A stretch of 64,000 nt of DNA from an uncultured Gammaproteobacteria bacterium. GTDB taxonomy: Bacteria; Patescibacteriota; Patescibacteriia; Magasanikbacterales; GWA2-37-8. The translations under genes were made by a program, and so were the position numbers. The stretch is from assembly GCA_964511375.1 (NCBI GenBank), contig CAZEEW010000006.1, positions 279 through 64,278 on the forward strand. The letters are read 5' to 3'. Below the pieces are notes generated by a model. The model saw only the letters and a list, made by a program, of their open reading frames with translations, did not search any database and was not told the origin of the DNA. Of the stretch, positions 1 through 64,000 are shown piece after piece. Every line of letters begins with the position of its first letter. The first letter of the stretch is position 1.

Positions 1-56
1 TGTTGGCTGTGCCCAGATCGATGCCAATCTCTTTTTTAAACTTGTCCCAAAAGCTG

Positions 57-449
57 TTAAACATAACGATTGTTTTTTCTACTACTGAAAATAATTCCTT
101 CGGTTACAACGACGAGGAAAACTAAGATTGCCAAATTCCACCAATTAAACCATTGTTTTTGTAACAGTAACAGCACGGCAATAAAAAACAAGGAAAAAAT
201 GATGCTTTGTCGGAAGGTACGACGAACATGTCGAAAGACGGCCATATCGTCTGAGACCAATTTGCGGTGTAAGAGGAAACCAACAACAGAGAAAGCACCG
301 AGTAAAGTTAAAAACAGACTTACATAAAAAAAGGTAAGACCGATTATGCCAGCCTGGGTTGGGTCAATGGTGAATATGATAAAAAGCCAAGCAATTGCGC
401 AGGCCACTGTACCTAAACTCATGAGTAGTAAATATTGACGTAAAGTCAT
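57..449 (-). CDS. hypothetical integral membrane protein (3-4 predicted TM helices)
   Basis: ORF track; strongly hydrophobic segments; host-like AT-rich codon usage. Confidence 0.4.
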   Translation of the reverse strand: MTLRQYLLLMSLGTVACAIAWLFIIFTIDPTQAGIIGLTFFYVSLFLTLLGAFSVVGFLLHRKLVSDDMAVFRHVRRTFRQSIIFSLFFIAVLLLLQKQWFNWWNLAILVFLVVVTEGIIFSSRKNNRYV

Positions 450-492
450 ATAAGTACACCTATTTTAGCCTAAATTATGGAGTGTGTCAAAA

Positions 493-777
493 TCAAAGTA
501 GGAACTTAATGGTGGTGATTTTTTGTTCAGGTGTGAGCTTATTTAATTCCCTTAAAAGGTGCATTTCGCGAAGCTTTAATTCTTGAGCGACAACTGAACT
601 AAGACAGGCAACGGCGAGAATATGGCCTTTAATATATACTGCCTGGGCCATCTCCGGGTGGTGGTTTAAATACTCCTTTAACAAATCGTTAGCTTTTTCC
701 ACTAATAATGACGCTTGTACTTTTTTAAGTACAGGATTTTTTTTGTGTTGGTTAAAAATACTACCCAGTGATTGCAT
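493..777 (-). CDS. DUF721 (DciA/YaaB-like) small protein
   Basis: Segment YIKGHILAVACLSSVVAQELKL...L matches the conserved IKGG-L-V-V-SS-W-QEL core of DUF721 proteins; start codon is 4 nt downstream of the helicase gene stop (same strand, likely co-transcribed). Confidence 0.5.
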   Translation of the reverse strand: MQSLGSIFNQHKKNPVLKKVQASLLVEKANDLLKEYLNHHPEMAQAVYIKGHILAVACLSSVVAQELKLREMHLLRELNKLTPEQKITTIKFLL

Positions 778-780
778 AGT

Positions 781-3700
781 TTAAAGTCGAAAATCACAAA
801 TTTCTTTAAAATCACAGTAGGCACAGACTTCTTTACTTGGTTTTGGTTCAAAATTATTAGTTCGTATGCTTTCGATCGTTTCCGATATTTTAGTTTTGAC
901 CTTATCTAAATCTTCTGGTTTACCAAGGAAACTTTGTACAGAATTGTCATCGAGATAATAGTAACGCAACTCCCCTACCTCACCCTCGTTTCGAAGTTCT
1001 AGTACACTCTCAGATGCAATTTGGTAGATTAAAAGCTGCTCTTTATCTTCAAAGGTTAATTTTTCTTTTGGTTTGCCGGTTTTGTAGTCAGTTAAAATTA
1101 ACTTACCATCAATTCCGCGATCCAGACGATCGATCTGACCTTTGATTATAGCGCCTCCTAGTTTGAACCGAAAACCAGATTCCAATCCTATGGGTACAGT
1201 CCAGCCGCTTGTTTCACCCAGCCGATAAAACTCTCTTAATATCTCCTCACCTTTTTCATAATACTCTTTCTTCTGTTTAGCCGAATGATACCAATCATCT
1301 TGCCAAGAGGCATAGTAAATATTTAGCAGTTCATCTAGAGCCGGTTTTTTTACCGTGTTTGACGTTATTTCGTTAATTTTTGGCTCGGCAAATAGCGAAT
1401 TTTGTTTCGTACTATTTAATTCTACGATCCGTTCATAAAACTTCTGCAAGGTTAGGTGCATTGTTCTGCCAAAGCTAAACACTCCTTTGCCAAAGGTGGG
1501 TATCTGTAGAACGAACTGAAAACGGTATTGGTAAGGGCATTTGTTATACACTTGCAATTGAGAAAAAGAAAAGCTGTCAGGAACTGGGTAAAAGCCTTGA
1601 TTTTTTGGTTTTTCTGTATCTTGAAATTTTTCTAATAAGTTAGTATAAGCTTTTGGTTCGTCGTGTAATAGCAAACCCGATGTTTCATTTAGTTCTTTAA
1701 GAAAACGAGAAATCTTCTTTTCACGAACACCACCATAGTTTTTAGCGGCAGTTAGGTATAATCCTTTTTTAGCGCGAGTTATGGCTACGTAAAATAGTCG
1801 GCGTTCCTCTTGTAAATGATGATCGCCTGTTGGCAAGGCACTTTCTCGTACTAACTCAACTGGCAATTCTATTGGTTCACCACGGTGGTTGGTAGGAAAT
1901 CTCTGGTCAACTAAGTTAGGTACGAAAACATAAGGGAACTCCAAGCCCTTCGCACCATGGATGGTCATCAGTTTCACGGCGTCTTCACCAGTATTAAGAT
2001 CATCGGTCACCTCGTTGTCTTCACCATATTCCAGAATAAATTCATAATAGTTTAGCCAGGCGTGAACTGTTGACTCAATATTTTCTTCGCTAAACTTTTC
2101 TAAGCGAGAAAATAGCGATTGAAGATGCAAGATATCTCGGTAATGTTCTTCGGCCTGGTTAGATAATAGCTGCAGGTAACCTGATCCGTTCCAAAAGGTG
2201 TACAAGACTTTTGCTGCGGATTCGGTTTTAGATAGTTTTGCACACTTGTCCATTGTTTCCAAGAGTTTGGTCAGTACTTCTCTACCCTCGCTGCTTATGT
2301 CAACATTGCCTTTTTCAGCATCACGAACTATTTCGTACAAGGATGCGGCGCGCTTTCGAGCTTCTTGTAATAGCTTAGACCAGTCTTCGTGGTTAACCTT
2401 GTAAACCGGAGAGTTTAAAACACGGAATAAAGCACTAGATTCGTGGTAGTTGTCGATTAGGCGTAAAAACGCCATGCTATCTAACACCACTTTTTGGCGA
2501 AATAGTCCAGCGGTTGAAAGGAATTCATAGGGAATGTGTTCTTCTAAGAAAACTGGTATAAACTGCTCGGCTTGTTTGTTTGCTCGGCAAAGTATGGCGA
2601 AGTCTTTCCAGTTAAGTTTAAATTCCGTTTTTAATTCCTTAATTTTTTCTATTACTAACCGGGCTTCATCCCCGGCGTTTTGACCATACAGAAATTCCAC
2701 TTCCCCACTCCAAGGCTGCTTGGCTTCCAGCCGTTTATTTATATTTAATTTCGTCTCTAAACGATCTGGATTATTAAGTTGGATAAAATTATGAGCGAAA
2801 TCCAAAATCTTTTGTCCAGAGCGATAGTTCTCGCTCAAAACAATTTCTTTTGCTTTTGGAAAATCATCTTTAAATTGTAAAATATTGGACACTGAAGCAC
2901 CGCGGAATTTATAAATACTTTGATCGTCGTCACCAACTACAGTTAAGAAAGGCTTAGTAATATTTTTTACCAGCAACTTAACCAAAGCATATTGTGCCCA
3001 GTTTGTATCTTGGAACTCATCGACTAGAATGAATTTAAATTTCTCCTGGTATTCTTTTAAAATTTTAGGACGGTCGGAAAAAAGTTTAACGGTATATTGG
3101 ATTAAATCTGCAAAATCTAGTGCACCGTGATCTAACAACAATTGGTTGTATACATGGTAAGCGTTGGCAATTTCTTCAATGCGCTTTGGTTCCAATACCA
3201 AATCCTCTTCTCCACTTTCTTCTACTTTTTTTGTTTTCTTGGCTTTAGTCTTCTTTTCCGTGTAAGTAAGATTATCTGTATTTAATTTTACGCTTTCGGC
3301 GTATTTCAGATAATCTTCTGGGGAAATTAATTCATCCTTGCAACGAGAAAAATGTTTAAGTAAAGCATGAATAAACTTGGTTGGATTACCAAGTGGGCGG
3401 TAATAATCTAAATTGAATTTATCTAAATTTTGACGGACTAAAAGCCAGGTTTCGACTTCGTTTAAAACCTTAAAGTTGTTCGGTAAACCCATGTCTAAAC
3501 CACAGGCTTCAAGAATAGTCTGAGCTAAAGCGTGGAAAGTAGAAACCGTAAGGTCATAGGTGCCAAATTGAACAAGGTTACCTATTCTTTCCTCCATTTC
3601 AGCAGTGGCTTTTTCAGTGAAAGTTACAGCTAATATTTCCTCAGGTTTCGCAATCTTTTCTCGGATTAGATATGCGATCTTTTCACTTAAAACTGTCGTT

Positions 3701-3816
3701 TTACCTGTACCCGCGCCTGCCACAATCAAAAGCGGTCCGTCGTTGTATTTGACAGCTTTCTCCTGGGCTTGGTTTAAACCCTTAGCTTCGAGTTTTAACT
3801 TAGTGAGTTCGGGCAT
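781..3816 (-). CDS. UvrD/PcrA-type superfamily 1 helicase fused to a C-terminal PD-(D/E)XK Cas4/AddB-type nuclease domain
   Basis: N-terminal Walker A AGAGTGKT (UvrD motif I), helicase motifs through mid-protein; C-terminus CAYCDFKEICDF is the Cys cluster typical of RecB-family/Cas4 iron-sulfur nucleases. Confidence 0.75.
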   Translation of the reverse strand: MPELTKLKLEAKGLNQAQEKAVKYNDGPLLIVAGAGTGKTTVLSEKIAYLIREKIAKPEEILAVTFTEKATAEMEERIGNLVQFGTYDLTVSTFHALAQTILEACGLDMGLPNNFKVLNEVETWLLVRQNLDKFNLDYYRPLGNPTKFIHALLKHFSRCKDELISPEDYLKYAESVKLNTDNLTYTEKKTKAKKTKKVEESGEEDLVLEPKRIEEIANAYHVYNQLLLDHGALDFADLIQYTVKLFSDRPKILKEYQEKFKFILVDEFQDTNWAQYALVKLLVKNITKPFLTVVGDDDQSIYKFRGASVSNILQFKDDFPKAKEIVLSENYRSGQKILDFAHNFIQLNNPDRLETKLNINKRLEAKQPWSGEVEFLYGQNAGDEARLVIEKIKELKTEFKLNWKDFAILCRANKQAEQFIPVFLEEHIPYEFLSTAGLFRQKVVLDSMAFLRLIDNYHESSALFRVLNSPVYKVNHEDWSKLLQEARKRAASLYEIVRDAEKGNVDISSEGREVLTKLLETMDKCAKLSKTESAAKVLYTFWNGSGYLQLLSNQAEEHYRDILHLQSLFSRLEKFSEENIESTVHAWLNYYEFILEYGEDNEVTDDLNTGEDAVKLMTIHGAKGLEFPYVFVPNLVDQRFPTNHRGEPIELPVELVRESALPTGDHHLQEERRLFYVAITRAKKGLYLTAAKNYGGVREKKISRFLKELNETSGLLLHDEPKAYTNLLEKFQDTEKPKNQGFYPVPDSFSFSQLQVYNKCPYQYRFQFVLQIPTFGKGVFSFGRTMHLTLQKFYERIVELNSTKQNSLFAEPKINEITSNTVKKPALDELLNIYYASWQDDWYHSAKQKKEYYEKGEEILREFYRLGETSGWTVPIGLESGFRFKLGGAIIKGQIDRLDRGIDGKLILTDYKTGKPKEKLTFEDKEQLLIYQIASESVLELRNEGEVGELRYYYLDDNSVQSFLGKPEDLDKVKTKISETIESIRTNNFEPKPSKEVCAYCDFKEICDFRL

Positions 3817-3834
3817 AGATTAGCTAAGCTTGTC

Positions 3835-4365
3835 TTATTCAATAGTTTTATACTTATTTAGCCAGTTTGATACTTCTGAAAAAATCTTATCATTAAATTC
3901 GGCTGGTTTGTATTTTATAATAGCATCGGCAATTCTCACACAATGTTCTAATCCTTCGGCATTGTTTTGACTCGAGTACCATTTGAAACTGTCTATAATA
4001 TCTGCTGCCTTTATTATTAAAGCCTCTACGCCGCCGTTTATACATCGTTGGACAAGGGCATTAGCTTTTTCATATTTATCTTTAATAGAATCATCTTTGG
4101 TAGTTGATAGAACTAAATTTAGTATAGTATCCCCAAACTCTTTTCCCAATAATTCCTCGTTTGCTTTTGACCATTCAATTGTATCGTGTAATAACCCTCC
4201 TAAAACAATGTCCTCAGAATATCCTTGCTCATATAAATAGACCCCAACTCGTATATCATGGAACAGGACCGGTTTTCGACTAAGTTCAGTGGATTCTGGA
4301 AAATATTTTACTAAAAAGCGTATTCCCTGCTCGAATTTTAGATTTATATTAAAGACTGAATTCAT
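3835..4365 (-). CDS. HD-domain phosphohydrolase
   Basis: H...HD...D motif set (FHDIRVGVY ... LLHDTIE). Confidence 0.55.
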   Translation of the reverse strand: MNSVFNINLKFEQGIRFLVKYFPESTELSRKPVLFHDIRVGVYLYEQGYSEDIVLGGLLHDTIEWSKANEELLGKEFGDTILNLVLSTTKDDSIKDKYEKANALVQRCINGGVEALIIKAADIIDSFKWYSSQNNAEGLEHCVRIADAIIKYKPAEFNDKIFSEVSNWLNKYKTIE

Positions 4366-4369
4366 ATTG

Positions 4370-5116
4370 TCATTCTTTCCTAGGAATAAGTATCTTATGC
4401 TTTTCTTGCCCAGATGCCACGATCAAAGCGTGAAATTCCTGGTAAAATGTAGTTAAATTAGGTGTTCTAATTATTTGTTTGTTTTTAGTAAAAAATTCTC
4501 TAGTTAAACGTTTTTCAAAATACTCTTTGTATTCATCATATTTCTTACACTCTATCCCGTATATTTTACACATTCGTCTGGTATATTCATCTATCATGAA
4601 AACTGGGAGGTTTAAGGCGTAGAGCATTATTGAATCGGCAGTTTCATGTCCTATTCCCCAAAGAGATAACAGTTCTTCGCGCAAATCGGGAATGGAATTA
4701 ACCTTTAGACTATTGACACTACCCTGGTAGTGATCTGTTAAATGTTTGGCTAATGTTTTGACTTTTCTGGCTTTTTGTCGAAAATATCCAGCTGGGTATA
4801 TCAGTTTCTCTAGCTCCTTATCCTCGAGCTTTAAAATTCTTTGCGGTGTTAAGGCCTTTGCCTGGTACAAGTTAATGATTGCTTTAGCGACATTAGTCCA
4901 GGCAGCGCTTTGTGCTAAGATGGCGCCAATTGCTATTTCAAAGTACGGATCGCGGTAATTACTTTTGTGTTTAGCTAGAGACTTGTAACTTCCGCCATAG
5001 GTTAAACCATGACGAAGTGATTTACTTTCTTTCTCTGTTTCTTTGATAAATATTGGCCACCAGCCTTGAGGAGCGTATTTATCGCGTAAAGTGGTGTAAA
5101 TTTTAAGTAGGTTCAT
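4370..5116 (-). CDS. HhH-GPD superfamily DNA glycosylase (endonuclease III-like)
   Basis: Helix-hairpin-helix motif LWGIGHETADSIMLYAL followed by the catalytic Asp region; size and layout of Nth/MagIII-like base-excision enzymes. Confidence 0.6.
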   Translation of the reverse strand: MNLLKIYTTLRDKYAPQGWWPIFIKETEKESKSLRHGLTYGGSYKSLAKHKSNYRDPYFEIAIGAILAQSAAWTNVAKAIINLYQAKALTPQRILKLEDKELEKLIYPAGYFRQKARKVKTLAKHLTDHYQGSVNSLKVNSIPDLREELLSLWGIGHETADSIMLYALNLPVFMIDEYTRRMCKIYGIECKKYDEYKEYFEKRLTREFFTKNKQIIRTPNLTTFYQEFHALIVASGQEKHKILIPRKE

Positions 5117-5173
5117 ATGAACGATAAAAATATACGCCCACTTCGTTCTAAAGGAGCTAAACTAACTATTTCT

Positions 5174-5302
5174 CCTATTTTTCATCACAACCACATCCGC
5201 AGCCAGAACCACAATCGCAGCAATGATAGCAAACGCTAGCATTGCAGGCGCAACTCTCTTCCTCCTTTTCCAAAGGCATTTGGCACTTTGTGCAGCTGTC
5301 CA
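5174..5302 (-). CDS. 42-aa cysteine-rich peptide MDSCTKCQMPLEKEEESCACNASVCYHCCDCGSGCGCGCDEK (metallothionein-like; 11 Cys)
   Basis: Hand translation of the minus strand; ATG to TAG uninterrupted; below the 60-aa cutoff of the ORF track; CxC/CC/CGC spacing as in metal-thiolate cluster peptides. Confidence 0.4.
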
Positions 5303-5390
5303 TAGAGACGGGTATTAACGAGGCTTATCGCCTTCTTACCGGTGTATTTTACCAGATCTGACCATATCACGGCAATGGGGAGAAGGCGGC

Positions 5391-5419
5391 TTGTTTTTAG
5401 CGGTAAGGAGGGGTATAAT
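5391..5419 (+). promoter_or_regulatory. putative sigma70 promoter TTGTTT-17-TATAAT upstream of the 5528 plus-strand gene; overlaps a 16-codon uORF (MVRKESGSLIILCLLS) with AAGGAGG RBS
   Basis: Perfect -10 hexamer with 17-nt spacer; the AAGGAGG/ATG arrangement could instead be a leader peptide. Confidence 0.3.
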
Positions 5420-5527
5420 GGTTAGAAAAGAGTCGGGCTCCTTGATTATTTTATGTTTGTTATCGTAAATTCATGTTCTCTGTTGTTTAAAGACCTACTC
5501 TTTCGTTATTAAGTTTATAAAAACTCT

Positions 5528-5968
5528 ATGTTTTTTGATATTATAACAACAGTAATATTTTACCTTATTTTAATGTTTCTAAGCGTAAATTTGTTAGGTT
5601 TATTTGTGAGAGGTTTTGTTGTTAATCCAGAATTAGAGAAATTGGAAAGCGAAACTAAATGTAACCCTCTTAAAAAAGAAATTAAGAAACTTAAACGTTC
5701 CGATCAGCTTATAAATTTCACCGCATTTTTAAGTATCTTTGGTTATCTATATAGCACATTCCACTTTTGGAATTTTGGCGTTACTGCCATTGCTATAATA
5801 TTAATGCTAATAAGACTTCCAGATTTACTTTGGGAGATAAAAACACGACAGGAATATAGTCGAATCACTTCGACCTTGTCTATACCAAGGAATCTATTAA
5901 GTTACATCACTTCTTTTTTTACCTTTTTATTAATCCCAGTATTATATTTTTTCTTGTATCGTTTCTAG
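5528..5968 (+). CDS. hypothetical membrane protein
   Basis: ORF track; 4 hydrophobic helices; no recognised motif. Confidence 0.4.
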   Translation: MFFDIITTVIFYLILMFLSVNLLGLFVRGFVVNPELEKLESETKCNPLKKEIKKLKRSDQLINFTAFLSIFGYLYSTFHFWNFGVTAIAIILMLIRLPDLLWEIKTRQEYSRITSTLSIPRNLLSYITSFFTFLLIPVLYFFLYRF

Positions 5969-6054
5969 TTCGTGAATCTAAGCTATCTGGGTAATTTAAT
6001 ACTTTGCCTGCCGAACAATTGTGATGATTCCTTGATTAAAATTATTGCCATTTT

Positions 6055-6483
6055 ATGACAACACAAATATTAAAGGAAGTAATAGATAAAGTTTTGTCCT
6101 CAAGACGTGTTATGCCTGCCCATTTCACTACTTTTAATAATCGCAAACAGACATTTTTAGTCGATTTTGAGCAAATGGATCCTGATGATGAGTATGAAAT
6201 GGCAAGTCAGGCTTGGAATAATTTGCCCGGAATATTTTCCGAAAGAGACTCTCATATTTGTCTAAAAATTGGCGAGGATATGATGTTGGCCTCTTTTATT
6301 GCCACCAAACTTGGTCATGTGGAACTAGTTGATGATTTGAAGAAACAGCTTACATTTATTAACATCGGTCGTTTATCCTTTTATTTACAGCCTGTGATAA
6401 AGAAAATTGTTAATAATAAAAAAATGATTGATTATTTTAATTACTGTCTACGTTTTGGAATTGAGAGAGCAAGTATAAAATAA
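6055..6483 (+). CDS. hypothetical protein
   Basis: ORF track; no recognised motif. Confidence 0.35.
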   Translation: MTTQILKEVIDKVLSSRRVMPAHFTTFNNRKQTFLVDFEQMDPDDEYEMASQAWNNLPGIFSERDSHICLKIGEDMMLASFIATKLGHVELVDDLKKQLTFINIGRLSFYLQPVIKKIVNNKKMIDYFNYCLRFGIERASIK

Positions 6484-6628
6484 GACTGTAAATTTTTAAT
6501 ATATATGGAAAAAATAGTTGAGGTAGGTACCGAAATTGTGTTGGCGTTATTTTTGCCAGGTCAAAGATGATTCAAAGCCAATATTTCAAAAATCCCGGCT
6601 CATCACCGGGATTTTGTTTTGTCTTGTT

Positions 6629-7066
6629 TTAAGTGGGATTTTGTTTTATATTCTTGTACTTCTTCCCTATCTTCAAACGGTTCATTTCACGGTCGATCTT
6701 GGCTTGCAATCTGGCGAAGTCGACATCTTGAACATTTTTAATATTCTTCATTTGTTCTTCGGCGGTTTTTCTAGCTTTTTCAGCACGTTCAAGGTCGATT
6801 TCCTCCACTCGTTCCGCATGGTCAGCTAAGACCACTAGTTCATTGTTGCCTCTTACTTCCAAGAAACCACCAGCAATGGCAATAACATGTTCGCCATTAG
6901 TATCTTTGATCTTTAATTCACCGGCTTGGATAATGGAAACCAAAGGAATGTGGTTTGGTAGAACCGTAATCTGACCGGTGGTAGTCGGAATAGTTACTTG
7001 GTCTATTTCATTGTTTTCGTATACAACTCGCTCCGGAGTGGCAATACGAAATTTTAATTTAGCCAT
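6629..7066 (-). CDS. atpC: F0F1 ATP synthase epsilon subunit
   Basis: N-terminal beta-sandwich signature MAKLKFRIATPERVVYE..., position directly downstream of atpD. Confidence 0.85.
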   Translation of the reverse strand: MAKLKFRIATPERVVYENNEIDQVTIPTTTGQITVLPNHIPLVSIIQAGELKIKDTNGEHVIAIAGGFLEVRGNNELVVLADHAERVEEIDLERAEKARKTAEEQMKNIKNVQDVDFARLQAKIDREMNRLKIGKKYKNIKQNPT

Positions 7067-7082
7067 AATATATCTTAAATAT

Positions 7083-8465
<1,383 letters not shown>

Positions 8466-8498
8466 TTAAGCAATTAATTTCGTTATTTTTAAATGTAA

Positions 8499-9449
8499 TT
8501 AGTTTAAGGCAGCAGCACCACTGGCAATCTCGGCAATCTCTTGCGTAATACCGGCTTGGCGTGCTTTGTTATAATTTAAATTAAGTTCAGTGATCATTTC
8601 CTCGGCTGAATCGCTGGCATTACGCATAGCCATCATTCGGGCGCTATGTTCGCTGGCGGTAGATTCTAGAATAGCTTGGTAAATTTGAGTTTCTACGAGG
8701 CGAGGTAAAATAATTTTGAGTACCTCTTCTTCACCTGGCTCAAACAAGTAATCTTCAAGATCAATTATTGTTTCTGGTTTGCCTTCGCTGTGATCGCCAA
8801 TGTCGGTAATCATTTTTTCTAAATCATGTTCAGAAATTGGTAAAACCTGACGCAACTTGGCAATTTGGGCAATAGCAGATTTGTAGTCAGTGTAAGCCAC
8901 TACTACTTTGTCATATTTTTTAGCTTCATATTCTTCTACCACCAACCTGCTAATCGGGGTAATGTCGTCTAGACCAGGTGTATCTGGAAAATCTGTAAAG
9001 GCGGCAATAAGATTATAGCCCATTTTTTTAGCAAATTCTGCGCCCTTTTTTCCTACACCAATTACATCTATAGCCACGTTTTCATTTGGTTCAACAATTT
9101 TATTTTTTACACGTTGTCGACTAATATTTTTAGGATCTTTTAATTGTTCAGCCGTGCGACGGATAATATTGGCATTAAAACTTCCGCACAAACCACGATT
9201 AGAAGTAACTAGAATTAAAAGTAGTTTATTTACTGGTCGAACTTCGAGTAGGGGCAATTTGCCTTTTTCGAGGTCGGATAAGTGCACCAAAAGATCCCAA
9301 GCCATGGTAGCGTAAGTTCGGGTATTCAAAGCCGCACCAACTGCTTTGCGCATTTTGGCAGCTGAGACCATTTCCATGGCTTTGGTAATTTTTTTAGTGT
9401 TGCCGACCGAACGGATGCGGCGTTTGATGGCTTTGGTATTTACGGCCAT
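8499..9449 (-). CDS. atpG: F0F1 ATP synthase gamma subunit
   Basis: Conserved N- and C-terminal coiled-coil helices (MAVNTKAIKRRIRSV ... ITQEIAEIASGAAAL). Confidence 0.85.
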   Translation of the reverse strand: MAVNTKAIKRRIRSVGNTKKITKAMEMVSAAKMRKAVGAALNTRTYATMAWDLLVHLSDLEKGKLPLLEVRPVNKLLLILVTSNRGLCGSFNANIIRRTAEQLKDPKNISRQRVKNKIVEPNENVAIDVIGVGKKGAEFAKKMGYNLIAAFTDFPDTPGLDDITPISRLVVEEYEAKKYDKVVVAYTDYKSAIAQIAKLRQVLPISEHDLEKMITDIGDHSEGKPETIIDLEDYLFEPGEEEVLKIILPRLVETQIYQAILESTASEHSARMMAMRNASDSAEEMITELNLNYNKARQAGITQEIAEIASGAAALN

Positions 9450-9456
9450 AAAATTA

Positions 9457-9744
9457 TTAATCTAAATAACCCCACGCAAAAGGATTTGTATCACTGATAC
9501 TTTTAATTTTACCACCTTTTATCAATGCCGGGATGACCTGACCATCACCGTATTTTCTACAAAGTTCTTCGACTGCATCTCCGATACTGTACAACACGTG
9601 TCCCCTCTCTCTGTTATCTGGATTAGGTATTCTTTTGTCAAGATTGCTTTGAACAAGTTTATCAAATTCATTCAAAAATTCACTTTCTGGCGGAAGCTCG
9701 TGAGTATAGTTAGGAATAGGTCTATCACCAGTTTTTATTGTCAT
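9457..9744 (-). CDS. hypothetical 95-aa protein inserted between atpA and atpG
   Basis: ORF track; tight spacing inside the atp operon on the same strand; no recognised motif. Confidence 0.45.
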   Translation of the reverse strand: MTIKTGDRPIPNYTHELPPESEFLNEFDKLVQSNLDKRIPNPDNRERGHVLYSIGDAVEELCRKYGDGQVIPALIKGGKIKSISDTNPFAWGYLD

Positions 9745-9764
9745 ACTTTATGTTTAAAAATATA

Positions 9765-11255
9765 TTATTGTTTCTTAAATTCCTCAATGGCACTACGTAA
9801 TTCCTTCTCAACATTCTCATCCCACTCGCCTTTTTCAAGTCTGCCTAATAAATCTTTTTTAGTAGTGTTAAAGAAAGCGTGTAGTTTCTCTTCCCATTCG
9901 CGAATCGCAGAAACTTGAATGTCATTGGCTAAACCATTAGTTACAGCATAGATAATGGCGATTTGGTTTCCCACTGGCATTGGTTCGAATTGTGGTTGCT
10001 TTAACACCTCAACTAATCTTTGGCCAAGATCGATTTGTCGTTTGGTGTCTGGGTCTAAGTCGCTCGCAAATTGAGCGAAAGCTTCTAACTCGCGGAACTG
10101 TGCCATGGAGAGTTTTAATTTACCAGCAACTTTTTTCATTGGCTTAATCTGGGCATCACCACCAACACGAGAAACCGAAATACCAATGTTTAAAGCCGGA
10201 CGAATACCGCGATAGAAAAGATCAGTTTCCAGGAAGATCTGACCGTCGGTAATGGAGATTACGTTAGTTGGAATGTAAGCAGTGACGTCACCAGCCTGGG
10301 TTTCAATTATAGGCAAAGCGGTAATTGATCCCCCACCAGCTTCCTTATTGCGGCGGCAAGCCCGCTCTAATAAACGTGAGTGTAAGTAGAAAACATCACC
10401 TGGGTAAGCCTCACGACCTGGTGGACGGCGGAGTAATAAGGAAATTTCGCGGTAAGCCCAAGCTTGTTTAGAAAGATCATCATAAACACAGAGTACATCT
10501 TTACCTTGGTCCATGAAGTATTCAGCCATCGCAACACCAGCATAAGGAGCGATATAGGACAATGAAGCTGGGTCAGAAGCACCAGCAACAACCACGATGG
10601 TATAGTCCATGGCGCCAGTTTCGCGCAACTTACTGACGATTCTCGCAATTTTAGATTCTTTTTGACCAATCGCTACATAGACACAGATCATGTCTTTGCC
10701 TTTTTGGTTAATAATGGTATCGATAGCGATAGCAGTCTTACCAGTCTGGCGGTCGCCAATGATAAGCTCTCTCTGACCACGACCAATTGGGATCATGGCA
10801 TCAATGGCTTTAATACCAGTCTGCACTGGCTGGTTAACACGTTCACGGGTCATAACACCTGGAGCAATCTTTTCAATAGGATAGAACTTTTTGGTTTTTA
10901 AATCTGCCCCGCCATCAACTGGTTGACCAAGTGGATTAACAACGCGACCGATTAATTCTTCACCAACTGGTACAGACAAAATGCGGCCGGTTCTTTTAAC
11001 AGTATCCCCTTCTTTGATGTGAGCATATTCACCAAGTAATACCGCACCAACAGTTTCTTCTTCGAGGTTTAAGGCTACGCCGTATACTCCGCCAGGAAAT
11101 TCCAACATTTCGCTGGCCTGACATTCAGATAGACCAGTCAAACGGGCAATACCATCGCCGACTTCAGCAACCTGACCAATCTCTTCAACTTCAACCTGCT
11201 TTTCAAAGGTGGAAATATTTTTTCTTAATTCTTCAACAATGCGATTAATAGACAT
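9765..11255 (-). CDS. atpA: F0F1 ATP synthase alpha subunit
   Basis: Walker A GDRQTGKT, full-length similarity to AtpA. Confidence 0.95.
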
Positions 11256-11265
11256 ACATTTAAGA

Positions 11266-11655
11266 TTATTTCTCTAAGGATTTTTTTAATGAATTAAGTT
11301 GTGTTTTCAAACTGGCGTCAAGTATTTTATCTTCTGTTTTAATTATTATTCCACCCAAAATGGATTTATCTACCACTTCAGTCATTTCGGCTTTATCTTT
11401 CCATAATGCGGAAATTTGTGCACTAACTTTTTTATTCAAAGGATGAACAGTGGTAACTTGCAGGCTTACAATACCGTCTTTTTTCTTAGCGTAAGCTTCA
11501 AATTCAGAAATGATTCGTTCAGCTTGATTTAAGCGACCTTCTTTGGTCAGGAGTTTTACGAATTCATTAAGTACAGCTTGGAGATTTTTACCTTCCATGT
11601 TTTCAGTTGCTTCGTAAAGCGCAATTGCAAGTTCTTTAACTCGGCTGCGTTTCAT
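11266..11655 (-). CDS. atpH: F0F1 ATP synthase delta subunit (short form)
   Basis: Position between atpF and atpA; OSCP-like C-terminal region. Confidence 0.65.
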
Positions 11656-11658
11656 AAA

Positions 11659-12282
11659 TTAACCGGTAATTTTGTTTAAACTTTCTTCGATTAGTTTAGC
11701 GTCCTTTTTCTCATCCATCTTATCTCCTAAAATTTTTTCTAAAGCTTCAGCTACAAGTTTTGCGGCTTCTTTTTTCACCTCTAACACCATTTCTTCTTTC
11801 TCAATCTTAATATTGCGCTTGGCTTGGTCCACTAAAGTATTGATTTCTTTTTTTGCTTTTTCTCGCATTTCATTAGTCACATTTTCTGCTTCAACATTGG
11901 CTTTTTCCAAGATTCGATTAGCGTCTACCTTAGCCATGTCAATTTTTTCCTGGTACTTTTGTTCACTGTGCGCTAAGTTGTTTTCAATTTTCTTTGCATT
12001 CTCGATGCTGTCGTCAATCATCTTGGCCCGCTCAGACATTTTTTTGGTAATTGGTTTTAAGATCAAAAACCATAAAATGGCGGCGACAATTGCAAAGTTG
12101 ATTAACTGAAAGGTAAATAAGGTTCCGTTAATACCTAAAGAACTGAGTACTCCGCCTTCAGTATTTGCAGCATGTCCAGTTTCTGTCGTAACTTCGGCGT
12201 TCTCTCCTTCCGGGGCGGTTGCTGCCAGTTCGTTTTCAGAAACAGGTGCTGGGCTAGCATTGACTACGTCAATAAATTTCAT
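11659..12282 (-). CDS. atpF: F0F1 ATP synthase B subunit
   Basis: Single N-terminal TM helix then long charged coiled coil (EKE-rich); operon position. Confidence 0.7.
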   Translation of the reverse strand: MKFIDVVNASPAPVSENELAATAPEGENAEVTTETGHAANTEGGVLSSLGINGTLFTFQLINFAIVAAILWFLILKPITKKMSERAKMIDDSIENAKKIENNLAHSEQKYQEKIDMAKVDANRILEKANVEAENVTNEMREKAKKEINTLVDQAKRNIKIEKEEMVLEVKKEAAKLVAEALEKILGDKMDEKKDAKLIEESLNKITG

Positions 12283-12347
12283 ATTTGTTTATTAATTTGA
12301 CATAAATTTAGTTAGTTAGGCCAGCAATCCTGACCTAACTTCAAAAT

Positions 12348-12569
12348 TTAGTTCAAGGTGAAAACTACAACCAAAGCATAGATGGCGATAGCTTCAGCGA
12401 ACGCAGCACCCAAAAGCATTGGGACAAACAATTTGTCAGCTGACTCTGGGTTGCGACCGATAGATTCCATGGCCTTAGCTACTAAGCGGCCAATGGCCAA
12501 AGCTGGAAAGATACCACCAATAGCCATGGTAGCACCTTTCATAATGGTAACGATGGATGCGTGATCCAT
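12348..12569 (-). CDS. atpE: F0F1 ATP synthase C subunit (proteolipid)
   Basis: Two-helix hairpin with conserved carboxylate helix (LGAAFAEAIAIYALVV). Confidence 0.85.
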   Translation of the reverse strand: MDHASIVTIMKGATMAIGGIFPALAIGRLVAKAMESIGRNPESADKLFVPMLLGAAFAEAIAIYALVVVFTLN

Positions 12570-12665
12570 ATGTTTAAACCTTTCTTAAAGCGACGGAGCC
12601 GACGAAGGACTTGTTTGTTATATATTTTTTTTGCCTCGTGGACGTTGCTAATTAATAAAAACAAA

Positions 12666-13457
12666 TTAATGGTGACTCTCTTCGTGGGCACCGTGTGGGG
12701 CGCTTGTCATTACGGTTAAATACACCAGAGTCAACATAGTAAATACGCTCGCCTGAATCAAGCCAACCAAGAGTTCGAGTAACATGAAAGGAGTCGGAAC
12801 CAGTAGCCCAACTAAAGTACCAATTACCGAAATTAAGACTTCACCAGCAAAAATGTTACCGAATAGACGAAGAGACAGTGAAAGAACTTTAGACAACTCA
12901 GAAACTATCTCGATTAAACCGACGGCGAATTCAATTACAGCTGTAAAGATACCGATAGGACCTTTTTTAATACTTTTTACTAAACTACCAATCTGAATGA
13001 ATTTGTTAATATGAGTAAAGACACCAACCGTAATTAAGCCAAAAACGTGAGAAGAGACAACAGCTACAAGTGCCATGGCCAAAGTTAGGTTCAGATCAGT
13101 ATTAGCAGGTCGGAGCAGCATGGTATGACCAACCGTGATGCTGCCGGTTCCTGGCAAAAGACCTAACCAGTTGGATAGTAAAATAAAAAAGAAGACCGAG
13201 CCAACGATAGGCAGAAATCTAATGGTCTTCTTACGTTCTCCGGTTACTTGATCAAAGTAACCAAGTAATATTTCTAAAAAGTATTCAATGAAATTTTGGG
13301 TACCGCGTGGCTTTAGGTGCGTGTTGCGGTAAATGATAATCCCGATAACAAGGAAGATGAGGGTGGCTAAAGAAGCGTTAACCATGGTGTTGGTTACTGG
13401 TAGTCCTCCGATATTGAATAGCACTTCAGGTGCTAAGGTCGGGATATGAAACTGCAT
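12666..13457 (-). CDS. atpB: F0F1 ATP synthase A subunit
   Basis: Conserved Arg-containing helix LSLSLRLFGNIFAGE. Confidence 0.85.
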   Translation of the reverse strand: MQFHIPTLAPEVLFNIGGLPVTNTMVNASLATLIFLVIGIIIYRNTHLKPRGTQNFIEYFLEILLGYFDQVTGERKKTIRFLPIVGSVFFFILLSNWLGLLPGTGSITVGHTMLLRPANTDLNLTLAMALVAVVSSHVFGLITVGVFTHINKFIQIGSLVKSIKKGPIGIFTAVIEFAVGLIEIVSELSKVLSLSLRLFGNIFAGEVLISVIGTLVGLLVPTPFMLLELLVGLIQASVFTMLTLVYLTVMTSAPHGAHEESHH

Positions 13458-13459
13458 AA

Positions 13460-13786
13460 TTAATCTTGTTTATGTGGTTTGTCCCATTTCGCATTTAATT
13501 TTTTGTATTCCTCGCCATATTCCGTGGCCTTGCGACGGATCATCCGGTAAGTAATTATAGCGGCGAAAACGAAACCAGTCATTAGGAGCCAAGGCGTGGT
13601 AGCGAATTTTGTGTCTAAATATTTACCTATCCAAGCGAAGAGCACAACGGGTACGGCAATAGTTGCGCCAAAGTCTCCGAATATTCGGAAAGCAAAGAGA
13701 TAATATTCTCGAGACTTGGTCTTTTCGCTTGGTTTATCCATATTTTTTGACGCCCATATTTTACAGTAAAATCCCTTGAACGTCAA
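13460..13786 (-). CDS. small membrane protein, AtpZ/AtpI-like (ATP synthase accessory)
   Basis: Two TM helices, located immediately upstream of atpB as atpI/atpZ usually is. Confidence 0.4.
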   Translation of the reverse strand: MTFKGFYCKIWASKNMDKPSEKTKSREYYLFAFRIFGDFGATIAVPVVLFAWIGKYLDTKFATTPWLLMTGFVFAAIITYRMIRRKATEYGEEYKKLNAKWDKPHKQD

Positions 13787-13806
13787 GGGATTTCAAATTT
13801 TAATGG

Positions 13807-15111
13807 TTATTTTCTCTGTTGGGTTCTTCCCTGTTTAAAAGTATGTTTGTTTAGGCTTCTTAGTTTTGTCTCTATTTCTTCTGTAGAGAGCGGAGAGGTT
13901 AAGAAATTACTTGCGTAATAGTCAGCTTTTTTTGTCATTCGTGGGTTATTTTGGTGGGCATGGGCTAACCCTTCAATACGTTCTTGTCGCTGTCTTAGGT
14001 ATTCAAAGTATTCAAATATAACACGTGGAAACTCTGTCAGCGGGACACCTATTAATAGATAAACTAAAGTTGCGCGGCAGTCTTCTTGCACAGAATATGT
14101 GGGCGCACTGTCTATTTCGCTACATGCTAATACTAAGGCTTGTTTGATTTTTTCTCTATCAATATCAGTTAAATTTACATATAAATGTTGATATGCGGGA
14201 TCAAAAAATACGGCTTCGTATATTTCAGCCCCACTTACACCGTCTCGTAAAAACGCCAAGAACTCATCTTTTATTCCTTGTGCTGCCAATTTTGCATTTA
14301 GTTGAGGTTCTCGGTTGCTTCTAAATTTTTTTTCTAGCGTATTGAAATTATCTCCGTGTCCTAAAGAATGTGCTCGAGCAATGGTATCATTAATAAAATG
14401 TTGGGACTCGTGCTGAACAACTGGTTTTATATTTTCGTATGTGCTATTAGAAGGCATACCTCTAATAAGAAGTATCGTCAGTAATTCCTCTGTCCCGTCA
14501 AATTTAACACCAAAAGATCTATGGTAACTCCCAACACTTGTATCATTTTCTTCATATTTAGCTCCACCGGCCCATATTAAATCTTCATAATCTCGATCGT
14601 TACAGCAATAGACAACAAAGAAAGCATCCTCATCAAAAACTTTAATTGTATCGATTGAAGGCCTTCCACCCATAACTTGCCTGTAAAGTATATCCCCCAT
14701 CAAGGTTTCTTTAGAGGTTTTTTCTTTCGGGTGTGCGGCTTTGGTTCTTTGAAATATTATTTCTAATTGATGTTTACCTTCTGCCTGTTCGCTGCAACGA
14801 GCGTAATAGTCGACTACAACGGCCTTAAAAACTTCAATTGTTTGAGAGTCTAATTCAACATTGTGTAACCCCTTAAGAAGAGTGAGGTGGCGTTTGAGTT
14901 GTTCATCGGCAATCAGATTAATATCACTAGGGCCCTCATAAATGCCGACCTGATCCTTGAAGGCAGGACTTCGGAGGAATCGTTCTAAAATCAGAGCGGC
15001 AGCAGCAATTTTGTGGAGCTTTTCATATTTTTCAAAAATACGCCTCTTTTCTTCGTTTTCCGAAGATTCTGGTTCCCAGGAGTACTCGTATTCTCTTAAA
15101 GCAGCAGACAT
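13807..15111 (-). CDS. hypothetical protein (434 aa)
   Basis: ORF track; no recognised motif. Confidence 0.4.
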   Translation of the reverse strand: MSAALREYEYSWEPESSENEEKRRIFEKYEKLHKIAAAALILERFLRSPAFKDQVGIYEGPSDINLIADEQLKRHLTLLKGLHNVELDSQTIEVFKAVVVDYYARCSEQAEGKHQLEIIFQRTKAAHPKEKTSKETLMGDILYRQVMGGRPSIDTIKVFDEDAFFVVYCCNDRDYEDLIWAGGAKYEENDTSVGSYHRSFGVKFDGTEELLTILLIRGMPSNSTYENIKPVVQHESQHFINDTIARAHSLGHGDNFNTLEKKFRSNREPQLNAKLAAQGIKDEFLAFLRDGVSGAEIYEAVFFDPAYQHLYVNLTDIDREKIKQALVLACSEIDSAPTYSVQEDCRATLVYLLIGVPLTEFPRVIFEYFEYLRQRQERIEGLAHAHQNNPRMTKKADYYASNFLTSPLSTEEIETKLRSLNKHTFKQGRTQQRK

Positions 15112-15114
15112 ATA

Positions 15115-15948
15115 CTAAAGATTAAACAGAGATTTAGCATTATTGTCAAAAACCTTTGAAATTTTATGCATCGTGCCTTTTTTAATTTCAGCGATTTTCT
15201 TAGGCACTTCCTCAACCATCCATGGTTCACAACGTTGCCCGCGATAAGCTTGGGGAGCGAGATAGGGGGCATCTGTTTCGACCAGCATGCGATCTAATGG
15301 ACACTTTTCTACTACTTCTAACAACGCTATTTGTGGTTTGGGATCAGCTTTCTTAGGAGGAAAAGTAACAATACCGGTAAATCCTAGGTATAGCCCGAGG
15401 TCAAGATACTTTTCTGCATTAGTCCAATTGCTGGTATAACAGTGCACTACACCATGATGCCTTGGTGCGAGGTCCCGAAGCAGGTCAATCATTTGTTCGT
15501 GCGCATCACGAACATGAATAACCAGCGGCAATTTGTGCTCTTTTGCAAAGTGGTATTGGGCGATAAAAATCTTAGTTTGTTTCCTTAATATTTCGTCGAG
15601 GCTTTTGTCTTCTGGAATGTGGTAGAGATCCAAACCACACTCGCCTACGCCAATTACTTTTTTAGATTTTGCTAGCTCGCCGTAAAATACTGGGTCAAAT
15701 TCTTCTTCCCGAGATTTGAAGGTAATTTCTTCTTCATCTACTTCGCAAGAAGAAACATGGATGGGGTGTAACCCGATTGTGGCGTAGATGTCTTCATATT
15801 TTTCTGCGAATTCAACCGCTAAACGACTAGTGTCTTTTTGCGTACCAACTGTATTCATTTGAATATTTTTTTTCCTACATCTTTGGATTACTGATTCGTA
15901 ATCTTCTTTGTATGCTTGGAATTGAATATGACAATGCGTATCTAACAT
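15115..15948 (-). CDS. tatD: TatD-family metal-dependent hydrolase/DNase
   Basis: N-terminal DTHCH metal-binding motif and TIM-barrel pattern. Confidence 0.8.
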   Translation of the reverse strand: MLDTHCHIQFQAYKEDYESVIQRCRKKNIQMNTVGTQKDTSRLAVEFAEKYEDIYATIGLHPIHVSSCEVDEEEITFKSREEEFDPVFYGELAKSKKVIGVGECGLDLYHIPEDKSLDEILRKQTKIFIAQYHFAKEHKLPLVIHVRDAHEQMIDLLRDLAPRHHGVVHCYTSNWTNAEKYLDLGLYLGFTGIVTFPPKKADPKPQIALLEVVEKCPLDRMLVETDAPYLAPQAYRGQRCEPWMVEEVPKKIAEIKKGTMHKISKVFDNNAKSLFNL

Positions 15949-15950
15949 AA

Positions 15951-16475
15951 TTACATTAAACCATTAACTGTGCTTTGTAGGGCACGGATCGCTTCAGGTA
16001 TTAGCGGCCAAAGAATCGAAGCAATATTTACTGTGTAAGGAGCAACTTCAGAATGAGCCAAGGCTTCCATGAATCGGTCGCTAACTGGGAAACGAGAGAT
16101 AAAGTAGAAAATTAAGCCTAATACTATGGCACCTTCTAAAATTCCGAAAACCATCCCGAGTAAGCGGTTGATAGAATTGATGAAGGGCAACCGCGTAATT
16201 AGACTTAAAACTTTGTCGATCAACCAAAATACTAATCCAACTATACGATTGATCAAAAAGAACGCGATAACAAATATTAAAACTTTGGAAAAGTTAGGTG
16301 ACCAATGTGTCACATTCATAAGCCAGTTAGCCACTGGTTCATAATACCGGAAGGCCAGATAGGCGCCGAGAACGGTGCCAACTAGTGAGCCTAAGGTATG
16401 CACCAAACCAAACCATAGCCCAAACAACCCAAACGATCCAATGATGATTAGTAAAACGATGTCAAAAAATGACAT
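15951..16475 (-). CDS. CvpA-family membrane protein
   Basis: Four TM helices, N-terminal FFDIVLLIII pattern typical of CvpA. Confidence 0.5.
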   Translation of the reverse strand: MSFFDIVLLIIIGSFGLFGLWFGLVHTLGSLVGTVLGAYLAFRYYEPVANWLMNVTHWSPNFSKVLIFVIAFFLINRIVGLVFWLIDKVLSLITRLPFINSINRLLGMVFGILEGAIVLGLIFYFISRFPVSDRFMEALAHSEVAPYTVNIASILWPLIPEAIRALQSTVNGLM

Positions 16476-16481
16476 AAGGTT

Positions 16482-18035
16482 CTAAGTTAAACGAGGGAAC
16501 AATGCCTCTCCTTTATTAATTTTGTTACCAACTACTAATTCCACCCATTGCTGTAGTTCAGACAAAGGTTTGCTCATTTCCTGGGCAACGTCTAATCCTA
16601 ACTGCGTCAAGATTTTTTCTGCTGTTTCCGGCATGATTGGCCAGATCATTATGGCCATATGTCGCAATGCTTCACTAAGGTGATACAGCAAATTATGTAC
16701 TTCCGTTAATTTACCGGCTTTAGCCTTGGCCCATGGTTCTTCGTCTGAGATTATCTGGTCACAATGAGAAATAAACTTGTTTACGGCATCGAGTGCTTGG
16801 TCAAAACGCCAGCGGTCCATGCTTTGAGCATAGGAAGGCCAGATTTCATTGGACAGAAAAACTACTAAATCCTGTCTAACTTCGGTAACGCCGGGTACTT
16901 GGGAGTCGCTATATTTTTCGATCATGGTCAAAACGCGACTAGTAAAATTGCCTATACCATTAGCTAAATCAGCGGTATATCTTTCTTTAAATTTTTCATG
17001 GGTAAAATCCCCGTCACTGTCAAAAGGAATTTCGCGCATCAGAAAATAGCGGACTGGTTCCAGAGGATAGGTTTGGATTAGTTCCAAGGGGTTAATAACA
17101 TTGCCAATAGATTTACTAATCTTCGTGCCATTTAAGGTTAACCATCCATGAACGCAAATTTGTTTTGGTAATTCTAATCCAGCTGACATGAGCATGGCTG
17201 GCCAAAGTAAAGAATGGAAACGGTTGATTTCTTTGCCAATAACATGGGCATTGGCTGGCCAGAATTTTTTGTAAAGTTCTGGGTTGTCACTTTCCCACCC
17301 CAAAGCCGTCACATAGTTTGTTAAGGCATCAAACCAGACATACATGACCTGTGAATCATCGCCTGGTACGGGGATACCCCAAGGTAGTTTTTCTTTTGCA
17401 CGAGAAATACTCACGTCTTCCAAGCCACCTTTTAAGATGTTTTTCATTTCGTTAAAGCGGATTTCCGGATAAACAAAACTTGGGTTTTGTTCAAATAAAA
17501 ATTCTAACGGTTCTTGATACTTAGATAACCGGAAGAAATAGTTTTCTTCGGTGATTAATTCTGGTTCACGGTTGTGGTCCGGACATTTACCGTCAACGAG
17601 ATCTTTTTCCGTTTTGAAAGCCTCACAGCCATAGCAATACAATCCGCTATACTGTTTTTTGTAAATATCTTCGCTCAATAGTGCGGCCTGCCAAAATTTT
17701 TGTGCTCGTGACATGTGGCGCTCCTCGGTGGTGCGGATAAAGTCATTGTTCGAGATATTCAAAAGATCAGCCAGGCGAGAAAACTCCGCGGACTTACTAG
17801 CAGCGTAATCTTCAACAGAAATACCTGCTTCTTTGGCAGTCTTAAACATTTTTTGACCATGCTCATCTGTACCGGTTAGAAAATACACTTCTTTTCCAAG
17901 AAGCCTTTGGTAACGAGCCATAACATCGGCATACAGGATTTCTAAAGCAAAACCAATGTGCGGATCGGCATTTGCATAAGGTATAGCCGTGGTTAAATAA
18001 TATTTTTCTTTTGACATATTAGATATTTTCAACAA
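16482..18035 (-). CDS. metG: methionyl-tRNA synthetase
   Basis: HIGH-like PHIGFALE and KMSKS-like KISKSIGN motifs, anticodon-binding C-terminus. Confidence 0.9.
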   Translation of the reverse strand: MLKISNMSKEKYYLTTAIPYANADPHIGFALEILYADVMARYQRLLGKEVYFLTGTDEHGQKMFKTAKEAGISVEDYAASKSAEFSRLADLLNISNNDFIRTTEERHMSRAQKFWQAALLSEDIYKKQYSGLYCYGCEAFKTEKDLVDGKCPDHNREPELITEENYFFRLSKYQEPLEFLFEQNPSFVYPEIRFNEMKNILKGGLEDVSISRAKEKLPWGIPVPGDDSQVMYVWFDALTNYVTALGWESDNPELYKKFWPANAHVIGKEINRFHSLLWPAMLMSAGLELPKQICVHGWLTLNGTKISKSIGNVINPLELIQTYPLEPVRYFLMREIPFDSDGDFTHEKFKERYTADLANGIGNFTSRVLTMIEKYSDSQVPGVTEVRQDLVVFLSNEIWPSYAQSMDRWRFDQALDAVNKFISHCDQIISDEEPWAKAKAGKLTEVHNLLYHLSEALRHMAIMIWPIMPETAEKILTQLGLDVAQEMSKPLSELQQWVELVVGNKINKGEALFPRLT

Positions 18036-18687
18036 CGATAACGAACTCTCCTTTAGTATTCATTGACTGTTTTTTTATTTCTTCAATATTTCCTCGGTAA
18101 ATTGTTTCAAACTTTTTAGTTAACTCGCGTCCGATAACAATTTCTCGCTTTGGATCTAATACTTTTTCCAAATCATTAAGACATTTCTCTATGCGGTGTC
18201 CAGATTCAAAGAATACTACTGTATATTCGCATTTCGAAACTTCTTCAAAGAATTTCTGGCGTTTGTTTTTATGGGGTGGAAACCCCATAAATAAAAATTT
18301 GTCGGTTGGAAAACCGGAGATAGATAAAATTGCGGTAAGAGCCGAGACACCCGGGACTGGTATTATATTTAAGCCTGATAAACTTTTAACTAAATCACTA
18401 ACTAGTTGGTTACCGGGATCAGAGATACCGGGCGTACCAGCATCTGTTACTAGAGCTAGGCTCTTGCCCTCTTCCAAAAGTGCCTTAATTTCGTTGGTTT
18501 TTCGAGTGTCGCTATGGTGGTGGTAGCTTACCAGTGGCTTTCTAATGCCGAAGTGATCCAGAAGCTTGGCTGTTACACGCGTATCCTCGCAAATGATAAC
18601 ATCCACAGACTTTAGTGTCGACAAAGCACGAAGAGTAATATCTTCGAGATTGCCGATTGGAGTTGCGGTGATGTATAGGTTACCCAT
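18019..18687 (-). CDS. rsmI: 16S rRNA (cytidine1402-2'-O)-methyltransferase
   Basis: Tetrapyrrole-methylase fold signature MGNLYITATPIGNLEDIT...ICEDTR. Confidence 0.85.
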   Translation of the reverse strand: MGNLYITATPIGNLEDITLRALSTLKSVDVIICEDTRVTAKLLDHFGIRKPLVSYHHHSDTRKTNEIKALLEEGKSLALVTDAGTPGISDPGNQLVSDLVKSLSGLNIIPVPGVSALTAILSISGFPTDKFLFMGFPPHKNKRQKFFEEVSKCEYTVVFFESGHRIEKCLNDLEKVLDPKREIVIGRELTKKFETIYRGNIEEIKKQSMNTKGEFVIVVENI

Positions 18688-18695
18688 AAAAAAAT

Positions 18696-19982
18696 CTAAC
18701 CTTTAACAAATTTCATGCCTGGGTGTCCGCTAGTTACACATACCGGAAGATCATTAAAAGTTGGAAAACCTAGATCGTCAATAGTTATCCCAGTATTTTT
18801 ATTAGCCTGCCAAATGTCTGCACGACAAAGTAGGGTTGGACTCTTAAATAAGGCAGCAACTAGCCTGAGCCCATGATAATCAGCAATTCTCGCGAGTTCT
18901 AAAATAAACCTCCGAGATCCCATTTCAGTATAGTTAATTTCAGACATTATTAAATGACCATCTGTGACTAGTACGCGCGACACTTCTTGAAAAAATCTGT
19001 CCACAAATTGATATCTTCCTGCTGTTCTAAAATCTTGATCACTAGGTTCTCGAAGGTGATGAAGTAAAGAATTGGTATATACTTGGTTCCATGAATTGTC
19101 TTTGTACGGCATTTCAAGAATATTTCCCGCTACCGCACTTCCAAGAGTACCCTGATTTTCCTTGTGAAACTTATGCACGGACTCTTTATCGAAATCTATA
19201 ACAGACGTTACACTATTTGAGTTTAATCTTTTAGCATAAACGTTGAATTCTTTTCCAGACCATTTGCCCATTGATCCCAATAATAATAGTTTTGGTTTAT
19301 GCATGGCCTTTAACTTAAGTATACCGTTTGGCCCCAGCAGATCTAAATAAGTAGGAGTATGTATTCCAAATGTTGCAGAAAGAGCAATAGTTTCACCATT
19401 TAGATCATCAGTAAATTGCGCTGGTGAAACATCCGACTCTTCTCCTGCCCTTGAATACCACTGGATAAATTCTGTTGGGTTATTGAATTGAGCTACTTCA
19501 GGACGATTTTTCTTCTTGAGATAAAAAAACATTTCTTCTGCTGTTTGCAAATCAGCATCAAAAGCTTCTCGGTATCTATTTTGCCGGTACATTCTAGAAA
19601 TCTCTGGGAAACTTGTAACGGACGAACTAAGTACAAAAAGTAACGATTCAGCAACGCGGGCAACTTCGTTCGAAGCATGAGATAATTTTTGTAAAGTCGG
19701 CATGTCAGGAGCACTGGTCTCACAAATTTCATCCAGTAAAATTATTTTTTCTTGTTCTGTTAATTGATCGTAATATTTTTTTAAAATATCCCCTAATTTA
19801 TCTGGACTAGTACCGGTCGTGATGACTTCCTTAATAGACGGTTTTGGTTCTTTCTCTTCAGTATTTTTTGGTCTTAATTGGTCGTCATCAAAAAATTTTG
19901 GACGTCTATCAATTACGCGATAATTCATATAAATAAAGATTAAGCTTATTGAAAGTATACTCCAGAATGCTAAAATAATCAA
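18696..19982 (-). CDS. membrane-anchored protein with C-terminal class I SAM-dependent methyltransferase-like domain
   Basis: N-terminal TM helix; C-terminal LLLLGSMGKWSG (motif I-like) and VIDFD (motif II-like). Confidence 0.4.
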   Translation of the reverse strand: MIILAFWSILSISLIFIYMNYRVIDRRPKFFDDDQLRPKNTEEKEPKPSIKEVITTGTSPDKLGDILKKYYDQLTEQEKIILLDEICETSAPDMPTLQKLSHASNEVARVAESLLFVLSSSVTSFPEISRMYRQNRYREAFDADLQTAEEMFFYLKKKNRPEVAQFNNPTEFIQWYSRAGEESDVSPAQFTDDLNGETIALSATFGIHTPTYLDLLGPNGILKLKAMHKPKLLLLGSMGKWSGKEFNVYAKRLNSNSVTSVIDFDKESVHKFHKENQGTLGSAVAGNILEMPYKDNSWNQVYTNSLLHHLREPSDQDFRTAGRYQFVDRFFQEVSRVLVTDGHLIMSEINYTEMGSRRFILELARIADYHGLRLVAALFKSPTLLCRADIWQANKNTGITIDDLGFPTFNDLPVCVTSGHPGMKFVKG

Positions 19983-20021
19983 TAAAACACCGTGTAAACG
20001 GTGTTTATGGACTTTATATTT

Positions 20022-20210
20022 CTACTCCATACTTATCGCCTGAGTCGGGCAGGCATCAGCCGCCATCTGGATTGAACCCTGGTCATCGCCGGTCGGATTA
20101 ATAACCTTTACCTTTCCATCATCGGTTAAAACGAAGGTATTGGGACACAGGGCTGAACAAGTTCCGCAGCCAATACATTTTTCTAAGTCTACTTTTGGTG
20201 TTTTAGCCAT
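20022..20210 (-). CDS. 4Fe-4S ferredoxin
   Basis: CIGCGTCSALCP ... ADACP cysteine pattern. Confidence 0.7.
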   Translation of the reverse strand: MAKTPKVDLEKCIGCGTCSALCPNTFVLTDDGKVKVINPTGDDQGSIQMAADACPTQAISME

Positions 20211-20904
20211 AATATTTCTCTTGGTAAAATCTTAGTAGCTCCTCAATAGAGGGAATAACTTCTTTGTTAAACACTCCAACCTTAAGTTTCTTTTGTAAAT
20301 CTTCTAAAGTTTGTGCGCCTTCTAATACTGCTTCTTCAATATCATGATCAGTAATATTTAAATCTGGATCAATGACTTTGGAACCAGCGGTTACCACTCG
20401 ACTATGTTGACCAGTCTGGCGAAAATAATCATTTATCGCTGCCTGGAGAGCCTTGTCACCCAATACTGAACAGTGTACTTTACGATCAGGTAATCCACCG
20501 AGGCGATCTAAAATATTCTGCGGCTTAATCTTTAAGGCCTCGTCAACTTTTATACCGCCGTTTTCAATAAGCATTTCGCTCAACACAGAGGTAGATGCAA
20601 TAGCACTACCACATCCAAACGTTCGCCAGCGGCAATCTTTAATTTTATCCGTTTTCGGGTCAATTTTCAGCCATATTACCATTTCATCTCCACAGGCCGG
20701 GGAGCCAACCCGTCCCATGGCATTATGTTTAAACTTATCTTCTTCACCATAACGCATGAAGTTGCGAGGATTAAAAAAATGATCACGCACTAAATCTGAA
20801 TACAACCATCCCCCACCTTCCCGGTCGCGGATATCTACGGTTTCTTTTAGATTGTTCTTTTTAACTACTTTTTTTGGCATATTTACTTTGTTTGTACTTA
20901 GCAT
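20203..20904 (-). CDS. NifU/IscU-type Fe-S cluster assembly scaffold
   Basis: Conserved GSPACGDEM and CGSAIASTS scaffold cysteines; probable true start at internal MPKK. Confidence 0.75.
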   Translation of the reverse strand: MLSTNKVNMPKKVVKKNNLKETVDIRDREGGGWLYSDLVRDHFFNPRNFMRYGEEDKFKHNAMGRVGSPACGDEMVIWLKIDPKTDKIKDCRWRTFGCGSAIASTSVLSEMLIENGGIKVDEALKIKPQNILDRLGGLPDRKVHCSVLGDKALQAAINDYFRQTGQHSRVVTAGSKVIDPDLNITDHDIEEAVLEGAQTLEDLQKKLKVGVFNKEVIPSIEELLRFYQEKYYG

Positions 20905-22120
20905 GCTGCTTTTCTAATAATCTTACCGGACTTATTTCACGTAACTGCTCAACAATCTTTGGTAGGTGTTTTATTACATAATCAACATCTTGCTTCGTAT
21001 TACAATGGCCAAAAGTAAATCTTAAACTGCCATGAGCGTACTCGTAGGGCAAACCAATAGAAGTCAAAACATGAGAGGGTTCCAGCGAAGTTGAAGTGCA
21101 AGCTGATCCGGTTGAACACATTATTTTGTGTTGATCCAAATACAAAAGCAACGCTTCGCCTTCGACATCCATGAATGTAACGTTTAAATTATTCGGTAAA
21201 CGTTTATCCTCGAGCGCTGGCCCATTTAAATGTAAATTAGGAATTTTTTCTTGTAATTTCTTCCATAAATAGTCTCGAAGTTTTGAGACACGTATAGACT
21301 CTTTACTTTTTTCTTTTTGAGCTAGTTCCAGCGCTTTGGCAAGGCCTACAATACCCGGCACGTTTTCTGTACCAGCTCGTAAACGCCGTTCTTGTGAACC
21401 GCCGACGATAATTGGTTTTAACTTTACACCTCGTCGAACATACAATACGCCAACGCCCTTTGGACCGTAAATCTTACTACCGTTTATAGTTAAAAGGTCA
21501 GCGTGCATTTTTTCCACGTCTAGTTCTAGGTACCCAGCGGCTTGGCAAGCATCAGTATGGAAATACGGATATGCGGTATTATGTTCTTTCCGGTAACGTA
21601 GCAACTCCCGACCAATTTCAGCAATTGGCTCAATTGTACCAATCTCGTTATTGGCAGACATGATGGAGATTAAAATTGTATCTGTCCGAATTGCTTTTAT
21701 AACTTCTTTCGGATCAACTAGTCCCTCTTTGTTAACCTTTAAAAAAGTAATTGTATAGCCCTCTTTTTCTAAATCTTCTAAGGCGTGGAGAACAGCATGG
21801 TGCTCGATTGGTGTAGAAATAATATGTTTACCCTGCTTAGCATGTGCTCGGGCAGTACCGTAAATGGCAAGGTTATCTGATTCGGTTCCCCCACTAGTAA
21901 AAATTATGTTCTCGGGCAAGGCGTGAAGGATTCCGGAAATTGTACGTCGAGCATCGTTGATTGTTCCATTAGCAATTCTTCCAGCTTCATATATCGCCGA
22001 TGGGTTGCCAAAAGTTTTACTAAAGTATGGCTGCATAGACCGCAAAACCTCCGGGCGCATGTAGGTGGTTGCAGCATGATCAAGATATACCGAATAAATT
22101 TTGGATTTAGTTTTCTTCAT
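20861..22120 (-). CDS. cysteine desulfurase (IscS/NifS family)
   Basis: PLP-dependent class V aminotransferase fold, SANNEIGTIEP motif, active-site Cys near C-terminus (GSAC). Confidence 0.85.
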   Translation of the reverse strand: MKKTKSKIYSVYLDHAATTYMRPEVLRSMQPYFSKTFGNPSAIYEAGRIANGTINDARRTISGILHALPENIIFTSGGTESDNLAIYGTARAHAKQGKHIISTPIEHHAVLHALEDLEKEGYTITFLKVNKEGLVDPKEVIKAIRTDTILISIMSANNEIGTIEPIAEIGRELLRYRKEHNTAYPYFHTDACQAAGYLELDVEKMHADLLTINGSKIYGPKGVGVLYVRRGVKLKPIIVGGSQERRLRAGTENVPGIVGLAKALELAQKEKSKESIRVSKLRDYLWKKLQEKIPNLHLNGPALEDKRLPNNLNVTFMDVEGEALLLYLDQHKIMCSTGSACTSTSLEPSHVLTSIGLPYEYAHGSLRFTFGHCNTKQDVDYVIKHLPKIVEQLREISPVRLLEKQHAKYKQSKYAKKSS

Positions 22121-22125
22121 GAATA

Positions 22126-22518
22126 CTACATCTTTTGTAGGTTAACTTTTTCCAGCAGCTTATTAATTTGATCAGTTAACTTGCTCATTGGTGCCGTAAT
22201 GCAATATTTATTGCAATACTGGCATTTATTTTTAGTACCAGCGCAAGGTGTTAACTGACAGTGATCGTCCATGACATCCATTATTTTTTTTAGATTTATT
22301 TTGTTCACTGGCATAGATAATTTATAACCGCCATTCATGCCGTGCGCAGATTCAATCAGTTTACCTAAACGCAACTTTCTTGCAACTTTTTGTAAAAAAA
22401 GAAAGGAAATTTTTGTTTCTTCGGCGATATCTTGTAAACTTATGTATTTGCCAGGGCTTTTTGCCAAGCGCTTTAACAACTGTACTGCCAAATCCGTCTC
22501 CTTGCGAAGGGCTAACAT
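22126..22518 (-). CDS. Rrf2-family transcriptional regulator (IscR-like)
   Basis: wHTH ISLQDIAEETKISFLFLQKVARKL plus three-Cys cluster-binding motif. Confidence 0.75.
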   Translation of the reverse strand: MLALRKETDLAVQLLKRLAKSPGKYISLQDIAEETKISFLFLQKVARKLRLGKLIESAHGMNGGYKLSMPVNKINLKKIMDVMDDHCQLTPCAGTKNKCQYCNKYCITAPMSKLTDQINKLLEKVNLQKM

Positions 22519-22530
22519 ATATATGGTTAA

Positions 22531-23121
22531 TTAAATTGGTAAAGTAAAATTAATATTGTTATTTTTTTCACCGTCTACCCTCGCTACAGGTTGAAAATTT
22601 ACAGCGAACGGTACAATCTCACCATTTAAGGTTTTGTAAAAAAGTTGGTTATTGGTCCGACCGAAATCATAGATTTCTTTAGTAATACGAACATCCTGTT
22701 CGCAATACTTTTTAATTTCATCTATTTTACCCTCTTTCCACCAGCGGATAGCCTGGAGACCATCTGCACTTTTTTGCACATCGTCTAAAGTAGCAATTGC
22801 CAAATCATTTAGTTTTAATCGAATTCCGATGCTGTCTTTTACGGCCGCCATGAGATCTAAATGTGGGAAGGTCAAAAGATCACCAGGGTAATAATTATTT
22901 AAAACCGGAAGATCGAAGTGGGCACTATTGTAACCAATAATACGGTCAGCCTTTTCAAAGATGGGCCAAAGCTGGCCTAATTCGGCTTCAGTAAAGCTCT
23001 GGTACTCGTTTGTATCTGTGCGATACAAAGAAACCACGGACACCCGCAGTTTCTTGAAGTCGTTGTCAACCTCAGCAAAAGTATTTTGTGTTTCGATGTC
23101 AAAAACTACTTCGTACGCCAT
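22531..23121 (-). CDS. DEDDy-type 3'-5' exonuclease
   Basis: Exo I VFDIETQ, Exo II YNSAHFDLPVL, Exo III YCEQDV motifs. Confidence 0.65.
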   Translation of the reverse strand: MAYEVVFDIETQNTFAEVDNDFKKLRVSVVSLYRTDTNEYQSFTEAELGQLWPIFEKADRIIGYNSAHFDLPVLNNYYPGDLLTFPHLDLMAAVKDSIGIRLKLNDLAIATLDDVQKSADGLQAIRWWKEGKIDEIKKYCEQDVRITKEIYDFGRTNNQLFYKTLNGEIVPFAVNFQPVARVDGEKNNNINFTLPI

Positions 23122-23149
23122 AATTTGTACCTATATGGTATGAGATAAT

Positions 23150-24394
23150 TTAAGCCTTGTCAAGTGAGGATAAAAAGTCCGAGATTTTAATAAGCTTAGC
23201 GCTTTCTCCGCTTCGTGCCTTGTATTCTAAGGATTCTTCGGCTAGTGTCTTTTTAGACACTACTAAACGATGAGGAATACCAATAAGATCAGCATCAGCA
23301 AACTTTTCTCCGGCCGTTGGTCCTTCCCGGTCATCATACAATACTTCTAGTCCCAAGTAACATAATTGAGTATATAATTCCTCAGCGCTCTTACGCACCA
23401 GCTCATCTCCACCTAAGACCACGAGGTGGTATTTAAAAGGCGCAACTGTTTCTGGCCAGATGATACCTTTGTTGTCATGGCTCACTTCTACCAAAGTACC
23501 CATAATGCGCGACGGACCCATTCCGTAACATCCCATCTCCACTAAATGTTCTTTCCCGTCTTTATCTGCATAATTAAAACCGAATGGCTCGCTAAAGCGA
23601 GTACGGAGTTTAAAAATATTACCTACCTCAATCCCCTTTTTTTCTTTTAAATCTACATTACCGCATTCGGGACAGGTCTTTTGTTCTTCAATTATTTCTT
23701 TGTTGATCGCAACTTTACATTTTTCACATAAATAAATTGTATCCTCACCACTTTCACACAGGGTCTGGAATTCATGTGAATATTTACTAAATACACCCCC
23801 AGAAGCAAAGGTCAAAACAGTTTTTTCTTCCAAGCCAAGCCGTTCATATGCTTTGAAATATGCTTGTTTGACTTTTTCGTAATATTTGTCTAAATCTGCT
23901 TCATCTACGTGAAAAGAATACAAGTCCTTCATGTTGAATTCCCGACCGCGTAAAATACCGGACTTTGCTCGTGGTTCGTTTCGAAATTTATTTTGAATTT
24001 GGTAAACAGCTTGTGGTAAATCTTGGTAAGAAAAAGTATATTTCTTTACCAAAGGCGTCACAATCTCTTCATGAGTAGGATTTAAAAAATATACAGCTTC
24101 ACTTGGTCCAGTGGTTCGGAAAAGTATATCCATACCATCACGGCCAGTTGTTTTGTAGTTTTCTTCTTGAGTTAAGGTGGGCATGAGAATTTCATTTGCC
24201 CCAACTGCATTCATTTCCTCACGAATAATATTTTGAATTTTATTTAAAACTCGAAGACCTAAGGGTAAATAGTTGTATACCCCAGCCATTTGCTTGGAGA
24301 TATACCCGGCTTGGATTAAAAACTTAGCATTAATACTATCTTCATCTGAAGATATGGTCTTACTGGTCTTTCCAAATATCTGTGAATAACGCAT
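23150..24394 (-). CDS. proS: prolyl-tRNA synthetase (short form lacking the INS editing domain)
   Basis: N-terminus MRYSQIFG...AKFLIQAGYI...GVYNYLPLGLRVLNKI aligns to ProRS; class II motif 2 FRNEPRAKSGILRGREF. Confidence 0.8.
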   Translation of the reverse strand: MRYSQIFGKTSKTISSDEDSINAKFLIQAGYISKQMAGVYNYLPLGLRVLNKIQNIIREEMNAVGANEILMPTLTQEENYKTTGRDGMDILFRTTGPSEAVYFLNPTHEEIVTPLVKKYTFSYQDLPQAVYQIQNKFRNEPRAKSGILRGREFNMKDLYSFHVDEADLDKYYEKVKQAYFKAYERLGLEEKTVLTFASGGVFSKYSHEFQTLCESGEDTIYLCEKCKVAINKEIIEEQKTCPECGNVDLKEKKGIEVGNIFKLRTRFSEPFGFNYADKDGKEHLVEMGCYGMGPSRIMGTLVEVSHDNKGIIWPETVAPFKYHLVVLGGDELVRKSAEELYTQLCYLGLEVLYDDREGPTAGEKFADADLIGIPHRLVVSKKTLAEESLEYKARSGESAKLIKISDFLSSLDKA

Positions 24395-24480
24395 ATATAG
24401 AGCTTAAAAACATGGCTAAATTATACCGAATAACACTGAATTAGTCAAAACTACGTAAAATAATTATACACAAAAAAATG

Positions 24481-24509
24481 TTGACGATTACCTACTTTTC
24501 CGGTATATT
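24481..24509 (+). promoter_or_regulatory. sigma70-like promoter TTGACG-17-TATATT driving the GC-rich cassette 1
   Basis: Near-consensus hexamers with 17-nt spacer, about 125 nt upstream of the ATG. Confidence 0.45.
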
Positions 24510-24534
24510 ATTCGACTGTTCTTTTACAAGCACA

Positions 24535-24586
24535 CCGAGGCGAGCTCTAAGTGGACATCTCTATGCCCCTTTAGAGCTCACCTCGG
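24535..24586 (+). promoter_or_regulatory. 5'UTR hairpin: 16-bp inverted repeat CCGAGGCGAGCTCTAA/TTAGAGCTCACCTCGG with 20-nt loop
   Basis: Read directly; sits between promoter and RBS AAAGGAG. Confidence 0.4.
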
Positions 24587-24634
24587 AACAGATTCAAGGT
24601 TGAGCGCAGAATACCGCAGCGGAAAGGAGAATAC

Positions 24635-25066
24635 ATGCACCGCTGCGACGCCGTTCTGATCTCGTGTTTCGACTGGCGCATCCGGCGTCGGGTAGACGCC
24701 TGGATGCAATCGCAGGGTTACTTCACTTACGATCCCCTGCCGTATCCGGGGATCGTTGGTGTGATCAACTCTCCAACCTGCCCTGAAGGTCGGGAATTCG
24801 TGTTCCAGGGCGTGGCGAAGTCCCTCCGGCTCCATGCGCCCCACGACATCGTCGTCGTCACCCACGACGACTGTGGGGCGTTCGAGAGGTTCTTCTCCTC
24901 GCCTGAGGAAGAACGCTCATTCCACCACGAGCAGCTGCGCCTCGCGGCTGCTCTCATTCGGGCGCGCTGGCCCGAAGGGCCGGCGATTCGCCTGCTGTAC
25001 CTGACCGGTACGGCGTCCGTCGTGGACGCCAACACCGGTCATATCACGGTCGAGGAGCTGTCCTAG
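24635..25066 (+). CDS. beta-carbonic-anhydrase-like small protein (143 aa), GC-rich foreign-looking gene
   Basis: CxDxR (SCFDWR) and HxxCG (HDDCGA) beta-CA zinc-ligand motifs; AAAGGAG RBS 5 nt upstream; GC3-biased codons unlike host. Confidence 0.55.
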   Translation: MHRCDAVLISCFDWRIRRRVDAWMQSQGYFTYDPLPYPGIVGVINSPTCPEGREFVFQGVAKSLRLHAPHDIVVVTHDDCGAFERFFSSPEEERSFHHEQLRLAAALIRARWPEGPAIRLLYLTGTASVVDANTGHITVEELS

Positions 25067-25206
25067 CCCTCGACCTCTCCTGCCTTGGCCCGCTCCGGGC
25101 CAGCTCCATTTGGGCCCGGCGTCGTTCTTCGGCTCCTGGTCTCAAGAGAATGTATTTTAAATGTATCTTCTTGAGAGCCGAAGAAAATGTGCTTTAAAGA
25201 TACAGT

Positions 25207-25237
25207 AAAACACTCCTTTTTTAGGGAGTGTTTTGTT
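25207..25237. terminator. rho-independent terminator hairpin AAAACACTCC-loop-GGAGTGTTTT + T-run, shared by cassette 1 (+) and uppP (-)
   Basis: Perfect 10-bp stem then TTGTT; lies between two convergent genes. Confidence 0.55.
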
Positions 25238-25251
25238 ATATTTTTAAAGTA

Positions 25252-26028
25252 TTAAATAAACAGGATAATTAACCAGATACTAGCCAGGATTATCCTATAC
25301 CACCCAAAGCCTTCAAAAGTATGGTTTTTAATAAAGCGAAGCAGAAACTTAATCGCAAAGAGAGCAACGATGAAAGAGGTAACAAAACCAAATGCTAAAG
25401 TCACCCACTCGCTTTGACTAAAGGCAAAGTTAGATTTTATAAGATCAAGGCCAGTGGCAGCCGCCATAGTTGGCACTGCTAAAAGAAAAGAAAATTCAAT
25501 AATCGTTTTTCTGTTTAGCCCTAAAAGCAAACCTCCAATAATTGTTGCCGCCGCCCGGGAAACACCAGGCACAATAGCTAATGACTGGAACAGACCAATA
25601 AGACCAGCCTGTTTGTATGATATATCTTCTAAGTTATTTTCTGGTAGTTGCGGCTTCTTTGAATACCATTTTTCAAATATGATCATAAGTATACCGCCGA
25701 CCAATAGGGCTACCAACACGACGATTGTGTTGCCAAGCAAAAATTTTTTAATCAGAGAATAAAAAATTAGACCAATAATTGCCGTTGGTACAAACGCGGT
25801 TGCTACTTTTAAAAATAACGTTCGGCTTGACCAAATTTTGTTCCAGTAAAGTACCACGACAGATAATATAGCCCCTAGTTGGATAGCAATTTCAAAACTT
25901 TTCCAAAATTCGGTATCGGGAAGATTCAATAAATTTGCCGTCAAAGTTAAATGGCCGGTAGAAGAAATAGGTAAGAATTCCGTAATCCCCTCAACTATCC
26001 CGAGAATAATCGCCTGGATGTGCATCAT
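25252..26028 (-). CDS. uppP: undecaprenyl-diphosphatase
   Basis: BacA signature GxxEGxTEFLPISSTGH. Confidence 0.85.
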   Translation of the reverse strand: MMHIQAIILGIVEGITEFLPISSTGHLTLTANLLNLPDTEFWKSFEIAIQLGAILSVVVLYWNKIWSSRTLFLKVATAFVPTAIIGLIFYSLIKKFLLGNTIVVLVALLVGGILMIIFEKWYSKKPQLPENNLEDISYKQAGLIGLFQSLAIVPGVSRAAATIIGGLLLGLNRKTIIEFSFLLAVPTMAAATGLDLIKSNFAFSQSEWVTLAFGFVTSFIVALFAIKFLLRFIKNHTFEGFGWYRIILASIWLIILFI

Positions 26029-26458
26029 AATGTTTTAAATCACGTAAATGATGTATTTGCTCTATGATTTGCCGTATTAGGTCACTAATAATTACTCTTA
26101 TTTGTACCACATTAATTCCCATGGTTTCAAAGCGCTTAGCGAATATTTTTTGCGTACCCTCGATCGCTACTCTGACTCTTTCTAATTTAGTTTTAACCAT
26201 TTCGAAAATATCTATCTCACTATATTCTAGATTAGCCTCCCGCCTCTGGCCATATTCCGTATCAATCATTCTTACCAAGTCAATAAACTTCAGATCTTTT
26301 AGCAAACCAACAGTACGAATGGTATCTGAAGAAAAAAGCGTCTCTAACTCTTGTTCAATAAAGTGACCGGCACGAGCAATTTCTGTTGGAGATTGCTCAC
26401 GCAGAGCGTCTAAGTGACTAGGTTTCTTCTCTGACATATTATAAATTGAATTTTTCAA
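25991..26458 (-). CDS. hypothetical protein
   Basis: ORF track only. Confidence 0.35.
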   Translation of the reverse strand: MKNSIYNMSEKKPSHLDALREQSPTEIARAGHFIEQELETLFSSDTIRTVGLLKDLKFIDLVRMIDTEYGQRREANLEYSEIDIFEMVKTKLERVRVAIEGTQKIFAKRFETMGINVVQIRVIISDLIRQIIEQIHHLRDLKHYDAHPGDYSRDS

Positions 26459-27758
26459 AGTGTAACTGGTTTTTATTTACACCAATAGCTAAAACTTCAG
26501 CCAAAAGTTTTTTGGTCATAGCTGCTGGTCCGCACAAATAAATATCTCGCTCTTTTAAATCCGGTACTAAACGAGAAATTTTTTCCCGGTCAATATTTCC
26601 CTTTTCACCAGGGTATTTTTCGTCGCCACTAATAACATACACCACCTTTAAACTTGGATACCTGACCTTTAATTCCTCTAATTCGTCTTTAAAGATTATT
26701 TCGTTCTCAGTGCGATTCCCGTACAAAAGAACAACATCTTGTTTCTTTTTGCCTAATACTTCGACAAGGGATCGGAGTGGTGTAATGCCAACTCCTCCAG
26801 CCGCGAATAGGAACTTACCACTTTGGCCAAAATTGGCTGTAAATACGCCGTGAGGGCCATCGACTATAACCTTCGTGCCAATTTTAATTTGTTCAACTTT
26901 ATTTGAAAAGTCCCCTAAACTTTTTATGGTAATCCGGATATATCCACCGTTAGGTGCAGCAGAATAGGAATACGGGTGTTTTTCGAACCAAAACCCTTTC
27001 TGGTAAAAACGGTAGAAAGCAAATTGACCGGCTTCAAACAAATATTCCCCCATTCGTTTCCCGGTTATATATATAGACACTGTGCTAGGTGTTTCACGAA
27101 CTATCTTTTGCACAGTAAAATCATGCTTCCAAAATAAATAGACCGGTCGTACAAAACGGTAGCCAACTAAATTACCAAACACAAAAGCATACAAAAAGTA
27201 CCAATAGCCCTGGAAAGCCTCATTTTGTAAACTGCTTCCTAATTCAATCTGGTGGCCAAAAGCTAAAAGAATCGCGAAGTAAGTAAAGAGGTGCGTGAAA
27301 TACCACCATTCATATTTTAATCTTTTACGAACAATGGCAATCGACAAAATGACAATACTAATTAAAAGTACTAGCGCCACAATAGCGCTCAAAGTGTCTT
27401 CAAAAACGAAAATGAACTGGTATAACTGTCGCCAAATTGACCAGCTACTTAAAAGTGAATATGCGAATAAAATAAGTAAACCATGAGCTACCACAAACAG
27501 CAACCCAAAGAAACCATTGTAGTGGTGTAGATTAGCTAACTTATCTAACCCAATGTATTTTTCCATCCATTTAACTCTGCCGATCAAAAGCAGTTGCCAA
27601 AGAATTAAGTATACCCCCAAGAGGCCAGATAATCTCCCAAATGCTATGAGGGTACTTTCAAGGTCCGTGCCAACCAAACTCCAAGAACTCTTCGACCAAA
27701 AGTAAAAGATGGGAAGAACTAAGATACTGGCTAAAAGATAAAACGGACTACGATGCAT
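26439..27758 (-). CDS. ferric-reductase-like transmembrane domain fused to FAD/NAD(P)-binding oxidoreductase domain
   Basis: N-terminal 6-TM His-containing domain, C-terminal FNR-like RxYS/GxGxxP pattern (RFYQKGFW..., FAAGGVGITP); start taken at internal MHRSPF to avoid overlap with MFS gene. Confidence 0.55.
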   Translation of the reverse strand: MHRSPFYLLASILVLPIFYFWSKSSWSLVGTDLESTLIAFGRLSGLLGVYLILWQLLLIGRVKWMEKYIGLDKLANLHHYNGFFGLLFVVAHGLLILFAYSLLSSWSIWRQLYQFIFVFEDTLSAIVALVLLISIVILSIAIVRKRLKYEWWYFTHLFTYFAILLAFGHQIELGSSLQNEAFQGYWYFLYAFVFGNLVGYRFVRPVYLFWKHDFTVQKIVRETPSTVSIYITGKRMGEYLFEAGQFAFYRFYQKGFWFEKHPYSYSAAPNGGYIRITIKSLGDFSNKVEQIKIGTKVIVDGPHGVFTANFGQSGKFLFAAGGVGITPLRSLVEVLGKKKQDVVLLYGNRTENEIIFKDELEELKVRYPSLKVVYVISGDEKYPGEKGNIDREKISRLVPDLKERDIYLCGPAAMTKKLLAEVLAIGVNKNQLHFEKFNL

Positions 27759-28962
27759 AGCTTTTATTACGTAAGAGGAACATGAATAAAATCGCTGCCA
27801 AGGCGGCAGTAAAGGCACCAAGATAAAAAGGTGTGGCTGGACTTACATATTTCCAAAGTAACCCCGCTAAAGTTGAGGCGACAAAAGTTAAAAGACCGGT
27901 CAAAGTCAGGTAGGCTCCGATCGCGGTGCCTATTCGCTCTTTTGGAACTAACTCAGAAATGTAGGCCTTGCTTATGCCGTCCGTTAAGCCCATGTAGATT
28001 CCGTACAGGGGGAATAAAAACCAGACCCAGAAAGTGGAGTTAATCAAACCAAAAAATAGATACACAAGAGCAAATAACCAAAATCCAGCCGTTAGCACCT
28101 TGCGTGGACCAATTTTATCACTTAACCAACCTGCGGGATACGAGGATAAGAAATAAGTTACATTGAAAGTAACATAGGCAGTGACCGTCCAAGTAACAGC
28201 TAAACCCAAGTTATTTGCACGCAAAATGAGAAAAGCATCTGAGCTATTGCCAATCGCAAACAGGGCGCTCACCAACAAAAACAGCTTTAAACGAGTATCC
28301 ATGGTTTTCCAATTAAACCTAAAGGGTTTTTCCTCTTTAGGTTTAGCAATCCCCAATTCTTCAGCGCTTTTACGTTTTTCTTTGACAAAAAGAACTAGTA
28401 GGGTTACCCCAATTAACGACGGTATGAAGGCAATAAAAAAAATTGTCCGGTAATTATTTGAATAAAGATGGATAAGTAAGAGCGCCAAAAGCGGCCCAAT
28501 CACTGCACCTAAGCTATCCATTGAGCGATGTAAGCCAAAGGCTCGGCCGCGATAAGCTGGGTCAACACTTTCTAGTATAAGAGCGTCACGCGCTGAGGTC
28601 CGTGTCCCCTTTCCAATCCGGTCAATAACACGAGCGAACAAAACAAAGCCCCAAGTACGCGCTAGACCGATTAATAGTTTAGACAAGGTCGAAAACGAAT
28701 AACCAGCGGTAACAAAAAGTTTACGCCGACGAATTTTGTCGGAGAACCAGCCGGAGACGACTTTTAAAATACTGGCCAAAGACTCAGCAATACCTTCAAT
28801 GATACCAATAATTGTAGCCGGTGCTCCCAAAACCAAATTTAAAAACAGTGGCATTATTGGTACGATCATTTCGGAGGCAATATCATTAAAAAGACTAACC
28901 AGACCCATTACTATGACGTTACGAGAGATTGGTTTTTGATGAGTACTTCCTTGCATAAGCAT
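27748..28962 (-). CDS. MFS transporter
   Basis: 12 TM helices, MFS loop motif GxxSDKIxRRK between TM2-3. Confidence 0.7.
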   Translation of the reverse strand: MLMQGSTHQKPISRNVIVMGLVSLFNDIASEMIVPIMPLFLNLVLGAPATIIGIIEGIAESLASILKVVSGWFSDKIRRRKLFVTAGYSFSTLSKLLIGLARTWGFVLFARVIDRIGKGTRTSARDALILESVDPAYRGRAFGLHRSMDSLGAVIGPLLALLLIHLYSNNYRTIFFIAFIPSLIGVTLLVLFVKEKRKSAEELGIAKPKEEKPFRFNWKTMDTRLKLFLLVSALFAIGNSSDAFLILRANNLGLAVTWTVTAYVTFNVTYFLSSYPAGWLSDKIGPRKVLTAGFWLFALVYLFFGLINSTFWVWFLFPLYGIYMGLTDGISKAYISELVPKERIGTAIGAYLTLTGLLTFVASTLAGLLWKYVSPATPFYLGAFTAALAAILFMFLLRNKSYAS

Positions 28963-29039
28963 TTACAATATGTGCTTATTTTATACTAAAAAAGACAGGA
29001 CTGCAACTATAGTCCTGTCTTTTGGTTTTGTATTTAGGT

Positions 29040-30350
29040 CTACTCTCGCGTACCTAATTTTAATTTAATTTTCTTTTCAGTACCTTTATGGAATATCTTT
29101 AGTTCAATTTCGTCACCTGGCTTGTGGTTAGCAACAATGTCCGCAAGGGTAAATCCTTCATTTAGTTGTTTGCCGTCAACCTCGAGAATGATATCGTTCT
29201 CTGTTAAACCAGCTTTTTCAGCTGGTGAACCAGGCATAACTGCGACATCACTTTGTTTTTCGCCGCGTGAAACTAGCATACCGTAATCATACGGCAAATT
29301 ATTTTCGTTTTTAATGCTACGGTTAATTGGGACGTAACGAACGCCGATGAACGGTACTTTATCCGCACTAATCTTGCCACTAGCCTTTACTTCATCAAAC
29401 GCCTCATGTACTTCATTGGCAGGAATAGTAAATCCAATACTTTGGGCATTAGCCATGGCTACATTCATTCCAATAACATTACCGCCAATGTCTAACAACG
29501 GTCCACCAGAATTCCCAGGATTAATCGCTGCATCAGTTTGGATTAAGCCCCTGAGTCTTTCCGGTCCACCAGCGGAGCCGCCAGCTATGATTGATCGAGA
29601 CAAACCGGAGACAACACCTTTACTAACTGTATTCGCAAATTCACCCAAAGAATAGCCAATAGCAATAGCGGTTTGGCCGACCTTAATCTTTCCGGAGTCA
29701 CCAAAAGTAAGGTAAGGTAGATTTTTCATGTCAATTTTCAAAACAGCGATGTCATTGTTTGGGTCACGAGCTAAAACTTTGGCACTTACTTTCTTACCTT
29801 GATTGTCTTTATCATTTAGTATTACGGTATATTCAGCATTCGTGTCCTCAACAACGTGCTTGTTGGTCATAATATAGCCGTCATCCGAAACCAGAAACCC
29901 TGTACCTGCCCCCACCTGTTTTAATTCTGTGCCACGTTCGCACAAAGTAGGCACATCAAACAAGCCCTCAAATCCAGGCGGAAGATTTTGAAAGCCCGGG
30001 CTTCTTTGGTAGCACTGCTCTAAGCGTGGTACTTCCGCAGAAGCCACGATACTCACAACAGCTGGTGAAGCTTTTTCAACCACACTGACTACTTGGTTAT
30101 CTTCATTAACCACGCGTACCGTAGTTCCGTCAGACTGAGTTACAGTCTCACCATCGTTATTGCCAATACCCAAGCTATTTTTAAGCCTGTCCCAGGGCGC
30201 GAAAGCAAAATCTCCTCTACCCGATTCCCTGTTTGGATTTGGTTTGCTATATGCTTGTAAGGTAAAAATTAGGACAATTACTAAAATGATAGCGCCAAAA
30301 ATCTTGATAATACTCCTTTGTGATGTATTGTTAGAATATATTTTGTCCAT
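29040..30350 (-). CDS. HtrA/DegP-family serine protease with PDZ domain
   Basis: Catalytic triad context incl. GNSGGPL, N-terminal TM anchor, C-terminal PDZ. Confidence 0.85.
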   Translation of the reverse strand: MDKIYSNNTSQRSIIKIFGAIILVIVLIFTLQAYSKPNPNRESGRGDFAFAPWDRLKNSLGIGNNDGETVTQSDGTTVRVVNEDNQVVSVVEKASPAVVSIVASAEVPRLEQCYQRSPGFQNLPPGFEGLFDVPTLCERGTELKQVGAGTGFLVSDDGYIMTNKHVVEDTNAEYTVILNDKDNQGKKVSAKVLARDPNNDIAVLKIDMKNLPYLTFGDSGKIKVGQTAIAIGYSLGEFANTVSKGVVSGLSRSIIAGGSAGGPERLRGLIQTDAAINPGNSGGPLLDIGGNVIGMNVAMANAQSIGFTIPANEVHEAFDEVKASGKISADKVPFIGVRYVPINRSIKNENNLPYDYGMLVSRGEKQSDVAVMPGSPAEKAGLTENDIILEVDGKQLNEGFTLADIVANHKPGDEIELKIFHKGTEKKIKLKLGTRE

Positions 30351-30430
30351 AGATTTTGGATTAGAAAAACCATTTGGTAATGGTTGTTAATATTCTCTTG
30401 TATATATTTTTACGCAGAATTTTTTAAGTG

Positions 30431-31000
30431 TCAACTACTGGTGGGCTTGACCTTTTTCCAGTAGTTCAAACGCTCGAGAGCCATGTAGACAGCCACAACG
30501 GATAAGCTATCCGCATGGTATTTATTATTAATTAGCGGCAACACCTTATCAAGCGGTAGCAAACTTACGGTAATATCTTCACTCGGCTCTAAGGTTTGCT
30601 GCCCCACCCATTCCGCATCTTTGGCCAGATAGATATGGGCGCTATTACTGCTCCATTTACCTAGGTGGACCCGACCTAGCTTTTCCCACTTTTTAGATGC
30701 GTAGCCAGTTTCCTCGCGCAGTTCACGTTTAGCAGCAGCGAGCAAGGATCCACCTTCCGAATAACCAGCAGGAAGATCGGCTACCTTCTTCCCTTCATAA
30801 ATATGGTGTTGGTAGATAATGACGACCTCCTCCTTTTTTGTTAAGGCGAATATTACGACAATCTCTGGGCCAACCGAGAAGTAGAATTCACTTTCGCAGC
30901 CATCAGGTCGACAAACTGTCCAGACGTCGATCTGGCGCCAAGGATTTTTAAAGGCGACACCTTTTTTTAACACCTTCCACTTATTATTACGTTTTACCAT
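30431..31000 (-). CDS. NUDIX hydrolase
   Basis: Nudix box GGSLLAAAKRELREETGY. Confidence 0.75.
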   Translation of the reverse strand: MVKRNNKWKVLKKGVAFKNPWRQIDVWTVCRPDGCESEFYFSVGPEIVVIFALTKKEEVVIIYQHHIYEGKKVADLPAGYSEGGSLLAAAKRELREETGYASKKWEKLGRVHLGKWSSNSAHIYLAKDAEWVGQQTLEPSEDITVSLLPLDKVLPLINNKYHADSLSVVAVYMALERLNYWKKVKPTSS

Positions 31001-31011
31001 AAGGGCTTATT

Positions 31012-32259
31012 TCACTCAAAGTATTGTACTAGATAGATAACACCAGCTTTATCATCAGAAATAAAGATTTTTTTGTCATCGCGAATAAGAATATCTACTG
31101 GCCGGCCAATTGAAGTTTCTTTATCTTTTCCTAACCAACCAATGATAAAGTCTTCTTCTGGTTCAATCGTATTATTATTGTCAGATGTTTTAAATTGAAC
31201 AATTTTGTAACCAATTGGTTCAGTCCTGTTCCAGGAACCATGATAAGCAACAAGTAAACTTCCCTTAAATTTATCTCCCCACGATTCTGGGAAAAAGGCT
31301 AAACCTAAGGGAGCAGCATGAGCAGGTAAATCAATTAACGAAGGGAGTTCAGTTGGTTCTTGGCAGGGATTGCGAATGTAGGTGTTTTTATCGAAGTCAG
31401 TGTCATGGATATTTTTACCGTAACAAATTGGCCAACCGTAATTACCGCCCTTTTTTACAATATTTATCTCATCAGGTGGCAAATCATCACCTAACAAATC
31501 ACGACCCATTTCTGTCACCCACACTTCCTTTGTGTTTGGGTTTTCTGCTAAAAAGACAGCGTTGCGTAGCCCTGTCGCATACGTAGTCGGGGTACGCTTT
31601 TCTGTTTCAAAAAATTGAATAGTTGCTCGGCGCTGATCTTTTTCGTTACAAACATTACAACTGGAACCGATAGACACTAAAAATCCATTGCGATATTTAA
31701 TAATCGATCGCGTTGTATGTCGCCCGCCAGTAGGTAAATCAATCATTTTTGTTTTGTTGGTGGCAGAGTAATCCCCAATATTATAATCAAATCTACTTAC
31801 CTGATTTTCCTCAGCAACATACAAATAACAATGGTTAACGTTGCAATCAAAAACTAATCCGTGTGGGTTGTTCAGATTTTTTACAATATCCACTATTTTA
31901 TCCGCCTTACTGCCACCGCTTTCTTCGGGTAGTGCAACTATTCGCCCTTGCTCCGGAATACTAACAATAACTGTACCCCGCGGATCTAGTTCAAGATCTC
32001 GAGGCGACTTTAAATTCTTAGCGAAAACACTTATCCTAAAGCCAGGCGGTGCGAGAAATGGATCGTTTTTAAATACCTGGTTATCTGCCGTGGCAGTTAA
32101 TGGATCACTATTTAAACTATCTAGTGCAGCCGTATCACCATCTCGAAAAACCGGCCCCACACCTCGTAGATTTGTATAATAAAACCAAGAGCCATAGATC
32201 ATTGCTGCTAAAAGAATAACCAGGCCGCTAATAATTATAAATCTTGTTTTAGAAATCAT
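31012..32259 (-). CDS. PQQ-dependent soluble sugar (glucose/sorbosone) dehydrogenase-like beta-propeller
   Basis: Motifs PHGLVFD and GGNYGWP typical of SGDH/YliI family; N-terminal TM anchor. Confidence 0.6.
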   Translation of the reverse strand: MISKTRFIIISGLVILLAAMIYGSWFYYTNLRGVGPVFRDGDTAALDSLNSDPLTATADNQVFKNDPFLAPPGFRISVFAKNLKSPRDLELDPRGTVIVSIPEQGRIVALPEESGGSKADKIVDIVKNLNNPHGLVFDCNVNHCYLYVAEENQVSRFDYNIGDYSATNKTKMIDLPTGGRHTTRSIIKYRNGFLVSIGSSCNVCNEKDQRRATIQFFETEKRTPTTYATGLRNAVFLAENPNTKEVWVTEMGRDLLGDDLPPDEINIVKKGGNYGWPICYGKNIHDTDFDKNTYIRNPCQEPTELPSLIDLPAHAAPLGLAFFPESWGDKFKGSLLVAYHGSWNRTEPIGYKIVQFKTSDNNNTIEPEEDFIIGWLGKDKETSIGRPVDILIRDDKKIFISDDKAGVIYLVQYFE

Positions 32260-32519
32260 AAGGCACCTTCCTCTTTAAGTAAAGTAAGCTTCTTTTCCTT
32301 TCCCCGGTTATACTCCCCGGTCTTTCCGCTCGACAAAATGACCCGGTGACAAGGTATGCTGGAATCGTAATTCTTTTTCAAAATATTACCAACTGCACGG
32401 CAAGCACGCGGGCTACCGGCTAAGTTAGCAACTTCAGCATAAGTTAAAACCTGGCCTTTTGGTATGTTGCGAATAATTTGCTTAACTCGCTCGGTAAAAT
32501 TCAACTTTACTTCTTGCAT
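32256..32519 (-). CDS. MGMT-family (O6-alkylguanine-DNA alkyltransferase C-terminal domain) small protein
   Basis: DNA-binding HTH and active-site PCHRV motif. Confidence 0.6.
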   Translation of the reverse strand: MQEVKLNFTERVKQIIRNIPKGQVLTYAEVANLAGSPRACRAVGNILKKNYDSSIPCHRVILSSGKTGEYNRGKEKKLTLLKEEGAL

Positions 32520-32825
32520 AGATTGGTATTATAACACAAAAACATCCCTAGCAAATCTAGAGATGTTTACGCACAAAGGTCTGCTACATGCCAGTTTGTT
32601 CTTCTGGTGGACTGCCACCAGGCCCTCCACTTTGTTCTTCCTCATTTTCATCATCAGAATCAGGCGGCATTGGGCGGTTATTATCATCGCCATCGGGGTA
32701 AAAGACCATATGATTATGGTTAAATTTATAAATGCTAGCTAGTGGTAGCTAGACATTCGTACCGTAACATGCGCTCAATCCCCTGTCAAATAATACTATA
32801 CTGTCCTAGTCTGATTAGTGTTCTA

Positions 32826-34589
32826 TTATGGACTAAATACGTCTACCGAGTTACTGCCAATTACTGCCCCACTCGAATCCTTTGCTATAAATGTCAGGCG
32901 GTATGGCCCTCGATCTTTCCAAGTCCAACCACTAACATCCACCCAGGCTTCTTTGTGTGGATAATCCTCATTACTGTTATACATCTGGTTTAATCGATCG
33001 CCATCGACTTGCCAATACATTTCATAATTGGAAATGCTGACACTCGGAATATCTGCTTTAAACGGTTGCGGACCTGATAAAGTTACATTCTTAGTTGGCC
33101 ACCAAATGTTGATTGACCCACTGGTTGGGGGCGGTGTCGTAGTTCCGCCTCCCCCACCTGAAGAAGCATTTTGAACGTTAATACTTTTAACGTTGTCCAT
33201 CCAAATATAGTTTACGGACCAATTATTGTTAAAGACGCCAGCCACAATCCGGTAGTCTCCGGGACTAGTGGGTGTCCAGGTGGGATTAAAAGTTTTACTT
33301 CCACCAACTGTAAACGACTGATTTTCGTAGAACTGCTGAAAAACCTTACCACCACTATTGTTATACACTTCGACGTCAACGATCGCCCCATTAACTGCCC
33401 CGGTATGATTGTTTTTAACTACGACATTCAATCCCACACCTTGGTCAACCGTCGCTGTAGTTGGTGCATTGCTAGTTATGTTAAAATTTGTCGCACTGGG
33501 ATTCCCTGTACCAGGGTCGCCCCCACTTCCACCCCCTCCTTGACCACTGCCACCAAACCATGTCCGCATTGTACCTTCGGCCGGTTTATTTTGTGGAGTA
33601 AAATCTGTATTACCATTACCCCCAGCATTAGGATCACTGATCCAGTCCCACAGATGCACTCCCTGCATGTATGATTGCCCGTCCCAATACGAAAACAGGG
33701 CTTCGTAAAGAGCAACTTGGTTATCTGGATCATAACCTCCGCCACCCCAGTAATTAAATGGCTCCCACTGCGCCCAGTCCATGCTGCGGTAACCAATTTC
33801 AGTAAAGAGTACTGGTTTGTTCCAGCGATTGTGAAGATTCTTTATGTCATTATTATTAATCTTGTCCCATTCGTTTTTGTACGCCTCAACGGACTTGTTT
33901 CCCGTTGGTAAGGGAAAATACGCGGAGATGCCAATGTAATCTAGACTTGGCCAAAATGTGATACGGTTTTTTTCATCAGTCCAACCCGGACCACCCCAGT
34001 TGGCACTATAAGTTAATTTGCCACCATATATTTGCCTGACCGAACTAATGAGGTTATTCCAGTTTTCGGTATTAGTCGAGTTTGCGTCATTCGCCGCCAT
34101 GTTAATTAGCTCAGCACCAATAGTAAATTCTTCCACTCCGTTATTTTTAGCAATTGCGGCGTAATGACGCACCTTGTCCCCGTACGACTTAAACCAAGCG
34201 TTACGATCCCCAGGGTTAATATTTGCACGCCATTGGCCATCATTGCTTTCCAAATGAAGCTTTAAATTTACTTGCATGCCTTGGTTGTGTATATATTGAA
34301 TCCCTGACGCCAATGAGGCATCAGTTGGTGTATTCCAATGATTGTAAACATTAGTAGCCCAAACATTGTCCTGAGCTAGAGGGATCACCATGGTGATGTA
34401 ATTGGCATTGGTGGCTTTAATTTTATCCACAACCTGCCTAAACCCATCACTATCATAGTCAGTGTTCCAACGTGGAACAACACTAACACCTTTTTGCCAG
34501 CTACCTATTGCAGCATTGGCTTGTTGGTGGACTGGTATGACCAAAACAGTTAGTGCCGCAGCTAGAATGAAGGATATAGCTTTTTTCAT
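32826..34589 (-). CDS. secreted modular glycoside hydrolase (GH5/GH26-like TIM-barrel) + Gly-rich linkers + two accessory beta-sandwich domains
   Basis: Signal peptide; catalytic-region pattern ...FTEIGYRS...; Gly/Ser/Thr/Pro linkers; C-terminal domain homologous to one in the adjacent GH6 protein. Confidence 0.6.
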   Translation of the reverse strand: MKKAISFILAAALTVLVIPVHQQANAAIGSWQKGVSVVPRWNTDYDSDGFRQVVDKIKATNANYITMVIPLAQDNVWATNVYNHWNTPTDASLASGIQYIHNQGMQVNLKLHLESNDGQWRANINPGDRNAWFKSYGDKVRHYAAIAKNNGVEEFTIGAELINMAANDANSTNTENWNNLISSVRQIYGGKLTYSANWGGPGWTDEKNRITFWPSLDYIGISAYFPLPTGNKSVEAYKNEWDKINNNDIKNLHNRWNKPVLFTEIGYRSMDWAQWEPFNYWGGGGYDPDNQVALYEALFSYWDGQSYMQGVHLWDWISDPNAGGNGNTDFTPQNKPAEGTMRTWFGGSGQGGGGSGGDPGTGNPSATNFNITSNAPTTATVDQGVGLNVVVKNNHTGAVNGAIVDVEVYNNSGGKVFQQFYENQSFTVGGSKTFNPTWTPTSPGDYRIVAGVFNNNWSVNYIWMDNVKSINVQNASSGGGGGTTTPPPTSGSINIWWPTKNVTLSGPQPFKADIPSVSISNYEMYWQVDGDRLNQMYNSNEDYPHKEAWVDVSGWTWKDRGPYRLTFIAKDSSGAVIGSNSVDVFSP

Positions 34590-34649
34590 ATAAATTAAGT
34601 TAGATATTTATTTATCTTGACACTCATGAAAATTCAATACAAGCACAAA

Positions 34650-34676
34650 GAACCCTACGCAGTAAAGTGTAGGGTT
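34650..34676 (-). terminator. hairpin AACCCTAC-loop-GTAGGGTT downstream of the GH6 gene
   Basis: 8-bp perfect stem; weak U-tract. Confidence 0.3.
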
Positions 34677-34790
34677 CGAGGTAAGCTATCTGCTATTTTA
34701 TTTTTACGTACACTGGAGCTAGTTTTTTCCGTGACTGGAATAGACCAACAAACCAATTAAATAGATATGACATATTAATATAGATTAGAA

Positions 34791-36479
34791 TTACCATGTT
34801 GCACGCTGGGCGAGCCCAAGAGCATAATCCGCCCACCATTCCCCAGCGTTCGGACCACCATTACAGTTACCATCGGATTCCCCAGGGGTCTTAATCCAGA
34901 GATACCCGTCGATAGCGCTGTTACCAGTACTTAAGCTTGGTTTATTACCCAAAGCGCGACCCGCTGGATTACACCACTCACCATTACCACCCAAACCATT
35001 TCGGGCAGTGTCAATCACGAAGTGTTTGTTGTTGATCAACCGAGACACTTCCTGACCGTAGGACGTATTTTGGCTGGTGGTATAAAAATTTGAAACATTC
35101 AAGGCAAAACCTTCAGCCCGGGCAATACCAGCTTGTGATAAGCGGTTAGCCATTTCACCAGAATTAATCCAACCTGGGTGACCAGCATCAATATATACCT
35201 TTACGCCTGGCTTTGCTTCTAGAGTTGAAACAGCGAAGTTTAAAAGCTCATAACGACGATCCTTATCTCCCTGAGATAAACAATCGGTAAGAGCAGTGGC
35301 ATCTGGTTCAAGAACAACGATCGCACTACGGCTACCAATGCCATTAGCCACACTGGTAATCCAAGATTTATACGCATCGCTACTGGTTGAACCACCAGCA
35401 GAGTAACCGCCACAGTCACGCTGTGGAATATTGTAAGCTACTAAGACTGGGGTTGCATTAGCGTTCGCAGCGGCATCCACGTAGTTTTTTACATCTTGGT
35501 AAATATTACTGTTCCAACCACCAAACCATCGGGCACTAGGTTGGTTACCGATCTTTAACATAAGCGCTGCATCAGCTGGACGACTGCTTTGCCAGTTTCT
35601 GGCTTGAGCTAAAGCTGGCGAATTGGGATTGACATACAGTCCTGATGTCGAAGGCTGAGCGGTGTCCGTAGTTTGCGTTTGAGCCGGCTGACTTGCAGTA
35701 GCAGCTGGCGCAGATTGTGTAGTGCTGCCAATGGTAACAGAAATACTTTTCTGTGATACTACTATCCCATTAACCTTAGCAACAAAATTAATCTTGTATG
35801 GGCCACTGCCTCGCCAATTCCACGAACCAACATTTACAGAAGTTTCTTTATGTGGTGAGTCATTGAAGTTATTTGGCATAACGTTTAATTGACCACCATC
35901 AACTTGCCAATACATTTCATAATTGGTAACACTTCTTCCATCTAGAACAGCTTTAAATGGTTGTGTACCACTTAAGACACTGTTATTGCTTGGCCACCAA
36001 ATACTAATATTGGCTGCAGTGGCTGTCGTAGTTTGGTTTGTACTTACTGTAGGAGCAGCTTGAACAGTTACTTCCTTCAAGTTTTCAAACCAGGCTAAAT
36101 TTGGATTCCAATATTCACCGAATATACCTAATTTAATTTTAAATTTACCAGTGTTAGTTGGTCGCCAGACAAAATCAAAGCTTTTTGTCTCGCCATTGGA
36201 AATATATTGGTTTTCTAAATATTTTTGCCAAACCCGTGTATTGTTTTCGTTATATATTTCCAGATCCACAACACCACGAGTTAAGGCGGAACCACTAACT
36301 GTCACACGAATAGTTGTGTCAGTATTAACAGTTAATGACGAAGGAATAGTTGTAGCGCTTGCAGTAAAGCCAGCGGCTTTTACCCGAGTAGCACTAGTGA
36401 ATAACGTTGTGAAAAGAACAGATATGACTAACAGTGCGTTAAAAACGCGTTTGGAGGACGATAGAGTTTTTGATTTCAT
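34791..36479 (-). CDS. secreted modular glycoside hydrolase family 6 (cellulase) with two N-terminal accessory domains
   Basis: GH6 signatures YNIPQRDCGG, VVLEPDA and WIKTPGESDG; signal peptide; N-terminal domains homologous to those of the 32826..34589 protein. Confidence 0.7.
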   Translation of the reverse strand: MKSKTLSSSKRVFNALLVISVLFTTLFTSATRVKAAGFTASATTIPSSLTVNTDTTIRVTVSGSALTRGVVDLEIYNENNTRVWQKYLENQYISNGETKSFDFVWRPTNTGKFKIKLGIFGEYWNPNLAWFENLKEVTVQAAPTVSTNQTTTATAANISIWWPSNNSVLSGTQPFKAVLDGRSVTNYEMYWQVDGGQLNVMPNNFNDSPHKETSVNVGSWNWRGSGPYKINFVAKVNGIVVSQKSISVTIGSTTQSAPAATASQPAQTQTTDTAQPSTSGLYVNPNSPALAQARNWQSSRPADAALMLKIGNQPSARWFGGWNSNIYQDVKNYVDAAANANATPVLVAYNIPQRDCGGYSAGGSTSSDAYKSWITSVANGIGSRSAIVVLEPDATALTDCLSQGDKDRRYELLNFAVSTLEAKPGVKVYIDAGHPGWINSGEMANRLSQAGIARAEGFALNVSNFYTTSQNTSYGQEVSRLINNKHFVIDTARNGLGGNGEWCNPAGRALGNKPSLSTGNSAIDGYLWIKTPGESDGNCNGGPNAGEWWADYALGLAQRATW

Positions 36480-36772
36480 GAAGAAATAATTTCTTTGCTC
36501 ATCTGAGAGGTCCGCGGATCACGCGCACGTCGAGCGAATTTCCCCGAGGGAGGGACGATTGTTTAATTTGCCCTGCCTTGTCTTTATCTCTCGTAAAGAC
36601 CAAATCGACGTTTTATAGTCCCCCGAGCTAATAGTTTTCTCCGGGTGGATATGCAAAACGTGTGCTCATTGTAGCAGAGAGGATTTTACCTACAAGCAAG
36701 GTGGAGAGGAAACAAGCTGTTTTTTACAGTTTATTTAGCCGAGAAATTATCCACAACCCTGGGATGAGATCA

Positions 36773-36826
36773 TTGACTTTAACCTTATAGTGTGGTACAA
36801 AGGACAGTTCAAAAACTGTTCTTTTT
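36773..36826 (+). promoter_or_regulatory. weak promoter-like TTGACT-17-TACAAA followed by small hairpin ACAGTT-CAAAA-AACTGT + T-run (possible attenuator/terminator) upstream of cassette 2
   Basis: Read directly; -10 is poor, function uncertain. Confidence 0.25.
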
Positions 36827-36841
36827 AAATTAATTTTGGCT

Positions 36842-36896
36842 AAGCTGACTTGCATAGTGGACATCTAACACAGGTGTTTAGTGTACCAGTCAGCTT
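36842..36896 (+). promoter_or_regulatory. 5'UTR inverted repeat AAGCTGACT ... AGTCAGCTT (9-bp stems, about 37-nt loop) upstream of cassette 2 ORF
   Basis: Read directly. Confidence 0.35.
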
Positions 36897-36954
36897 TGGA
36901 AAAACCACAGAACCAACCTGTGATGATTCAGGTTGAAGAAGCAGGGAGGCAACA

Positions 36955-37299
36955 ATGGGAGTGTTTCTCGTCCATCTGATCGTCCATCTCCTGGTCAGTG
37001 CTCTGATGGCGGGGGGAACCTACTTCTTCAGGGCACGACGGGCCCTGAAGAACGGGAAACACCTCAACGGGACGTTGACCGGAATGGTTAACGTCCTTAG
37101 CTGGACGCTGGCCCCAGTCTTCGCCAGCATAATTGTTCCGTATCCTGAAGAGCGGTCACTGAGACTGTGGTGGATCTCGGTGGCAGCCGCTTACCTGCTT
37201 AGTGCCGTTGCCATCTGGGTGAGTATTTTCCTCGCCCGGAGTTTGACTGGCTACGAACCACCGTATCCCACCGTGGAGGATGAATTGCCCACCGACTGA
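36955..37299 (+). CDS. small GC-rich membrane protein (114 aa, 3-4 TM), foreign-looking
   Basis: ORF track; RBS GGAGG 6-7 nt upstream; high GC3 codon usage unlike host; hydrophobic helices. Confidence 0.5.
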   Translation: MGVFLVHLIVHLLVSALMAGGTYFFRARRALKNGKHLNGTLTGMVNVLSWTLAPVFASIIVPYPEERSLRLWWISVAAAYLLSAVAIWVSIFLARSLTGYEPPYPTVEDELPTD

Positions 37300-37333
37300 G
37301 CAGACCGCACGTCTCATCCGAAGGGATCGCGCG

Positions 37334-37397
37334 CTCGTACATGGCTCGGTCTCTAGAGTAACTAAGTAATTAGTTCTTCTAGAGAGTTATGTACGAG
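37334..37397. repeat. 64-bp nested imperfect palindrome (CTCGTACAT...CTCTAGAG-T-AACTAA-GTAA-TTAGTT-CTTCTAGAGAG...ATGTACGAG) 3' of cassette 2 ORF
   Basis: Read directly; outer 9-bp arms perfect, inner arms perfect/near-perfect. Confidence 0.5.
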
Positions 37398-37404
37398 ATA
37401 AAAT

Positions 37405-37436
37405 AAAAATACCTACCTAAGTGGGGGGTATTTTTT
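37405..37436. terminator. intrinsic terminator AAAAATACC-13nt loop-GGTATTTTT + T-run, shared by cassette 2 (+) and tdk (-)
   Basis: 9-bp stem with flanking A/T runs on both strands between convergent genes. Confidence 0.45.
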
Positions 37437-37453
37437 AATAAATTTAAATACTG

Positions 37454-38047
37454 TTATTGTGTTGAAGTTGTCTCTACTGGTTGTGATCCGTAATGATCTT
37501 TTTTTACAAAACAATTCCTACACACTGCCATGTAAGTGTAAGTGCCATCATCTGGTAAAACTGAAGGGGCGTCAGTTAGAGGTGTGCCATTTGAAAGTAT
37601 TTGAGTGTGAGTGGCAGTGGGATTTTTGCACTGTTCACAGACGGCCCATTTGTATCTTACCTCCTTTGGTCCTAGTTCATATATCCTTTTTACCATCTCA
37701 AACATTAGGCCGCGCGAATCTAGATCTAACCCAGAAATAATTACCTTAACTCCCCTTTTTAACAGGTTATCTACTGCCGAGACCTCTTCGGGCGGAAACA
37801 TGTGCACCTCGTCAATTCCGATCACTTTGTAACTATCTAAAGGTATTTCCTTAAGACTTAAGATTTTTGTGGCTTCCAAACCACTACCATTCCGTGATAA
37901 CACCTTATCTTCACGCACATGTCGAGCACATTGGTATAACGCATGAGGGATATTCGTGTACTTCAAAGGTGCAAAGTGGCTAATTAGATCATATGACTTA
38001 CCACTTTTCATTGGACCTAAGATAAGAACAAGATCAATATTTTGCAT
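37454..38047 (-). CDS. tdk: thymidine kinase
   Basis: P-loop LGPMKSGKS and C-terminal Zn-ribbon CxxC...CxxC. Confidence 0.85.
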   Translation of the reverse strand: MQNIDLVLILGPMKSGKSYDLISHFAPLKYTNIPHALYQCARHVREDKVLSRNGSGLEATKILSLKEIPLDSYKVIGIDEVHMFPPEEVSAVDNLLKRGVKVIISGLDLDSRGLMFEMVKRIYELGPKEVRYKWAVCEQCKNPTATHTQILSNGTPLTDAPSVLPDDGTYTYMAVCRNCFVKKDHYGSQPVETTSTQ

Positions 38048-38059
38048 GGCTTTAATTAA

Positions 38060-38848
38060 TTAAAAACCAAATTCAATTCCCCCATAACGTTTAACAAGGT
38101 AGCTGCTGCGCTTATTATTCAAATAATCCATTTTTGGAACGCTTGGACCGACATATTCGTAAAGTGCTCGTGGCTCATTTAGATCTATGACCCAAAGAGT
38201 TGGTAAATAATTTGAGTCCAGTTCTGGTTTGTCGGTAGCGTTATATGCTATCTGGTAACCAAGAATTAATAACTTATTATTATCTATCCATACCACGTCG
38301 TCAAATCCACACGGAGTACCGCAAGTTAAAACTTGTTCGTAAGTATTACTGTCTAAATATGCAATAGAAACGCTAGAATCTACATCGAGTAGCGCCTTTA
38401 CTTTTCCACCACCTTTTACTAATTCCATACCAGCTAAGGCATCAGCCCAAAGTAAACCATTCGGTGATTTGGCGTACACACTTTTTTCACGTCGTACAGT
38501 ATCGTCTTCCACTGAAGCCGGGTAAGGAAATCTCTCATTCATCGTCATCTCGTTAACTTCTCGCAAAGTAAATTTGTCGAAAGTTAAGTAAGGAGTAATT
38601 TTATTCCACCAACCAAACCAATCTTGTTTTTCAGTCTTTAATTTTTCCTTTACCAACTTACTAATTTGATCGGCATTTTCAGTATTGTTCGCAGAAAGAG
38701 GTATACTATCCAGTAAATCGTTGAAGACACTATCATCTGTTTTCTTTGATGTATCTTTGAAGTAAAAATTGTATACCAGAAAACCAATTATAATAAACGC
38801 AATCAAATCAACCAGGATAAATAATCCCCATCTTAATTTTTTTTCCAT
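38060..38848 (-). CDS. hypothetical membrane-anchored protein
   Basis: N-terminal TM helix; no recognised motif. Confidence 0.4.
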   Translation of the reverse strand: MEKKLRWGLFILVDLIAFIIIGFLVYNFYFKDTSKKTDDSVFNDLLDSIPLSANNTENADQISKLVKEKLKTEKQDWFGWWNKITPYLTFDKFTLREVNEMTMNERFPYPASVEDDTVRREKSVYAKSPNGLLWADALAGMELVKGGGKVKALLDVDSSVSIAYLDSNTYEQVLTCGTPCGFDDVVWIDNNKLLILGYQIAYNATDKPELDSNYLPTLWVIDLNEPRALYEYVGPSVPKMDYLNNKRSSYLVKRYGGIEFGF

Positions 38849-38985
38849 ATAATTTTGTTAAAATTTTACAGCTATATGCTAACTCGACTCCGTCTATTCG
38901 TCAAGCGACGAAATACATAATTTTCCCTACAAGTAAAGAGGAAAACAAAAACACGAGCCGAAACTCATGTTTTAATATTTTATCT

Positions 38986-40302
38986 TTATCCAATCGCTCT
39001 TTCTGAGAGCAAGCCAACTGACATGCTAAGAATTGAAGCCGCACTCCAGGCTTGTTTTTTACATGCCAGCTGACCATTACGCGAACAATAATCAGCGTAA
39101 TTATCCCCATCAAAAACAAATAGTTCAATTGGTGTATCAAAATGCTGTATGGCACGAATGACCGCCTCTTTTACCCGCCTACCCTCTTGTACAAAACCTA
39201 AATCTTCTAGCCCGTCAGCGATTAAAGAATTATCGTGTGGCCAGATAGAACCATTATGATAACTATTTGGACTATAATTTTTTGACCGCTTACTAAGTGT
39301 CCGGATACCAGCCCGCGGTTCAAAAAGATCTGGTTGCATTAAACGATCCGCAATATTTTTAATATATTGGTTTTCAATAATACAATCCACTTCACTATCA
39401 CACTTAATATTTTTACTAGCCCAAAGACAATGACCCATCGAAGAACGAGGACTGATTAATGGTTTGCCCGTGCCGTCTATTGCATAGGCCAACTCGATAT
39501 TTTCCAACCCATCTTTTAAGACGAATTTTTCATTAAAGTTTTCTTTTAAATGATCAGCTCTAAGCTTCAAAAGATTCGCAAAATCTGGCCTCTCTTCTTT
39601 AAAGTAGTCGTCCCACAGCCGCAGCGCTAAGTAAGCATAAGCTTGGACTTCCACTGGGGCAATGGGATAAACTGGCACAGTGCCGTCTTCATGAAATATC
39701 GACTCTTCACTATCCATCCAGCTTTGGGTCTTGAGCCCGCCATGAGTGCGCTCGGGCGGAAACTTGTAATCAATAAACCCATCGTTATCACTGTCACCAA
39801 AGTTAAGCACCCAATTCAAAGCTGCTTCGATATTTGGCATAATTTGGAGAACGAACCCATCGTCTTTAGATGCTTGCAAATGCCGATAGATTGCAATCAG
39901 GAAAAGAGGTGTTGCATCAACTGTATCGTAATTTTTCATTGAACCATCGTCATAAACATACCATGGTCTCTCCAAATTTACTGTTAGTTGCTCATGGTTA
40001 TTAAGGCGGTATTCATGAATACATTTGCCCGGCTCCTCCCCACTCTCAATATTTACTACCTTCCCCTGCAGACTAGCTAAAGTAGTTAATACTTTTTTAG
40101 ATAGCACTAAGATATGTTCGGAATCACTGTTTGCATAAGGAACGGCCCGTAATAATTTGAGTATAGTAATAAGAGAATCCCGGCCAAAAATACACCCATA
40201 AATTTCTTCTTTGTGTGACGCTAAAATACCCTGCTCAGTCTCTAGTTCACGAATGGTTTTCCAGCCCAGGCCGACCAGATGGTCCAAATTAAACTCCTTC
40301 AT
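38986..40302 (-). CDS. six-hairpin (alpha/alpha)6 glycoside hydrolase, GDE_C/GH15-like
   Basis: Length and acidic-residue pattern (WMDSEE, DNDGFIDY) consistent with amylo-1,6-glucosidase/glucoamylase-like barrels; weak. Confidence 0.4.
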   Translation of the reverse strand: MKEFNLDHLVGLGWKTIRELETEQGILASHKEEIYGCIFGRDSLITILKLLRAVPYANSDSEHILVLSKKVLTTLASLQGKVVNIESGEEPGKCIHEYRLNNHEQLTVNLERPWYVYDDGSMKNYDTVDATPLFLIAIYRHLQASKDDGFVLQIMPNIEAALNWVLNFGDSDNDGFIDYKFPPERTHGGLKTQSWMDSEESIFHEDGTVPVYPIAPVEVQAYAYLALRLWDDYFKEERPDFANLLKLRADHLKENFNEKFVLKDGLENIELAYAIDGTGKPLISPRSSMGHCLWASKNIKCDSEVDCIIENQYIKNIADRLMQPDLFEPRAGIRTLSKRSKNYSPNSYHNGSIWPHDNSLIADGLEDLGFVQEGRRVKEAVIRAIQHFDTPIELFVFDGDNYADYCSRNGQLACKKQAWSAASILSMSVGLLSERAIG

Positions 40303-40314
40303 GTTAAACGAAAA

Positions 40315-41337
40315 CTATTGATTTAAAATTTTTTTGTAAAGCAGTTCATACTCATCAGTCATTTTATCGGCGCTAAATTCCTGAAGTGAGTAATCGCGAC
40401 AATATTTGCGACTTATTTTATCAATCTTTTTTATAGCGTCAAGCAGACTGGAGATGTTAGTAACTACATATCCAGTTGTACCATGCTTAACAATTTCTGG
40501 TACTGATCCCTTATCAAAGCCAACGACCGGACTGCCACAAGCCATAGCTTCGATCATGGTTAATCCAAATGGTTCGTTCCAAGTCACAGGATGTAAAAAA
40601 CACAGGGCGCGACTCATGAGACGGTTGCGGTCCACTTCATCTACTTCCCCGACCCATTGTATATTATCTCTTAAGTGAGGCTTGATATATTTTCTAAAAT
40701 ATTTAACATCTGGTTCATCCAGCTTCGCTGCTATAATTAATGGTAACCCAGATTTTTGCGCTGCTTCAATGGCAATATGGGTTCCCTTTTCAAGAGATAT
40801 TCGTCCGACAAATAATAAATACCCATCGTGATCAAGACTAAAGGGATAATGACTCATTGGTAACCCGTTATATATTACACTAAAATCTCGTATTTTTAGC
40901 TCTTCCGATTGACTTTTAGAAATACAAACTACTTGTGGACGTCTAATGGCGTCAAACATCGGTCGGACATCTTCATGAAAGTTACCGTGCATTGTAAGTA
41001 AAACCGGAGTACGAGCTAGATTGGCAATTGGTAAACCAATGTAGCCGGTATGGTCATGTATTAGGTCAAAATCTTCTTGGTGTGAGTAGGCCATAGCAAT
41101 GTGGTACATTGTCCAAGTATTTAAACCATAAATGTTATTAAATTTTTTCTCTCGCAAAGCCCCATCAATAACAGAGGATAATTTTGCAGAAGTCAAAGAA
41201 TCATTAGTGGCAAACAAAGTGACATCGTGCCCTCGCTTTACTAACCCCTCAGTAAGCGCGGAAACCACTCTCTCTGTACCGCCATACTTTTTCGGTGGAA
41301 CACGCTCCGTAATCGGCGCAATTTGTGCAATACGCAT
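40315..41337 (-). CDS. GT4-family glycosyltransferase
   Basis: C-terminal EPFGLTMIEAMACGSPVV motif. Confidence 0.75.
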   Translation of the reverse strand: MRIAQIAPITERVPPKKYGGTERVVSALTEGLVKRGHDVTLFATNDSLTSAKLSSVIDGALREKKFNNIYGLNTWTMYHIAMAYSHQEDFDLIHDHTGYIGLPIANLARTPVLLTMHGNFHEDVRPMFDAIRRPQVVCISKSQSEELKIRDFSVIYNGLPMSHYPFSLDHDGYLLFVGRISLEKGTHIAIEAAQKSGLPLIIAAKLDEPDVKYFRKYIKPHLRDNIQWVGEVDEVDRNRLMSRALCFLHPVTWNEPFGLTMIEAMACGSPVVGFDKGSVPEIVKHGTTGYVVTNISSLLDAIKKIDKISRKYCRDYSLQEFSADKMTDEYELLYKKILNQ

Positions 41338-41427
41338 ATATTATTCATTTTTTTGATTTAAAACACGCCATATGGTATTGAAAACTAAAAAGAACACCCT
41401 GACAAGAGCGTTCTATCAAAATACGAT

Positions 41428-42579
41428 CTATTTGTTCTGTCTACTTACAAGTGAAGCAGCAAGGAAAGTAGCAAGAGGTAACGACAAGGCGACACCAATG
41501 CTTCCCACTAGAGTTCGTACAATTTCCGTTGCAATTACCTCATTATTTATGGCTTGGGTAAACCCAACTGGAGGGTTTTGGTTAAGTTTAAATAACAGCA
41601 GTAACGGCAGTGATGCGCCGGTGTAAGTTAAAAATAACGTATTAACAATTGCCCCAAGGTGAGTGTTGCCAATGGTGTAAGCAGCACGGAAAGTTTGCCA
41701 TAGAGTATAGTTAGGATTAGCCTCGCGGATTTGTTTGACTGCTTCAATTTGACCGACTATTACATCGTCTAACACACCAACAGCGCCAATTAATATGCCG
41801 GCCAAGAGTAGGCCCTGAAAGTTTACCGGCGTATTGGTTGCTCCAATTAAGAATACCGCTTCTTCTTGTGCTAAGCCAGTTAGTCTTGTTAACTTGGTAA
41901 ATAACCAGGACAAGAAGAGAATGATGGACAAAGAAAGAAGAATACTGACAATTGCCAAATGAGCCTTTTTATTCAATCCCTCGGTAATGTAGATAATGAT
42001 TGTTAAAATCAGGAAAGAACCAGTTAAGCCAACTAACAATGGATTATGCCCGTTTAAGATCAGTGGTAAGATAAAATACATGATAACCACAAAGCTCAAT
42101 ACTAATCCGACAATTGATTTTAGACCTTTCCACCTACCAACTGCCAAAACTGTCAGGGCAAAAATTATCGCCAGGGCGTAAAGATAACCACGACGAACAA
42201 AATCTACAACATAATACTCATCTTCTCCTTGAATGCTTTTAACATAATTGACGACTACTCGATCCCCTATTTTATAGTTCTGGGAATTAGCGACATCTAC
42301 TTCAGAAATACCATTAAACGTCACGACTCTACCTTTAAACTCTCCAGTAAGCCCAAGCAAACGTAGATTTTGTTGTTTAGCTTTACTACCACCAGGCCGC
42401 ACTATCTCTCTTTCTTGGATTACTTCCGTTACCTTAGCTTCAAATAATACTTGCTGAACATTTTCTATGTTTTCGTCGGCTTTCGGTACTTGTGCGGCAG
42501 CAAAGGAAATATTAGAAAAAAGTCCAGCAATTAACAGGACTAAGAATAATATTAAGCTAGAAATTTTTTTAAATATCAT
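41428..42579 (-). CDS. polytopic membrane protein (YibE/F-like)
   Basis: Signal/TM then soluble domain then about 6 TM helices; weak family call. Confidence 0.35.
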   Translation of the reverse strand: MIFKKISSLILFLVLLIAGLFSNISFAAAQVPKADENIENVQQVLFEAKVTEVIQEREIVRPGGSKAKQQNLRLLGLTGEFKGRVVTFNGISEVDVANSQNYKIGDRVVVNYVKSIQGEDEYYVVDFVRRGYLYALAIIFALTVLAVGRWKGLKSIVGLVLSFVVIMYFILPLILNGHNPLLVGLTGSFLILTIIIYITEGLNKKAHLAIVSILLSLSIILFLSWLFTKLTRLTGLAQEEAVFLIGATNTPVNFQGLLLAGILIGAVGVLDDVIVGQIEAVKQIREANPNYTLWQTFRAAYTIGNTHLGAIVNTLFLTYTGASLPLLLLFKLNQNPPVGFTQAINNEVIATEIVRTLVGSIGVALSLPLATFLAASLVSRQNK

Positions 42580-44254
42580 GTATTGCTAAACTCATCTCTT
42601 TCTTTTGTTCACTGCGTAAGAGTTTAAAGGTTCGCGCTGTATGGCGTTTATCCTTTAAGAAACGCTCAATCCACTGACCACCTAGAAGATGCGGCAACAT
42701 TACGTAATCAGCGCCAGCATTGTACAAATCCTTAGCGTATTTGTAATGATAAAGATTGGCGATGATATATGCTTTTGAACCCTGGGCTCGAATGTGGTTT
42801 ATTAAAGTCTTCTGGTCATCTGGAGCAGGAATCGTTAAAACAATCATTTTGGCCTTGGCTAAAGGCAGGAGTTCCAAAAATTCCACATCCGCTGCATCGC
42901 CAAAAAATGTATTTATACCTTTGGATTTTAATTTGTTGACTACCTCGGGGTTAAAATCCACAACAGCAAAAGATATTTTTTTGTCCAGCAATGCCTCGCA
43001 AGCTTTCCAGCCTATGCGGTGATAACCAAAAAGCCAGACATCGTAGTTCTCCACCTTTTTGCCAACCTGACGGTGTTCATCTTTACCAAATAAACGGAAG
43101 AATGGTAAAAAGAAACGGTATAGCTGCTCGTTATAGGTTATGAGGTAGGAAGATGAAAAAATAGTTGCCAAAGCAACAATAGTAAAAATCGTAATTTCAT
43201 CTCCTCCCAGATGCCCTAGTTGCCGACCAGTAAACAATACGACAAATCCGAATTCGCTAACCTGTGAAGCGGTCAAACCAATTAAAAAGCTATTTCTTCT
43301 GGTAAAGCGCGAGGAACGAAAGAGAAAAAATAAAATTAATGGATTACCTATAATAATGAACAAGGCTAACGCGATTCCTGGCCAGACAATGTTTGAAACA
43401 TTAGACAGCCCGACTTCACTCCCGAGGATAATAAAGAACAAAACCAAGAAAAAGTCGCGTAAGGGTTTAATTCGGCTCGCTATTTCTGGTTGGTAAGGAG
43501 ACGAGCCAAGGGACAGTCCAGCGGCCATTGCCCCCATTTCAATCGAAAAACCAGCACCATAGACTAGACTCGCAACAGCAAAACACCAAGTAATTGTAAA
43601 TATAAACAAAAATTCACTTGATGAGGCAATACGGTTTAAAAGTCTCGGCAGCAAGTATTTGGCAACAAAGAAAATTGCTAGGAAAAGCAAAACGCCCTTG
43701 ATCAGTAACTCGACAATGTATTCGCTCGCGCCACCGCCTTGCTGCATAACTCCGAGCGCAACCAAAATTGCAATCGCAATCAGGTCTTGGACCAACATCA
43801 AGCCAATCGTGTAACGACCATAAACACTCTCCGTATCTTTTTTATCATTCAAAAGCTTTAGAATAACGATTGTGCTAGAAAAAGTAATTGTCACTCCTAA
43901 ATATATTGCAGAAACCCAGTTTAAACCAAGTGAATATACTATCAAGGCACCAAGAGCGGAAGTGATAAGGACTTGAATTATACCAACTGAAACCACTGTT
44001 TTACCTACCTTTTTAATGTAATTGAAATTGAGGTTCAACCCAACCACGAATAATAACAAAACAATGCCAAATTGGGAAAAGGCATTAAATAGATTTTCAT
44101 CGCCATGAAGAAGATTCAAAAACAGCGGACCGCAAACTACACCCGCTACAATATAGGCCACGATTAACGGTTGGCGCAGAAGACGAACAATAAAAGCGAC
44201 TGAGACAGTAACACTAAGTAGTATGCTGACTTGAAAGAAAATATTTTCTGTCAT
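42569..44254 (-). CDS. CPA2-family cation:proton antiporter with C-terminal TrkA/RCK domain
   Basis: About 12 TM Kef-like core then Rossmann GxGxxG (LFGYHRIGW) RCK domain. Confidence 0.7.
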   Translation of the reverse strand: MTENIFFQVSILLSVTVSVAFIVRLLRQPLIVAYIVAGVVCGPLFLNLLHGDENLFNAFSQFGIVLLLFVVGLNLNFNYIKKVGKTVVSVGIIQVLITSALGALIVYSLGLNWVSAIYLGVTITFSSTIVILKLLNDKKDTESVYGRYTIGLMLVQDLIAIAILVALGVMQQGGGASEYIVELLIKGVLLFLAIFFVAKYLLPRLLNRIASSSEFLFIFTITWCFAVASLVYGAGFSIEMGAMAAGLSLGSSPYQPEIASRIKPLRDFFLVLFFIILGSEVGLSNVSNIVWPGIALALFIIIGNPLILFFLFRSSRFTRRNSFLIGLTASQVSEFGFVVLFTGRQLGHLGGDEITIFTIVALATIFSSSYLITYNEQLYRFFLPFFRLFGKDEHRQVGKKVENYDVWLFGYHRIGWKACEALLDKKISFAVVDFNPEVVNKLKSKGINTFFGDAADVEFLELLPLAKAKMIVLTIPAPDDQKTLINHIRAQGSKAYIIANLYHYKYAKDLYNAGADYVMLPHLLGGQWIERFLKDKRHTARTFKLLRSEQKKEMSLAIHDI

Positions 44255-44314
44255 GAACGCACTTAGAAAAATACGTTGTTAGTATAACATATTTTCTTCT
44301 ATTCGTCATTAGTC

Positions 44315-45106
44315 TTACCTTATCCAACCTTTTGTGGTCCGATGAAAATAGTGTCGTTGAGCCACATAATTTTCATTGGCGGGGTTAAAGTAATATTGTT
44401 CAATGCCAAGAGTATCATTGTGTAAATTAATAAAGTTAAAACTAATCGGTTCACCACGTTGTCGGTCGGAAATTGTTCCCGCTTGTACGAATACCGAATG
44501 ATATATTTTCTCGCCGTGCCCAATTTCACGATGGATAACCGAGCTCACGTGATAATGGCCAGACAAATACAGATCAATTTTTGCCTCGCCAAGCTGACGT
44601 CTAGCCCAAAACGAGCCCCAAGCTAGTTGTCCCTTTCTGAAATGGGGTGGCACTGCTAAAGGATGATGGGTAACAATTATACGGTAATTATCGGTAGAAG
44701 AAAAAAAATCCTTTGCCCGTTTAACTTGTGTCGGGTAAATGCAACCTCTGACAAACAGCCAGGGTTTGGGGGTACAAAGTCCTTGTACCGCGAAATTATT
44801 TTGTCGGTAACTAGGCTCAACATTATCTCCAAAAAAATGCGAATAAACCCGTAACGGGTGTTCAATCCGATCTCGCAGACTATATAGCGGTAGATCATGA
44901 TTACCAGGTACCACTAAAGAATCTACCCCCACTTCGTGGATAAATTCTTTTCCTTGCTTAAAGGCCGAAGGTTTAGTCCTCTGGGTAATATCTCCAGATA
45001 TTACTAGAAGATCCGGTTCAAGTGATTTAATGGCGTCGGCCAGAAGCTTCAAGCGACCAATTTTAATCCGGGGAATTTGCAAATCCGAAACATGCACGAT
45101 TTTCAT
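44315..45106 (-). CDS. calcineurin-like metallophosphoesterase
   Basis: Motifs HVSDLQ, GDIT, GNHD. Confidence 0.7.
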   Translation of the reverse strand: MKIVHVSDLQIPRIKIGRLKLLADAIKSLEPDLLVISGDITQRTKPSAFKQGKEFIHEVGVDSLVVPGNHDLPLYSLRDRIEHPLRVYSHFFGDNVEPSYRQNNFAVQGLCTPKPWLFVRGCIYPTQVKRAKDFFSSTDNYRIIVTHHPLAVPPHFRKGQLAWGSFWARRQLGEAKIDLYLSGHYHVSSVIHREIGHGEKIYHSVFVQAGTISDRQRGEPISFNFINLHNDTLGIEQYYFNPANENYVAQRHYFHRTTKGWIR

Positions 45107-45109
45107 AAG

Positions 45110-45994
45110 TCACGGAACAATTATTTTTAAAGCCCGCGGTATCACTCGGTAGTGCAATGGCGTTTTAAACCACAACACTTCCCCATCGACACCAACTGGT
45201 AAAATACTTTTTCGGCTTCTTAACTCAAATTCATGCAAGCCAATTATACTTATTTTGTCATCATCTTTTAATTTTCCTGCGATTGCTTTGACACCCAGCC
45301 AAAGCAAACGGTAACGCGGTAGATTTTCAATCACGCCGATCTGTAAAATTTCAGCTTGGTCAGTCTGCTTATGTCGTAGAAAATCTATACCATAAAGTTC
45401 GTATTGATTATTTCCGACAAATAACCAGCTAATCCGACGATGAATATTCTTCTCGGGATGTACAATGCTTATTTCTAACTCTGGATAATTAAATAATACT
45501 TTTATGCCGGCTTTAAAAAAAGCCACAAATTTATGTTGTCCTTTTTTCCTTAAATTTTCCCTTTCTAAAACAATATCCGTGTACCAGCCAATTAAAGAAA
45601 AATTCAAAAAGTACCGACCATTTAGTTCAGCTACATCAATTTCCTTGGTGTTGCCTTGCAGAATTAGATCACATGCTGCCGTCAAATCCATTGGTATTGA
45701 ATAGTGTTTGGCAAAGTGATTAAACGTTCCGGTTGGGATAACACCAAAAATTTGGTCTTGATTAACTACATAGTTAGCAATAAAGCTAACCGTGCCGTCT
45801 CCACCCATGGCAATAACTGTTGTCGCTGTTAGGAGCAGGGCTTTGATCTTCTCTTCTGTATCCAATGTAGCAAGGCTACTAACAAAGACCTGATCGTATT
45901 TTGTTTTTAATCTTTCCGTTACCAGTTTTATTGCCCCAGGGAACCATTTTAATCCTGATTTAGGATTGTAGATCAAAATTGCAACTGTTGGCAT
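45110..45994 (-). CDS. DAGK_cat-family lipid kinase (YegS/BmrU-like)
   Basis: AMGGDGTV motif. Confidence 0.7.
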   Translation of the reverse strand: MPTVAILIYNPKSGLKWFPGAIKLVTERLKTKYDQVFVSSLATLDTEEKIKALLLTATTVIAMGGDGTVSFIANYVVNQDQIFGVIPTGTFNHFAKHYSIPMDLTAACDLILQGNTKEIDVAELNGRYFLNFSLIGWYTDIVLERENLRKKGQHKFVAFFKAGIKVLFNYPELEISIVHPEKNIHRRISWLFVGNNQYELYGIDFLRHKQTDQAEILQIGVIENLPRYRLLWLGVKAIAGKLKDDDKISIIGLHEFELRSRKSILPVGVDGEVLWFKTPLHYRVIPRALKIIVP

Positions 45995-46063
45995 AGTAAT
46001 TTTATGCTAACATTGCAAAATATCTATGGCAACCTGGCAGAGCATTATTAGATATACCGTAAC

Positions 46064-46092
46064 TGACAATACGGTCATTTGTGTGATATAAA
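46064..46092 (+). promoter_or_regulatory. sigma70-like promoter TGACAA-17-TATAAA for cassette 3
   Basis: Read directly; followed by hairpin GTCCGC-AAAGC-GCGGAC (46098-46114) and RBS GGAGGA 5 nt before ATG. Confidence 0.4.
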
Positions 46093-46139
46093 ATCAGGTC
46101 CGCAAAGCGCGGACTTCATCACCGTCACGGAGGAAACCG

Positions 46140-46658
46140 ATGTCCAAGCGCAACTGGGTGGCTATCAACGAGCTCGAGAACTACCATTTCCGCGTCCTGG
46201 TCGCGACGACCGACGACGCGGAGATCCTGGCCGGGCTCGAGCGGGGCTTCCCCGAGCTCTTCCTCGCGGGCGAGGAGGCACCCCTCTACCCGGTGCCCCT
46301 GTCGGTTGTCCAGAGCCGAGCCCGGGAATTCTCGATGCGCGAGTACCCCGATGAGAAGTGCTGGCAAGAGGACCAACACTTCATCCTGTGCTGGGGCACC
46401 TGCGACGACCTCGACATCCCGACCGCCTTCACCTGGGATGCCGACAACGAGGAGATCCCCCCGGAAATCCTCCAACAGTTCATGGGCCAGAGAGCCCAGG
46501 CCGGCATGACGGTCGTGATCGACGACCGTCGCTACCTGGTCTGGTTCATCGCGTTCAAGGTGGGCGAGGAGATCAAGCCCGGGGACACGTTCGAATCCCC
46601 ACCCAAGCTCGACAGGCTCGACCTCGTCGATGCCGACTTCGTCGACCTCGAGAGCTGA
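46140..46658 (+). CDS. acidic 172-aa hypothetical protein, GC-rich foreign-looking gene
   Basis: ORF track; strong RBS; about 65% GC with GC3 bias; no recognised motif. Confidence 0.5.
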   Translation: MSKRNWVAINELENYHFRVLVATTDDAEILAGLERGFPELFLAGEEAPLYPVPLSVVQSRAREFSMREYPDEKCWQEDQHFILCWGTCDDLDIPTAFTWDADNEEIPPEILQQFMGQRAQAGMTVVIDDRRYLVWFIAFKVGEEIKPGDTFESPPKLDRLDLVDADFVDLES

Positions 46659-46686
46659 TGGCGCTCGCGGCCCAAGGAGGGCCAGA

Positions 46687-46754
46687 CCGGGGCAGGAGAT
46701 ACGTCTCCTGCCCCGGTCAGCTACCTAAACATCTTTTGAGAAGATGTTTTTTTA
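46687..46754. terminator. tandem hairpins: perfect 13-bp stem CCGGGGCAGGAGA-TACG-TCTCCTGCCCCGG then terminator AACATCTT-TTGAG-AAGATGTT + T7; second hairpin also serves the convergent Y-family polymerase gene
   Basis: Read directly. Confidence 0.6.
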
Positions 46755-46758
46755 ATAC

Positions 46759-48069
46759 TTAAACCACTTCGCCTAAAAACGGTAAACCAATCCTCTGCCG
46801 AATGTTCTCCCCTTTTAGCAACTTACTCTTGCGTTCAGACAAAGTACCTCGGGTGTTATCATGTTGTTTTCTTCGCATAGCTAAAAAACTCGAACCTAAA
46901 AATAACGTATGTTTACCATAGCGTTCGGCTAGTTCATCAAAACTAGAAAAGACCCGTGCTAATTTTTCTGCTTTTATTACATTAGAAAATAAATCTAGTT
47001 GGTAATTTTTGTTTACAGTTAAATTCACTAATACTACCCCGGTAGCGCGATACAACGACCGAGGTCGAAACATCACATTAAAATTATCTTTAACTAAATT
47101 TATAATTTCAATCGGGATATTAGTGGCTCTGGCCAAAGTTAATTCTAAACTGTGAAAACGAAAATCTTGGGTTTTTAAAAACAAGAAGATCTTTTGACTG
47201 ACTAAATTATGTCGTCTAGCTTTAATACAAGCATTTTCAATGTTTTTAGACAATTCTGAAAAAACAATTTTTTCATCACTAGATGGTGGAGTAAAAGTAC
47301 GGGTTTTACTAATAGATTGGTAACTGGTCTTTTGGCCAATAGTTAAACCACAAACCGATTTACCATGGAGTTCTTGCCAGATCTCGTAATGGGGCTTAGT
47401 TAGATTGTGTAGAACCCAATCTTCATCTTTATCTGTAAATTCTAAAGCAGTACGTATACCTAATTTATTTAAATAGGCTGTGGTTTGCGGACCAATCCCC
47501 CAGACTTTACTAACGGATAGATCTTTAAGAAAATGGTGAATAGTTTTTCCTGGAATAAGTGTAAGACCTGAGGGTTTTTTCCACTTAGAGGCGACTTTCG
47601 CTAACACCTTGGTGGGTGCTAAACCAACCGAAAATGTCATACCTAATTCTTGATCTAATTCTTGTTTGATTTTTTCCGCAATTTTTTCATAATTCATGTT
47701 CAAAGGCCTTTGCAAACCTGTTAAATCTGCAAAACATTCATCAATACTATACTCTTCAACATCTGGTGTGTAACGGCGAACAATCTCGTACATTCTTAAG
47801 GAGTATAACGAATACGTCTCATAATCTGAGGGTAAAAAAATAGCGTCTGGGCAAACGCGTTTTACTTCACTAAAACTCATGGCCCGCTTTACACCACGAG
47901 CCTTGGCTTCGTAAGACAATGAAGAAACAATCCCCCGTTCCATACCAGTAATAACTGGCTTACCTTTTAAAGCGGGATTTTTCACCATCTCGCAGGAAGC
48001 AAAGAAGGCGTCGCCATCAATATGCAAAATTGCTTGCGGGTAGTCATAAATACTTAAGGCATGAGGCAT
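46759..48069 (-). CDS. Y-family DNA polymerase (UmuC/DinB-like)
   Basis: N-terminal LHIDGDAFFASCE catalytic motif; co-operonic with lexA. Confidence 0.85.
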   Translation of the reverse strand: MPHALSIYDYPQAILHIDGDAFFASCEMVKNPALKGKPVITGMERGIVSSLSYEAKARGVKRAMSFSEVKRVCPDAIFLPSDYETYSLYSLRMYEIVRRYTPDVEEYSIDECFADLTGLQRPLNMNYEKIAEKIKQELDQELGMTFSVGLAPTKVLAKVASKWKKPSGLTLIPGKTIHHFLKDLSVSKVWGIGPQTTAYLNKLGIRTALEFTDKDEDWVLHNLTKPHYEIWQELHGKSVCGLTIGQKTSYQSISKTRTFTPPSSDEKIVFSELSKNIENACIKARRHNLVSQKIFLFLKTQDFRFHSLELTLARATNIPIEIINLVKDNFNVMFRPRSLYRATGVVLVNLTVNKNYQLDLFSNVIKAEKLARVFSSFDELAERYGKHTLFLGSSFLAMRRKQHDNTRGTLSERKSKLLKGENIRQRIGLPFLGEVV

Positions 48070-48073
48070 ACCT

Positions 48074-48646
48074 TTAGTATTTACGGATAACGGCTTTAAC
48101 CACGGCTGCGATTTTTAATTCTTCCGCTGGTACAATATCTGGATATTTTTGGTTAGCGGCTTCCAAAAAAACATTACGACCAGATTTACGAAAATATTTC
48201 ATGGTCCAAGCACCATCTACTTCAGCAATAACAATATCTCCGGTTCTGGCATTAGCACTGCGATCAACTAAAACCATATCTCCCGGCATAATACCGGCAT
48301 CTTTCATTGAATCACCAGAGACTTTTAACATGTAGGTCGCTTCTTTGTTAGAGACCAAATATTCATCTAAAGTAAGGGTATCAGCTAACTCTTCTTCGGC
48401 GGCGGTTGGGAAACCAGCTTCGACCACTCCTAAAACGCGTAAAGACCGAAAGGTTCGGCCCGGAAGTAACCGGCCGGTTTTGTCTTTATCTAAGAAACCT
48501 TCTTCGATTAAAACTTCAGTGGTTTCATAAGCAGAACTTTTAGATTTAAACCCCAACAGCTCCCCGAGTTCTTTATAGCTTGGCATGCGATGCTGAGTTT
48601 GAAAAAACCTAACGATTTTTTGTTTATATTTATGTTTATTTTCCAT
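48074..48646 (-). CDS. lexA: LexA repressor (S24 peptidase)
   Basis: N-terminal wHTH, Ser-Lys dyad region SGDSMKDAGI ... K, Ala-Gly cleavage context. Confidence 0.85.
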   Translation of the reverse strand: MENKHKYKQKIVRFFQTQHRMPSYKELGELLGFKSKSSAYETTEVLIEEGFLDKDKTGRLLPGRTFRSLRVLGVVEAGFPTAAEEELADTLTLDEYLVSNKEATYMLKVSGDSMKDAGIMPGDMVLVDRSANARTGDIVIAEVDGAWTMKYFRKSGRNVFLEAANQKYPDIVPAEELKIAAVVKAVIRKY

Positions 48647-48661
48647 ATGCAGGTATTTTAA

Positions 48662-48675
48662 CGAACGTTCGTTCG
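48662..48675. promoter_or_regulatory. LexA operator, Cheo-box type CGAACGTTCGTTCG (CGAAC-N4-GTTCG)
   Basis: Exact match to Gram-positive-type SOS box consensus, 16 nt upstream of lexA start codon. Confidence 0.6.
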
Positions 48676-48762
48676 GTTGTCAACTATTAAATAAGTTAGT
48701 TATCCACTTAAATTCCTGCTAAAACAAAAAAGCCTATTATCAGGCTTTCCTTAAAAGTTACC

Positions 48763-49176
48763 TCAATCATTAACGGTACGACGCGCCGCTTTAACTTTTG
48801 AACGTATTTTCTTACTTGCTATGCGTCTAAGCTTAGACGCATAAGTTGGTTTAGTGGAATAACGTTTCTTCTTAACCTCAAGTGCCTTATTAACTAGAAC
48901 GTTTAAACGAGTAACAGCCAGATTACGATTACGTAACTGAGACCGCTCTGTTTCAGAAACAACCACAAGTTCTCCCCTATGCGTTAAACGATTACGCAAC
49001 TTGCTCTTAACCAATTCTTTTTCTAAGGCAGAAAGTAGATCGGAATTATCTACTCTCCAATATACCGAAACTTTGGTAGAGGTTTTATTAATATTCTGCC
49101 CGCCAGCGCCAGACGAACGAGCGAATACAAAACGTAATTCGTTTTCCGGGATATATTTTCTGCTAAAGAAGGGCAT
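48763..49176 (-). CDS. arfB: ArfB-family peptidyl-tRNA hydrolase (ribosome rescue factor)
   Basis: GGQ motif (SGAGGQNINKTSTKV) in a 137-aa protein with basic C-terminal tail. Confidence 0.7.
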   Translation of the reverse strand: MPFFSRKYIPENELRFVFARSSGAGGQNINKTSTKVSVYWRVDNSDLLSALEKELVKSKLRNRLTHRGELVVVSETERSQLRNRNLAVTRLNVLVNKALEVKKKRYSTKPTYASKLRRIASKKIRSKVKAARRTVND

Positions 49177-49178
49177 AG

Positions 49179-49940
49179 CTATTTAGCCAGGAAGATCGGG
49201 AATTTAAACCTAAGAATATAACCGTTCCTTGTAACTCTTGCGTAACGAGAATTTTTACCGATTGTCTCTTGGATTTTGAATATATCCTTAGAGCCTATGT
49301 TATACCGCTCGACATGCTCTTTTTCAGTAATAATAAGGTCCTTACTTGTACCAATTTTCTTAAAATAACTAAAACCCGCTGACTTGTGTATTTCTTTTAT
49401 ATCTTTCGACTGAAAATGACGATTACCAATATTTGGCGTTTGGTTATATACCTTATCCAATTTGTCCCGGTCAATTAAGTTAGTTATATAAGCTGGCTGA
49501 TTTACAAACAACCCTCCGGATTTTAGATGCTTTCTAATTATCTTTAAGACCCTAATCTGCAGTTCTGTAGTTGGAAAATAGTCTAAGGAGCTTCGCATTA
49601 TTACCACGTCAAACTGTTTTCGAAGATCAAGTTTTAAAAGATCAGCGCAAATCTTTTTCGTTTCTGGATTGGTATTCCCACGCAAATGTTTATTAGAAAT
49701 ATCTACTAAAGTCAGTCTCCCCTGCCCAAGTTTTTCTAACAATCGCTCGCCAAGTAGCCCAGAGGCCGAAGCGACGTATAAAATTTCCAATGGTCCTCTG
49801 GGTAAAAGTGGTTTAACAGCTTTAATAAACATGGTAATATTCTCTTCATTAGAGAAATAATTACCATAAGTCTTGAGCCATTCCTTACCCAGAACTTTCT
49901 TATCCCGCTTTAGGTTATAAGCAGCAGCACGTGAAAACAT
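49179..49940 (-). CDS. class I SAM-dependent methyltransferase-like protein
   Basis: Gly-rich motif I-like VASASGLLG and acidic motif II-like DVVIMRSSLDY. Confidence 0.4.
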   Translation of the reverse strand: MFSRAAAYNLKRDKKVLGKEWLKTYGNYFSNEENITMFIKAVKPLLPRGPLEILYVASASGLLGERLLEKLGQGRLTLVDISNKHLRGNTNPETKKICADLLKLDLRKQFDVVIMRSSLDYFPTTELQIRVLKIIRKHLKSGGLFVNQPAYITNLIDRDKLDKVYNQTPNIGNRHFQSKDIKEIHKSAGFSYFKKIGTSKDLIITEKEHVERYNIGSKDIFKIQETIGKNSRYARVTRNGYILRFKFPIFLAK

Positions 49941-49943
49941 AAT

Positions 49944-50516
49944 CTATTCAGTTGCCATAATTATCTTCCCACATTTTTCTTCTATATTACGGACAACTGT
50001 GAACACCTCATCAATGGTTGGTTCGAGGGCAATAAATTCATAACCGTTTTTTAACCGTGCGGTTACACGCCGATCATGGGTTTGCGTGATTTGCCTGACT
50101 TGACATTCTTCAATTAAACCAACCATGGTTTTCCAATTCTCCTCAATAGTAACTGAGGGGTTGGTAGAGGGCGCTAAACAAACAATCGCGCACTTGTTAT
50201 CACTTAAACAACGGGCGGCTTTTTGACAGCCAGAACGTTTACTATCATCTACTGGTAAAACACAATCATCGTCAACTACACAACTATAATCAGTTGATTG
50301 GAAAATTTCGTATGGACAAGGAGCAAAAGAGCAATCAGGACCAGTTCGACCGACCGCGGAACCATCAGCACAAATTTTTGCTTCAGTAGTACAAGCAGTT
50401 TCTTTTGGCTGGTTAAAAAATATTAACCATCCCAATACCAAACCGGTGGTTAATAATAACAAGACCAAAAACAAAAGTAATAAGGAAGATTTTTGCTTTT
50501 TAAAAACTTCTAACAT
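49944..50516 (-). CDS. membrane-anchored Cys-rich secreted protein
   Basis: N-terminal TM/signal, 14 Cys in mature part. Confidence 0.35.
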   Translation of the reverse strand: MLEVFKKQKSSLLLLFLVLLLLTTGLVLGWLIFFNQPKETACTTEAKICADGSAVGRTGPDCSFAPCPYEIFQSTDYSCVVDDDCVLPVDDSKRSGCQKAARCLSDNKCAIVCLAPSTNPSVTIEENWKTMVGLIEECQVRQITQTHDRRVTARLKNGYEFIALEPTIDEVFTVVRNIEEKCGKIIMATE

Positions 50517-50522
50517 ACAAAC

Positions 50523-50723
50523 TTACCATTTTAATTCAAACTCCAACTCCCCACCATTAACATCCTTTTCATGCTCAATTCGAAATTCTACCTCTTCCGG
50601 TACTTTGATTTTCTTTTTCTTAACTTGGATAACAAAACTCGTATCGCTTTCGAGATTTTCAATCAAACGTTTCAATTTATTAATGAAAGCTTGCTTAGAA
50701 ATATTTTTTTCAATTTCACGCAT
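50523..50723 (-). CDS. amphi-Trp domain protein
   Basis: 66 aa ending ...ELEFELKW, matching the characteristic C-terminal ELEIELKW of amphi-Trp domain proteins. Confidence 0.55.
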   Translation of the reverse strand: MREIEKNISKQAFINKLKRLIENLESDTSFVIQVKKKKIKVPEEVEFRIEHEKDVNGGELEFELKW

Positions 50724-50801
50724 ATATTTTATATTAGCATTTTAAGTATAACACCGGATAAATATCATTGTCCAGCATGATTGACAGTACTTTAAACAGT
50801 C

Positions 50802-53800
50802 GTGTGTAATAAAAGTACAGCCAATTTAAAACAAAATATCTTTATACTTTATTTTATTAATATGAAACAAGTCAAACATATTTTCTCGTCCATTACGTTT
50901 GTGACAATATTAAGTTTTGTACTGCTCCCTTTCCAAGGAGTGTTCGCTGCCGCGTACTTAACACTGGAAAGCTTTAGTGGGCCACCGACAACTGTCGTAG
51001 CTAAGGGTGGTGGCTACACGCCCGGCGAAACCATATCGCTCTACGTTGGGTCAGTCGGCAATACGCCGGCAGGAACAGCGACAGCGGGTGAAGATAGTTT
51101 CTGGGGCCCGGTTAATTTAAATCTCCCACCCAACACTCCACAAGGGTCAGTCACTATTACAGCCGTAGGGACGATTAATACTGATCCTCAAACTAATAGC
51201 TACTATGTTGTGCCGTTTAATCCGAGCATTACCATGACCGGTAACGATACCCCTGGTAGTATTTTAACAATTACTGGGCAAGGATATGCACCAGATGAAT
51301 CTGTGCGTTTTGAAATAAACGGACAAGAAGTTGGTACGGTTAATACCGACGCCACAGGTAGTTTTAATGACGGTAATGCAACAATACCTAGTTTAGTGGT
51401 TGGAAATTATGAATTACATGCGGTCGGTCAGTCATCAGGAGCCAAAGCGATTGGTTATCTATATGTTGGCACATTTTACCCAAGCGTAACCCCGTCAACA
51501 TATTATCTGCTACCAACCCAAGTTCTAAACTTCTCAGGCTCTGGTTTCGCAGCCAATGAAACAATCCGCGTATTCGAAGGACAAAACCAGACAGCGCTGG
51601 CATCTTTTTCCGCTGAAGCCGATGGTAGTTTTACAAGCCAAGGAAATCTAACTATGCCTTTAAGCTTTGCAGGTACTAAAGTATTTAAGCTTGTTGGTTT
51701 AACTAGTGGTGGTACAGCACAGATAGAAGTAACCGTTGGGAACTTTAATCCATATGTTTCGCCTTCATCCTACTACCTCTTACCAGGTGAAGTCTTAACT
51801 TTTTCCGGTGGTGGCTTTGCAACGAATGAAACCGTAGAGATTTTTGCTGGAAAAACTAAGGTTTCCCAATTCACAACTGACGAAAAAGGAAATTTTTCGG
51901 CAGCCGGAAGTTATGTTATCCCCTTTGACTGGTTAAACTCCAGTCGAACATTCCGCTTGGTTGGACAGACTGGCGGCGGAAGCGCTGATGTGACTCTAAC
52001 AGTTGGACAATTTAATTCCTTAGTAAGTCCTTCTGCTTATTTCCTCATGGCCGGTGACGATATTAGTTTTTCTGGTAATGGATTTTCAAGTGGCGAAACA
52101 ATCGTCATACATGAGGGTAGTAATCCAGAGCTTCTTTCGACAATTACTACTGATCAGAATGGCAACTTTACTAATTCTGGTACCATAACTATTCCTTTTA
52201 ACTGGGCAAACAGTAGTCGAACTTTTTATTTCACGGCGGAAAATAGTCGAACCGAAGCGCAAGTAATTATTACTGTTTCGGAATTTTCACCTCAAGTATC
52301 CCCTTCCAGCTACTATGTTCTCCCCGGAGATACAATTACCTTTAATGGCTCGGGATTTGGTAAGGGGGAAAAAATAAACGTGACAGAAGGCAATAACAAT
52401 ACTGTCTTATCCACCATAACAGCAGATGATACCGGAGCATTTACCGAGAACGGAGCTTTTTACATTCCTTATGATTGGAGCAATAAAAGAACTTTACATT
52501 TGCGCGGTTTAAGTAGCAACGCTTTAAGCCATGTGGACATAACCATTGCCTCCTTCAATCCAAGTTTAGTTCCCTCCACCTATTATGTTCTACCCGGTCG
52601 GACAGTAACCATATCTGGAAACGGCTTCGCCGCTAACGAAGAAGTGGAAGTTAAAATGAACGGTGGTTCGCCAATTGCAATTATGACTACTTCAACTGGC
52701 GGGTTTCAAGACGCTGGACCATTTACTGCACCATTTAGTGGAAACAGCATCCTCTTCGAAGTCCGCGGCAAAACCAGCGGCGTGAATAGCAGCTTGAATA
52801 TTACTCTCGGCACCTTATCCCCGGTGGTTGAGTTAGATAATTATTACGCTCAACCAGGAACAACGATTAATGTATTAGCTACTGGGTTTGGGTCAAACGA
52901 AACCCTAACAATTAAATTAGGTTCCGCGACCACTCAAGCTACGACCAATAGCGAAGGCACCGCAAGCTCAACACCGATCACTATCCCGTTAGACGTAAAC
53001 GGACCAATGGTCAATGTTACGATTAGCGGTAACACTAGTGGTGTAAGCGGGTCTACTTCGCTTACACTCGCACCATTTGCTCCACAACTTGAACCAAGCA
53101 CCTGGTACACGACTCCTGGTACAACCGTAACTTTCACAGGATCTGGATTTAGCGGTAATGAAACGGTTAATATCCAGCTGAACAATGCCAATGTCGGGAC
53201 AGCCACAACAAATGCGAACGGTGGATTTACAAGTGAAGCCATAACTATTCCCTATAATGCCTCGAGCGCACACTTCACCTTTAACGGACAGTCGTCACAT
53301 GCCAATGCTTCCATCGACATTTCTCTTGCCGGCTTTATCCACCAAGTCGAGCCAAGCACTTGGTATACACCAGCAGGATCAAATGTTACCTTTACAGGTA
53401 GTGGCTTTGCGAACGGAGAAACTATTACGATAACGTTAAACAACAACGAGGTTGGAACAGTAACCGTAAACGGTGAAGGTGGGTTTACTACCAACGCGAT
53501 TATCATTCCTTACGGCACTAATGCCGCCAACTTTAAGTTTGTCGGCAGTAGTAGCGGAGCCAATGTTTCAATACCGATTACTATCGCGGAATTAAGTGCG
53601 GCGGTGGTGCTTTCAACATACTATGCTAATGGAGGATCACCATTAACAGTGACAGGTATGGGATTTGGCAGCAATGAAAATGTGGCAATTACTTTTGGTG
53701 GTCAAAATTTAGGGACCGCAACAGCTAACGGAAACGGTGACTTTACCCTGGAAACAACTGTGCCATATCTAACCGCCGGAGACAAGTCTGTGCAGGCCAA

Positions 53801-54128
53801 AGGAGAAAACAGTAACGCAATCGCCACCACCAACTTTACTATGCCGACTGTATATGTCAGCCTGGAACTAGGTTCCTATGCCGGAGCGTCAGGCAGTAAT
53901 GTTAACTTCATAGGAAGTGGCTACTTGCCAAGTGAGCCAATCCAGGTAATGACGGATCGTACTGGGGAAAATGTAGTACACAATTTCTCTAGCGATGCCT
54001 CGGGTAATTTCAATAACTCTGGTTATACCGTGCCAACTGATTTCGTAGAGGGGCCGTTGAATATAACTGTCAAAGGCGAACACGGTCTGACGCCAATTAA
54101 TATTACCTATTATGTAACCGGTGGCTAG
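50802..54128 (+). CDS. large secreted/anchored protein built of about 13 tandem 87-92-aa Ig-like (IPT/TIG-like) repeats
   Basis: N-terminal TM/signal; recurring unit ...P(S)TYY(L)LPG-TVTF-G-GF--NETV-I--G...; Thr/Ser/Asn/Gly-rich. Confidence 0.7.
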   Translation: MCNKSTANLKQNIFILYFINMKQVKHIFSSITFVTILSFVLLPFQGVFAAAYLTLESFSGPPTTVVAKGGGYTPGETISLYVGSVGNTPAGTATAGEDSFWGPVNLNLPPNTPQGSVTITAVGTINTDPQTNSYYVVPFNPSITMTGNDTPGSILTITGQGYAPDESVRFEINGQEVGTVNTDATGSFNDGNATIPSLVVGNYELHAVGQSSGAKAIGYLYVGTFYPSVTPSTYYLLPTQVLNFSGSGFAANETIRVFEGQNQTALASFSAEADGSFTSQGNLTMPLSFAGTKVFKLVGLTSGGTAQIEVTVGNFNPYVSPSSYYLLPGEVLTFSGGGFATNETVEIFAGKTKVSQFTTDEKGNFSAAGSYVIPFDWLNSSRTFRLVGQTGGGSADVTLTVGQFNSLVSPSAYFLMAGDDISFSGNGFSSGETIVIHEGSNPELLSTITTDQNGNFTNSGTITIPFNWANSSRTFYFTAENSRTEAQVIITVSEFSPQVSPSSYYVLPGDTITFNGSGFGKGEKINVTEGNNNTVLSTITADDTGAFTENGAFYIPYDWSNKRTLHLRGLSSNALSHVDITIASFNPSLVPSTYYVLPGRTVTISGNGFAANEEVEVKMNGGSPIAIMTTSTGGFQDAGPFTAPFSGNSILFEVRGKTSGVNSSLNITLGTLSPVVELDNYYAQPGTTINVLATGFGSNETLTIKLGSATTQATTNSEGTASSTPITIPLDVNGPMVNVTISGNTSGVSGSTSLTLAPFAPQLEPSTWYTTPGTTVTFTGSGFSGNETVNIQLNNANVGTATTNANGGFTSEAITIPYNASSAHFTFNGQSSHANASIDISLAGFIHQVEPSTWYTPAGSNVTFTGSGFANGETITITLNNNEVGTVTVNGEGGFTTNAIIIPYGTNAANFKFVGSSSGANVSIPITIAELSAAVVLSTYYANGGSPLTVTGMGFGSNENVAITFGGQNLGTATANGNGDFTLETTVPYLTAGDKSVQAKGENSNAIATTNFTMPTVYVSLELGSYAGASGSNVNFIGSGYLPSEPIQVMTDRTGENVVHNFSSDASGNFNNSGYTVPTDFVEGPLNITVKGEHGLTPINITYYVTGG
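51472..54060 (+). repeat. diverged tandem coding repeats (period about 265-285 nt) inside the 1108-aa gene
   Basis: Protein-level periodicity; DNA copies are diverged, not identical. Confidence 0.6.
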
Positions 54129-54142
54129 AAAAGGACAAAAAA

Positions 54143-54190
54143 ACGAGCCGAAAGCAAAATACATTATTGCCCCGTCGGCTCGTTTTGTTA
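54143..54190 (+). terminator. terminator hairpin ACGAGCCGA-23nt loop-TCGGCTCGT + TTTGTT after the repeat-protein gene
   Basis: 9-bp perfect stem and U-tract 15 nt after stop codon. Confidence 0.45.
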
Positions 54191-54563
54191 TTAATAATAT
54201 GTTACTTAGCGGCTCAAAAAAGCTAAAAGCTCATACACCACAAAAACCGGCCAAACTAATGCTTTTAACAAACCGACCACACCCATCCAGAATCCTGTGG
54301 CGTTACTTATGTAATAAATAGCGGCTCCGATTATGCCCAACCCGTACACAGCATCACCGCCATGACCATTTTTATTCCCGCACATATATATTGAATTAGT
54401 GAATTTAAATCCTCCTAAATTTTAGCACAAAGCGGGCTGAATAACAATTTTAGAGTTCGGTTTTGTCAGCTTGACCTTTATAACCATTTTCACTACGTTA
54501 AATATATAGTGACAATTAACTCCTAATGGAGTTTAAACGTTAATTTTTAATGTTTATCTACAT

Positions 54564-54947
54564 ATGCCAAACACATCTATTATGGGCAACCGCATAGCTA
54601 CAGTCAGGACTTTGGGGGGTATAGATATTGTTCTTGGACTGTGGTTAATTGTCAGCCCATTCCTCCTTGGTTATGCTAATCTAACTACTCCACTTTGGAA
54701 TAGTATTATAATTGGTGTTGCCGTAGCCGCACTTGCCGCTACCCAAACCAGTCGCGAGGGTTATCGCCGGGGCTGGACAGGCTGGGTCAATGTTGTTCTT
54801 GGTATTTGGTTGATCTTTTCTCCTTTTATACTGGGCTTTGCAGACGTGACATCAGCATTATGGAATAACATTATCCTGGGTATTGCTATTACAGTGCTCG
54901 CCGCCTGGAGCGCGCTCTATTCCGCTCCGAATAATACTCAAGTGTAA
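54564..54947 (+). CDS. SPW-repeat membrane protein
   Basis: Two copies of W-x-x-SPF-LG (WLIVSPFLLGY, WLIFSPFILGF) each followed by LWN, four TM helices. Confidence 0.6.
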   Translation: MPNTSIMGNRIATVRTLGGIDIVLGLWLIVSPFLLGYANLTTPLWNSIIIGVAVAALAATQTSREGYRRGWTGWVNVVLGIWLIFSPFILGFADVTSALWNNIILGIAITVLAAWSALYSAPNNTQV

Positions 54948-55000
54948 CCACAAATAAAGTAAAACCAGCCTTTTAGGCTGGTTTTATATTAAAGTCGTAT

Positions 55001-55498
55001 TTACTTTTTGGCTTTAACTTTTTTTGCCGGAGTTTTAACTTTTTTTGCACCCAGCTTTTTAGCTTTAACTTCTTTCTCTACAGATTTTGGTTCAGCCTTT
55101 AAATTTTGACTAGGGCTGGAGAGAGCAAATAACATCGTCATAATTTTCTCGAGCTTCAGATTTAAAGCCTCAAAATCTGCCTTTGTTACACCATTAGATA
55201 CTGGCGTGCTTCTCCGGTCAAAGCCGCTCGATCCAGTACTCTCCCGACGGAAACTACCGCCAAAACTTTTTTGGGCAAAACGAGGACTCGGACCACCGTC
55301 TTTTTTAAAGCAGTTATTACAAAGCACTGGTCGATCACCAGTTGGACGAAACGGAACCTGACAATCGTCTCCACATTCGGTACAAGTAGCTGAAAACATC
55401 TGTTTTGGTCCACCGCCATGCCCGCCAAAACGTCGTGGTCCACCACCAAAACCACCACGACCACTACGTCCTTTATCAAACCGGTTAAAATTTCCCAT
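55001..55498 (-). CDS. CxxC-x17-CxxC zinc-ribbon protein with N-terminal RGG/Gly-Arg-rich region and C-terminal Lys-rich (histone H1-like) tail
   Basis: CTEC-17 residues-CNNC exactly fits the CxxC-x17-CxxC domain spacing; RGG repeats; KKxxAKKVK tail. Confidence 0.55.
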   Translation of the reverse strand: MGNFNRFDKGRSGRGGFGGGPRRFGGHGGGPKQMFSATCTECGDDCQVPFRPTGDRPVLCNNCFKKDGGPSPRFAQKSFGGSFRRESTGSSGFDRRSTPVSNGVTKADFEALNLKLEKIMTMLFALSSPSQNLKAEPKSVEKEVKAKKLGAKKVKTPAKKVKAKK

Positions 55499-55589
55499 AG
55501 AATGAAATAGTTAATAAACGTGCAACAGCCGACAGTGTAGCACAATATCCATAATAATACAAATCATTAACAGAAGCTCGAGCCAGTTT

Positions 55590-56054
55590 TTAACGCACTG
55601 CTACTCGTCCACCAATCTCGATCAAAAGATCAGTTAGTGATACTAGTTCTTTGCTACGCTTGGCAGAGATAAAATCTTCGGCAAGTACTTCTAAACGCTC
55701 TAAAGCCTCTTTTAATTTTTCTCTCCCCGCTGCTGTCGAACTGACAAAACGTACCCGGGCGTCTTCTTCCGCTGGACCACTTTCTACATAATGTACTTTT
55801 TCCATAGGAAGCAACAGACGTGTAACGCCCGAAGGGGTCATGCCAACTTTGTCTGCAAGATCAACACGACGTAACTTCTGATCTTCAGCTTGGTCCAGGT
55901 AATACAAAATTAAGAATTCGTTAAAACCAAGACCGCCTAAACCACGGTCAAAACGGTTGTTCAGGATAGATTGGGTTTTGCCTATGGTGATAAAAAATTT
56001 AATCGCCGGATTATTATTGACCATAATATATTTGCTATATAATTGATTAATCAA
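55590..56054 (-). CDS. MarR-family transcriptional regulator
   Basis: wHTH LRRVDLADKVGMTPSGVTRLL. Confidence 0.75.
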   Translation of the reverse strand: MINQLYSKYIMVNNNPAIKFFITIGKTQSILNNRFDRGLGGLGFNEFLILYYLDQAEDQKLRRVDLADKVGMTPSGVTRLLLPMEKVHYVESGPAEEDARVRFVSSTAAGREKLKEALERLEVLAEDFISAKRSKELVSLTDLLIEIGGRVAVR

Positions 56055-56153
56055 GTATATAACAAGTAAACAAACCTGTCAAATTGTATGCCTGTTACAA
56101 CTGAAGAAAGATGGGGTATAATTAATGTGCTAATTAATTACTAAGCTATTAAT

Positions 56154-56681
56154 ATGACAAAACAACCAATTTCTCGCAGAACTAAATTTATCGTAGCGCT
56201 CGCAATTATCGGTGCTATCATCTTCGGTAGTTATGCAATATATTTAATATATTCCTTAGCAACCTATAAAGGAGACTTCTACCCACCGCGGGGAGAAAAT
56301 GTAGAAAAAGAAACAATAGTTTTAAACACTAACTACATTAATACTGTGGAATGGCCGCCCGTGACAACGATTCAAACTGGCGTCAGCAGCGTTGACTGTA
56401 AGGAAACGAGAGCGGAAAGCAGTTTGCCAGATCGAGTCAGACGCCAGACAATTAACGGGAGAGACTATTGTATTAGTACTAGAAGTGAAGGTGCAGCGGG
56501 CAAGACATATACCATGTACACATATACAACGATTAAAAATAACAACTTAGTTAAAGTTGACTTTACTTTGAAGTATCCCCAATGCCTTAATTATGATGAG
56601 CCAGAAAAAACGGCATGCACTGAAGAAAGAGAAAACTTCAATTTAGACGAACTAATCGATCGATTGGTTAGAGCAATATAA
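56154..56681 (+). CDS. hypothetical membrane-anchored protein
   Basis: ORF track; N-terminal TM. Confidence 0.4.
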   Translation: MTKQPISRRTKFIVALAIIGAIIFGSYAIYLIYSLATYKGDFYPPRGENVEKETIVLNTNYINTVEWPPVTTIQTGVSSVDCKETRAESSLPDRVRRQTINGRDYCISTRSEGAAGKTYTMYTYTTIKNNNLVKVDFTLKYPQCLNYDEPEKTACTEERENFNLDELIDRLVRAI

Positions 56682-56724
56682 CTACTTCCCTATTAAACTA
56701 CTCGGCATTTCCATTTTTGTTTGC

Positions 56725-57426
56725 CTATTGAATACCCAAAGAATTTATATCTTCATGTGATATAACATTCAGGTTAACGAGACGATTGAGTAAAGTTTCC
56801 ATGTCTGTGTACAAAATTGGCAAATACCCAACTGTGTTTGCTGTTTCCAGACTTTTGACGGAGTCATCAATAAAAATTAAATCTTTTGTTTCTACGCCCA
56901 GACGTCCAGCAAAGATTCTAAATATTTCCGGATCCGGTTTCATTACCTGCTCTTCCACTGAAAAGACAACGACATCAAAAAGGTCCTCGACGCCATGTTT
57001 TCGGATTTCTCCTGCGCCAGCAGACGACATATTGCTTAGCAATCCCACTTTATATCCGCGCTGTTTCAGGAGTTTAACCAGAGAAAACATTGGTTGGTTA
57101 ATAGCACCACCGGACAAGTCTTCGATATATACGAGGAAACGATCTAATTCTTCAGCTCGACCGAGTTCAGTGAAAATTATCTTCCAAAAATCCTGATACT
57201 TGCACTCCCGAATATTTAATAAATGATTATGACGAAAATACACCTCGCGTGCTTCCTCAACGGGAATATGCAAAAAATCTGCTACCGTATGGTACAACTT
57301 AAAAGCGTAAACAAATAATACCCCACCCCAGTCAAAACCGATGGCTTTTCTACCCATAAATATTAGTAGTCTAATTCTTGAAAAGATTTGGATTATTTTT
57401 AATAAATAATCCAAGAAGACGCGCAA
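56725..57426 (-). CDS. HAD-superfamily hydrolase
   Basis: Motif I GFDWGGVL, motif IV-like FIDDS; likely shorter true start. Confidence 0.55.
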   Translation of the reverse strand: MRVFLDYLLKIIQIFSRIRLLIFMGRKAIGFDWGGVLFVYAFKLYHTVADFLHIPVEEAREVYFRHNHLLNIRECKYQDFWKIIFTELGRAEELDRFLVYIEDLSGGAINQPMFSLVKLLKQRGYKVGLLSNMSSAGAGEIRKHGVEDLFDVVVFSVEEQVMKPDPEIFRIFAGRLGVETKDLIFIDDSVKSLETANTVGYLPILYTDMETLLNRLVNLNVISHEDINSLGIQ

Positions 57427-57994
57427 AATAACCTTTAGTTAAGCCTTTTAAATAAAGGTATCCGGCAGCTGAAGCGAAAAATGCGCCCAAACTATCGCTA
57501 ATTAAATCCCACATGGTATCTACTAACCCGGTAGTTTGCATTTTTGTACCAAATATTTGATCAATAGTAAACTCATATATTTCCCACAACGCACCCAAAG
57601 CCAAAGAAAAAGCGAAAGAAAAAACCGCTAACCAAACAGGACGAACGCTTAGATTGTTAGTTTGGAAGAGCACCAGTAGGATCACAAAACCAGCCAGAGC
57701 GAAAGCCATAGCGGAGCTGGTATGCAAAAGTATGTCCCACCACCAAAAATAATCATAAAATTTAGTAACTGAACCTAGAAAAAGGCTAGCGTAAACAAAC
57801 AAGATAATTATAATTTCAAATCCAATTGGTATGTCTATCCTGTATTTTTTCTCAAACCAGGAAGGCAAAAAGGTTAAAACAATGGTAAAAGTCGAGGTAA
57901 ACAAATTTAACCAACTTGAATAATAGAAAGAAGTGACTACAGCAGCCAATAAAGTGAGCCTTAGAATGTTAACAAATATTTTCATAATAGCCAC
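57371..57994 (-). CDS. hypothetical polytopic membrane protein
   Basis: ORF track; 5-6 TM helices. Confidence 0.4.
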   Translation of the reverse strand: MAIMKIFVNILRLTLLAAVVTSFYYSSWLNLFTSTFTIVLTFLPSWFEKKYRIDIPIGFEIIIILFVYASLFLGSVTKFYDYFWWWDILLHTSSAMAFALAGFVILLVLFQTNNLSVRPVWLAVFSFAFSLALGALWEIYEFTIDQIFGTKMQTTGLVDTMWDLISDSLGAFFASAAGYLYLKGLTKGYFARLLGLFIKNNPNLFKN

Positions 57995-58558
57995 TCTAGG
58001 ATAGTACAGATCTTATTTTTAGACAAGCGTTAAAAATAGTTCCAAGTATTGATGGCTCGGTCATAAAATTTGCTCCAAAATAGTCTGAACTCTTTTCTCT
58101 TTTGGGGCAAAGGGTAAAATCATAAGGTCATAACCTAAATCCTGGTAAACCTTTTTAATAATTTCTCCCTCTCTTTCATAATGAGTAATATCGTAAGGTC
58201 GGTGCGAAGCCAATTCATAAGTATCCTTGTTTCCTTCAAAAATACTACCAAATCATAGGTGCAAGATTTGGAACTTCAAGCATTTTTGACCCTAATTCAA
58301 AATTGTCAAAAATAGCAAAACCAATCTGATCAGGAATCTTCGATCAAAAAAGTTAACTGCTTGGGCGGCATTCTGTTCGCCGGCAAGTAAGGCCGCTTAG
58401 TTTAAGCAGATCCGTAAGATTTTCAGTTGTGGCTAATGTTATATTCATAAAGCTTAATAGTTAAAATATAGTTTGGATTTTAACTCCCGTCAACAAAAAA
58501 TAACGGTCTTGATAAACCACTATTTTATTCGCGGGTATACGGGGCAACTTTTCAACCA

Positions 58559-59902
58559 TCAGCTTCTCTGAGTTATGATTCTACAATTTAGCGATCCACC
58601 ATACACAGTATTCTCAAATCCACTCCTAACTTGTTTCACATTTACGCCAGAATTAGTTATAGCAGCAAAAGATGCATTATCTAACTGTGTCATTGGTCCG
58701 TTTCCATCTGAGCTATACCGGGGCATATACATTCGATAAGCACCACCGGGTTCCTGTTCTACTAAACCATTATTATATGTTACTAACACATCATTAGATG
58801 AGCCTGGAACCAAAGGAATACGCACTACCTCATACCCACCCTCCCTCATTTGAACTGCAATGGCATCTAAATAGGCTTGCTTTTCTGCAATTTCTGACGC
58901 AAGATAATCTTCGTCAAACAATGCGTCAATCATATCCGAATGCATCCTAATTTTACTAGCCAAACCTCGAAACTCATTGTCAACACCAAGAGACTGCCGC
59001 ATGTGAGTCAAGGTCCCCTGCAGTTCCTTTTCAAATTCTTTTTTGAAAGAATCTCTATACTTAGCAAGAGCGTTTACTGCTAATTTGACATCGCCAACCG
59101 CAACTTTTTTTCTTCCGAGCGGTGTAACACAAAGATCGAGGTGGAGAATTGGTTGATAGTAAAATCGAGGCGCATCTTTTTGTAACGGTCCTAACATTTC
59201 CACTGGTTGAGAAAACCAATCCGACATACGCTTCAGCATCTCTGCGATGTTTTGTTCAGTGGGTTTTTTACCAGCTTGTTCGAGGTTAAAATGAATGATT
59301 TTTGGCCCGACAAACAGCGTACCATCAACAGACTTCACATTGCCTCCATCCATAAAAAACGGAGATGATTCTGTGGTCCTGAATCTTCCGTCAGATTTAC
59401 ATAGAACTTTAGCAAACCTTTCAACATCTTGAACTTTCCCCAAAACCCTCTCCATACCAGCAGGGATGATAAGATGGGTACTCTGTCCTGCAACTAACAA
59501 ATAGTCTCTAATCCATCTTTTTTGAACCGATTGAAAGTTATTTGGGACAAAATTAAAAAGACCACTTCCTTCTAGACTTTCGCTTAGATCCTTTTCTATC
59601 GAACTCTTGTCAGAAATTACGACTTCAACAGGAGTGCTGCCGTCGATCTGCTCACGAATTTGTCGTAAAAAAAATAGTTCTAGCAAAGCAGACTCTGACA
59701 TTTCAGTACCACGGCCTGAAAAAGAAAAATCACTATCTCCGCTGAAAAGACCTATTGGAGTACTAACGATTGCCTTTGTTATTCTTCCTTCTGTATCTGA
59801 TACCACTTCTCTTGGTCTGGGGGCCATTTCTGCTCTTTCTATAACAGATTCTCTGGGCTGTTGTTGGAGCAATGGGTAACTTTGAGGAGATTTCTCAGAC
59901 AT
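58559..59902 (-). CDS. guanidino-group-modifying enzyme, agmatine deiminase/PAD_porph-like, with about 100-aa N-terminal extension
   Basis: C-terminal YGGSLNCRIITQ resembles the catalytic-Cys motif GGGNIHCITQQ of agmatine deiminases. Confidence 0.45.
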   Translation of the reverse strand: MSEKSPQSYPLLQQQPRESVIERAEMAPRPREVVSDTEGRITKAIVSTPIGLFSGDSDFSFSGRGTEMSESALLELFFLRQIREQIDGSTPVEVVISDKSSIEKDLSESLEGSGLFNFVPNNFQSVQKRWIRDYLLVAGQSTHLIIPAGMERVLGKVQDVERFAKVLCKSDGRFRTTESSPFFMDGGNVKSVDGTLFVGPKIIHFNLEQAGKKPTEQNIAEMLKRMSDWFSQPVEMLGPLQKDAPRFYYQPILHLDLCVTPLGRKKVAVGDVKLAVNALAKYRDSFKKEFEKELQGTLTHMRQSLGVDNEFRGLASKIRMHSDMIDALFDEDYLASEIAEKQAYLDAIAVQMREGGYEVVRIPLVPGSSNDVLVTYNNGLVEQEPGGAYRMYMPRYSSDGNGPMTQLDNASFAAITNSGVNVKQVRSGFENTVYGGSLNCRIITQRS

Positions 59903-60110
59903 AATAACGGGTGTATAAAAGTTAATATTTATTAGAATATCACGAAGTTAAAATCCGGTCTAGGTTATATAATAAAGAGCGGGCTTTACGAAAAAACAGG
60001 CTTTTTTAAACCTGCTTTTCCACAACTGCTCGCCCTTTTGGGAAAAATACGAACGGATTTGGCCGAAATTTAAGATTGGCGGGTAGTAGAAAAATTCCCC
60101 ACATACCACA

Positions 60111-60407
60111 TGGCTCCGGGGGCGGGATTCGAACCCGCGACCAATTGATTACACTTACCTACTTGTTTCCAAATAGTGTGGACTATATCATCACCCCGAC
60201 GATGTCGGGGGCAAGGCGCTTCGACCAATTACCTGGTCTACTCCTTTCGGATAGTCTCTGAACCTTCCTGCTTTCGCAGGCTTGGCTGCTGATTACCATT
60301 GCCTTTCGACTTTAGGCTTCCAGCAATTCACCTTGTTTTCTGCCTTAATTACTTAAGGTAGCTGCGTTAAACCACAGTCAACTGCGCTACCGCTGCGCTA
60401 CCCCGGA
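60111..60407 (-). tRNA. tRNA-Asn(GUU) gene interrupted by a group I intron in the anticodon loop (exons 60374..60407 and 60111..60151)
   Basis: Perfect 7-bp acceptor stem (UCCGGGG/CCCCGGA) pairs across 297 nt; D-arm GCGC-AGCGGUA-GCGC; T-arm GCGGG-UUCGAAU-CCCGC; spliced loop CUGUUAA gives anticodon GUU with U1-A72 and G73 as in E. coli tRNA-Asn; CCA encoded. Confidence 0.65.
60152..60373 (-). ncRNA. group I self-splicing intron (222 nt) inserted between nucleotides 35 and 36 of tRNA-Asn
   Basis: Core elements AAUGGUAAUCAGCAGCCAAGCC and GGUUCAGAGACUA match conserved P3/P4/P6 and P7/J8-7 sequences of group I introns (Tetrahymena GUUCACAGACUA; Azoarcus AGAGACUA, GCCAAGC); 5' exon ends in U with GCAG internal guide pairing; intron ends in G. 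Confidence 0.65.
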
Positions 60408-60535
60408 ATAAATTGTAACGAGAAAATTATACAATATTGTTTTAAATTCGTCAATGGGGATTTTTGCCGATGGCTATCGCTGTTTATTGTGGTATGCATT
60501 TGCTTTGAATGCTAGGGGGCAAGGGCGAATCGGTC

Positions 60536-60582
60536 GCCGTAAGTAATTCAAACACCCCGTTTACTTACGGGGTGTTTTAATT
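60536..60582. terminator. overlapping alternative hairpins (CCGTAAGTAA/TTACTTACGG vs AACACCCCG/CGGGGTGTT) downstream of typA
   Basis: Two mutually exclusive 9-10-bp stems; T-run only on plus-strand side. Confidence 0.3.
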
Positions 60583-60586
60583 TTGT

Positions 60587-62392
60587 TTAGATATTTGCTT
60601 CAGCTGTACTTTTTCTCGCCGCGCGGACACGATCGTTTTCTGTTAAATACTGCTTACGAAGACGAACGCTCTTGGGTGTCACTTCAAGATATTCATCTTC
60701 AGCCATTATTTCGAGCCCCCTTTCTAGGGTTAATTCTAAGGGAGCCGTAAGTTGGAGAGCAAAGTCGGCATTTGAAGATCGCATGTTGGTTAGATGTTTA
60801 CCTTTGATTGGATTAACTGTCATGTCTTGGCCTTTAGTGGTCATGCCAATAACTTGGCCTTCATATACATCGACATTCGGCTCAACATACAAAATACCAC
60901 GCTCTTGGAGATTAGATAATGAATAGGCCAAGACTTTACCAGTTTCACCTGATATCATGGAACCATAATCTCGATGCTCAATTTCTCCAGCGTATGGCTT
61001 AAAGCCAATTACTTCTGTACAAAGTATACCTTCCCCTTTAGTATCAACAACAAACTCATTACGGTAACCTAAAAGACCACGGGTTGGAATGTTATAAATT
61101 AAGCGAGTGTGGTTTTCTTCCGGAGTCATGGCGACCATGGTGCCTTTACGTTTGGAAAGTTTTTCAATAATTGTGCCACAGAACTCGGCTGGGACATCGA
61201 TCGTTGCTTCTTCAAAAGGTTCCAATTTAATACCGTTTTCTTCTTTAATAATTACTTTCGGCATCGAAACTTGCAATTCAAAACCTTCACGACGCATGTT
61301 TTCCATGAGAATAGCAATATGCAACTCACCACGTCCATCTACTTTGTAGTAATCGGCAGAAGAAAAGTCAATGCGCAAACCAACGTTCACCTCAAGCTCC
61401 TTCTCTAAACGTTCCTTCAACTGACTATTAGTTACATATCTCCCCTCTTTACCGGCAAAAGGAGAATTGTTAACTAAGAAACTTAAAGAAATTGTTGGTT
61501 CATCGATTTTAATAGCTGGTAATAACTCTCGGTTTTGTTCAGTTGTAACAGTGTCACCAATATATATATGTGGTAAACCAGCGATCATAACAATATCTCC
61601 GGCAATGGCTTCAGACACCTCTTTACGATTCAAACCTTCAAATGTAAATAGTTTGGTAATAGTTCCGGTAAAAACTTCGCCCGTAGATTTTTTGTCATAT
61701 ACCTTATCTCCAGTTTTAATTTTTCCATCATAAACCCGGCCAATACCCATACGGCCGAGATAGTTGTCATAAGCCAAGTTAAAAGGCTGGAAGGCAAAGG
61801 ATGCTTCAATATCTACTTTAGCCGGAGTAACCTTTTCTAAAATAGTATCAAGAAGCGGAGTAAGATCTTTAGATTCATCGGACAATGACATCTTGGCTAC
61901 ACCTTCCTTGGCAATAGCATACACAGTCGTAAAATCTAATTGTTCATCGTTTGCACCCAGATCCATGAATAGCTCTAAAACGCGTTCTACGGCCCATTCT
62001 GGGCGTGCTGCTGACTTATCTATCTTATTCATCACCACAATTGGCTTAAGCCCCAATTCCAAGGATTTCTTCAAGACGAATTTGGTTTGTGGCATCGGAC
62101 CTTCTTGAGCATCAACTACCAAAAGAACGGAATCAATGGAACGCAAGACGCGTTCAACCTCCGAACCAAAGTCCGCATGTCCAGGAGTGTCTACAATGTT
62201 TATTTTTGTACCTTTATAAAAGACACTGGTGTTTTTAGAATAAATCGTAATACCGCGCTCTTTTTCTAGAGCGTTAGAATCCATACTGGTAGTCGCATCC
62301 GTAACCATTCCAGTCTGGTGCATCAAAGCATCGGTCAGACGAGTCTTTCCGTGGTCAACGTGGGCAATAATCGCGATATTTCGTATTTCCAT
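60587..62392 (-). CDS. typA: translational GTPase TypA/BipA
   Basis: AHVDHGKT G1 motif and full-length EF-G-like architecture of about 600 aa. Confidence 0.9.
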
Positions 62393-62523
62393 AAGTAATA
62401 TGTGGCCCTATTTTTTGGGCCGACAGCGCATTATAACTCAAAACATTCACTTTGTCAATATCTTTAGCGGAAAAATCTGTATTAAAAAACCCTCTAGTTA
62501 AAGAGGGTTTTGAAATTGAGCTC

Positions 62524-62724
62524 TTAAACGCGAGTAACGTTTACAGCGCGTGGACCCTTTTCAGAGTCCTCGACATCAAAGGACACAGTATCACCAACCT
62601 TAAGATCAGAAAACTGTACGCCATTTAATGCTGTTTCGTGGAAGAAGATATCTTTTTGTTCACCTTCTACAGCGATAAAACCAAAGTGCTTATCGCTTAC
62701 CACATTTTTAATAGTACCTTGCAT
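62524..62724 (-). CDS. cspA: cold-shock protein (CspA family)
   Basis: RNP1/RNP2 motifs KGFGFI / VFFHE in a 66-aa protein. Confidence 0.85.
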   Translation of the reverse strand: MQGTIKNVVSDKHFGFIAVEGEQKDIFFHETALNGVQFSDLKVGDTVSFDVEDSEKGPRAVNVTRV

Positions 62725-62851
62725 ACTAGACTAAAAACTGACTGAGTAAAAAATAATTTAGCTGAAATTCGACGAACTTTTCTAAATAAATTATCTGAGT
62801 ATACTATAACACATGTTATCTAAATAGTCAAACTTTCTCGGTATGAATTTC

Positions 62852-63943
62852 TTAAATCAACTGGTAATCTCTCGAAGTTTTGCGGGCACCACGGAATATT
62901 ACGTCCATCATATTTTCCACTCCGAACTGTCGGCCATCTAAGAAACCACCCATAGCTGCTTCTGCCAGCCATCCACTATTTACCCAGTCAAATAACCATT
63001 CATTTGCGTAACGTGGATCTTCTTGCGAGATACCCGCGCCCACTGTCTTTAGCCAGGTCTTATTGAAAACTTCCTGGCTGCCCAATGGTGGAGCGATGAT
63101 AATCGGGATGCCTAGGGCACTATAAAATACCAGTTCACTTGGTTTCGTCCACAACACGTCGGTTGTGCGCAAGGACTTATTAAAATCAGCAAAATACTCT
63201 TCTTTATTTAAAGCAAAAATGATTTTTATATTTTTGCCTACTAATTTAGTTAAGTGAGATTCTGATAACAATTTTTGGAAGTACAAGTAAACATCATTAC
63301 GCGTGCCAGCTACTAAGTTAAGATTTATCTTTTGATCTAACAACGCCCCATGCAAGCTGCGCAACAAATCTTTAGCAATCGTTCGCTGCGCACCAGCACC
63401 ACCAACTGCAAAAGACAGAGTTAATGGATGATGATGTACTTCGTTTAATTTCGAGTCTTTAAAAAATTGCTTAAACGTACCACTATATTTCTCGCGGTAC
63501 TTTTTCTCTGGGTCTAAATTTACAATTCTTTCCGACAGATCGGCCTTAAGAACTCCCAACTTGCTTGTCCCTAAATTTTCTTCCGGTAAAGGAAAGCCGG
63601 TTAAAAAAATGTTTTCATTTTTTACACCATATAATCCCAAACGAGCCGTCGCTCTTCGACAGGGGGTCAGATACTTTATTCTACTTTTCCTCGGATTTAA
63701 CGGCGCCCAAGCCCGAGCAATGTCGCTGTCACAAATGACACAATAAATATCTTCTTTAAAACCATGCTCTTCCGCCATAAAGGCGACGGCGGGAAAAGTT
63801 GTAATGAGTGGTGTGTTTTTTTGATTAAGTAGCCTCACCAATTGTTCTCCCCAACCCCCTCTAACTGTGCGGTAAGTAGTAATAAGCTGGAAGTTGGGAC
63901 GAGTCAAGTCACGTGCTGGGTAGAAAGGCTGGATTCGCTGCAT
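62852..63943 (-). CDS. hypothetical protein (possibly glycosyltransferase-like); gene may extend past the window edge
   Basis: ORF track only; no confident motif. Confidence 0.3.
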   Translation of the reverse strand: MQRIQPFYPARDLTRPNFQLITTYRTVRGGWGEQLVRLLNQKNTPLITTFPAVAFMAEEHGFKEDIYCVICDSDIARAWAPLNPRKSRIKYLTPCRRATARLGLYGVKNENIFLTGFPLPEENLGTSKLGVLKADLSERIVNLDPEKKYREKYSGTFKQFFKDSKLNEVHHHPLTLSFAVGGAGAQRTIAKDLLRSLHGALLDQKINLNLVAGTRNDVYLYFQKLLSESHLTKLVGKNIKIIFALNKEEYFADFNKSLRTTDVLWTKPSELVFYSALGIPIIIAPPLGSQEVFNKTWLKTVGAGISQEDPRYANEWLFDWVNSGWLAEAAMGGFLDGRQFGVENMMDVIFRGARKTSRDYQLI

Positions 63944-64000
63944 CCGATCAATTAAAAGATCAAATAGAAAATCACCTACAATTGGTAGGTTTTTAGAACG

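Follow-up and report, generated by a model that had tools for sequence, protein, structure and literature searches.

A GC-rich single-gene cassette with conserved UTR stem-loops, apparently one of a small family of movable cassettes, in a Patescibacteria chromosome

The window analysed here, a stretch of 64,000 nucleotides, is housekeeping chromosome encoding ATP synthase, tRNA synthetases, tdk and glycoside hydrolases. Judging from the relatives of tdk, which belong to Patescibacteria/Magasanikbacteria MAGs, the host is a Magasanikbacteria-like member of the Patescibacteria (CPR) with an AT-rich chromosome. Between the GH6 gene and tdk lies a short GC-rich unit, cassette 2 (C2), which is antisense to both neighbours (Table 1). 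All features described for 36480-37440 in the initial annotation were recovered in the sequence: a promoter-like element, a hairpin with a T-run and an inverted repeat with a 9-bp stem upstream of the ORF, and a 64-bp nested palindrome and a bidirectional terminator downstream of it. The orientation opposite to GH6 and tdk was likewise borne out, both genes being confirmed by Pfam. Two Logan assemblies, made independently from SRR6488411 and SRR5011273, carry the sequence at 100% identity, so that an assembly artefact is excluded. The gene and Pfam list for the 10 kb past the window start includes no additional cassette-like gene.

Table 1. Positions of cassette 2, its neighbours and the related units of the window
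Feature	Position	Strand	Remarks
GH6 gene	34791-36479	-	Pfam-confirmed
Host segment, outside the cassette	36480-36755	-	GH6 promoter and 5' leader
Cassette 2 proper, ~640 bp	36756-37397	+	Absent from L003; different cargo at the same position in L013
Promoter-like element	36773-36801	+	-35 TTGACT (36773-36778), 17-nt spacer, extended -10 TGgTACAAA (36793-36801); consensus match only
Hairpin, then T-run TTTTT	36799-36824	+	Inverted-repeat search; copy-specific
5'UTR stem-loop HP-I	36842-36896	+	18-pair consensus; inverted repeat with 9-bp stem
Single-stranded motif GCTTTGGAAAARCC	36893-36906	+	Directly 3' of HP-I; identical in the window, L013 and L071
5'UTR stem-loop HP-II	36914-36935	+	Just upstream of the SD
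SD GGGAGG	36944-36949	+	Upstream of the 114-aa ORF
ORF, 114 aa	36955-37299	+	GC 56.8%; GC1/2/3 0.57/0.45/0.68
GC-rich 3' spacer	37300-37333	+	Travels with the ORF; 3' part GGGAYCGCGCG conserved with L071
3'UTR stem-loop, 64 nt	37334-37397	+	Conserved, covarying; 27-bp stem
Bidirectional intrinsic terminator	37405-37436	.	Shared with tdk; host type; present in cassette-less L003
tdk	37454-38047	-	Pfam-confirmed
Cassette 1	24481-25185	+	Own promoter, 5' hairpin, Pro_CA_2 ORF, related 3' stem-loop
Cassette 1 ORF, 143 aa	24635-25066	+	Pro_CA_2
Cassette 1 3' stem-loop	25125-25185	+	Related to that of cassette 2
Cassette 3	46063-46718	+	Promoter, 5' hairpin, ORF, GC-rich 3' hairpin
Cassette 3 ORF, 172 aa	46140-46658	+	GC3 0.90

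The limits of the cassette are given by comparison with two sister genomes, L003 and L013. The 470 nt upstream of the ORF had been annotated as one long leader, which they are not: the first 276 nt are the conserved GH6 promoter (TTGTAG-16-TACAAT) and its 5'UTR of ~190 nt on the other strand. This segment terminates in a DnaA-box-like TTATCCACA (36747-36755) and is largely invariant in the window, L003 and L013, including L003, which is devoid of the cassette. Homology between the window and L013 ends at 36755, and the cassette's share of the former leader is about 36756-36954 only. In L003 the site is empty and a remnant of 12-15 nt stands in place of the cassette; at ~15 nt it resembles the 3' arm of the stem-loop (11/15 positions against L013). 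In L013 the same slot is filled by a 553-bp cassette which has a different GC-rich ORF in a homologous scaffold and is flanked by the short imperfect repeats GGTGAG/GGAGAG. The 3' stem-loop is the exact right boundary of the insertion, while no hairpin or repeat is conserved between the window and L013 at the left end. A check for target-site duplications at the true edges gave nothing convincing, merely imperfect 6-7-mers. Presence, absence and replacement at one site in sister genomes support an inserted, compositionally foreign one-gene cassette with its own predicted promoter, as had been proposed. Its parts are, in order, the promoter, a structured 5'UTR, a GC-rich ORF, a GC-rich 3' spacer and the 3' stem-loop.

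The promoter-like element is kept in position in L013 as ATTGACTTTA-N-TGnTAnnAn, and a similar element precedes the cassette of L011. The adjacent hairpin overlaps the -10 and predicted start region and is without counterpart in L013. Further downstream, an alignment fold of the window against L013 gives HP-I with compensatory changes and zero broken pairs, and HP-II with 7 pairs, 3 of them compensatory; an equivalent of the latter hairpin occurs in L071. The whole 5' module amounts to 28 pairs (6 compensatory, 0 broken). The covariance model R2 finds HP-I in C2, L013 and L071 only. The idea of a structured leader thus stands for the cassette's own 5'UTR, which is conserved and covarying, and falls for the GH6 upstream region that had been included in it. 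The Rfam search suggested for a leader or sRNA family returned no match: at the gathering threshold a group I intron alone passes in the whole window, and at E <= 10 the region 36380-37480 gives chance-level alignments only (best E = 1.9, far below threshold).

The outer arms of the 64-nt palindrome, CTCGTACAT and ATGTACGAG, match perfectly over 9 bp; the palindrome also contains TCTAGA twice and has AACTAA/TTAGTT as its core. Its fold starts with a 14-bp basal stem, which a 4-nt 5' bulge (GGTC) separates from a 7-bp middle stem holding the conserved core; beyond a 1x1 mismatch follow a 6-bp apical stem and a 4-nt loop. The fold has -33.5 kcal/mol and z = -5.2, with 0/200 shuffles folding as well, and the window holds two occurrences of the motif TCTCNAGA...TTCTNGAGAG where 0.00 are expected; these features are therefore not due to chance. 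Structure is conserved in the homologous loci. Across four copies, 26 pairs include 6 compensatory changes, and the stems of six copies contain 111 Watson-Crick and 8 G-T pairs, the latter on the sense strand, and no A-C or other mismatch, statistics that are thin, as the available copies number six or seven and come from three or four lineages. The hairpin measures 27-30 bp in these copies and is interrupted by a 4-6-nt 5' bulge and by a 1x1 mismatch, and its centre is kept whereas its ends vary; the core CTC-GRTC-TCNAGAR...TTCTNGA-GAG is common to cassette types otherwise differing in sequence. In every copy the sense strand folds better than the antisense strand. The sense-strand-specific G-U pairing favours an RNA role of the stem-loop. 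The asymmetry by itself does not separate RNA from sense-strand ssDNA, because folded ssDNA tolerates G-T wobbles.

The palindrome is not an ordinary terminator. It is followed by the A-rich tract ATAAAATAAAAA with no U-tract, and as a Rho-independent terminator it was rejected on this point; the terminator scan calls only a separate, canonical hairpin with a T-run (37412-37425). Host terminators in the window have the consensus AAA(A)CAC...GTGTTT and simple stems of 7-13 bp. The terminators next to C2 and L071 are alike, as are those next to C1 and L075; that the terminator travels with the cassette was nevertheless rejected, this consensus being common to host terminators window-wide.

The product of the 114-aa ORF is predicted to be a small three-helix membrane protein; AlphaFold2, run on a two-sequence alignment, gives three helices at a pLDDT of 66, a confidence insufficient for searching with the fold. 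The protein is without a match in Pfam, PHROG, PADLOC or NCBIfam. An exhaustive search of 1.8 billion representatives yields a single homologue, P0003 (45% identity, E 4e-21); additional matches at E 1e-4 to 1e-6, all to long proteins of repetitive sequence, were regarded as spurious. A word-indexed search of 5.8 billion clusters returned the protein itself only. The gene of P0003 lies in the same scaffold, adjoins a different gene, polA, and is itself GC-rich, so that the only protein homologue is not of host-like composition. The ORF had been put at about 62% GC and GC3-biased; the bias is confirmed against the host value of 0.33, and the GC content is lower than annotated (Table 1). In general, cassette ORFs have a GC3 of 0.68-0.90, compared with 0.30-0.36 in host genes, and C3 exceeds G3.

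The ORFs diverge much faster than the structures around them. The ORFs of C2 and L071 share 46% identity at a dS of 1.25, and their dN/dS of 0.36 shows purifying selection; the hairpin and 5' motif are ~90% identical or more. Between C1 and L075 dS is 0.89, and 9/26 four-fold-site differences are G<->C. C1 shares 80% of its amino acids with its orthologue, about the same divergence as the flanking host genes (78-86%). These are not fresh, un-ameliorated transfers, because synonymous sites are near saturation between copies and yet the ORFs are GC-rich; GC-rich codons have been kept in them over the long term.

The cassettes form a family. A covariance model of the 3' stem-loop, R1, built from four type-A copies, additionally finds C1, L075 and L011, each just 3' of a GC-rich ORF. 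The two stem-loop copies within the 64 kb both follow GC-rich cassette ORFs. Cassette 2 had been said to mirror the architecture of cassettes 1 and 3: this applies to cassette 1 (R1 match at E 8e-6), whereas cassette 3 is only loosely similar, with a different 3' hairpin that is unrelated to the others and that R1 does not find. In C1, C3 and L071 the stop codon is followed by a short GC-rich hairpin. Each type also occurs at a second locus, the C2 type adjoining polA (L071/L072) and the L013 type adjoining an ABC ATPase gene (L073). The 3' arm of the hairpin was considered as target DNA (attB) and rejected, as it moves with the cassette between such loci (L013 against L073). Among the cargo proteins only that of cassette 1, with Pro_CA_2, has a match in Pfam, PHROG, PADLOC or NCBIfam. 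In the word-indexed search of 5.8 billion clusters, the C1 protein found one cassette homologue, P0010, and the C3 protein itself only. A metagenome scan gave two contigs only, both from sample Ga0209541. In 2.9 M viral contigs the specific 3' motif had 0 matches and the general motif one chance match inside a coding region; tblastn found no match in 50,697 phage records and none in plasmids. A literature search on GC-rich cassettes in CPR/Patescibacteria found nothing relevant. The stem-loop-bracketed units are apparently a small, undescribed family of movable gene cassettes.

We give about an even chance to the explanation that 36756-37397 is a mobile, self-contained accessory unit of transcription with a single gene, and that its UTR stem-loops work within the mRNA. 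The cassette would be a complete transcription unit, with a sigma-70-like promoter, a ~150-nt 5'UTR with two stem-loops, a strong SD and the ORF, and with the 64-nt stem-loop placed after the stop codon and ahead of a bidirectional terminator of host type. It is the two UTR structures, and not the ORF, that evolve slowly and characterise the family. These would most likely be elements for the protection or processing of the 5' and 3' ends of the mRNA, the 3' duplex being suited to RNase III or to form a barrier against 3' exonucleases. They would also control translation initiation, and together would turn whichever ORF is carried into a stable and insulated message. Entire cassettes, with scaffold and cargo, would relocate among intergenic positions just upstream of terminators, and would be lost by deletion. 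Transcription starting at the predicted promoter, a function at the RNA level and the means of movement are inferred.

Some observations count against this explanation. Both the promoter and the limits of the transcript are guessed from consensus matches, and the hairpin with its T-run lies over the predicted start site. The GC-rich retention of the ORFs is left unaccounted for. The stem-loop lies exactly at the right edge, and the remnant in L003 is the expected leftover of a DNA crossover inside the hairpin.

Another explanation, which we find rather unlikely, is as follows: the palindrome would be a DNA recombination site, active as folded ssDNA, at which an unlinked tyrosine or HUH recombinase inserts and excises cassettes, and RNA folding would be incidental. 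Its models are attC, the ends of IS200/IS605 and the attP of CTX-phi. The coincidence of the hairpin with the exact right edge, the core conserved among cassette types of otherwise different sequence, the short imperfect repeats around the L013 cassette and the occurrence of two different cassettes in one slot, each type being present at a second locus too, all fit such a site. The L003 remnant also looks like a crossover inside the hairpin; it is compatible with a plain microhomology deletion as well. However, the 64 kb contain no integrase, transposase or reverse transcriptase, the R''/R' cores of attC are absent, the left end has no conserved hairpin or repeat, and the mobile 3' arm is not target DNA. 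Moreover, the strand favoured for folding is the ORF sense strand in the window, where the cassette runs against its neighbours, and likewise in L072, where it runs in their direction; this fits transcription better than exposure at a replication fork.

It is unlikely that the palindrome is merely one component of a termination and insulation signal, a strong hairpin for pausing or termination with the bidirectional terminator as backup, which keeps the cassette transcript out of tdk, the unit being an ordinary strain-specific islet. The position between stop codon and terminator, head-on against tdk, would suit this role, long hairpins can pause RNA polymerase, and the weak Rfam alignments here rest only on a terminator-like stem. 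Nevertheless the bases after the palindrome are not a U-tract, a complete canonical terminator is already present downstream, even in L003 where the cassette is missing, and the conserved bulge and core across cargo types exceed what a terminator needs; the simple stems of the other host terminators in the window also speak against it. We consider it very improbable that the cassette is a recent, un-ameliorated import from a GC-rich bacterium with coincidental or donor-derived hairpins. The high GC3 with C3 > G3 is typical for genes of GC-rich genomes, the short hairpins after the stop codons of C1, C3 and L071 resemble terminators of GC-rich bacteria, and L003 has no cassette. Against this, the searches, exhaustive for C2 and word-indexed for C1 and C3, gave no homologue from a GC-rich genome; copies at dS 0.9-1.25 are still GC-rich, with many synonymous changes G<->C; C1 has diverged from its orthologue about as much as the flanking host genes; and conservation extends from the cargo to the AT-rich modules of promoter and UTR.

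A wider and rather doubtful interpretation is that of a hitherto undescribed CPR/Patescibacteria cassette system, in which portable expression scaffolds, each made up of promoter, structured 5'UTR and conserved 3' stem-loop, carry fast-evolving ORFan cargo and GC composition is actively maintained within an AT-rich genome. Scaffold cassettes would hop between terminator-proximal slots and replace one another in a given slot, as a functional integron analogue without an integron integrase. GC-biased gene conversion linked to very frequent recombination, or selection acting on the mRNA, could for example uphold their GC-richness, which would then be no relic of recent transfer. Little is understood of the ways in which Patescibacteria, with their tiny and streamlined genomes, acquire and exchange accessory genes. 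In the present case, small genes for membrane proteins, lipoproteins and ORFans occupy fixed intergenic positions and the bracketing RNA elements evolve much more slowly. Should the scaffold prove to be a platform for mobility or expression, it would represent a new path of gene flux in CPR bacteria and a natural "insulated expression cassette"; if GC is kept by biased gene conversion or selection, the cassettes would be an unusually clean bacterial test case for that debate. The R1 and R2 models provide a handle for enumerating the family in metagenomes.

The units have features in common with several known systems. Like integron cassettes they are small one-ORF units, mostly ORFans, with a palindrome better conserved than the cargo, and like attC the palindrome is imperfect, folds strand-specifically with an asymmetric bulge, and is found with different cargos at one site. 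The description of the palindrome as attC-like does not extend further. It is without R''/R' cores: a regular-expression search of both strands of six hairpins found no R'' (RYYYAAC)/R' (GTTRRRY) pair, and a stray GTTAAAC in L071 only. Conservation is central, the reverse of attC, and unlike integron cassettes each copy has its own -35/-10 consensus and is solitary and dispersed, with no array. The remark that no integrase is present proved correct, as no integrase, transposase, reverse transcriptase or IntI is encoded by the ORFs of the 64-kb window.

Phage morons are independent promoter-ORF-terminator units inserted between two genes. The cassette is similarly a single ORF with its own promoter (by consensus only) and terminator between two unrelated genes, differs in composition from its neighbours, and is present in some relatives and absent from others. 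Unlike a moron, it lies in housekeeping chromosome and not in a prophage, and its cargo has no PHROG or phage match. Covarying 5' and 3' stem-loop modules, which the cassettes share, are to our knowledge no feature of morons.

Like REP/BIME sequences, 3'UTR stabiliser hairpins and the lambda sib/RNase III site, the 3' stem-loop is an imperfect palindrome between stop codon and terminator, with a 27-30-bp duplex, enough to block 3' exonucleases or for RNase III. In contrast to REP/BIME sequences it is not scattered over the genome (two copies in 64 kb, both after cassette ORFs) and no transposase was found; it is also the longer element, its internal core is conserved, and a conserved 5'UTR module accompanies it. 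The window shows none of the traits of IS200/IS605, PATEs or pdif that were looked for, namely a left-end hairpin, TnpA/TnpB, an 11-6-11 dif-like layout or an inverted pair of flanking sites. The cassettes do resemble PATEs, which derive from IS200/IS605, and pdif/Xer modules in being small units delimited by hairpin or palindromic sites, and both of these are moved by enzymes encoded elsewhere.

The tdk-GH6 gene order within which cassette 2 lies is kept in two relatives (L003 and L013). Homology of the window to both ends at 36755 and picks up again just past 37397, so that the inserted unit is 36756-37397. In L013 a different GC-rich cassette of 553 bp occupies this position between tdk and GH6, while in L003 the conserved GH6-upstream sequence leads directly into the bidirectional terminator, with 12 bp where the cassette would be. 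The slot is therefore found in three states, the window type, the L013 type and a remnant (L003), and cassette 2 is a single-gene unit that can be inserted, replaced and deleted. Its stretch is 100% identical in two independent Logan assemblies (SRR6488411 and SRR5011273) and is thus no assembly chimera; the contig carrying cassette 1 was also found independently.

The initial annotation had assigned cassette 2 a leader of about 470 nt. The part from 36756 onwards does lie in the cassette, but the first 276 nt (36480-36755) are the upstream region of the GH6 cellulase gene itself, on the minus strand, and include a TTGTAG-16-TACAAT promoter and a leader of ~190 nt. This region (~270 nt) varies little in three genomes whose coding DNA is 73-79% identical. 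The leader folds well (consensus -43 kcal/mol) with variation too low for covariation, has no Rfam match, and is a candidate cis-regulatory leader. A perfect DnaA-box-like sequence, TTATCCACA, closes the region (36747-36755); the window has 3 such boxes against 0.64 expected. The adjacent GH113 (32826-34589) and GH6 glycoside hydrolase genes have repeated non-catalytic domains in common, and assemblies break here, two SRR5011273 contigs overlapping by just ~30 nt (36050-36079).

The nearest relatives of tdk are from Patescibacteria/Magasanikbacteria MAGs, some of them mislabelled, and the remainder of the window carries ordinary CPR housekeeping genes (ATP synthase, tRNA synthetases, SufS/NifU, UvrD, MreB). 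Among the closest non-CPR relatives of tdk (~47-51% identity) are the enzymes of two genera of high-GC Actinobacteria, Dactylosporangium and Micromonospora, which could reflect an old gene exchange between the groups. Elsewhere, at 60110-60406 (minus), a group I intron (Rfam RF00028, 82.8 bits) splits a tRNA gene in its anticodon loop (exons CCGGGGTAGCGCAGCGGTAGCGCAGTTGACT... and ...AATCAATTGGTCGCGGGTTCGAATCCCGCCCCCGGAGCCA). ARAGORN finds no tRNA in the whole unspliced window and, after in-silico splicing, a 75-nt tRNA, Thr(UGU) or Asn(GUU) according to the splice point chosen.

Features of cassette 2 and its neighbours, with sites of a short hairpin shared by cassette ORFs
Feature	Position	Strand	Remark
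GH6 gene	34791-36479	minus	neighbour of cassette 2
Promoter-like element TTGACT-17-TGgTACAAA	36773-36801		upstream of 114-aa ORF
Hairpin with T-run	36799-36824		upstream of 114-aa ORF
Inverted repeat, 9-bp stem	36842-36896		upstream of 114-aa ORF
ORF, 114 codons	36955-37299	plus	seven bases after GGGAGG Shine-Dalgarno
Nested palindrome, 64 nt	37334-37397		downstream of 114-aa ORF
Bidirectional terminator	37405-37436		beyond 64-nt palindrome
Thymidine kinase gene (tdk)	37454-38047	minus	neighbour of cassette 2
GGCCC-N4-5-GGGCC hairpin, cassette 1	25087-25101
GGCCC-N4-5-GGGCC hairpin, cassette 3	46669-46683
GGCCC-N4-5-GGGCC hairpin, P0003	L071 444-457
GGCCC-N4-5-GGGCC hairpin, cassette 1 orthologue	L075 4444-4458

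All the sequence features first described for cassette 2 are present, including its antisense orientation to both neighbours, and the interpretation built on them is borne out in part. The GC content of the ORF, put at about 62%, computes to 56.8% (GC3 0.68, against 0.30-0.36 in neighbouring host genes). Three long hydrophobic helices are predicted for the protein, with a weak AlphaFold2 model (pLDDT 66). A single convincing homologue, P0003 (45% identity, E 4e-21), was retrieved from 1.8 billion representative proteins, and a word-indexed search of 5.8 billion clusters added none. P0003 is itself carried in the same scaffold: on contigs L071/L072 it is flanked by the 5′ motif of cassette 2 and a 93%-identical 3′ palindrome, and adjoins polA, not tdk.

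The cassette of L013, whose ORF is for an unrelated protein of 77 aa, repeats this layout: after the ATTGACTTTA promoter come a long 5′ stem-loop and then GCTTTGGAAAARCC, another stem-loop, a GGGAGG Shine-Dalgarno sequence, the GC-rich ORF and a 64-nt 3′ palindrome with the cassette 2 core. A metagenome scan with this core recovered the P0003 contig again together with L073, in which an L013-type palindrome adjoins an ABC ATPase gene, so that each of the two types is present at two different loci. Cassettes 1 and 3 had been thought to mirror this architecture. Cassette 1 carries a variant of the 3′ stem-loop: a covariance model built solely from the four copies of the cassette 2 and L013 kind (type A) matches it with E 8e-6 and, on L075, its orthologue with E 4e-7. 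A weaker match (E 0.004) falls directly 3′ of a further GC-rich ORF, for a lipoprotein, in L011. Within the window the motif TCTCNAGA...TTCTNGAGAG is present twice, against 0.00 expected. Cassette 3 is similar in overall organisation only, its GC-rich 3′ hairpin being unrelated, and the 5′ module is restricted to type A. The family sample is small, comprising six or seven copies.

Further small GC-rich ORFs (GC3 0.73-0.88) occur in related MAGs: L004 3663-4247(-), L010 72-524(-), L011 1360-1938(-) and L072 33-350(+). The first three open with lipoprotein-type signal peptides, and the contig end cuts the last one short. Pfam matches none of the four; each is accompanied by an AT-rich promoter-like sequence of its own and lies beside a host-type terminator. 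Metagenome contigs often end within cassette units (L071 spans 636 bp, both ends of L072 are GC-rich, and L073 begins inside one), which suggests within-population heterogeneity. Several cassette ORFs with no other relationship have the short GC-rich hairpin GGCCC-N4-5-GGGCC just past their stop codon. The 11-mer AGTGGACATCT lies in the apical part of the 5′ stem-loop in cassettes 1 and 2 (24550-24560 and 36856-36866) and is not in the counterpart cassettes of L075 and L013, which hints at gene conversion between cassettes in one genome or at a common genome-specific trans-acting partner.

The 3′ stem-loop has a basal stem (11-14 bp) of which only CTC/GAG, at the top, is constant between cassette types. 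Its 5′ strand then bulges by 4-6 nt (GGTC, GATC or CWGGTC), and above this lie a 7-bp middle stem that holds the conserved core TCNAGAR/TTCTNGA, then a 1x1 mismatch, and finally an apical stem and loop that vary. In cassette 2 it folds at -33.5 kcal/mol (z = -5.2), and 0 of 200 shuffles were as stable. When the four type-A copies are compared, compensatory double changes affect 6 of the 26 pairs, and all pairs of the main stems stay intact. Six copies taken together have, in their basal and middle stems, 111 Watson-Crick pairs, 8 G-T pairs on the sense strand of the ORF and 0 A-C or other mismatches. For each copy, folding is better on the sense strand than on the antisense strand, which is without G-U pairs. 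The 5′ region, for which a structured RNA had been proposed, does contain a covarying module (28 pairs, 6 compensatory and 0 broken between the window and L013), and no Rfam family matches either UTR. The scaffold is conserved and structured, with pairing specific to the sense strand.

Between cassette 2 and the L071 ORF, dS is 1.25 and dN 0.45, and the dN/dS of 0.36 marks the product as a genuine protein subject to purifying selection. Across this divergence the 3′ stem-loop has kept 93% identity and the 5′ motif ~90%, and where the stems differ, the changes are of the wobble or compensatory kind, a pattern that indicates structural constraint over a long time and not recent copying. Cassette 1 and its orthologue share 80% protein identity, about like the host genes on either side (78-86%), where four-fold sites have reached saturation; both copies retain a GC3 of 0.73-0.78, and 9 of their 26 four-fold differences are G<->C. 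The GC3 bias first described for cassette 2 holds throughout, third-position usage being C3 > G3 >> T3, A3 in all cassette ORFs. No homologues were found in GC-rich genomes, by a search that was exhaustive for cassette 2 and word-indexed, which may miss distant relatives, for cassettes 1 and 3. Judging by these comparisons, GC-richness is a stable property of the cassettes and not the fading trace of a fresh import. A simple recent transfer of cassette 2 is, given this stability and the dS value, very improbable.

We give about an even chance to the reading of cassette 2 as a mobile transcription unit equipped with RNA elements. It would be transcribed from its own predicted promoter through to the terminator shared with tdk, and the stem-loops would act within its mRNA. 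The 5′ structures could protect the message and control initiation, and the 27-30-bp 3′ duplex could block 3′ exonucleases or be processed by RNase III. The combined effect may be a stable, insulated message antisense to host operons. The favoured strand tracks the ORF whether the cassette runs against its neighbours, as in the window, or in their direction, as in L072, which fits better with transcription than with replication-fork exposure.

The main competing explanation, that the hairpin is a DNA recombination site, is unlikely, although the hairpin does form the exact right-hand edge of the insertion and short imperfect repeats lie on both sides of the L013 cassette. Some 15 nt in L003 also resemble the 3′ arm (11/15 against L013), a remnant equally compatible with microhomology deletion. 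As initially remarked of integrases, no recombining enzyme is encoded: the 64-kb window holds no integrase, transposase or reverse transcriptase gene. The resemblance to attC proposed earlier is not upheld, R''/R' cores being absent from both strands of all copies, conservation being central and not terminal, and the cassettes being solitary with their own promoters. That the palindrome is an ordinary terminator is somewhat less probable still: an A-rich tract follows it, and the separate canonical terminator beyond is kept even without a cassette (L003).

Comparison of these sequences makes a solid case that, in a CPR genome, hypervariable GC-rich cargo is enclosed by a scaffold that is structured and conserved, an unexpected arrangement. 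Cassette 2 can be described as an accessory gene cassette or islet, with a real chance of representing a new cassette system; a limited literature search found no prior description. Functionally it is akin to phage morons, which are autonomous insertions of promoter, ORF and terminator with an odd composition, but differs in lacking a prophage context. Its form, that of a small ORFan unit with a conserved imperfect palindrome at the end, recalls integron cassettes, but the defining characters of integrons and attC sites are absent. Cassette 2 differs from IS200/IS605 in its ends and from REP elements in dispersal, while its 3′ hairpin has the same location as REP-type stabilisers and the lambda sib RNase III site.

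What the first reader, a model, noticed from the sequence alone, without database searches (positions are those of the whole stretch)
46040..46755. GC-rich plus-strand cassette 3: acidic 172-aa protein with promoter, leader hairpin and double terminator between a lipid-kinase gene and the SOS polymerase gene
Same architecture as cassettes 1 and 2: TGACAA-17-TATAAA promoter, a GTCCGC/GCGGAC leader hairpin, GGAGGA RBS and a 65%-GC ORF. The 3' region has a perfect 13-bp GC hairpin plus an A/T-flanked intrinsic terminator that doubles as the terminator of the convergent umuC-like gene. The protein is acidic with paired Cys (CWQEDQHFILCWGTC) and has no motif I recognise. Candidate roles are an immunity/antitoxin-like or regulator-binding protein, but this is open. 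The ORF contains adjacent SmaI/EcoRI sites (CCCGGGAATTC), which may be chance. The same codons CGG-GAA-TTC (Arg-Glu-Phe) also occur in cassette 1.
Basis: partly seen in the sequence, partly recalled or inferred. Interest (0 to 1): 0.75.

Follow-up and report, generated by a model that had tools for sequence, protein, structure and literature searches.

The report
GC-rich orphan gene island, Patescibacteria
A 0.6-kb stretch of very GC-rich DNA in the AT-rich chromosome of an ultra-small (CPR/Patescibacteria) bacterium is a real, self-contained gene for an acidic protein of an undescribed family. Its predicted fold matches no solved or viral structure, its function is unknown, and the family is unusually GC-rich in most genomes that carry it.

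Summary
Window 46097-46722 has 64.5% GC against a 40% background (z=8). It carries a 172-aa ORF (46140-46658, GC3 0.90 against 0.25-0.53 for 63 other ORFs, z=9.9). The ORF has an extended -10 promoter, a 5' stem-loop, a GGAGGA ribosome-binding site, a perfect 15-bp GC hairpin and an AT-rich terminator. An independent assembly reproduces both junctions.

The ORF is a true gene. An exhaustive search found about 100 clusters of full-length relatives, and AlphaFold gives pLDDT 94. No Pfam, NCBIfam, PHROG, PADLOC or PDB-sequence match exists, and no fold match in PDB or BFVD. No phage or plasmid copy was found.

The shared restriction-site and codon string is chance.

The window is housekeeping DNA with no mobility genes. 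The cassette has no target-site duplication, terminal repeat or attC-like site.

My best reading is an individually acquired accessory gene, a kind known in Patescibacteria, expressed as an insulated monocistron. The product is probably a non-enzymatic binding protein. Relatives often sit beside a TrmB-type regulator.

One caveat is that the family is GC-richer than its genome in 7 of 10 lineages and never GC-poorer, with signs of compositional stationarity. Recent transfer may therefore not be the whole story.

The parts
46056..46075 (.). Perfect palindrome ACCGTA-N8-TACGGT overlapping the -35 element. It is a possible operator, but it is weak evidence on its own.
   Evidence: One search lists it as a hairpin. 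One search shows it is the only 0-mismatch copy in the window. My estimate is that a 6+6 palindrome in a 100-bp region is not rare by chance.
46063..46092 (+). Promoter: -35 CTGACA (46063-46068), 18-nt spacer, extended -10 TGaTATAAA (46084-46092). It lies in AT-rich DNA, divergent from the DAGK-like gene.
   Evidence: own scan, 10 of 12 matches plus TG. The strict scan did not call it. Function is inferred.
46097..46722 (+). GC-rich segment (64.5% GC), which runs from about the predicted transcript start to the end of the GC hairpin.
   Evidence: z=8.0 against equal-sized windows.
46097..46115 (+). 5' stem-loop GGUCCGC-aaagc-GCGGACC (7 bp) at the predicted 5' end of the mRNA. On the minus strand the same hairpin plus CTGATTTTAT looks like a terminator facing the umuC operon.
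46129..46134 (+). Shine-Dalgarno GGAGGA, 5 nt before the ATG.
   Evidence: sequence.
46140..46658 (+). Gene for a 172-aa acidic protein (pI 4.2, 35 D+E against 15 K+R). It belongs to an undescribed family of about 100 clusters. GC1/2/3 = 0.65/0.37/0.90.
46669..46683 (+). Small GC hairpin GGCCC-aagga-GGGCC in the 3' UTR.
46685..46718 (+). Perfect 15-bp GC hairpin GACCGGGGCAGGAGA-tacg-TCTCCTGCCCCGGTC with no U tract. The arm CCGGGGCAGGAG recurs in the 3' UTR hairpin of the L059 homologue, and 10 of 12 bases recur in the 3' UTR of cassette 1.
46727..46753 (+). AT-rich intrinsic terminator: 10-bp stem, 3-nt loop, run of 7 T. It lies 6 nt before the stop codon of the convergent umuC-like gene (46759-46761).
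   Evidence: The scan did not call it, because the stem has only 2 G-C pairs.

Best explanation
Cassette 3 is a real, self-contained monocistronic gene unit. It sits in the core chromosome of a Patescibacteria (CPR) bacterium, in the intergenic gap between a YegS/DAGK-like lipid-kinase gene and a LexA-box-controlled S24-umuC operon.

Shown: it encodes a cytoplasmic, strongly acidic 172-aa member of a conserved but undescribed protein family. The loci I could recover all look like Patescibacteria. The predicted fold (an N-terminal helical part plus a C-terminal beta-sheet) matches no solved or viral structure.

Inferred, expression: the gene is transcribed from an extended -10 promoter. The mRNA begins with a 5' stem-loop, has a strong ribosome-binding site, and ends in a GC hairpin plus an AT-rich terminator. 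This would give a stable transcript that is insulated from the oppositely oriented neighbours.

Inferred, origin: the gene arrived as an individually transferred accessory gene from a GC-richer gene pool, most probably other Patescibacteria. It did not come on a transposon, integron, phage or plasmid.

Inferred with low confidence, function: the protein is a non-enzymatic binding or regulatory protein that probably acts as a dimer. In other lineages it belongs to the regulon of a divergently encoded TrmB-type regulator. Its biochemical target is unknown.
For: Real gene:
- 103 representative clusters at E<1e-3, 42 at E<1e-10, mostly full length at 160-190 aa.
- A conserved motif set.
- dN/dS of 0.3-0.6 between orthologues.
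- AlphaFold pLDDT 94 and pTM 0.81.
- The GC1/2/3 pattern of a coding region.

New family and fold:
- No hit in Pfam, PHROGs, NCBIfam, PADLOC or PDB sequences.

Foreign composition: GC3 of 0.90, z=9.9.

Not an artefact:
- The Logan contig is identical over 6,519 bp, including both junctions.
- Homologue islands are reproduced in several samples.

Expression signals.

No mobile-element vehicle:
- No target-site duplication or terminal inverted repeat.
- The whole window is housekeeping, with no integrase or transposase.
- No phage, plasmid or IMG/VR copy.

Single-gene transfer is common in this phylum:
- About 5% of ORFs in 54 related loci are GC3 outliers, including ordinary enzymes.
- PMC12455944 reports individually transferred genes in Patescibacteria, mostly between Patescibacteria.

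Probably late arrival: no orthologue above 50% identity exists among about 15 billion proteins. By contrast, cassette 1 of the same contig has an 80% orthologue in a related genome.

Binder rather than enzyme:
- The nearly invariant residues are N5, W6, I9, G36, F37, P38, F41, P53, S55, P94, P107, Q113 and L162.
- The family median pI is 4.8 and the median net charge is -10.
- Tandem-duplicated members P0019 and P0043 suggest a dimer.

TrmB link: a TrmB-type gene lies divergently upstream of the homologue in L061/L064, L065 and L066.
Against: - No donor or near relative was found, and no empty site exists. Only the S24-umuC pair is syntenic in relatives.
- The family is GC-richer than its genome in 7 of 10 independent lineages and never GC-poorer.
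- In one trio of orthologues, GC-to-AT and AT-to-GC changes are about balanced (32 against 26), as expected at compositional equilibrium rather than decay.
- Cassette 1 keeps GC3 of 0.73-0.78 at the same site in two genomes whose flanking genes are near synonymous saturation.
- Together these points argue that high GC may be maintained rather than a mark of recent transfer.
- The promoter and terminator are AT-rich and host-like, which simple import of a GC-rich fragment does not explain.
- The functional guess rests on conservation pattern and gene neighbourhood only, and the window has no TrmB gene.
- DNA context was available for only 13 family members out of about 100 clusters.
Confidence: 0.55

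Rival explanations
1. The GC-richness is a maintained, family-specific property rather than a scar of recent transfer. On this reading the gene is a long-term Patescibacteria resident. Its synonymous and non-synonymous sites are held GC-rich by selection (mRNA structure or stability, resistance to AU-directed RNases, or codon-limited translation) or by GC-biased gene conversion at a frequently recombining locus.
For: - 7 of 10 independent lineages have the gene GC-richer than its flanks, 3 are equal and 0 are poorer.
- Polarised changes in the L056/L063/L062 trio: S>W 32 against W>S 26 over all positions, and 4 against 3 at synonymous third positions. The implied equilibrium GC of about 0.63 is close to the present 0.66 in a 0.50-GC genome. 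The neighbouring 280-aa gene does decay (55 against 23).
- L061 and L064: the homologue and the flanking TrmB gene have the same dS (0.69 and 0.67), so they co-diverged. GC3 nevertheless stays at 0.69-0.76 against 0.35.
- The TrmB-homologue adjacency is kept down to 45% aa identity, with GC3 still 0.57-0.69 against 0.30.
- Cassette 1 orthologues are syntenic, with GC3 of 0.78 and 0.73, while flanks are near saturation.
- In the L056 group the island genes and the flanking GatB gene have very different synonymous divergence, which points to recombination.
Against: - The counts are small and parsimony polarisation is biased in skewed compositions.
- With wide error bars, an ancestor at GC3 of about 0.93 could still decay to the observed values (my calculation).
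- GC3 across members spans 0.51-0.92, as an amelioration series would.
- c3 itself has no orthologue to test.
- The gene-conversion effects known in bacteria are far smaller than +0.55 in GC3 (my own knowledge).
- Ribosomal and other highly expressed genes of the window are not GC-rich.
Confidence: 0.3
2. The protein is an orphan immunity, antitoxin or anti-defence protein, for example a DNA mimic or an inhibitor of a toxin or nuclease. It would be kept as a solitary, fast-evolving accessory gene.
For: - The protein is small, cytoplasmic and strongly acidic (pI 4.2; family median 4.8).
- It shows no catalytic-type conservation.
- Protein evolution is fast: dN is 6 times that of the flanking TrmB gene at equal dS, and dN/dS is 0.3-0.6.
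- The family is patchily distributed as single-gene islands.
- In one lineage it is paired with a divergent, equally GC-rich 280-aa protein of unknown function.
Against: - No toxin, nuclease or defence gene lies next to it in the window.
- No PADLOC hit for it or for its partners.
- No phage or plasmid copies.
- No structural similarity to known immunity or mimic proteins.
- dN/dS stays below 1.
- The recurrent neighbour is a transcription regulator, not a toxin.
Confidence: 0.15
3. It is a cassette moved by a dedicated recombination system, such as an integron-type attC cassette, a MITE or transposon, or another site-specific element. The hairpins would then be recombination sites.
For: All three window cassettes and some homologue loci carry conspicuous imperfect or perfect hairpins just 3' of the ORF. 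A 12-nt hairpin arm is shared between c3 and the L059 homologue. Unrelated GC-rich ORFs occupy the site downstream of umuC in L032, L036 and L037.
Against: - No direct or inverted terminal repeats at the borders.
- By eye, the hairpins show no R''/R' (RYYYAAC/GTTRRRY) boxes.
- The cassettes are single and dispersed, each with its own promoter.
- No integrase, transposase or reverse transcriptase in 64 kb.
- The 3' hairpin of cassette 1 is conserved with compensatory changes at a stable syntenic site, as expected of an RNA element.
Confidence: 0.04
4. It is an assembly chimera or contamination: a GC-rich fragment from another organism spliced into a Patescibacteria contig.
For: The composition switches abruptly at both borders, and the contig is a metagenome assembly.
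Against: - A second assembler gives the identical 6.5 kb across both junctions.
- The GC-rich part is framed exactly by host-type promoter, ribosome-binding site and terminator.
- Homologues form the same kind of island in unrelated samples and assemblies.
- Cassette 1 is found at the same site in three further metagenomes.
Confidence: 0.01

Closest known systems
Individually transferred genes and small genomic islets in Patescibacteria (PMC12455944, mSystems 2025)
   Same: It is a single accessory gene of atypical composition inside a streamlined CPR chromosome, with no accompanying mobility genes. That paper reports many individual transfers, mostly between Patescibacteria.
   Different: The gene family is uncharacterised. 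The family is GC-rich in most genomes that carry it and shows signs of compositional stationarity. The unit carries its own host-type promoter, structured leader and double 3' hairpin.
Integron gene cassettes (ORF plus attC hairpin)
   Same: It is a short single-ORF unit with a structured imperfect or perfect palindrome just downstream of the ORF. Several unrelated cassettes lie in one genome.
   Different: It has its own promoter, it is not in an array, and there is no attI or IntI. It has no R''/R' boxes and no conserved border motif. In cassette 1 the hairpin behaves as a conserved RNA element at a stable site.
Orphan immunity proteins and acidic inhibitor or DNA-mimic proteins (e.g. ArdA, Ocr, CdiI-type immunity)
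   Same: The protein is small, acidic and cytoplasmic. It evolves quickly, is patchily distributed and looks non-enzymatic.
   Different: There is no sequence or fold similarity to any of them. There is no cognate toxin or defence locus and no phage or plasmid association.
TrmB-regulated genes (PF01978 regulators)
   Same: In four lineages a TrmB-type regulator is encoded divergently upstream of the family member. This is the usual layout of a regulator and its target.
   Different: There is no TrmB gene in this window. The regulators are only 26-29% identical to each other, so the link may be convergent. No operator has been identified.

Membership tests
Horizontally acquired single-gene islet | Composition (GC, GC3, dinucleotide signature) significantly different from the host genome | tested here: met
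   GC is 0.645 against 0.399 +/- 0.031 (z=8). GC3 is 0.896 against 0.355 +/- 0.055 (z=9.9). The dinucleotide distance (delta*) to host genes is 280 x10^-3.
Horizontally acquired single-gene islet | Absent from the same site in close relatives (empty site), or patchy distribution | tested here: inconclusive
   No close relative of the contig was found among species-representative genomes (best umuC match 65% aa). Only the S24-umuC pair is syntenic. No orthologue above 50% identity was found in about 15 billion proteins, although cassette 1 has an 80% orthologue.
Horizontally acquired single-gene islet | Identifiable donor lineage or phylogenetic incongruence | not testable with these tools
   The libraries give no taxonomy for the roughly 100 family clusters. 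The 13 loci with DNA all look like Patescibacteria.
Horizontally acquired single-gene islet | Ongoing amelioration, seen as an excess of GC-to-AT changes | tested here: not met
   This was tested only on orthologues of the family in another lineage. S>W is 32 against W>S 26. The counts are small, and c3 itself cannot be tested.
Integron cassette | attC site with R''/L''-L'/R' boxes at the 3' end, and cassette borders at GTT | tested here: not met
   Hairpins are present, but inspection shows no RYYYAAC/GTTRRRY boxes, and there is no shared border motif.
Integron cassette | Integron integrase and attI, or an array of cassettes nearby | tested here: not met
   Pfam annotation of essentially all ORFs in the 64-kb window finds no integrase or recombinase. 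The cassettes lie 10-12 kb apart.
Transposon, IS or MITE | Terminal inverted repeats and target-site duplication | tested here: not met
   No direct or inverted repeat of 8 nt or more pairs the two borders.
Toxin-antitoxin or immunity pair | Adjacent co-oriented toxin or effector gene | tested here: not met
   The neighbours are DAGK_cat/YegS_C and IMS (umuC-like) genes on the opposite strand. No PADLOC hit.
SOS regulon member | LexA box in the promoter | tested here: not met
   A perfect CGAAC-N4-GTTCG box occurs only upstream of the S24-umuC operon (48662-48675). No match with 2 or fewer mismatches lies near 46040-46140.
Any described protein family or fold | Significant sequence-profile or structural match | tested here: not met
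   Sequence and profile searches were negative. Structure searches were negative. The AlphaFold database library was not available.

The most novel reading that the evidence does not exclude
Cassette 3, with cassettes 1 and 2, represents a class of compositionally insulated genes in AT-rich Patescibacteria. These would be single, independently transcribed units with a structured 5' leader and 3' hairpins. Their coding regions would be held at a gene-specific GC-rich equilibrium over long evolutionary times, either by selection on the mRNA or on codon use, or by strong GC-biased conversion at recombination-prone accessory loci. On this reading the product of cassette 3 founds a new-fold family of TrmB-linked regulatory or binding proteins specific to this phylum.
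Probability: 0.27. Interest if true: 0.75.

Novelty: new variant of a known kind. Interest (0 to 1): 0.5.

Why it matters
Patescibacteria are a large, mostly uncultured branch of bacteria with tiny genomes, and most of their accessory genes have no known function. This locus identifies a conserved family that is confidently foldable yet has no structural precedent. That makes it a clear target for structural and interaction studies.

The locus also shows that a strong GC anomaly in these genomes need not mean recent foreign DNA. If the GC-rich state is actively maintained, composition-based detection of gene transfer in this phylum would be misleading for such genes. A gene-specific force, acting on mRNA stability or codon use or through biased conversion, would then need explaining.

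If the gene is simply a late acquisition, it is one more example of the individual gene transfers already described for the phylum.

Tried and rejected
- Transcription-coupled or targeted hypermutation of the cassette. I rejected this because the homologue and the flanking TrmB gene have equal dS (0.69 and 0.67). Only dN is raised.
- My first impression that the GC-rich genes evolve faster than their flanks in L056/L062/L063. This was misleading. The flanking RRM gene is unusually conserved, while GatB has a dS of about 2.1. The locus is a recombination mosaic.
- A donor shared by the three cassettes, and meaning in the shared CGGGAATTC string. Both rejected.
- The 11-mer AGTGGACATCT in the leader hairpins of cassettes 1 and 2. 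It is borderline by chance (3 of 100 shuffles), absent from all other loci and not kept in the cassette 1 orthologue. No Rfam family matches the leaders.
- A link to SOS regulation. No LexA box lies at the cassette.
- Phage, plasmid or viral origin. No hits.
- Domain fusions as functional clues. The longer 'homologues' are either tandem duplications (P0019, P0043) or repeat-driven false positives (P0048, P0078).
- Searching for an empty site. No sufficiently close genome exists.
- Searching metagenome and viral contigs with the full family alignment. This failed because no stretch was conserved enough. A narrower alignment gave two further loci.
- Literature searches found no description of GC-rich gene islands in this phylum.
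Full report
**What is there**

The window is a 40%-GC chromosomal segment of a Patescibacteria (CPR) bacterium. The umuC-like gene next to the finding has its best relatives, at 57-65% aa identity, mostly in Magasanikiibacteriota and other Patescibacteria MAGs. Pfam annotation of essentially every ORF shows only housekeeping and accessory metabolic genes. These include the ATP synthase operon, MetRS, ProRS, NifU/IscS, an AddA-type helicase-nuclease, BipA and glycoside hydrolases. There is no integrase, transposase, reverse transcriptase or phage gene.

Nearly all genes lie on the minus strand, and the cumulative GC skew falls steadily across the window. Three short plus-strand segments stand out in composition: 24.5-25.15 kb, 36.9-37.35 kb and 46.1-46.72 kb.

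**Checking the observation**

The ORF at 46140-46658 encodes 172 aa. The segment 46097-46722 has 64.5% GC against 39.9 +/- 3.1% for windows of equal size (z=8.0). The ORF has GC3 of 0.896, against a mean of 0.355 +/- 0.055 and a maximum of 0.527 for 63 other ORFs (z=9.9). GC at the three codon positions is 0.65, 0.37 and 0.90, and the codon choice is that of a high-GC organism.

Upstream, the best promoter reading is -35 CTGACA (46063-46068), an 18-nt spacer and an extended -10 TGaTATAAA (46084-46092). The strict consensus scan does not call it, because the hexamer lacks the final T. The GC-rich DNA starts 5 nt after the -10 element with a 7-bp stem-loop (46097-46115). GGAGGA lies 5 nt before the ATG.

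This 3' region folds with z=-7.0 relative to shuffles.

On the minus strand the AT hairpin is followed by only three U. Its role as the umuC terminator is therefore plausible but weak. On the minus strand the 5' hairpin plus CTGATTTTAT does look like a terminator. It could stop read-through from umuC before the DAGK-like promoter.

A Logan assembly of run SRR5011273 gives a 17.5-kb contig that is identical to the window over 6,519 bp, including both junctions.

Three details of the finding do not hold:
- The three cysteines are not conserved in the family.
- The CGGGAATTC string shared with cassette 1 is expected by chance (P=0.78).
- The three cassettes do not share a compositional signature. 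GC3 is 0.90, 0.79 and 0.68, and delta* between them is 126-181 x10^-3.

**Is it a gene, and of what family**

A word-indexed search of 5.8 billion clusters found only the protein itself. An exhaustive phmmer scan of 1.84 billion representatives found 103 clusters at E<1e-3 and 42 at E<1e-10. Nearly all are full-length proteins of 160-190 aa. Two of the longer hits are repeat-driven false positives, and two are tandem duplications of the domain.

The alignment shows a clear motif set: KRNWxAI, GFPxLF, PLSxL, QLxGQxAxAGM and LxLVxAxFxDLD. The invariant or nearly invariant residues are N5, W6, I9, G36, F37, P38, F41, P53, S55, P94, P107, Q113 and L162. None of these suggests a catalytic centre.

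The family is uniformly acidic, with a median pI of 4.8 and a median net charge of -10. This member has a pI of 4.2.

AlphaFold2 with this alignment gives pLDDT 94 and pTM 0.81, with an N-terminal helical part and a C-terminal beta-sheet. Fold searches found nothing:
- Foldseek against PDB gives a best E of 1.
- Foldseek against BFVD gives a best E of 0.3.
- The AlphaFold-database library was not available.

Sequence searches were also negative. There is no hit in Pfam (including every member of the alignment), NCBIfam, PHROGs, PADLOC or PDB sequences. There is no copy in 50,697 phage records, 72,556 plasmids or IMG/VR. This is a real protein family that has not been described, and its fold has no precedent among solved or viral structures.

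**Where relatives live**

DNA context could be recovered for 13 members, representing about 10 independent lineages (summarised). All sit among ordinary genes of small-genome bacteria. Neighbours include GatB, ribosomal protein S20, EF-P, transketolase, BacA and LexA.

In 7 of the 10 lineages the gene is a GC-rich single-gene island:

| Locus or lineage | Gene GC | Flank GC |
|---|---|---|
| window (c3) | 0.64 | 0.36 |
| L056, L062, L063 | 0.66 | 0.50 |
| L059 | 0.60 | 0.36-0.44 |
| L061, L064 | 0.56-0.57 | 0.34 |
| L065 | 0.51 | 0.34 |
| L066 | 0.53 | 0.36 |
| L069 | 0.61 | 0.38 |

In the other 3 lineages the gene matches its genome. In none is it GC-poorer.

Each island has a near-consensus AT-rich promoter, a short structured leader, a strong ribosome-binding site and an AT-rich terminator. 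The 12-nt hairpin arm CCGGGGCAGGAG of the c3 3' UTR recurs in the 3' UTR hairpin of the L059 homologue, which is only about 34% identical in protein. Ten of its 12 bases also recur in the 3' UTR of cassette 1. I cannot explain this.

A TrmB-type regulator (PF01978) is encoded divergently upstream of the homologue in L061/L064, L065 and L066. In L056/L062/L063 the partner is a divergent, equally GC-rich 280-aa protein of unknown family. The window has neither.

**How the family evolves**

Between L061 and L064 the homologue and the adjacent TrmB gene have the same synonymous divergence (dS 0.69 and 0.67), so they co-diverged. The homologue's dN is 6 times higher (0.218 against 0.034; dN/dS 0.32 against 0.05). 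In the L056 trio dN/dS is 0.5-0.6. The protein therefore evolves fast under weak or partly diversifying constraint, but there is no local hypermutation.

An early impression that the GC-rich genes outrun their flanks was wrong. The flanking RRM gene is abnormally conserved, while GatB has a dS of about 2.1. The locus is a recombination mosaic.

**Origin: transfer or maintenance**

Several points favour ordinary lateral acquisition:
- The composition is extreme.
- No orthologue above 50% identity exists among about 15 billion proteins. By contrast, cassette 1 of the same contig has an 80% orthologue in a related genome.
- About 5% of ORFs in 54 related Patescibacteria loci are GC3 outliers, including ordinary enzymes such as a radical SAM protein and a phosphatase.
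- Published work reports hundreds of islands and individually transferred genes in Patescibacteria, mostly exchanged within the phylum (PMC12455944).

Several points count against a simple 'recent import, now ameliorating' picture:
- The one-sided GC excess of the family across lineages.
- The roughly balanced polarised substitutions in the L056/L063/L062 trio: S>W 32 against W>S 26 over all positions, and 4 against 3 at synonymous third positions. These imply an equilibrium GC of about 0.63, close to the current 0.66, in a 0.50-GC genome. The neighbouring 280-aa gene does show decay (55 against 23).
- The case of cassette 1. Its orthologue sits at the same site, next to ProRS and near BacA, in a related genome seen in three metagenomes. 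GC3 is 0.78 and 0.73, while the flanking genes have GC3 of 0.3-0.4 and are close to synonymous saturation. Its leader hairpin and long 3' hairpin keep their pairing through two compensatory changes each.

By my calculation from the third-position state correlations, neutral decay would need an ancestral GC3 of at least 0.93 to give today's values. That is possible only at the edge of the error bars. These tests use small numbers and other loci, so I treat maintenance as a serious rival (0.3) rather than the main reading.

**Mechanisms considered and excluded**

- No target-site duplication or terminal inverted repeat joins the borders of any of the three cassettes.
- The hairpins lack integron attC boxes.
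- No recombinase is encoded in 64 kb.
- The S24-umuC operon has a perfect CGAAC-N4-GTTCG LexA box (48662-48675) next to a TTGACA element, but the cassette promoter has none. Proximity to the SOS polymerase is therefore not regulatory. Only the S24-umuC pair is syntenic in relatives, so no empty site can be shown.
- Unrelated GC-rich ORFs lie directly downstream of umuC in L032, L036 and L037. This may mark a permissive intergenic site or may be coincidence.

**How it most likely works**

Shown:
- It is a real gene of a conserved new family.
- It has extreme, reproducible composition.
- It has complete host-type expression signals.
- It has strongly structured transcript ends.
- It has no mobile-element vehicle.

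Inferred:
- Transcription starts at about 46098. The 5'-terminal stem-loop and the tandem 3' hairpins stabilise and insulate a monocistronic mRNA made in the opposite direction to its neighbours, and probably head-on to replication.
- The acidic product acts as a non-enzymatic binding or regulatory protein, probably as a dimer, because some members are tandem duplications.
- In several lineages it is controlled by a TrmB-type regulator.
- Immunity-like or inhibitor roles remain possible but have no direct support.

**Verdict**

The feature is real and statistically extreme.

The feature belongs to a known kind, the individually acquired accessory gene in Patescibacteria, but with two unusual aspects. 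The protein family and its predicted fold are undescribed. The GC-richness appears to be a persistent property of the family rather than a simple transfer scar.

Interest is moderate (0.5). It would rise to about 0.75 if maintenance of a gene-specific GC-rich equilibrium were demonstrated.

Noticed in passing
window 24481-25250 (cassette 1); L070 3751-4612, L071, L072: Cassette 1 encodes a 143-aa Pro_CA_2-like protein. It has an 80%-identical orthologue at the same site (next to ProRS, near BacA) in a related genome seen in three metagenomes. GC3 stays at 0.78 and 0.73 although flanking genes (GC3 0.3-0.4) are near synonymous saturation. The leader hairpin and the long 3' hairpin each keep pairing through 2 compensatory changes.
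   Followed up: partly
window 36773-37430 (cassette 2): This third GC-rich plus-strand unit lies between a GH6 glycoside hydrolase gene and thymidine kinase. It encodes a 114-aa hydrophobic, probably membrane, protein with GC3 of 0.68. It has a long structured leader and a 3' hairpin of about 28 bp (z=-4.8). No family match was found.
   Followed up: partly
window 24550-24560 and 36856-36866: The identical 11-mer AGTGGACATCT lies inside the leader hairpins of cassettes 1 and 2. It is borderline against chance (3 of 100 shuffles), absent from 69 other loci, and not conserved in the cassette 1 orthologue.
   Followed up: yes
window about 60110-60400 (-): A tRNA gene is interrupted in its anticodon loop by a group I intron (Rfam RF00028, 82.8 bits). 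The anticodon loop reads CU-GUG-AA, so it is probably tRNA-His, and the 3' CCA is encoded. ARAGORN reports no tRNA in the window.
   Followed up: partly
window 48655-48690 (-): A perfect Gram-positive-type LexA box (CGAACGTTCGTTCG, 48662-48675) lies immediately after a TTGACA -35 element, upstream of the S24 peptidase/HTH (LexA/UmuD-like)-umuC operon. It is the only 0-mismatch copy in the window.
   Followed up: yes
L032 7346-8143, L036 7315-7683, L037 7271-7744: In three related Patescibacteria genomes the gap directly downstream of umuC holds three unrelated GC-rich ORFs (GC3 0.66-0.75 against 0.27-0.30). None has a Pfam match.
   Followed up: partly
L061 149-4161; L064 324-1835; L065 3096-4528; L066 2-933: Divergent pairs of a TrmB-type regulator and a GC-rich gene recur. 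The c3-family gene is the target in four lineages. In L061 a second TrmB paralogue is paired with a GC-rich radical SAM gene.
   Followed up: partly
L056 3841-5573; L062 91-1827; L063 74-1826: A GC-rich 280-aa protein of unknown family is divergently paired with the c3-family gene next to an RRM_1 gene. The RRM gene is 98-99% identical in DNA among genomes whose GatB has a dS of about 2.1, which points to recent exchange or mosaic recombination of this block.
   Followed up: partly
L025 11740-13201; L032 12027-13094: Tandem GC-rich paralogous ORFs share a conserved motif, AAAAACC(A)GTTCTTTCAAACC, right after the stop codon and ahead of a terminator hairpin. GTTCTT is enriched in the 3' UTRs of GC3-outlier ORFs (8 of 39 against 29 of 746).
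   Followed up: no
window 23150-24394 (-) against L070 2050-3750: The ProRS of the window is 414 aa, while that of the related genome is 566 aa and carries a tRNA_edit domain. The two are only 53% identical although neighbouring genes are 78-86% identical. This may reflect gene replacement or domain loss.
   Followed up: no
window 46056-46075: A perfect palindrome, ACCGTA-N8-TACGGT, overlaps the -35 element of the cassette 3 promoter. It could be an operator, but it is not significant on its own.
   Followed up: partly

Follow-up and report, generated by a model that had tools for sequence, protein, structure and literature searches.

The window, meaning the whole 64-kb stretch of DNA that was analysed, carries a tRNA-Asn(GUU) gene on the minus strand at 60407..60111, which is 297 nt long and is divided into three parts, namely two tRNA exons and a group I intron (Table 1). 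The original prediction had proposed a 222-nt intron within these 297 nt; this stands, with the addition that the gene is located on the minus strand. The 5′ exon, UCCGGGGUAGCGCAGCGGUAGCGCAGUUGACUGU (60407..60374), begins with UCCGGGG and ends with GACUGU, where the last four nucleotides are C32, U33, G34 and U35 of the anticodon loop. The intron starts with GGUUUAACGCAGC and ends with GGUAAGUG (...GUAAGUG) at 60152. The 3′ exon, UAAUCAAUUGGUCGCGGGUUCGAAUCCCGCCCCCGGAGCCA, opens with UAAUCAAU and closes with CCCCGGAGCCA, and also carries the T arm, the acceptor 3′ strand, G73 and the encoded CCA. The intron is inserted between CUGU and UAA, i.e., at anticodon positions 35/36.

Three protein-coding genes, for TypA/BipA, a cold-shock protein and a DUF6938 protein, are located upstream of the tRNA gene, and a 447-aa ORF without a Pfam match is located downstream. 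A putative sigma-70-like promoter precedes the gene, its −10 hexamer ending 18 nt before the tRNA 5′ end. This is the only promoter-like site in the region 59850..60650, where shuffled sequences contain 1.4 such sites on average, so the count shows no excess over chance, and it is from its position only that the TTGACG-TATAAT site may be taken for the promoter of the gene. A strong palindromic hairpin (60550..60577) is present between the TypA gene and the putative tRNA promoter.

Table 1. Features of the split tRNA-Asn locus, listed in the direction of the minus strand; the helices are those of the structural model of the intron.
Feature	Coordinates	Strand	Description
DUF6938 protein	62852..63943	−	upstream of tRNA
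Cold-shock protein	62524..62724	−	upstream of tRNA
TypA/BipA	60587..62392	−	upstream of tRNA
Sigma-70-like promoter, putative	60426..60454	−	TTGACG-17 nt-TATAAT; 11/12 consensus matches
tRNA-Asn 5′ exon	60374..60407	−	34 nt; acceptor 5′ strand, D arm, anticodon-stem 5′ strand
Group I intron	60152..60373	−	222 nt; Rfam RF00028 match; IA-like (predicted); without ORF
P1	60362..60377	−	exon CUGU (60377..60374) and intron G1 with intron C8-G12 (CGCAG, 60366..60362)
P2	60358..60343	−	6 bp, GUAA loop
P3	60335..60329 with 60218..60212	−	7 bp
P4	60325..60320 with 60292..60287	−	6 bp
P5	60317..60301	−	4 bp
P6/P6a	60286..60262	−	3 bp, then 5 bp, GAAA loop
P7	60258..60252 with 60185..60180	−	6 bp, bulged A; pseudoknot with P3
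P7.1	60251..60242	−	3 bp, GAAA loop
P7.2	60238..60223	−	6 bp, GUAA loop
P8	60210..60194	−	7 bp
P9	60176..60159	−	7 bp, GAAA loop
Terminal guanosine (omega-G)	60152..60152	−	3′ splice site, G/UAA
tRNA-Asn 3′ exon	60111..60151	−	41 nt; U36, A37, A38, anticodon-stem 3′ strand, variable loop

When the exons are joined, ARAGORN recognises a canonical 75-nt tRNA-Asn(gtt) with an acceptor stem of 7/7 Watson–Crick pairs, a D stem of 4 bp, an anticodon stem of 5 bp and a T stem of 5 bp; the anticodon loop is CUGUUAA, the molecule has U1-A72 and G73, and CCA is encoded. The perfect acceptor stem, canonical D and T arms, loop sequence and identity nucleotides that had been described earlier are thus all seen in the joined exons. 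With default settings, ARAGORN found no tRNA at all and no tmRNA in the 64-kb window. With the intron search switched on, it reported a 206-nt intron at position 29/30 of a tRNA-Ser(gga), which is a miscall of the split tRNA-Asn gene and was therefore left out when the exon and intron boundaries were set. A tmRNA, which would need G1 and G3•U70, is ruled out by U1 and C3-G70, and neither ARAGORN nor Rfam gave a tmRNA match in the window, in agreement with the dismissal of this option in the original prediction. The short, protein-spliced BHB introns of archaeal and eukaryotic tRNAs, which usually lie at 37/38 and lack a ribozyme core, were also rejected as a candidate class, since the intron here is located at 35/36 and comprises a full group I ribozyme.

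A search with the Rfam family RF00028 and modelling of P1–P9 had both been proposed as checks of the group I core. The search clearly indicates a group I intron: the match to RF00028 (Intron_gpI) extends over 60383..60159 of the minus strand and over model positions 1–253 of 253, with a score of 82.8 bits (E 1.5e-19; gathering score 50 bits), and Intron_gpI is the sole Rfam family matched in the window. Together with the ARAGORN call on the joined exons, this score confirms the observation far beyond chance. The helix model was drawn from the Rfam alignment and by inspection, with the window coordinate equal to 60374 minus the intron position; each of the 86 proposed pairs, those of the tRNA stems included, is of a standard type in the window. 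The P5 pairs aligned by Rfam are non-canonical here and were replaced by GCCU/AGGC (60317..60314 with 60304..60301). P1 consists of the pairs CG, UA, GC, UG and GC, where the guide GCAG faces the exon CUGU, and closes with a minimal loop of 6 nt; U35 (60374) pairs with G9 (60365), and this wobble defines the 5′ splice site; the Rfam alignment puts both nucleotides at the consensus positions. Five of the hairpin loops (L2, L6a, L7.1, L7.2 and L9) are GNRA tetraloops. Seven nucleotides separate P9 from the intron end, the last of them being the terminal G. P10 appears weak by eye, consisting of UAA with UUA only, away from P1.

Folding of the intron alone gave a minimum free energy of −71.7 kcal/mol (z = −4.40 versus 200 dinucleotide shuffles), and this unconstrained fold recovers P2, P3, P4, P6, P6a, P7.1, P7.2, P8 and P9. 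The intron, at 222 nt, is too small for an intron-encoded protein, and the earlier statement that it has no room for a homing-endonuclease ORF holds; the only ORF (60076..60261, plus strand, 61 aa) is regarded as spurious because it is antisense to the intron and overlaps the ribozyme core.

Compared with the Rfam consensus, the intron contains a 31-nt insertion between P7 and P3′, which folds as P7.1 and P7.2, both GNRA-capped. Such P7.1/P7.2 hairpins between P7 and P3′ are the hallmark of subgroup IA; they occur at this place in phage IA introns (T4 td, nrdB and sunY; Twort), which reside in protein-coding genes and some of which are associated with HNH or GIY-YIG homing endonucleases. The hairpins, together with the published classification of homologues, suggest a predicted IA-like subgroup; in the survey of Nakagawa et al. 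(PMC13011429), 25/28 introns at 35/36 belonged to subgroup IA and 0 Patescibacteria tRNA introns to IC, the group that holds 81% of all bacterial tRNA introns. The cyanobacterial-type subgroup IC3 was rejected because of the insertion with two GNRA hairpins and the IA classification of the published homologues. The Leu, fMet, Ile and Arg introns named in the original prediction do form the classical set, but they are of the IC3 type, unlike the IA-like window intron: they interrupt tRNA-Leu(UAA) at 34/35 (cyanobacterial and plastid), tRNA-fMet at 33/34, and Azoarcus tRNA-Ile(CAU) and Agrobacterium tRNA-Arg(CCU) at 36/37. The window intron resembles them in being small, in lacking an ORF, as most of them do, in its location in the anticodon loop, in a P1 that includes anticodon-loop nucleotides and in the proposed two-step guanosine-initiated mechanism; it differs in the host tRNA, in the position and in possessing P7.1/P7.2, absent in IC3.

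Relatives were sought by scanning one genome per bacterial or archaeal species with the pattern GGTTCAGAGACTA-N45-75-GAKATAGTCC, which yielded at least 119 loci; in each of these, every upstream position ending in U or C was joined to every downstream position ending in G, and the products were submitted to ARAGORN. At least 74 of the 119 loci listed have a tRNA-Asn(GTT) split at 35/36 in the context CTGT/...G/TAA, 49 of them with short introns (209–335 nt) and 25 with long ones (519–629 nt). Seven other listed loci contain tRNA genes of the Met/Ile2 type (CAT) split at 36/37 and one a tRNA-Asp split at 35/36, while no tRNA-compatible split was found in 37/119. Judged by their names, the 119 listed loci belong mostly to Saccharibacteria, Paceibacterota/Parcubacteria and other CPR lineages, and CPR/Patescibacteria names are attached to 57 of the 74 listed Asn-intron loci. 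The closest of the matches listed is a Saccharibacteria MAG (78.5% blastn identity over positions 1–295); no identical locus is present among the matches listed from the species-representative genomes.

The window copy and the 49 short members were aligned with MAFFT (50 sequences, 625 columns). The proposed pairs are standard in 87.3% of the alignment cells, compared to 71.3% after column shuffling and 35–46% when the 3′ partners are slid by 1–3 columns; the covariation score is 0.418, compared to 0.134 for the shuffles and at most 0.119 for the slid partners, and 0 of the 500 shuffles reach the observed value. With all pairs standard, the low folding z-score and this covariation, the P1–P9 modelling came out in favour of the predicted core. 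Compensatory changes are found in P2, P3, P4, P6a, P7.1 and P9, as well as in all four tRNA stems across the 50 homologues, where the acceptor, anticodon and T stems are 97.6–100% paired. P3 is 97.7% paired with three covarying pairs, P4 98–100%, P6 100%, P6a 91.5% with five covarying pairs, and P7.1 98% with covariation; P7 is invariant and 100% paired. The proposed helices P5, P7.2 and P8 are poorly paired in the MAFFT alignment (42–54%; P5 42%, P8 54%), most likely due to the misalignment of these length-variable hairpins.

The first four pairs of P1 (CG, UA, GC and UG) are each present in 50/50 sequences, and the fifth covaries (GC 23, AU 10, CG 9). The G9-U35 wobble formed by the GCAG guide and the terminal G at 60152, both pointed out in the original prediction, are invariant, and G256, T257, A258 and A259 (omega-G and UAA) occupy invariant alignment columns. 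The core motifs AUGGUAAUCAGCAGCCAAGCC and GGUUCAGAGACUA quoted there are present as well, at alignment positions that vary little or not at all among the 50 sequences. The window copy keeps every family-invariant column of this alignment.

The flanking genes offer a suggestion as to the host. Among the fetched loci, the TypA protein matches that of a Falkowbacteria MAG with 70% identity across 595 residues, and the DUF6938 protein matches that of a Magasanikbacteria MAG along its entire length with 67% identity; in the latter MAG, the DUF6938 gene is also located directly upstream of an intron-split tRNA-Asn gene (partial synteny). Falkowbacteria belong to the Parcubacteria group of Patescibacteria in the NCBI taxonomy. 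These similarities and this taxonomy point to a probable Parcubacteria-group host, in a comparison set that consists of loci chosen by the intron pattern and is biased towards intron-bearing genomes. The assembly of run SRR5011273 contains an identical locus on a contig of 13 kb.

Introns of this kind have been described before. Williams 2020 (bioRxiv 10.1101/2020.01.27.920355) used the tFind pipeline to extend the known bacterial tRNA group I settings from 4 to 21; the corresponding class in that nomenclature is 'Asn.4Ug', according to Nakagawa et al. (PMC13011429). A survey of 95 complete Patescibacteria genomes by Nakagawa, Amikura, Omae & Suzuki (bioRxiv 2025; mSystems 2026, PMC13011429) recorded 15 tRNA-Asn(GUU) introns and 3 tRNA-Asp(GUC) introns at 35/36, those in tRNA-Asn being found in 15/95 genomes. 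The earlier remark on how unusual an Asn(GUU) intron would be at 35/36 is therefore outdated; tRNA-Asn 35/36 is the commonest tRNA intron setting in Patescibacteria, and the window intron adds one more member to a class that has been published and validated by experiment. It shares with the class of Nakagawa and Williams the host tRNA, the insertion site, the CUGU/...G/UAA context and the GCAG guide, the core blocks GGUGAAUUG, AUGGUAAUC[A/C]GCAGCCAAG, GGUUCAGAGACUA and GAUAUAGUCC, and the extra P7–P3′ hairpins; in both cases the genes are missed or miscalled by the tools.

A full-length alignment with six members from Table S3 gave identities of 59–69% for the intron and 65–91% for the exons. 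The experimentally validated homologue of GCA_016700035.1 is 91% identical in the exons and 69% in the intron, and that of GCA_016699245.1 (Paceibacteria) 90% and 65%, respectively; the splice-site context is identical in both. The hosts differ, being Falkowbacteria/Magasanikbacteria-like here and Saccharimonadia, Paceibacteria and Microgenomatia in the six aligned genomes. The exact exon and junction strings of the window were not found in the accessible part of the supplementary tables of Nakagawa et al. HNH (PF01844) genes were reported in four Patescibacteria tRNA-Asn introns (PMC13011429); the HNH-bearing long forms share the core, site and tRNA of the window intron, which itself lacks an ORF. 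Their ORFs, usually ~100–120 aa long, are inserted in the P1 loop, after the 5′ splice site and ahead of the GCAGC guide; the Pfam HNH scores obtained here were 18–20 bits, short of the cut-off of 21.4.

Taken together, the locus is with high confidence a tRNA-Asn(GUU) gene, probably of a member of the Patescibacteria (Parcubacteria group), in which U35 is separated from U36 by a group I intron of 222 nt that has no ORF, is predicted to be IA-like and would follow the standard self-splicing route. In this route, the gene would be transcribed from its own promoter into a precursor of about 300 nt, in which the intron would fold into the P1–P9 ribozyme core; the guide GCAG and the anticodon-loop CUGU would form P1, with U35 in the U•G wobble. 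From its binding site in P7, an external guanosine would attack the phosphodiester after U35, the terminal G (60152) would next occupy the guanosine site in P7, and the free 3′-OH of U35 would attack the bond between this G and U36, joining the exons, restoring the GUU anticodon in a 75-nt tRNA-Asn and releasing the intron. Experimental work on homologues is consistent with such a course: the tRNA-Asn precursor of GCA_016700035.1 self-spliced precisely in vitro, and sequencing of its product placed the junction at 35/36; changing omega-G to C in this precursor blocked exon ligation; and in vitro self-splicing was also shown for the tRNA-Asp of GCA_001029755.1 (PMC13011429). Because the window copy keeps all family-invariant positions, and a homologue was assayed, we infer that it probably splices too, and does so without the help of a protein.

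The splice register needs separate consideration, since ARAGORN and tFind often miss the Patescibacteria tRNA-Asn intron genes or call them Thr(UGU) 33/34 (PMC13011429). Shifted by 2 nt, with splicing after U33 and after the G at 60154, the gene would indeed encode a tRNA-Thr(UGU) with the loop CU/UGUAA; the window allows this division (CU/GUGG...GUAAG/UGUAA, with U at −1 and G at the intron end), as do 55/74 of the listed family members. It is impossible in the remaining 19/74, though, while the Asn division is possible in 74/74. Within P1, the partner of U33 is A (UA 50/50) and that of U35 is G (UG 50/50), meaning that the wobble occurs only at 35/36, and this invariant U35•G pair fixes the Asn register over the shifted one. 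U1-A72 and G73 do not vary within the family, whereas the tRNA-Thr genes without an intron in related loci, three in number, start with G1 and carry U73; moreover, the product that the homologue gave in vitro proved on sequencing to be tRNA-Asn with the junction at 35/36 (Nakagawa et al., PMC13011429). No intron-less tRNA-Asn occurs among the 11 intron-less tRNAs of the fetched related loci, so the matter is decided by the P1 register, by the identity nucleotides and by the product sequence published for the homologue, all of which make the Thr assignment extremely improbable. The original assignment to tRNA-Asn(GUU) with a 222-nt intron at 35/36 is borne out by the ARAGORN result for the joined exons and by the invariant register.

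Whether the intron is active can be weighed in a similar way. Perhaps it has decayed, leaving the split gene as a pseudogene, with an intact tRNA-Asn gene elsewhere in the genome; a second tRNA-Asn gene might lie beyond the visible 64 kb, the window itself containing no other. This is very unlikely in view of the standard pairing of all proposed helices and the retention of every family-invariant position, the Rfam score far over the threshold, the flawless tRNA exons and the near-consensus putative promoter ahead of the gene. Many group I introns, some IA introns among them, depend on proteins in vivo, and an intron as small for its family as this one (222 nt), poor in peripheral elements and with a P10 that looks weak, could be a genuine group I intron that needs a host chaperone or maturase-like cofactor for efficient splicing in the cell and is not fully autonomous. 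Against such a dependence, the window intron keeps the core of its homologues, has five GNRA tetraloops available for tertiary contacts and has no intron-encoded ORF, and the Saccharimonadia homologues self-spliced in vitro within minutes to an hour with GTP only (PMC13011429); a need for host protein is accordingly judged quite unlikely. Self-splicing of a standard type is thus retained as the preferred reading. An extension of it, in which this would be the sole tRNA-Asn gene of a Patescibacterium with a reduced genome, all asparagine decoding would require self-splicing, and the GTP- and Mg2+-dependent step would throttle the tRNA-Asn supply according to nucleotide status, seems unlikely; a regulatory role of tRNA introns was raised by Nakagawa et al. 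as speculation only (PMC13011429).

Since the class, the site, the subgroup and the self-splicing activity have already been published, the locus opens no new question, and its main value concerns annotation: default tRNA finders overlook the split gene. When ARAGORN misses or miscalls it, such a genome would seem to be without tRNA-Asn and would score lower in completeness estimates based on tRNA counts; this is the annotation problem described by Nakagawa et al. (PMC13011429). The present analysis adds a Falkowbacteria/Magasanikbacteria-like member to a family represented in at least 74 species-representative genomes, and an independent covariation test that confirms the 35/36 splice register.

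An ORF, usually of about 100–120 aa, is present in 25 of the at least 74 listed introns that split tRNA-Asn between anticodon positions 35 and 36, the L-numbers used here denoting loci that match the intron core pattern in a scan of one genome per bacterial or archaeal species. These long introns, 519–629 nt in size (L006, L010, L016, L021, L035, L036, L040, L049, L051, L056 and 15 others), carry the ORF within the loop of P1, after the 5' splice site and before the GCAGC guide. The encoded proteins contain CxxCGY...HH...CANCH motifs, and searches with the Pfam HNH model gave scores of 18.1 and 19.7 bits, just below the threshold of 21.4 bits; HNH genes have been reported in such introns by Nakagawa et al. 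(mSystems 2026, PMC13011429), and the ORFs found here agree with that report.

The same intron core also interrupts other tRNAs. At least seven listed tRNA(CAU) genes are split at 36/37 (L007, L033, L041, L076, L082, L090 and L104); the MAGs and genomes concerned bear the labels Pseudomonadota, Vibrio and Planctomycetota. These genes receive a Met call from ARAGORN but probably represent Ile2. A tRNA-Asp(GUC) gene in a Campbellbacteria MAG (L074) is split at 35/36. This sharing of the core fits the published IA tree, where Patescibacteria Asn introns are placed near Pseudomonadota Ile2/Leu introns (PMC13011429). For 37 of the at least 119 listed loci that match the P7...P7' core pattern, no exon join compatible with a tRNA was found, e.g., in Ruminococcus (L002), Lentibacillus (L004, L109), Clostridium (L024, L070) and Stenomitos (L043). 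Some of these loci, such as L019, stop short of the 3' exon. Others, including many from Bacillota, are possibly related IA introns residing in different host genes, e.g., protein-coding or tmRNA genes.

Among the matches listed, several contigs with the Patescibacteria-type split tRNA-Asn bear other taxon labels: 'uncultured Gammaproteobacteria' on at least ten TPA_asm MAGs (L037, L038, L048, L051, L078, L083, L084, L087, L101 and L112), one 'Woesearchaeota archaeon' (L050), one 'Omnitrophica' (L036) and one 'Bdellovibrionales' (L108). Some of these loci rank among the nearest relatives of the window within the matches listed (L051, 80% identity). Mislabelling, mis-binning or horizontal transfer could each account for such labels, and a comparable mis-binning was suspected for a Pacearchaeota MAG by Williams (bioRxiv 10.1101/2020.01.27.920355).

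With default settings, ARAGORN reported no tRNA at 60111..60407 (-), and with the -i option the gene was miscalled as tRNA-Ser(gga), split at 29/30 by a 206-nt intron; in a genome annotated with such output, tRNA-Asn would seem absent.

Features flanking the split tRNA-Asn gene
Feature	Coordinates	Strand	Description
447-aa ORF	58559..59902	-	downstream, 208 nt past the 3' end of the tRNA-Asn gene
Weaker hairpin, then U-run	~60016..59990	-	read by eye
Palindromic hairpin	60550..60577		11 bp, 6 GC pairs; 10 nt past the TypA stop codon

The 447-aa ORF had no match in a Pfam search, and its copy in the 13-kb Logan contig with the identical locus (run SRR5011273) is likewise without a recorded family. 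The tRNA promoter lies about 95 nt downstream of the palindromic hairpin, which the scan classes as a plus-strand terminator; the hairpin may instead serve as a minus-strand terminator of TypA transcription. The weaker hairpin with its U-run is a candidate that could terminate the tRNA transcript.

Across the 64 kb window, default ARAGORN and Rfam searches yielded the intron alone, with neither tRNA nor rRNA nor any further Rfam family detected. Gene orientation is extremely one-sided, with the minus strand carrying 30 of the 31 ORFs that reach 250 aa or more (window 1..64000), and the cumulative GC skew declines steadily along this entire length.
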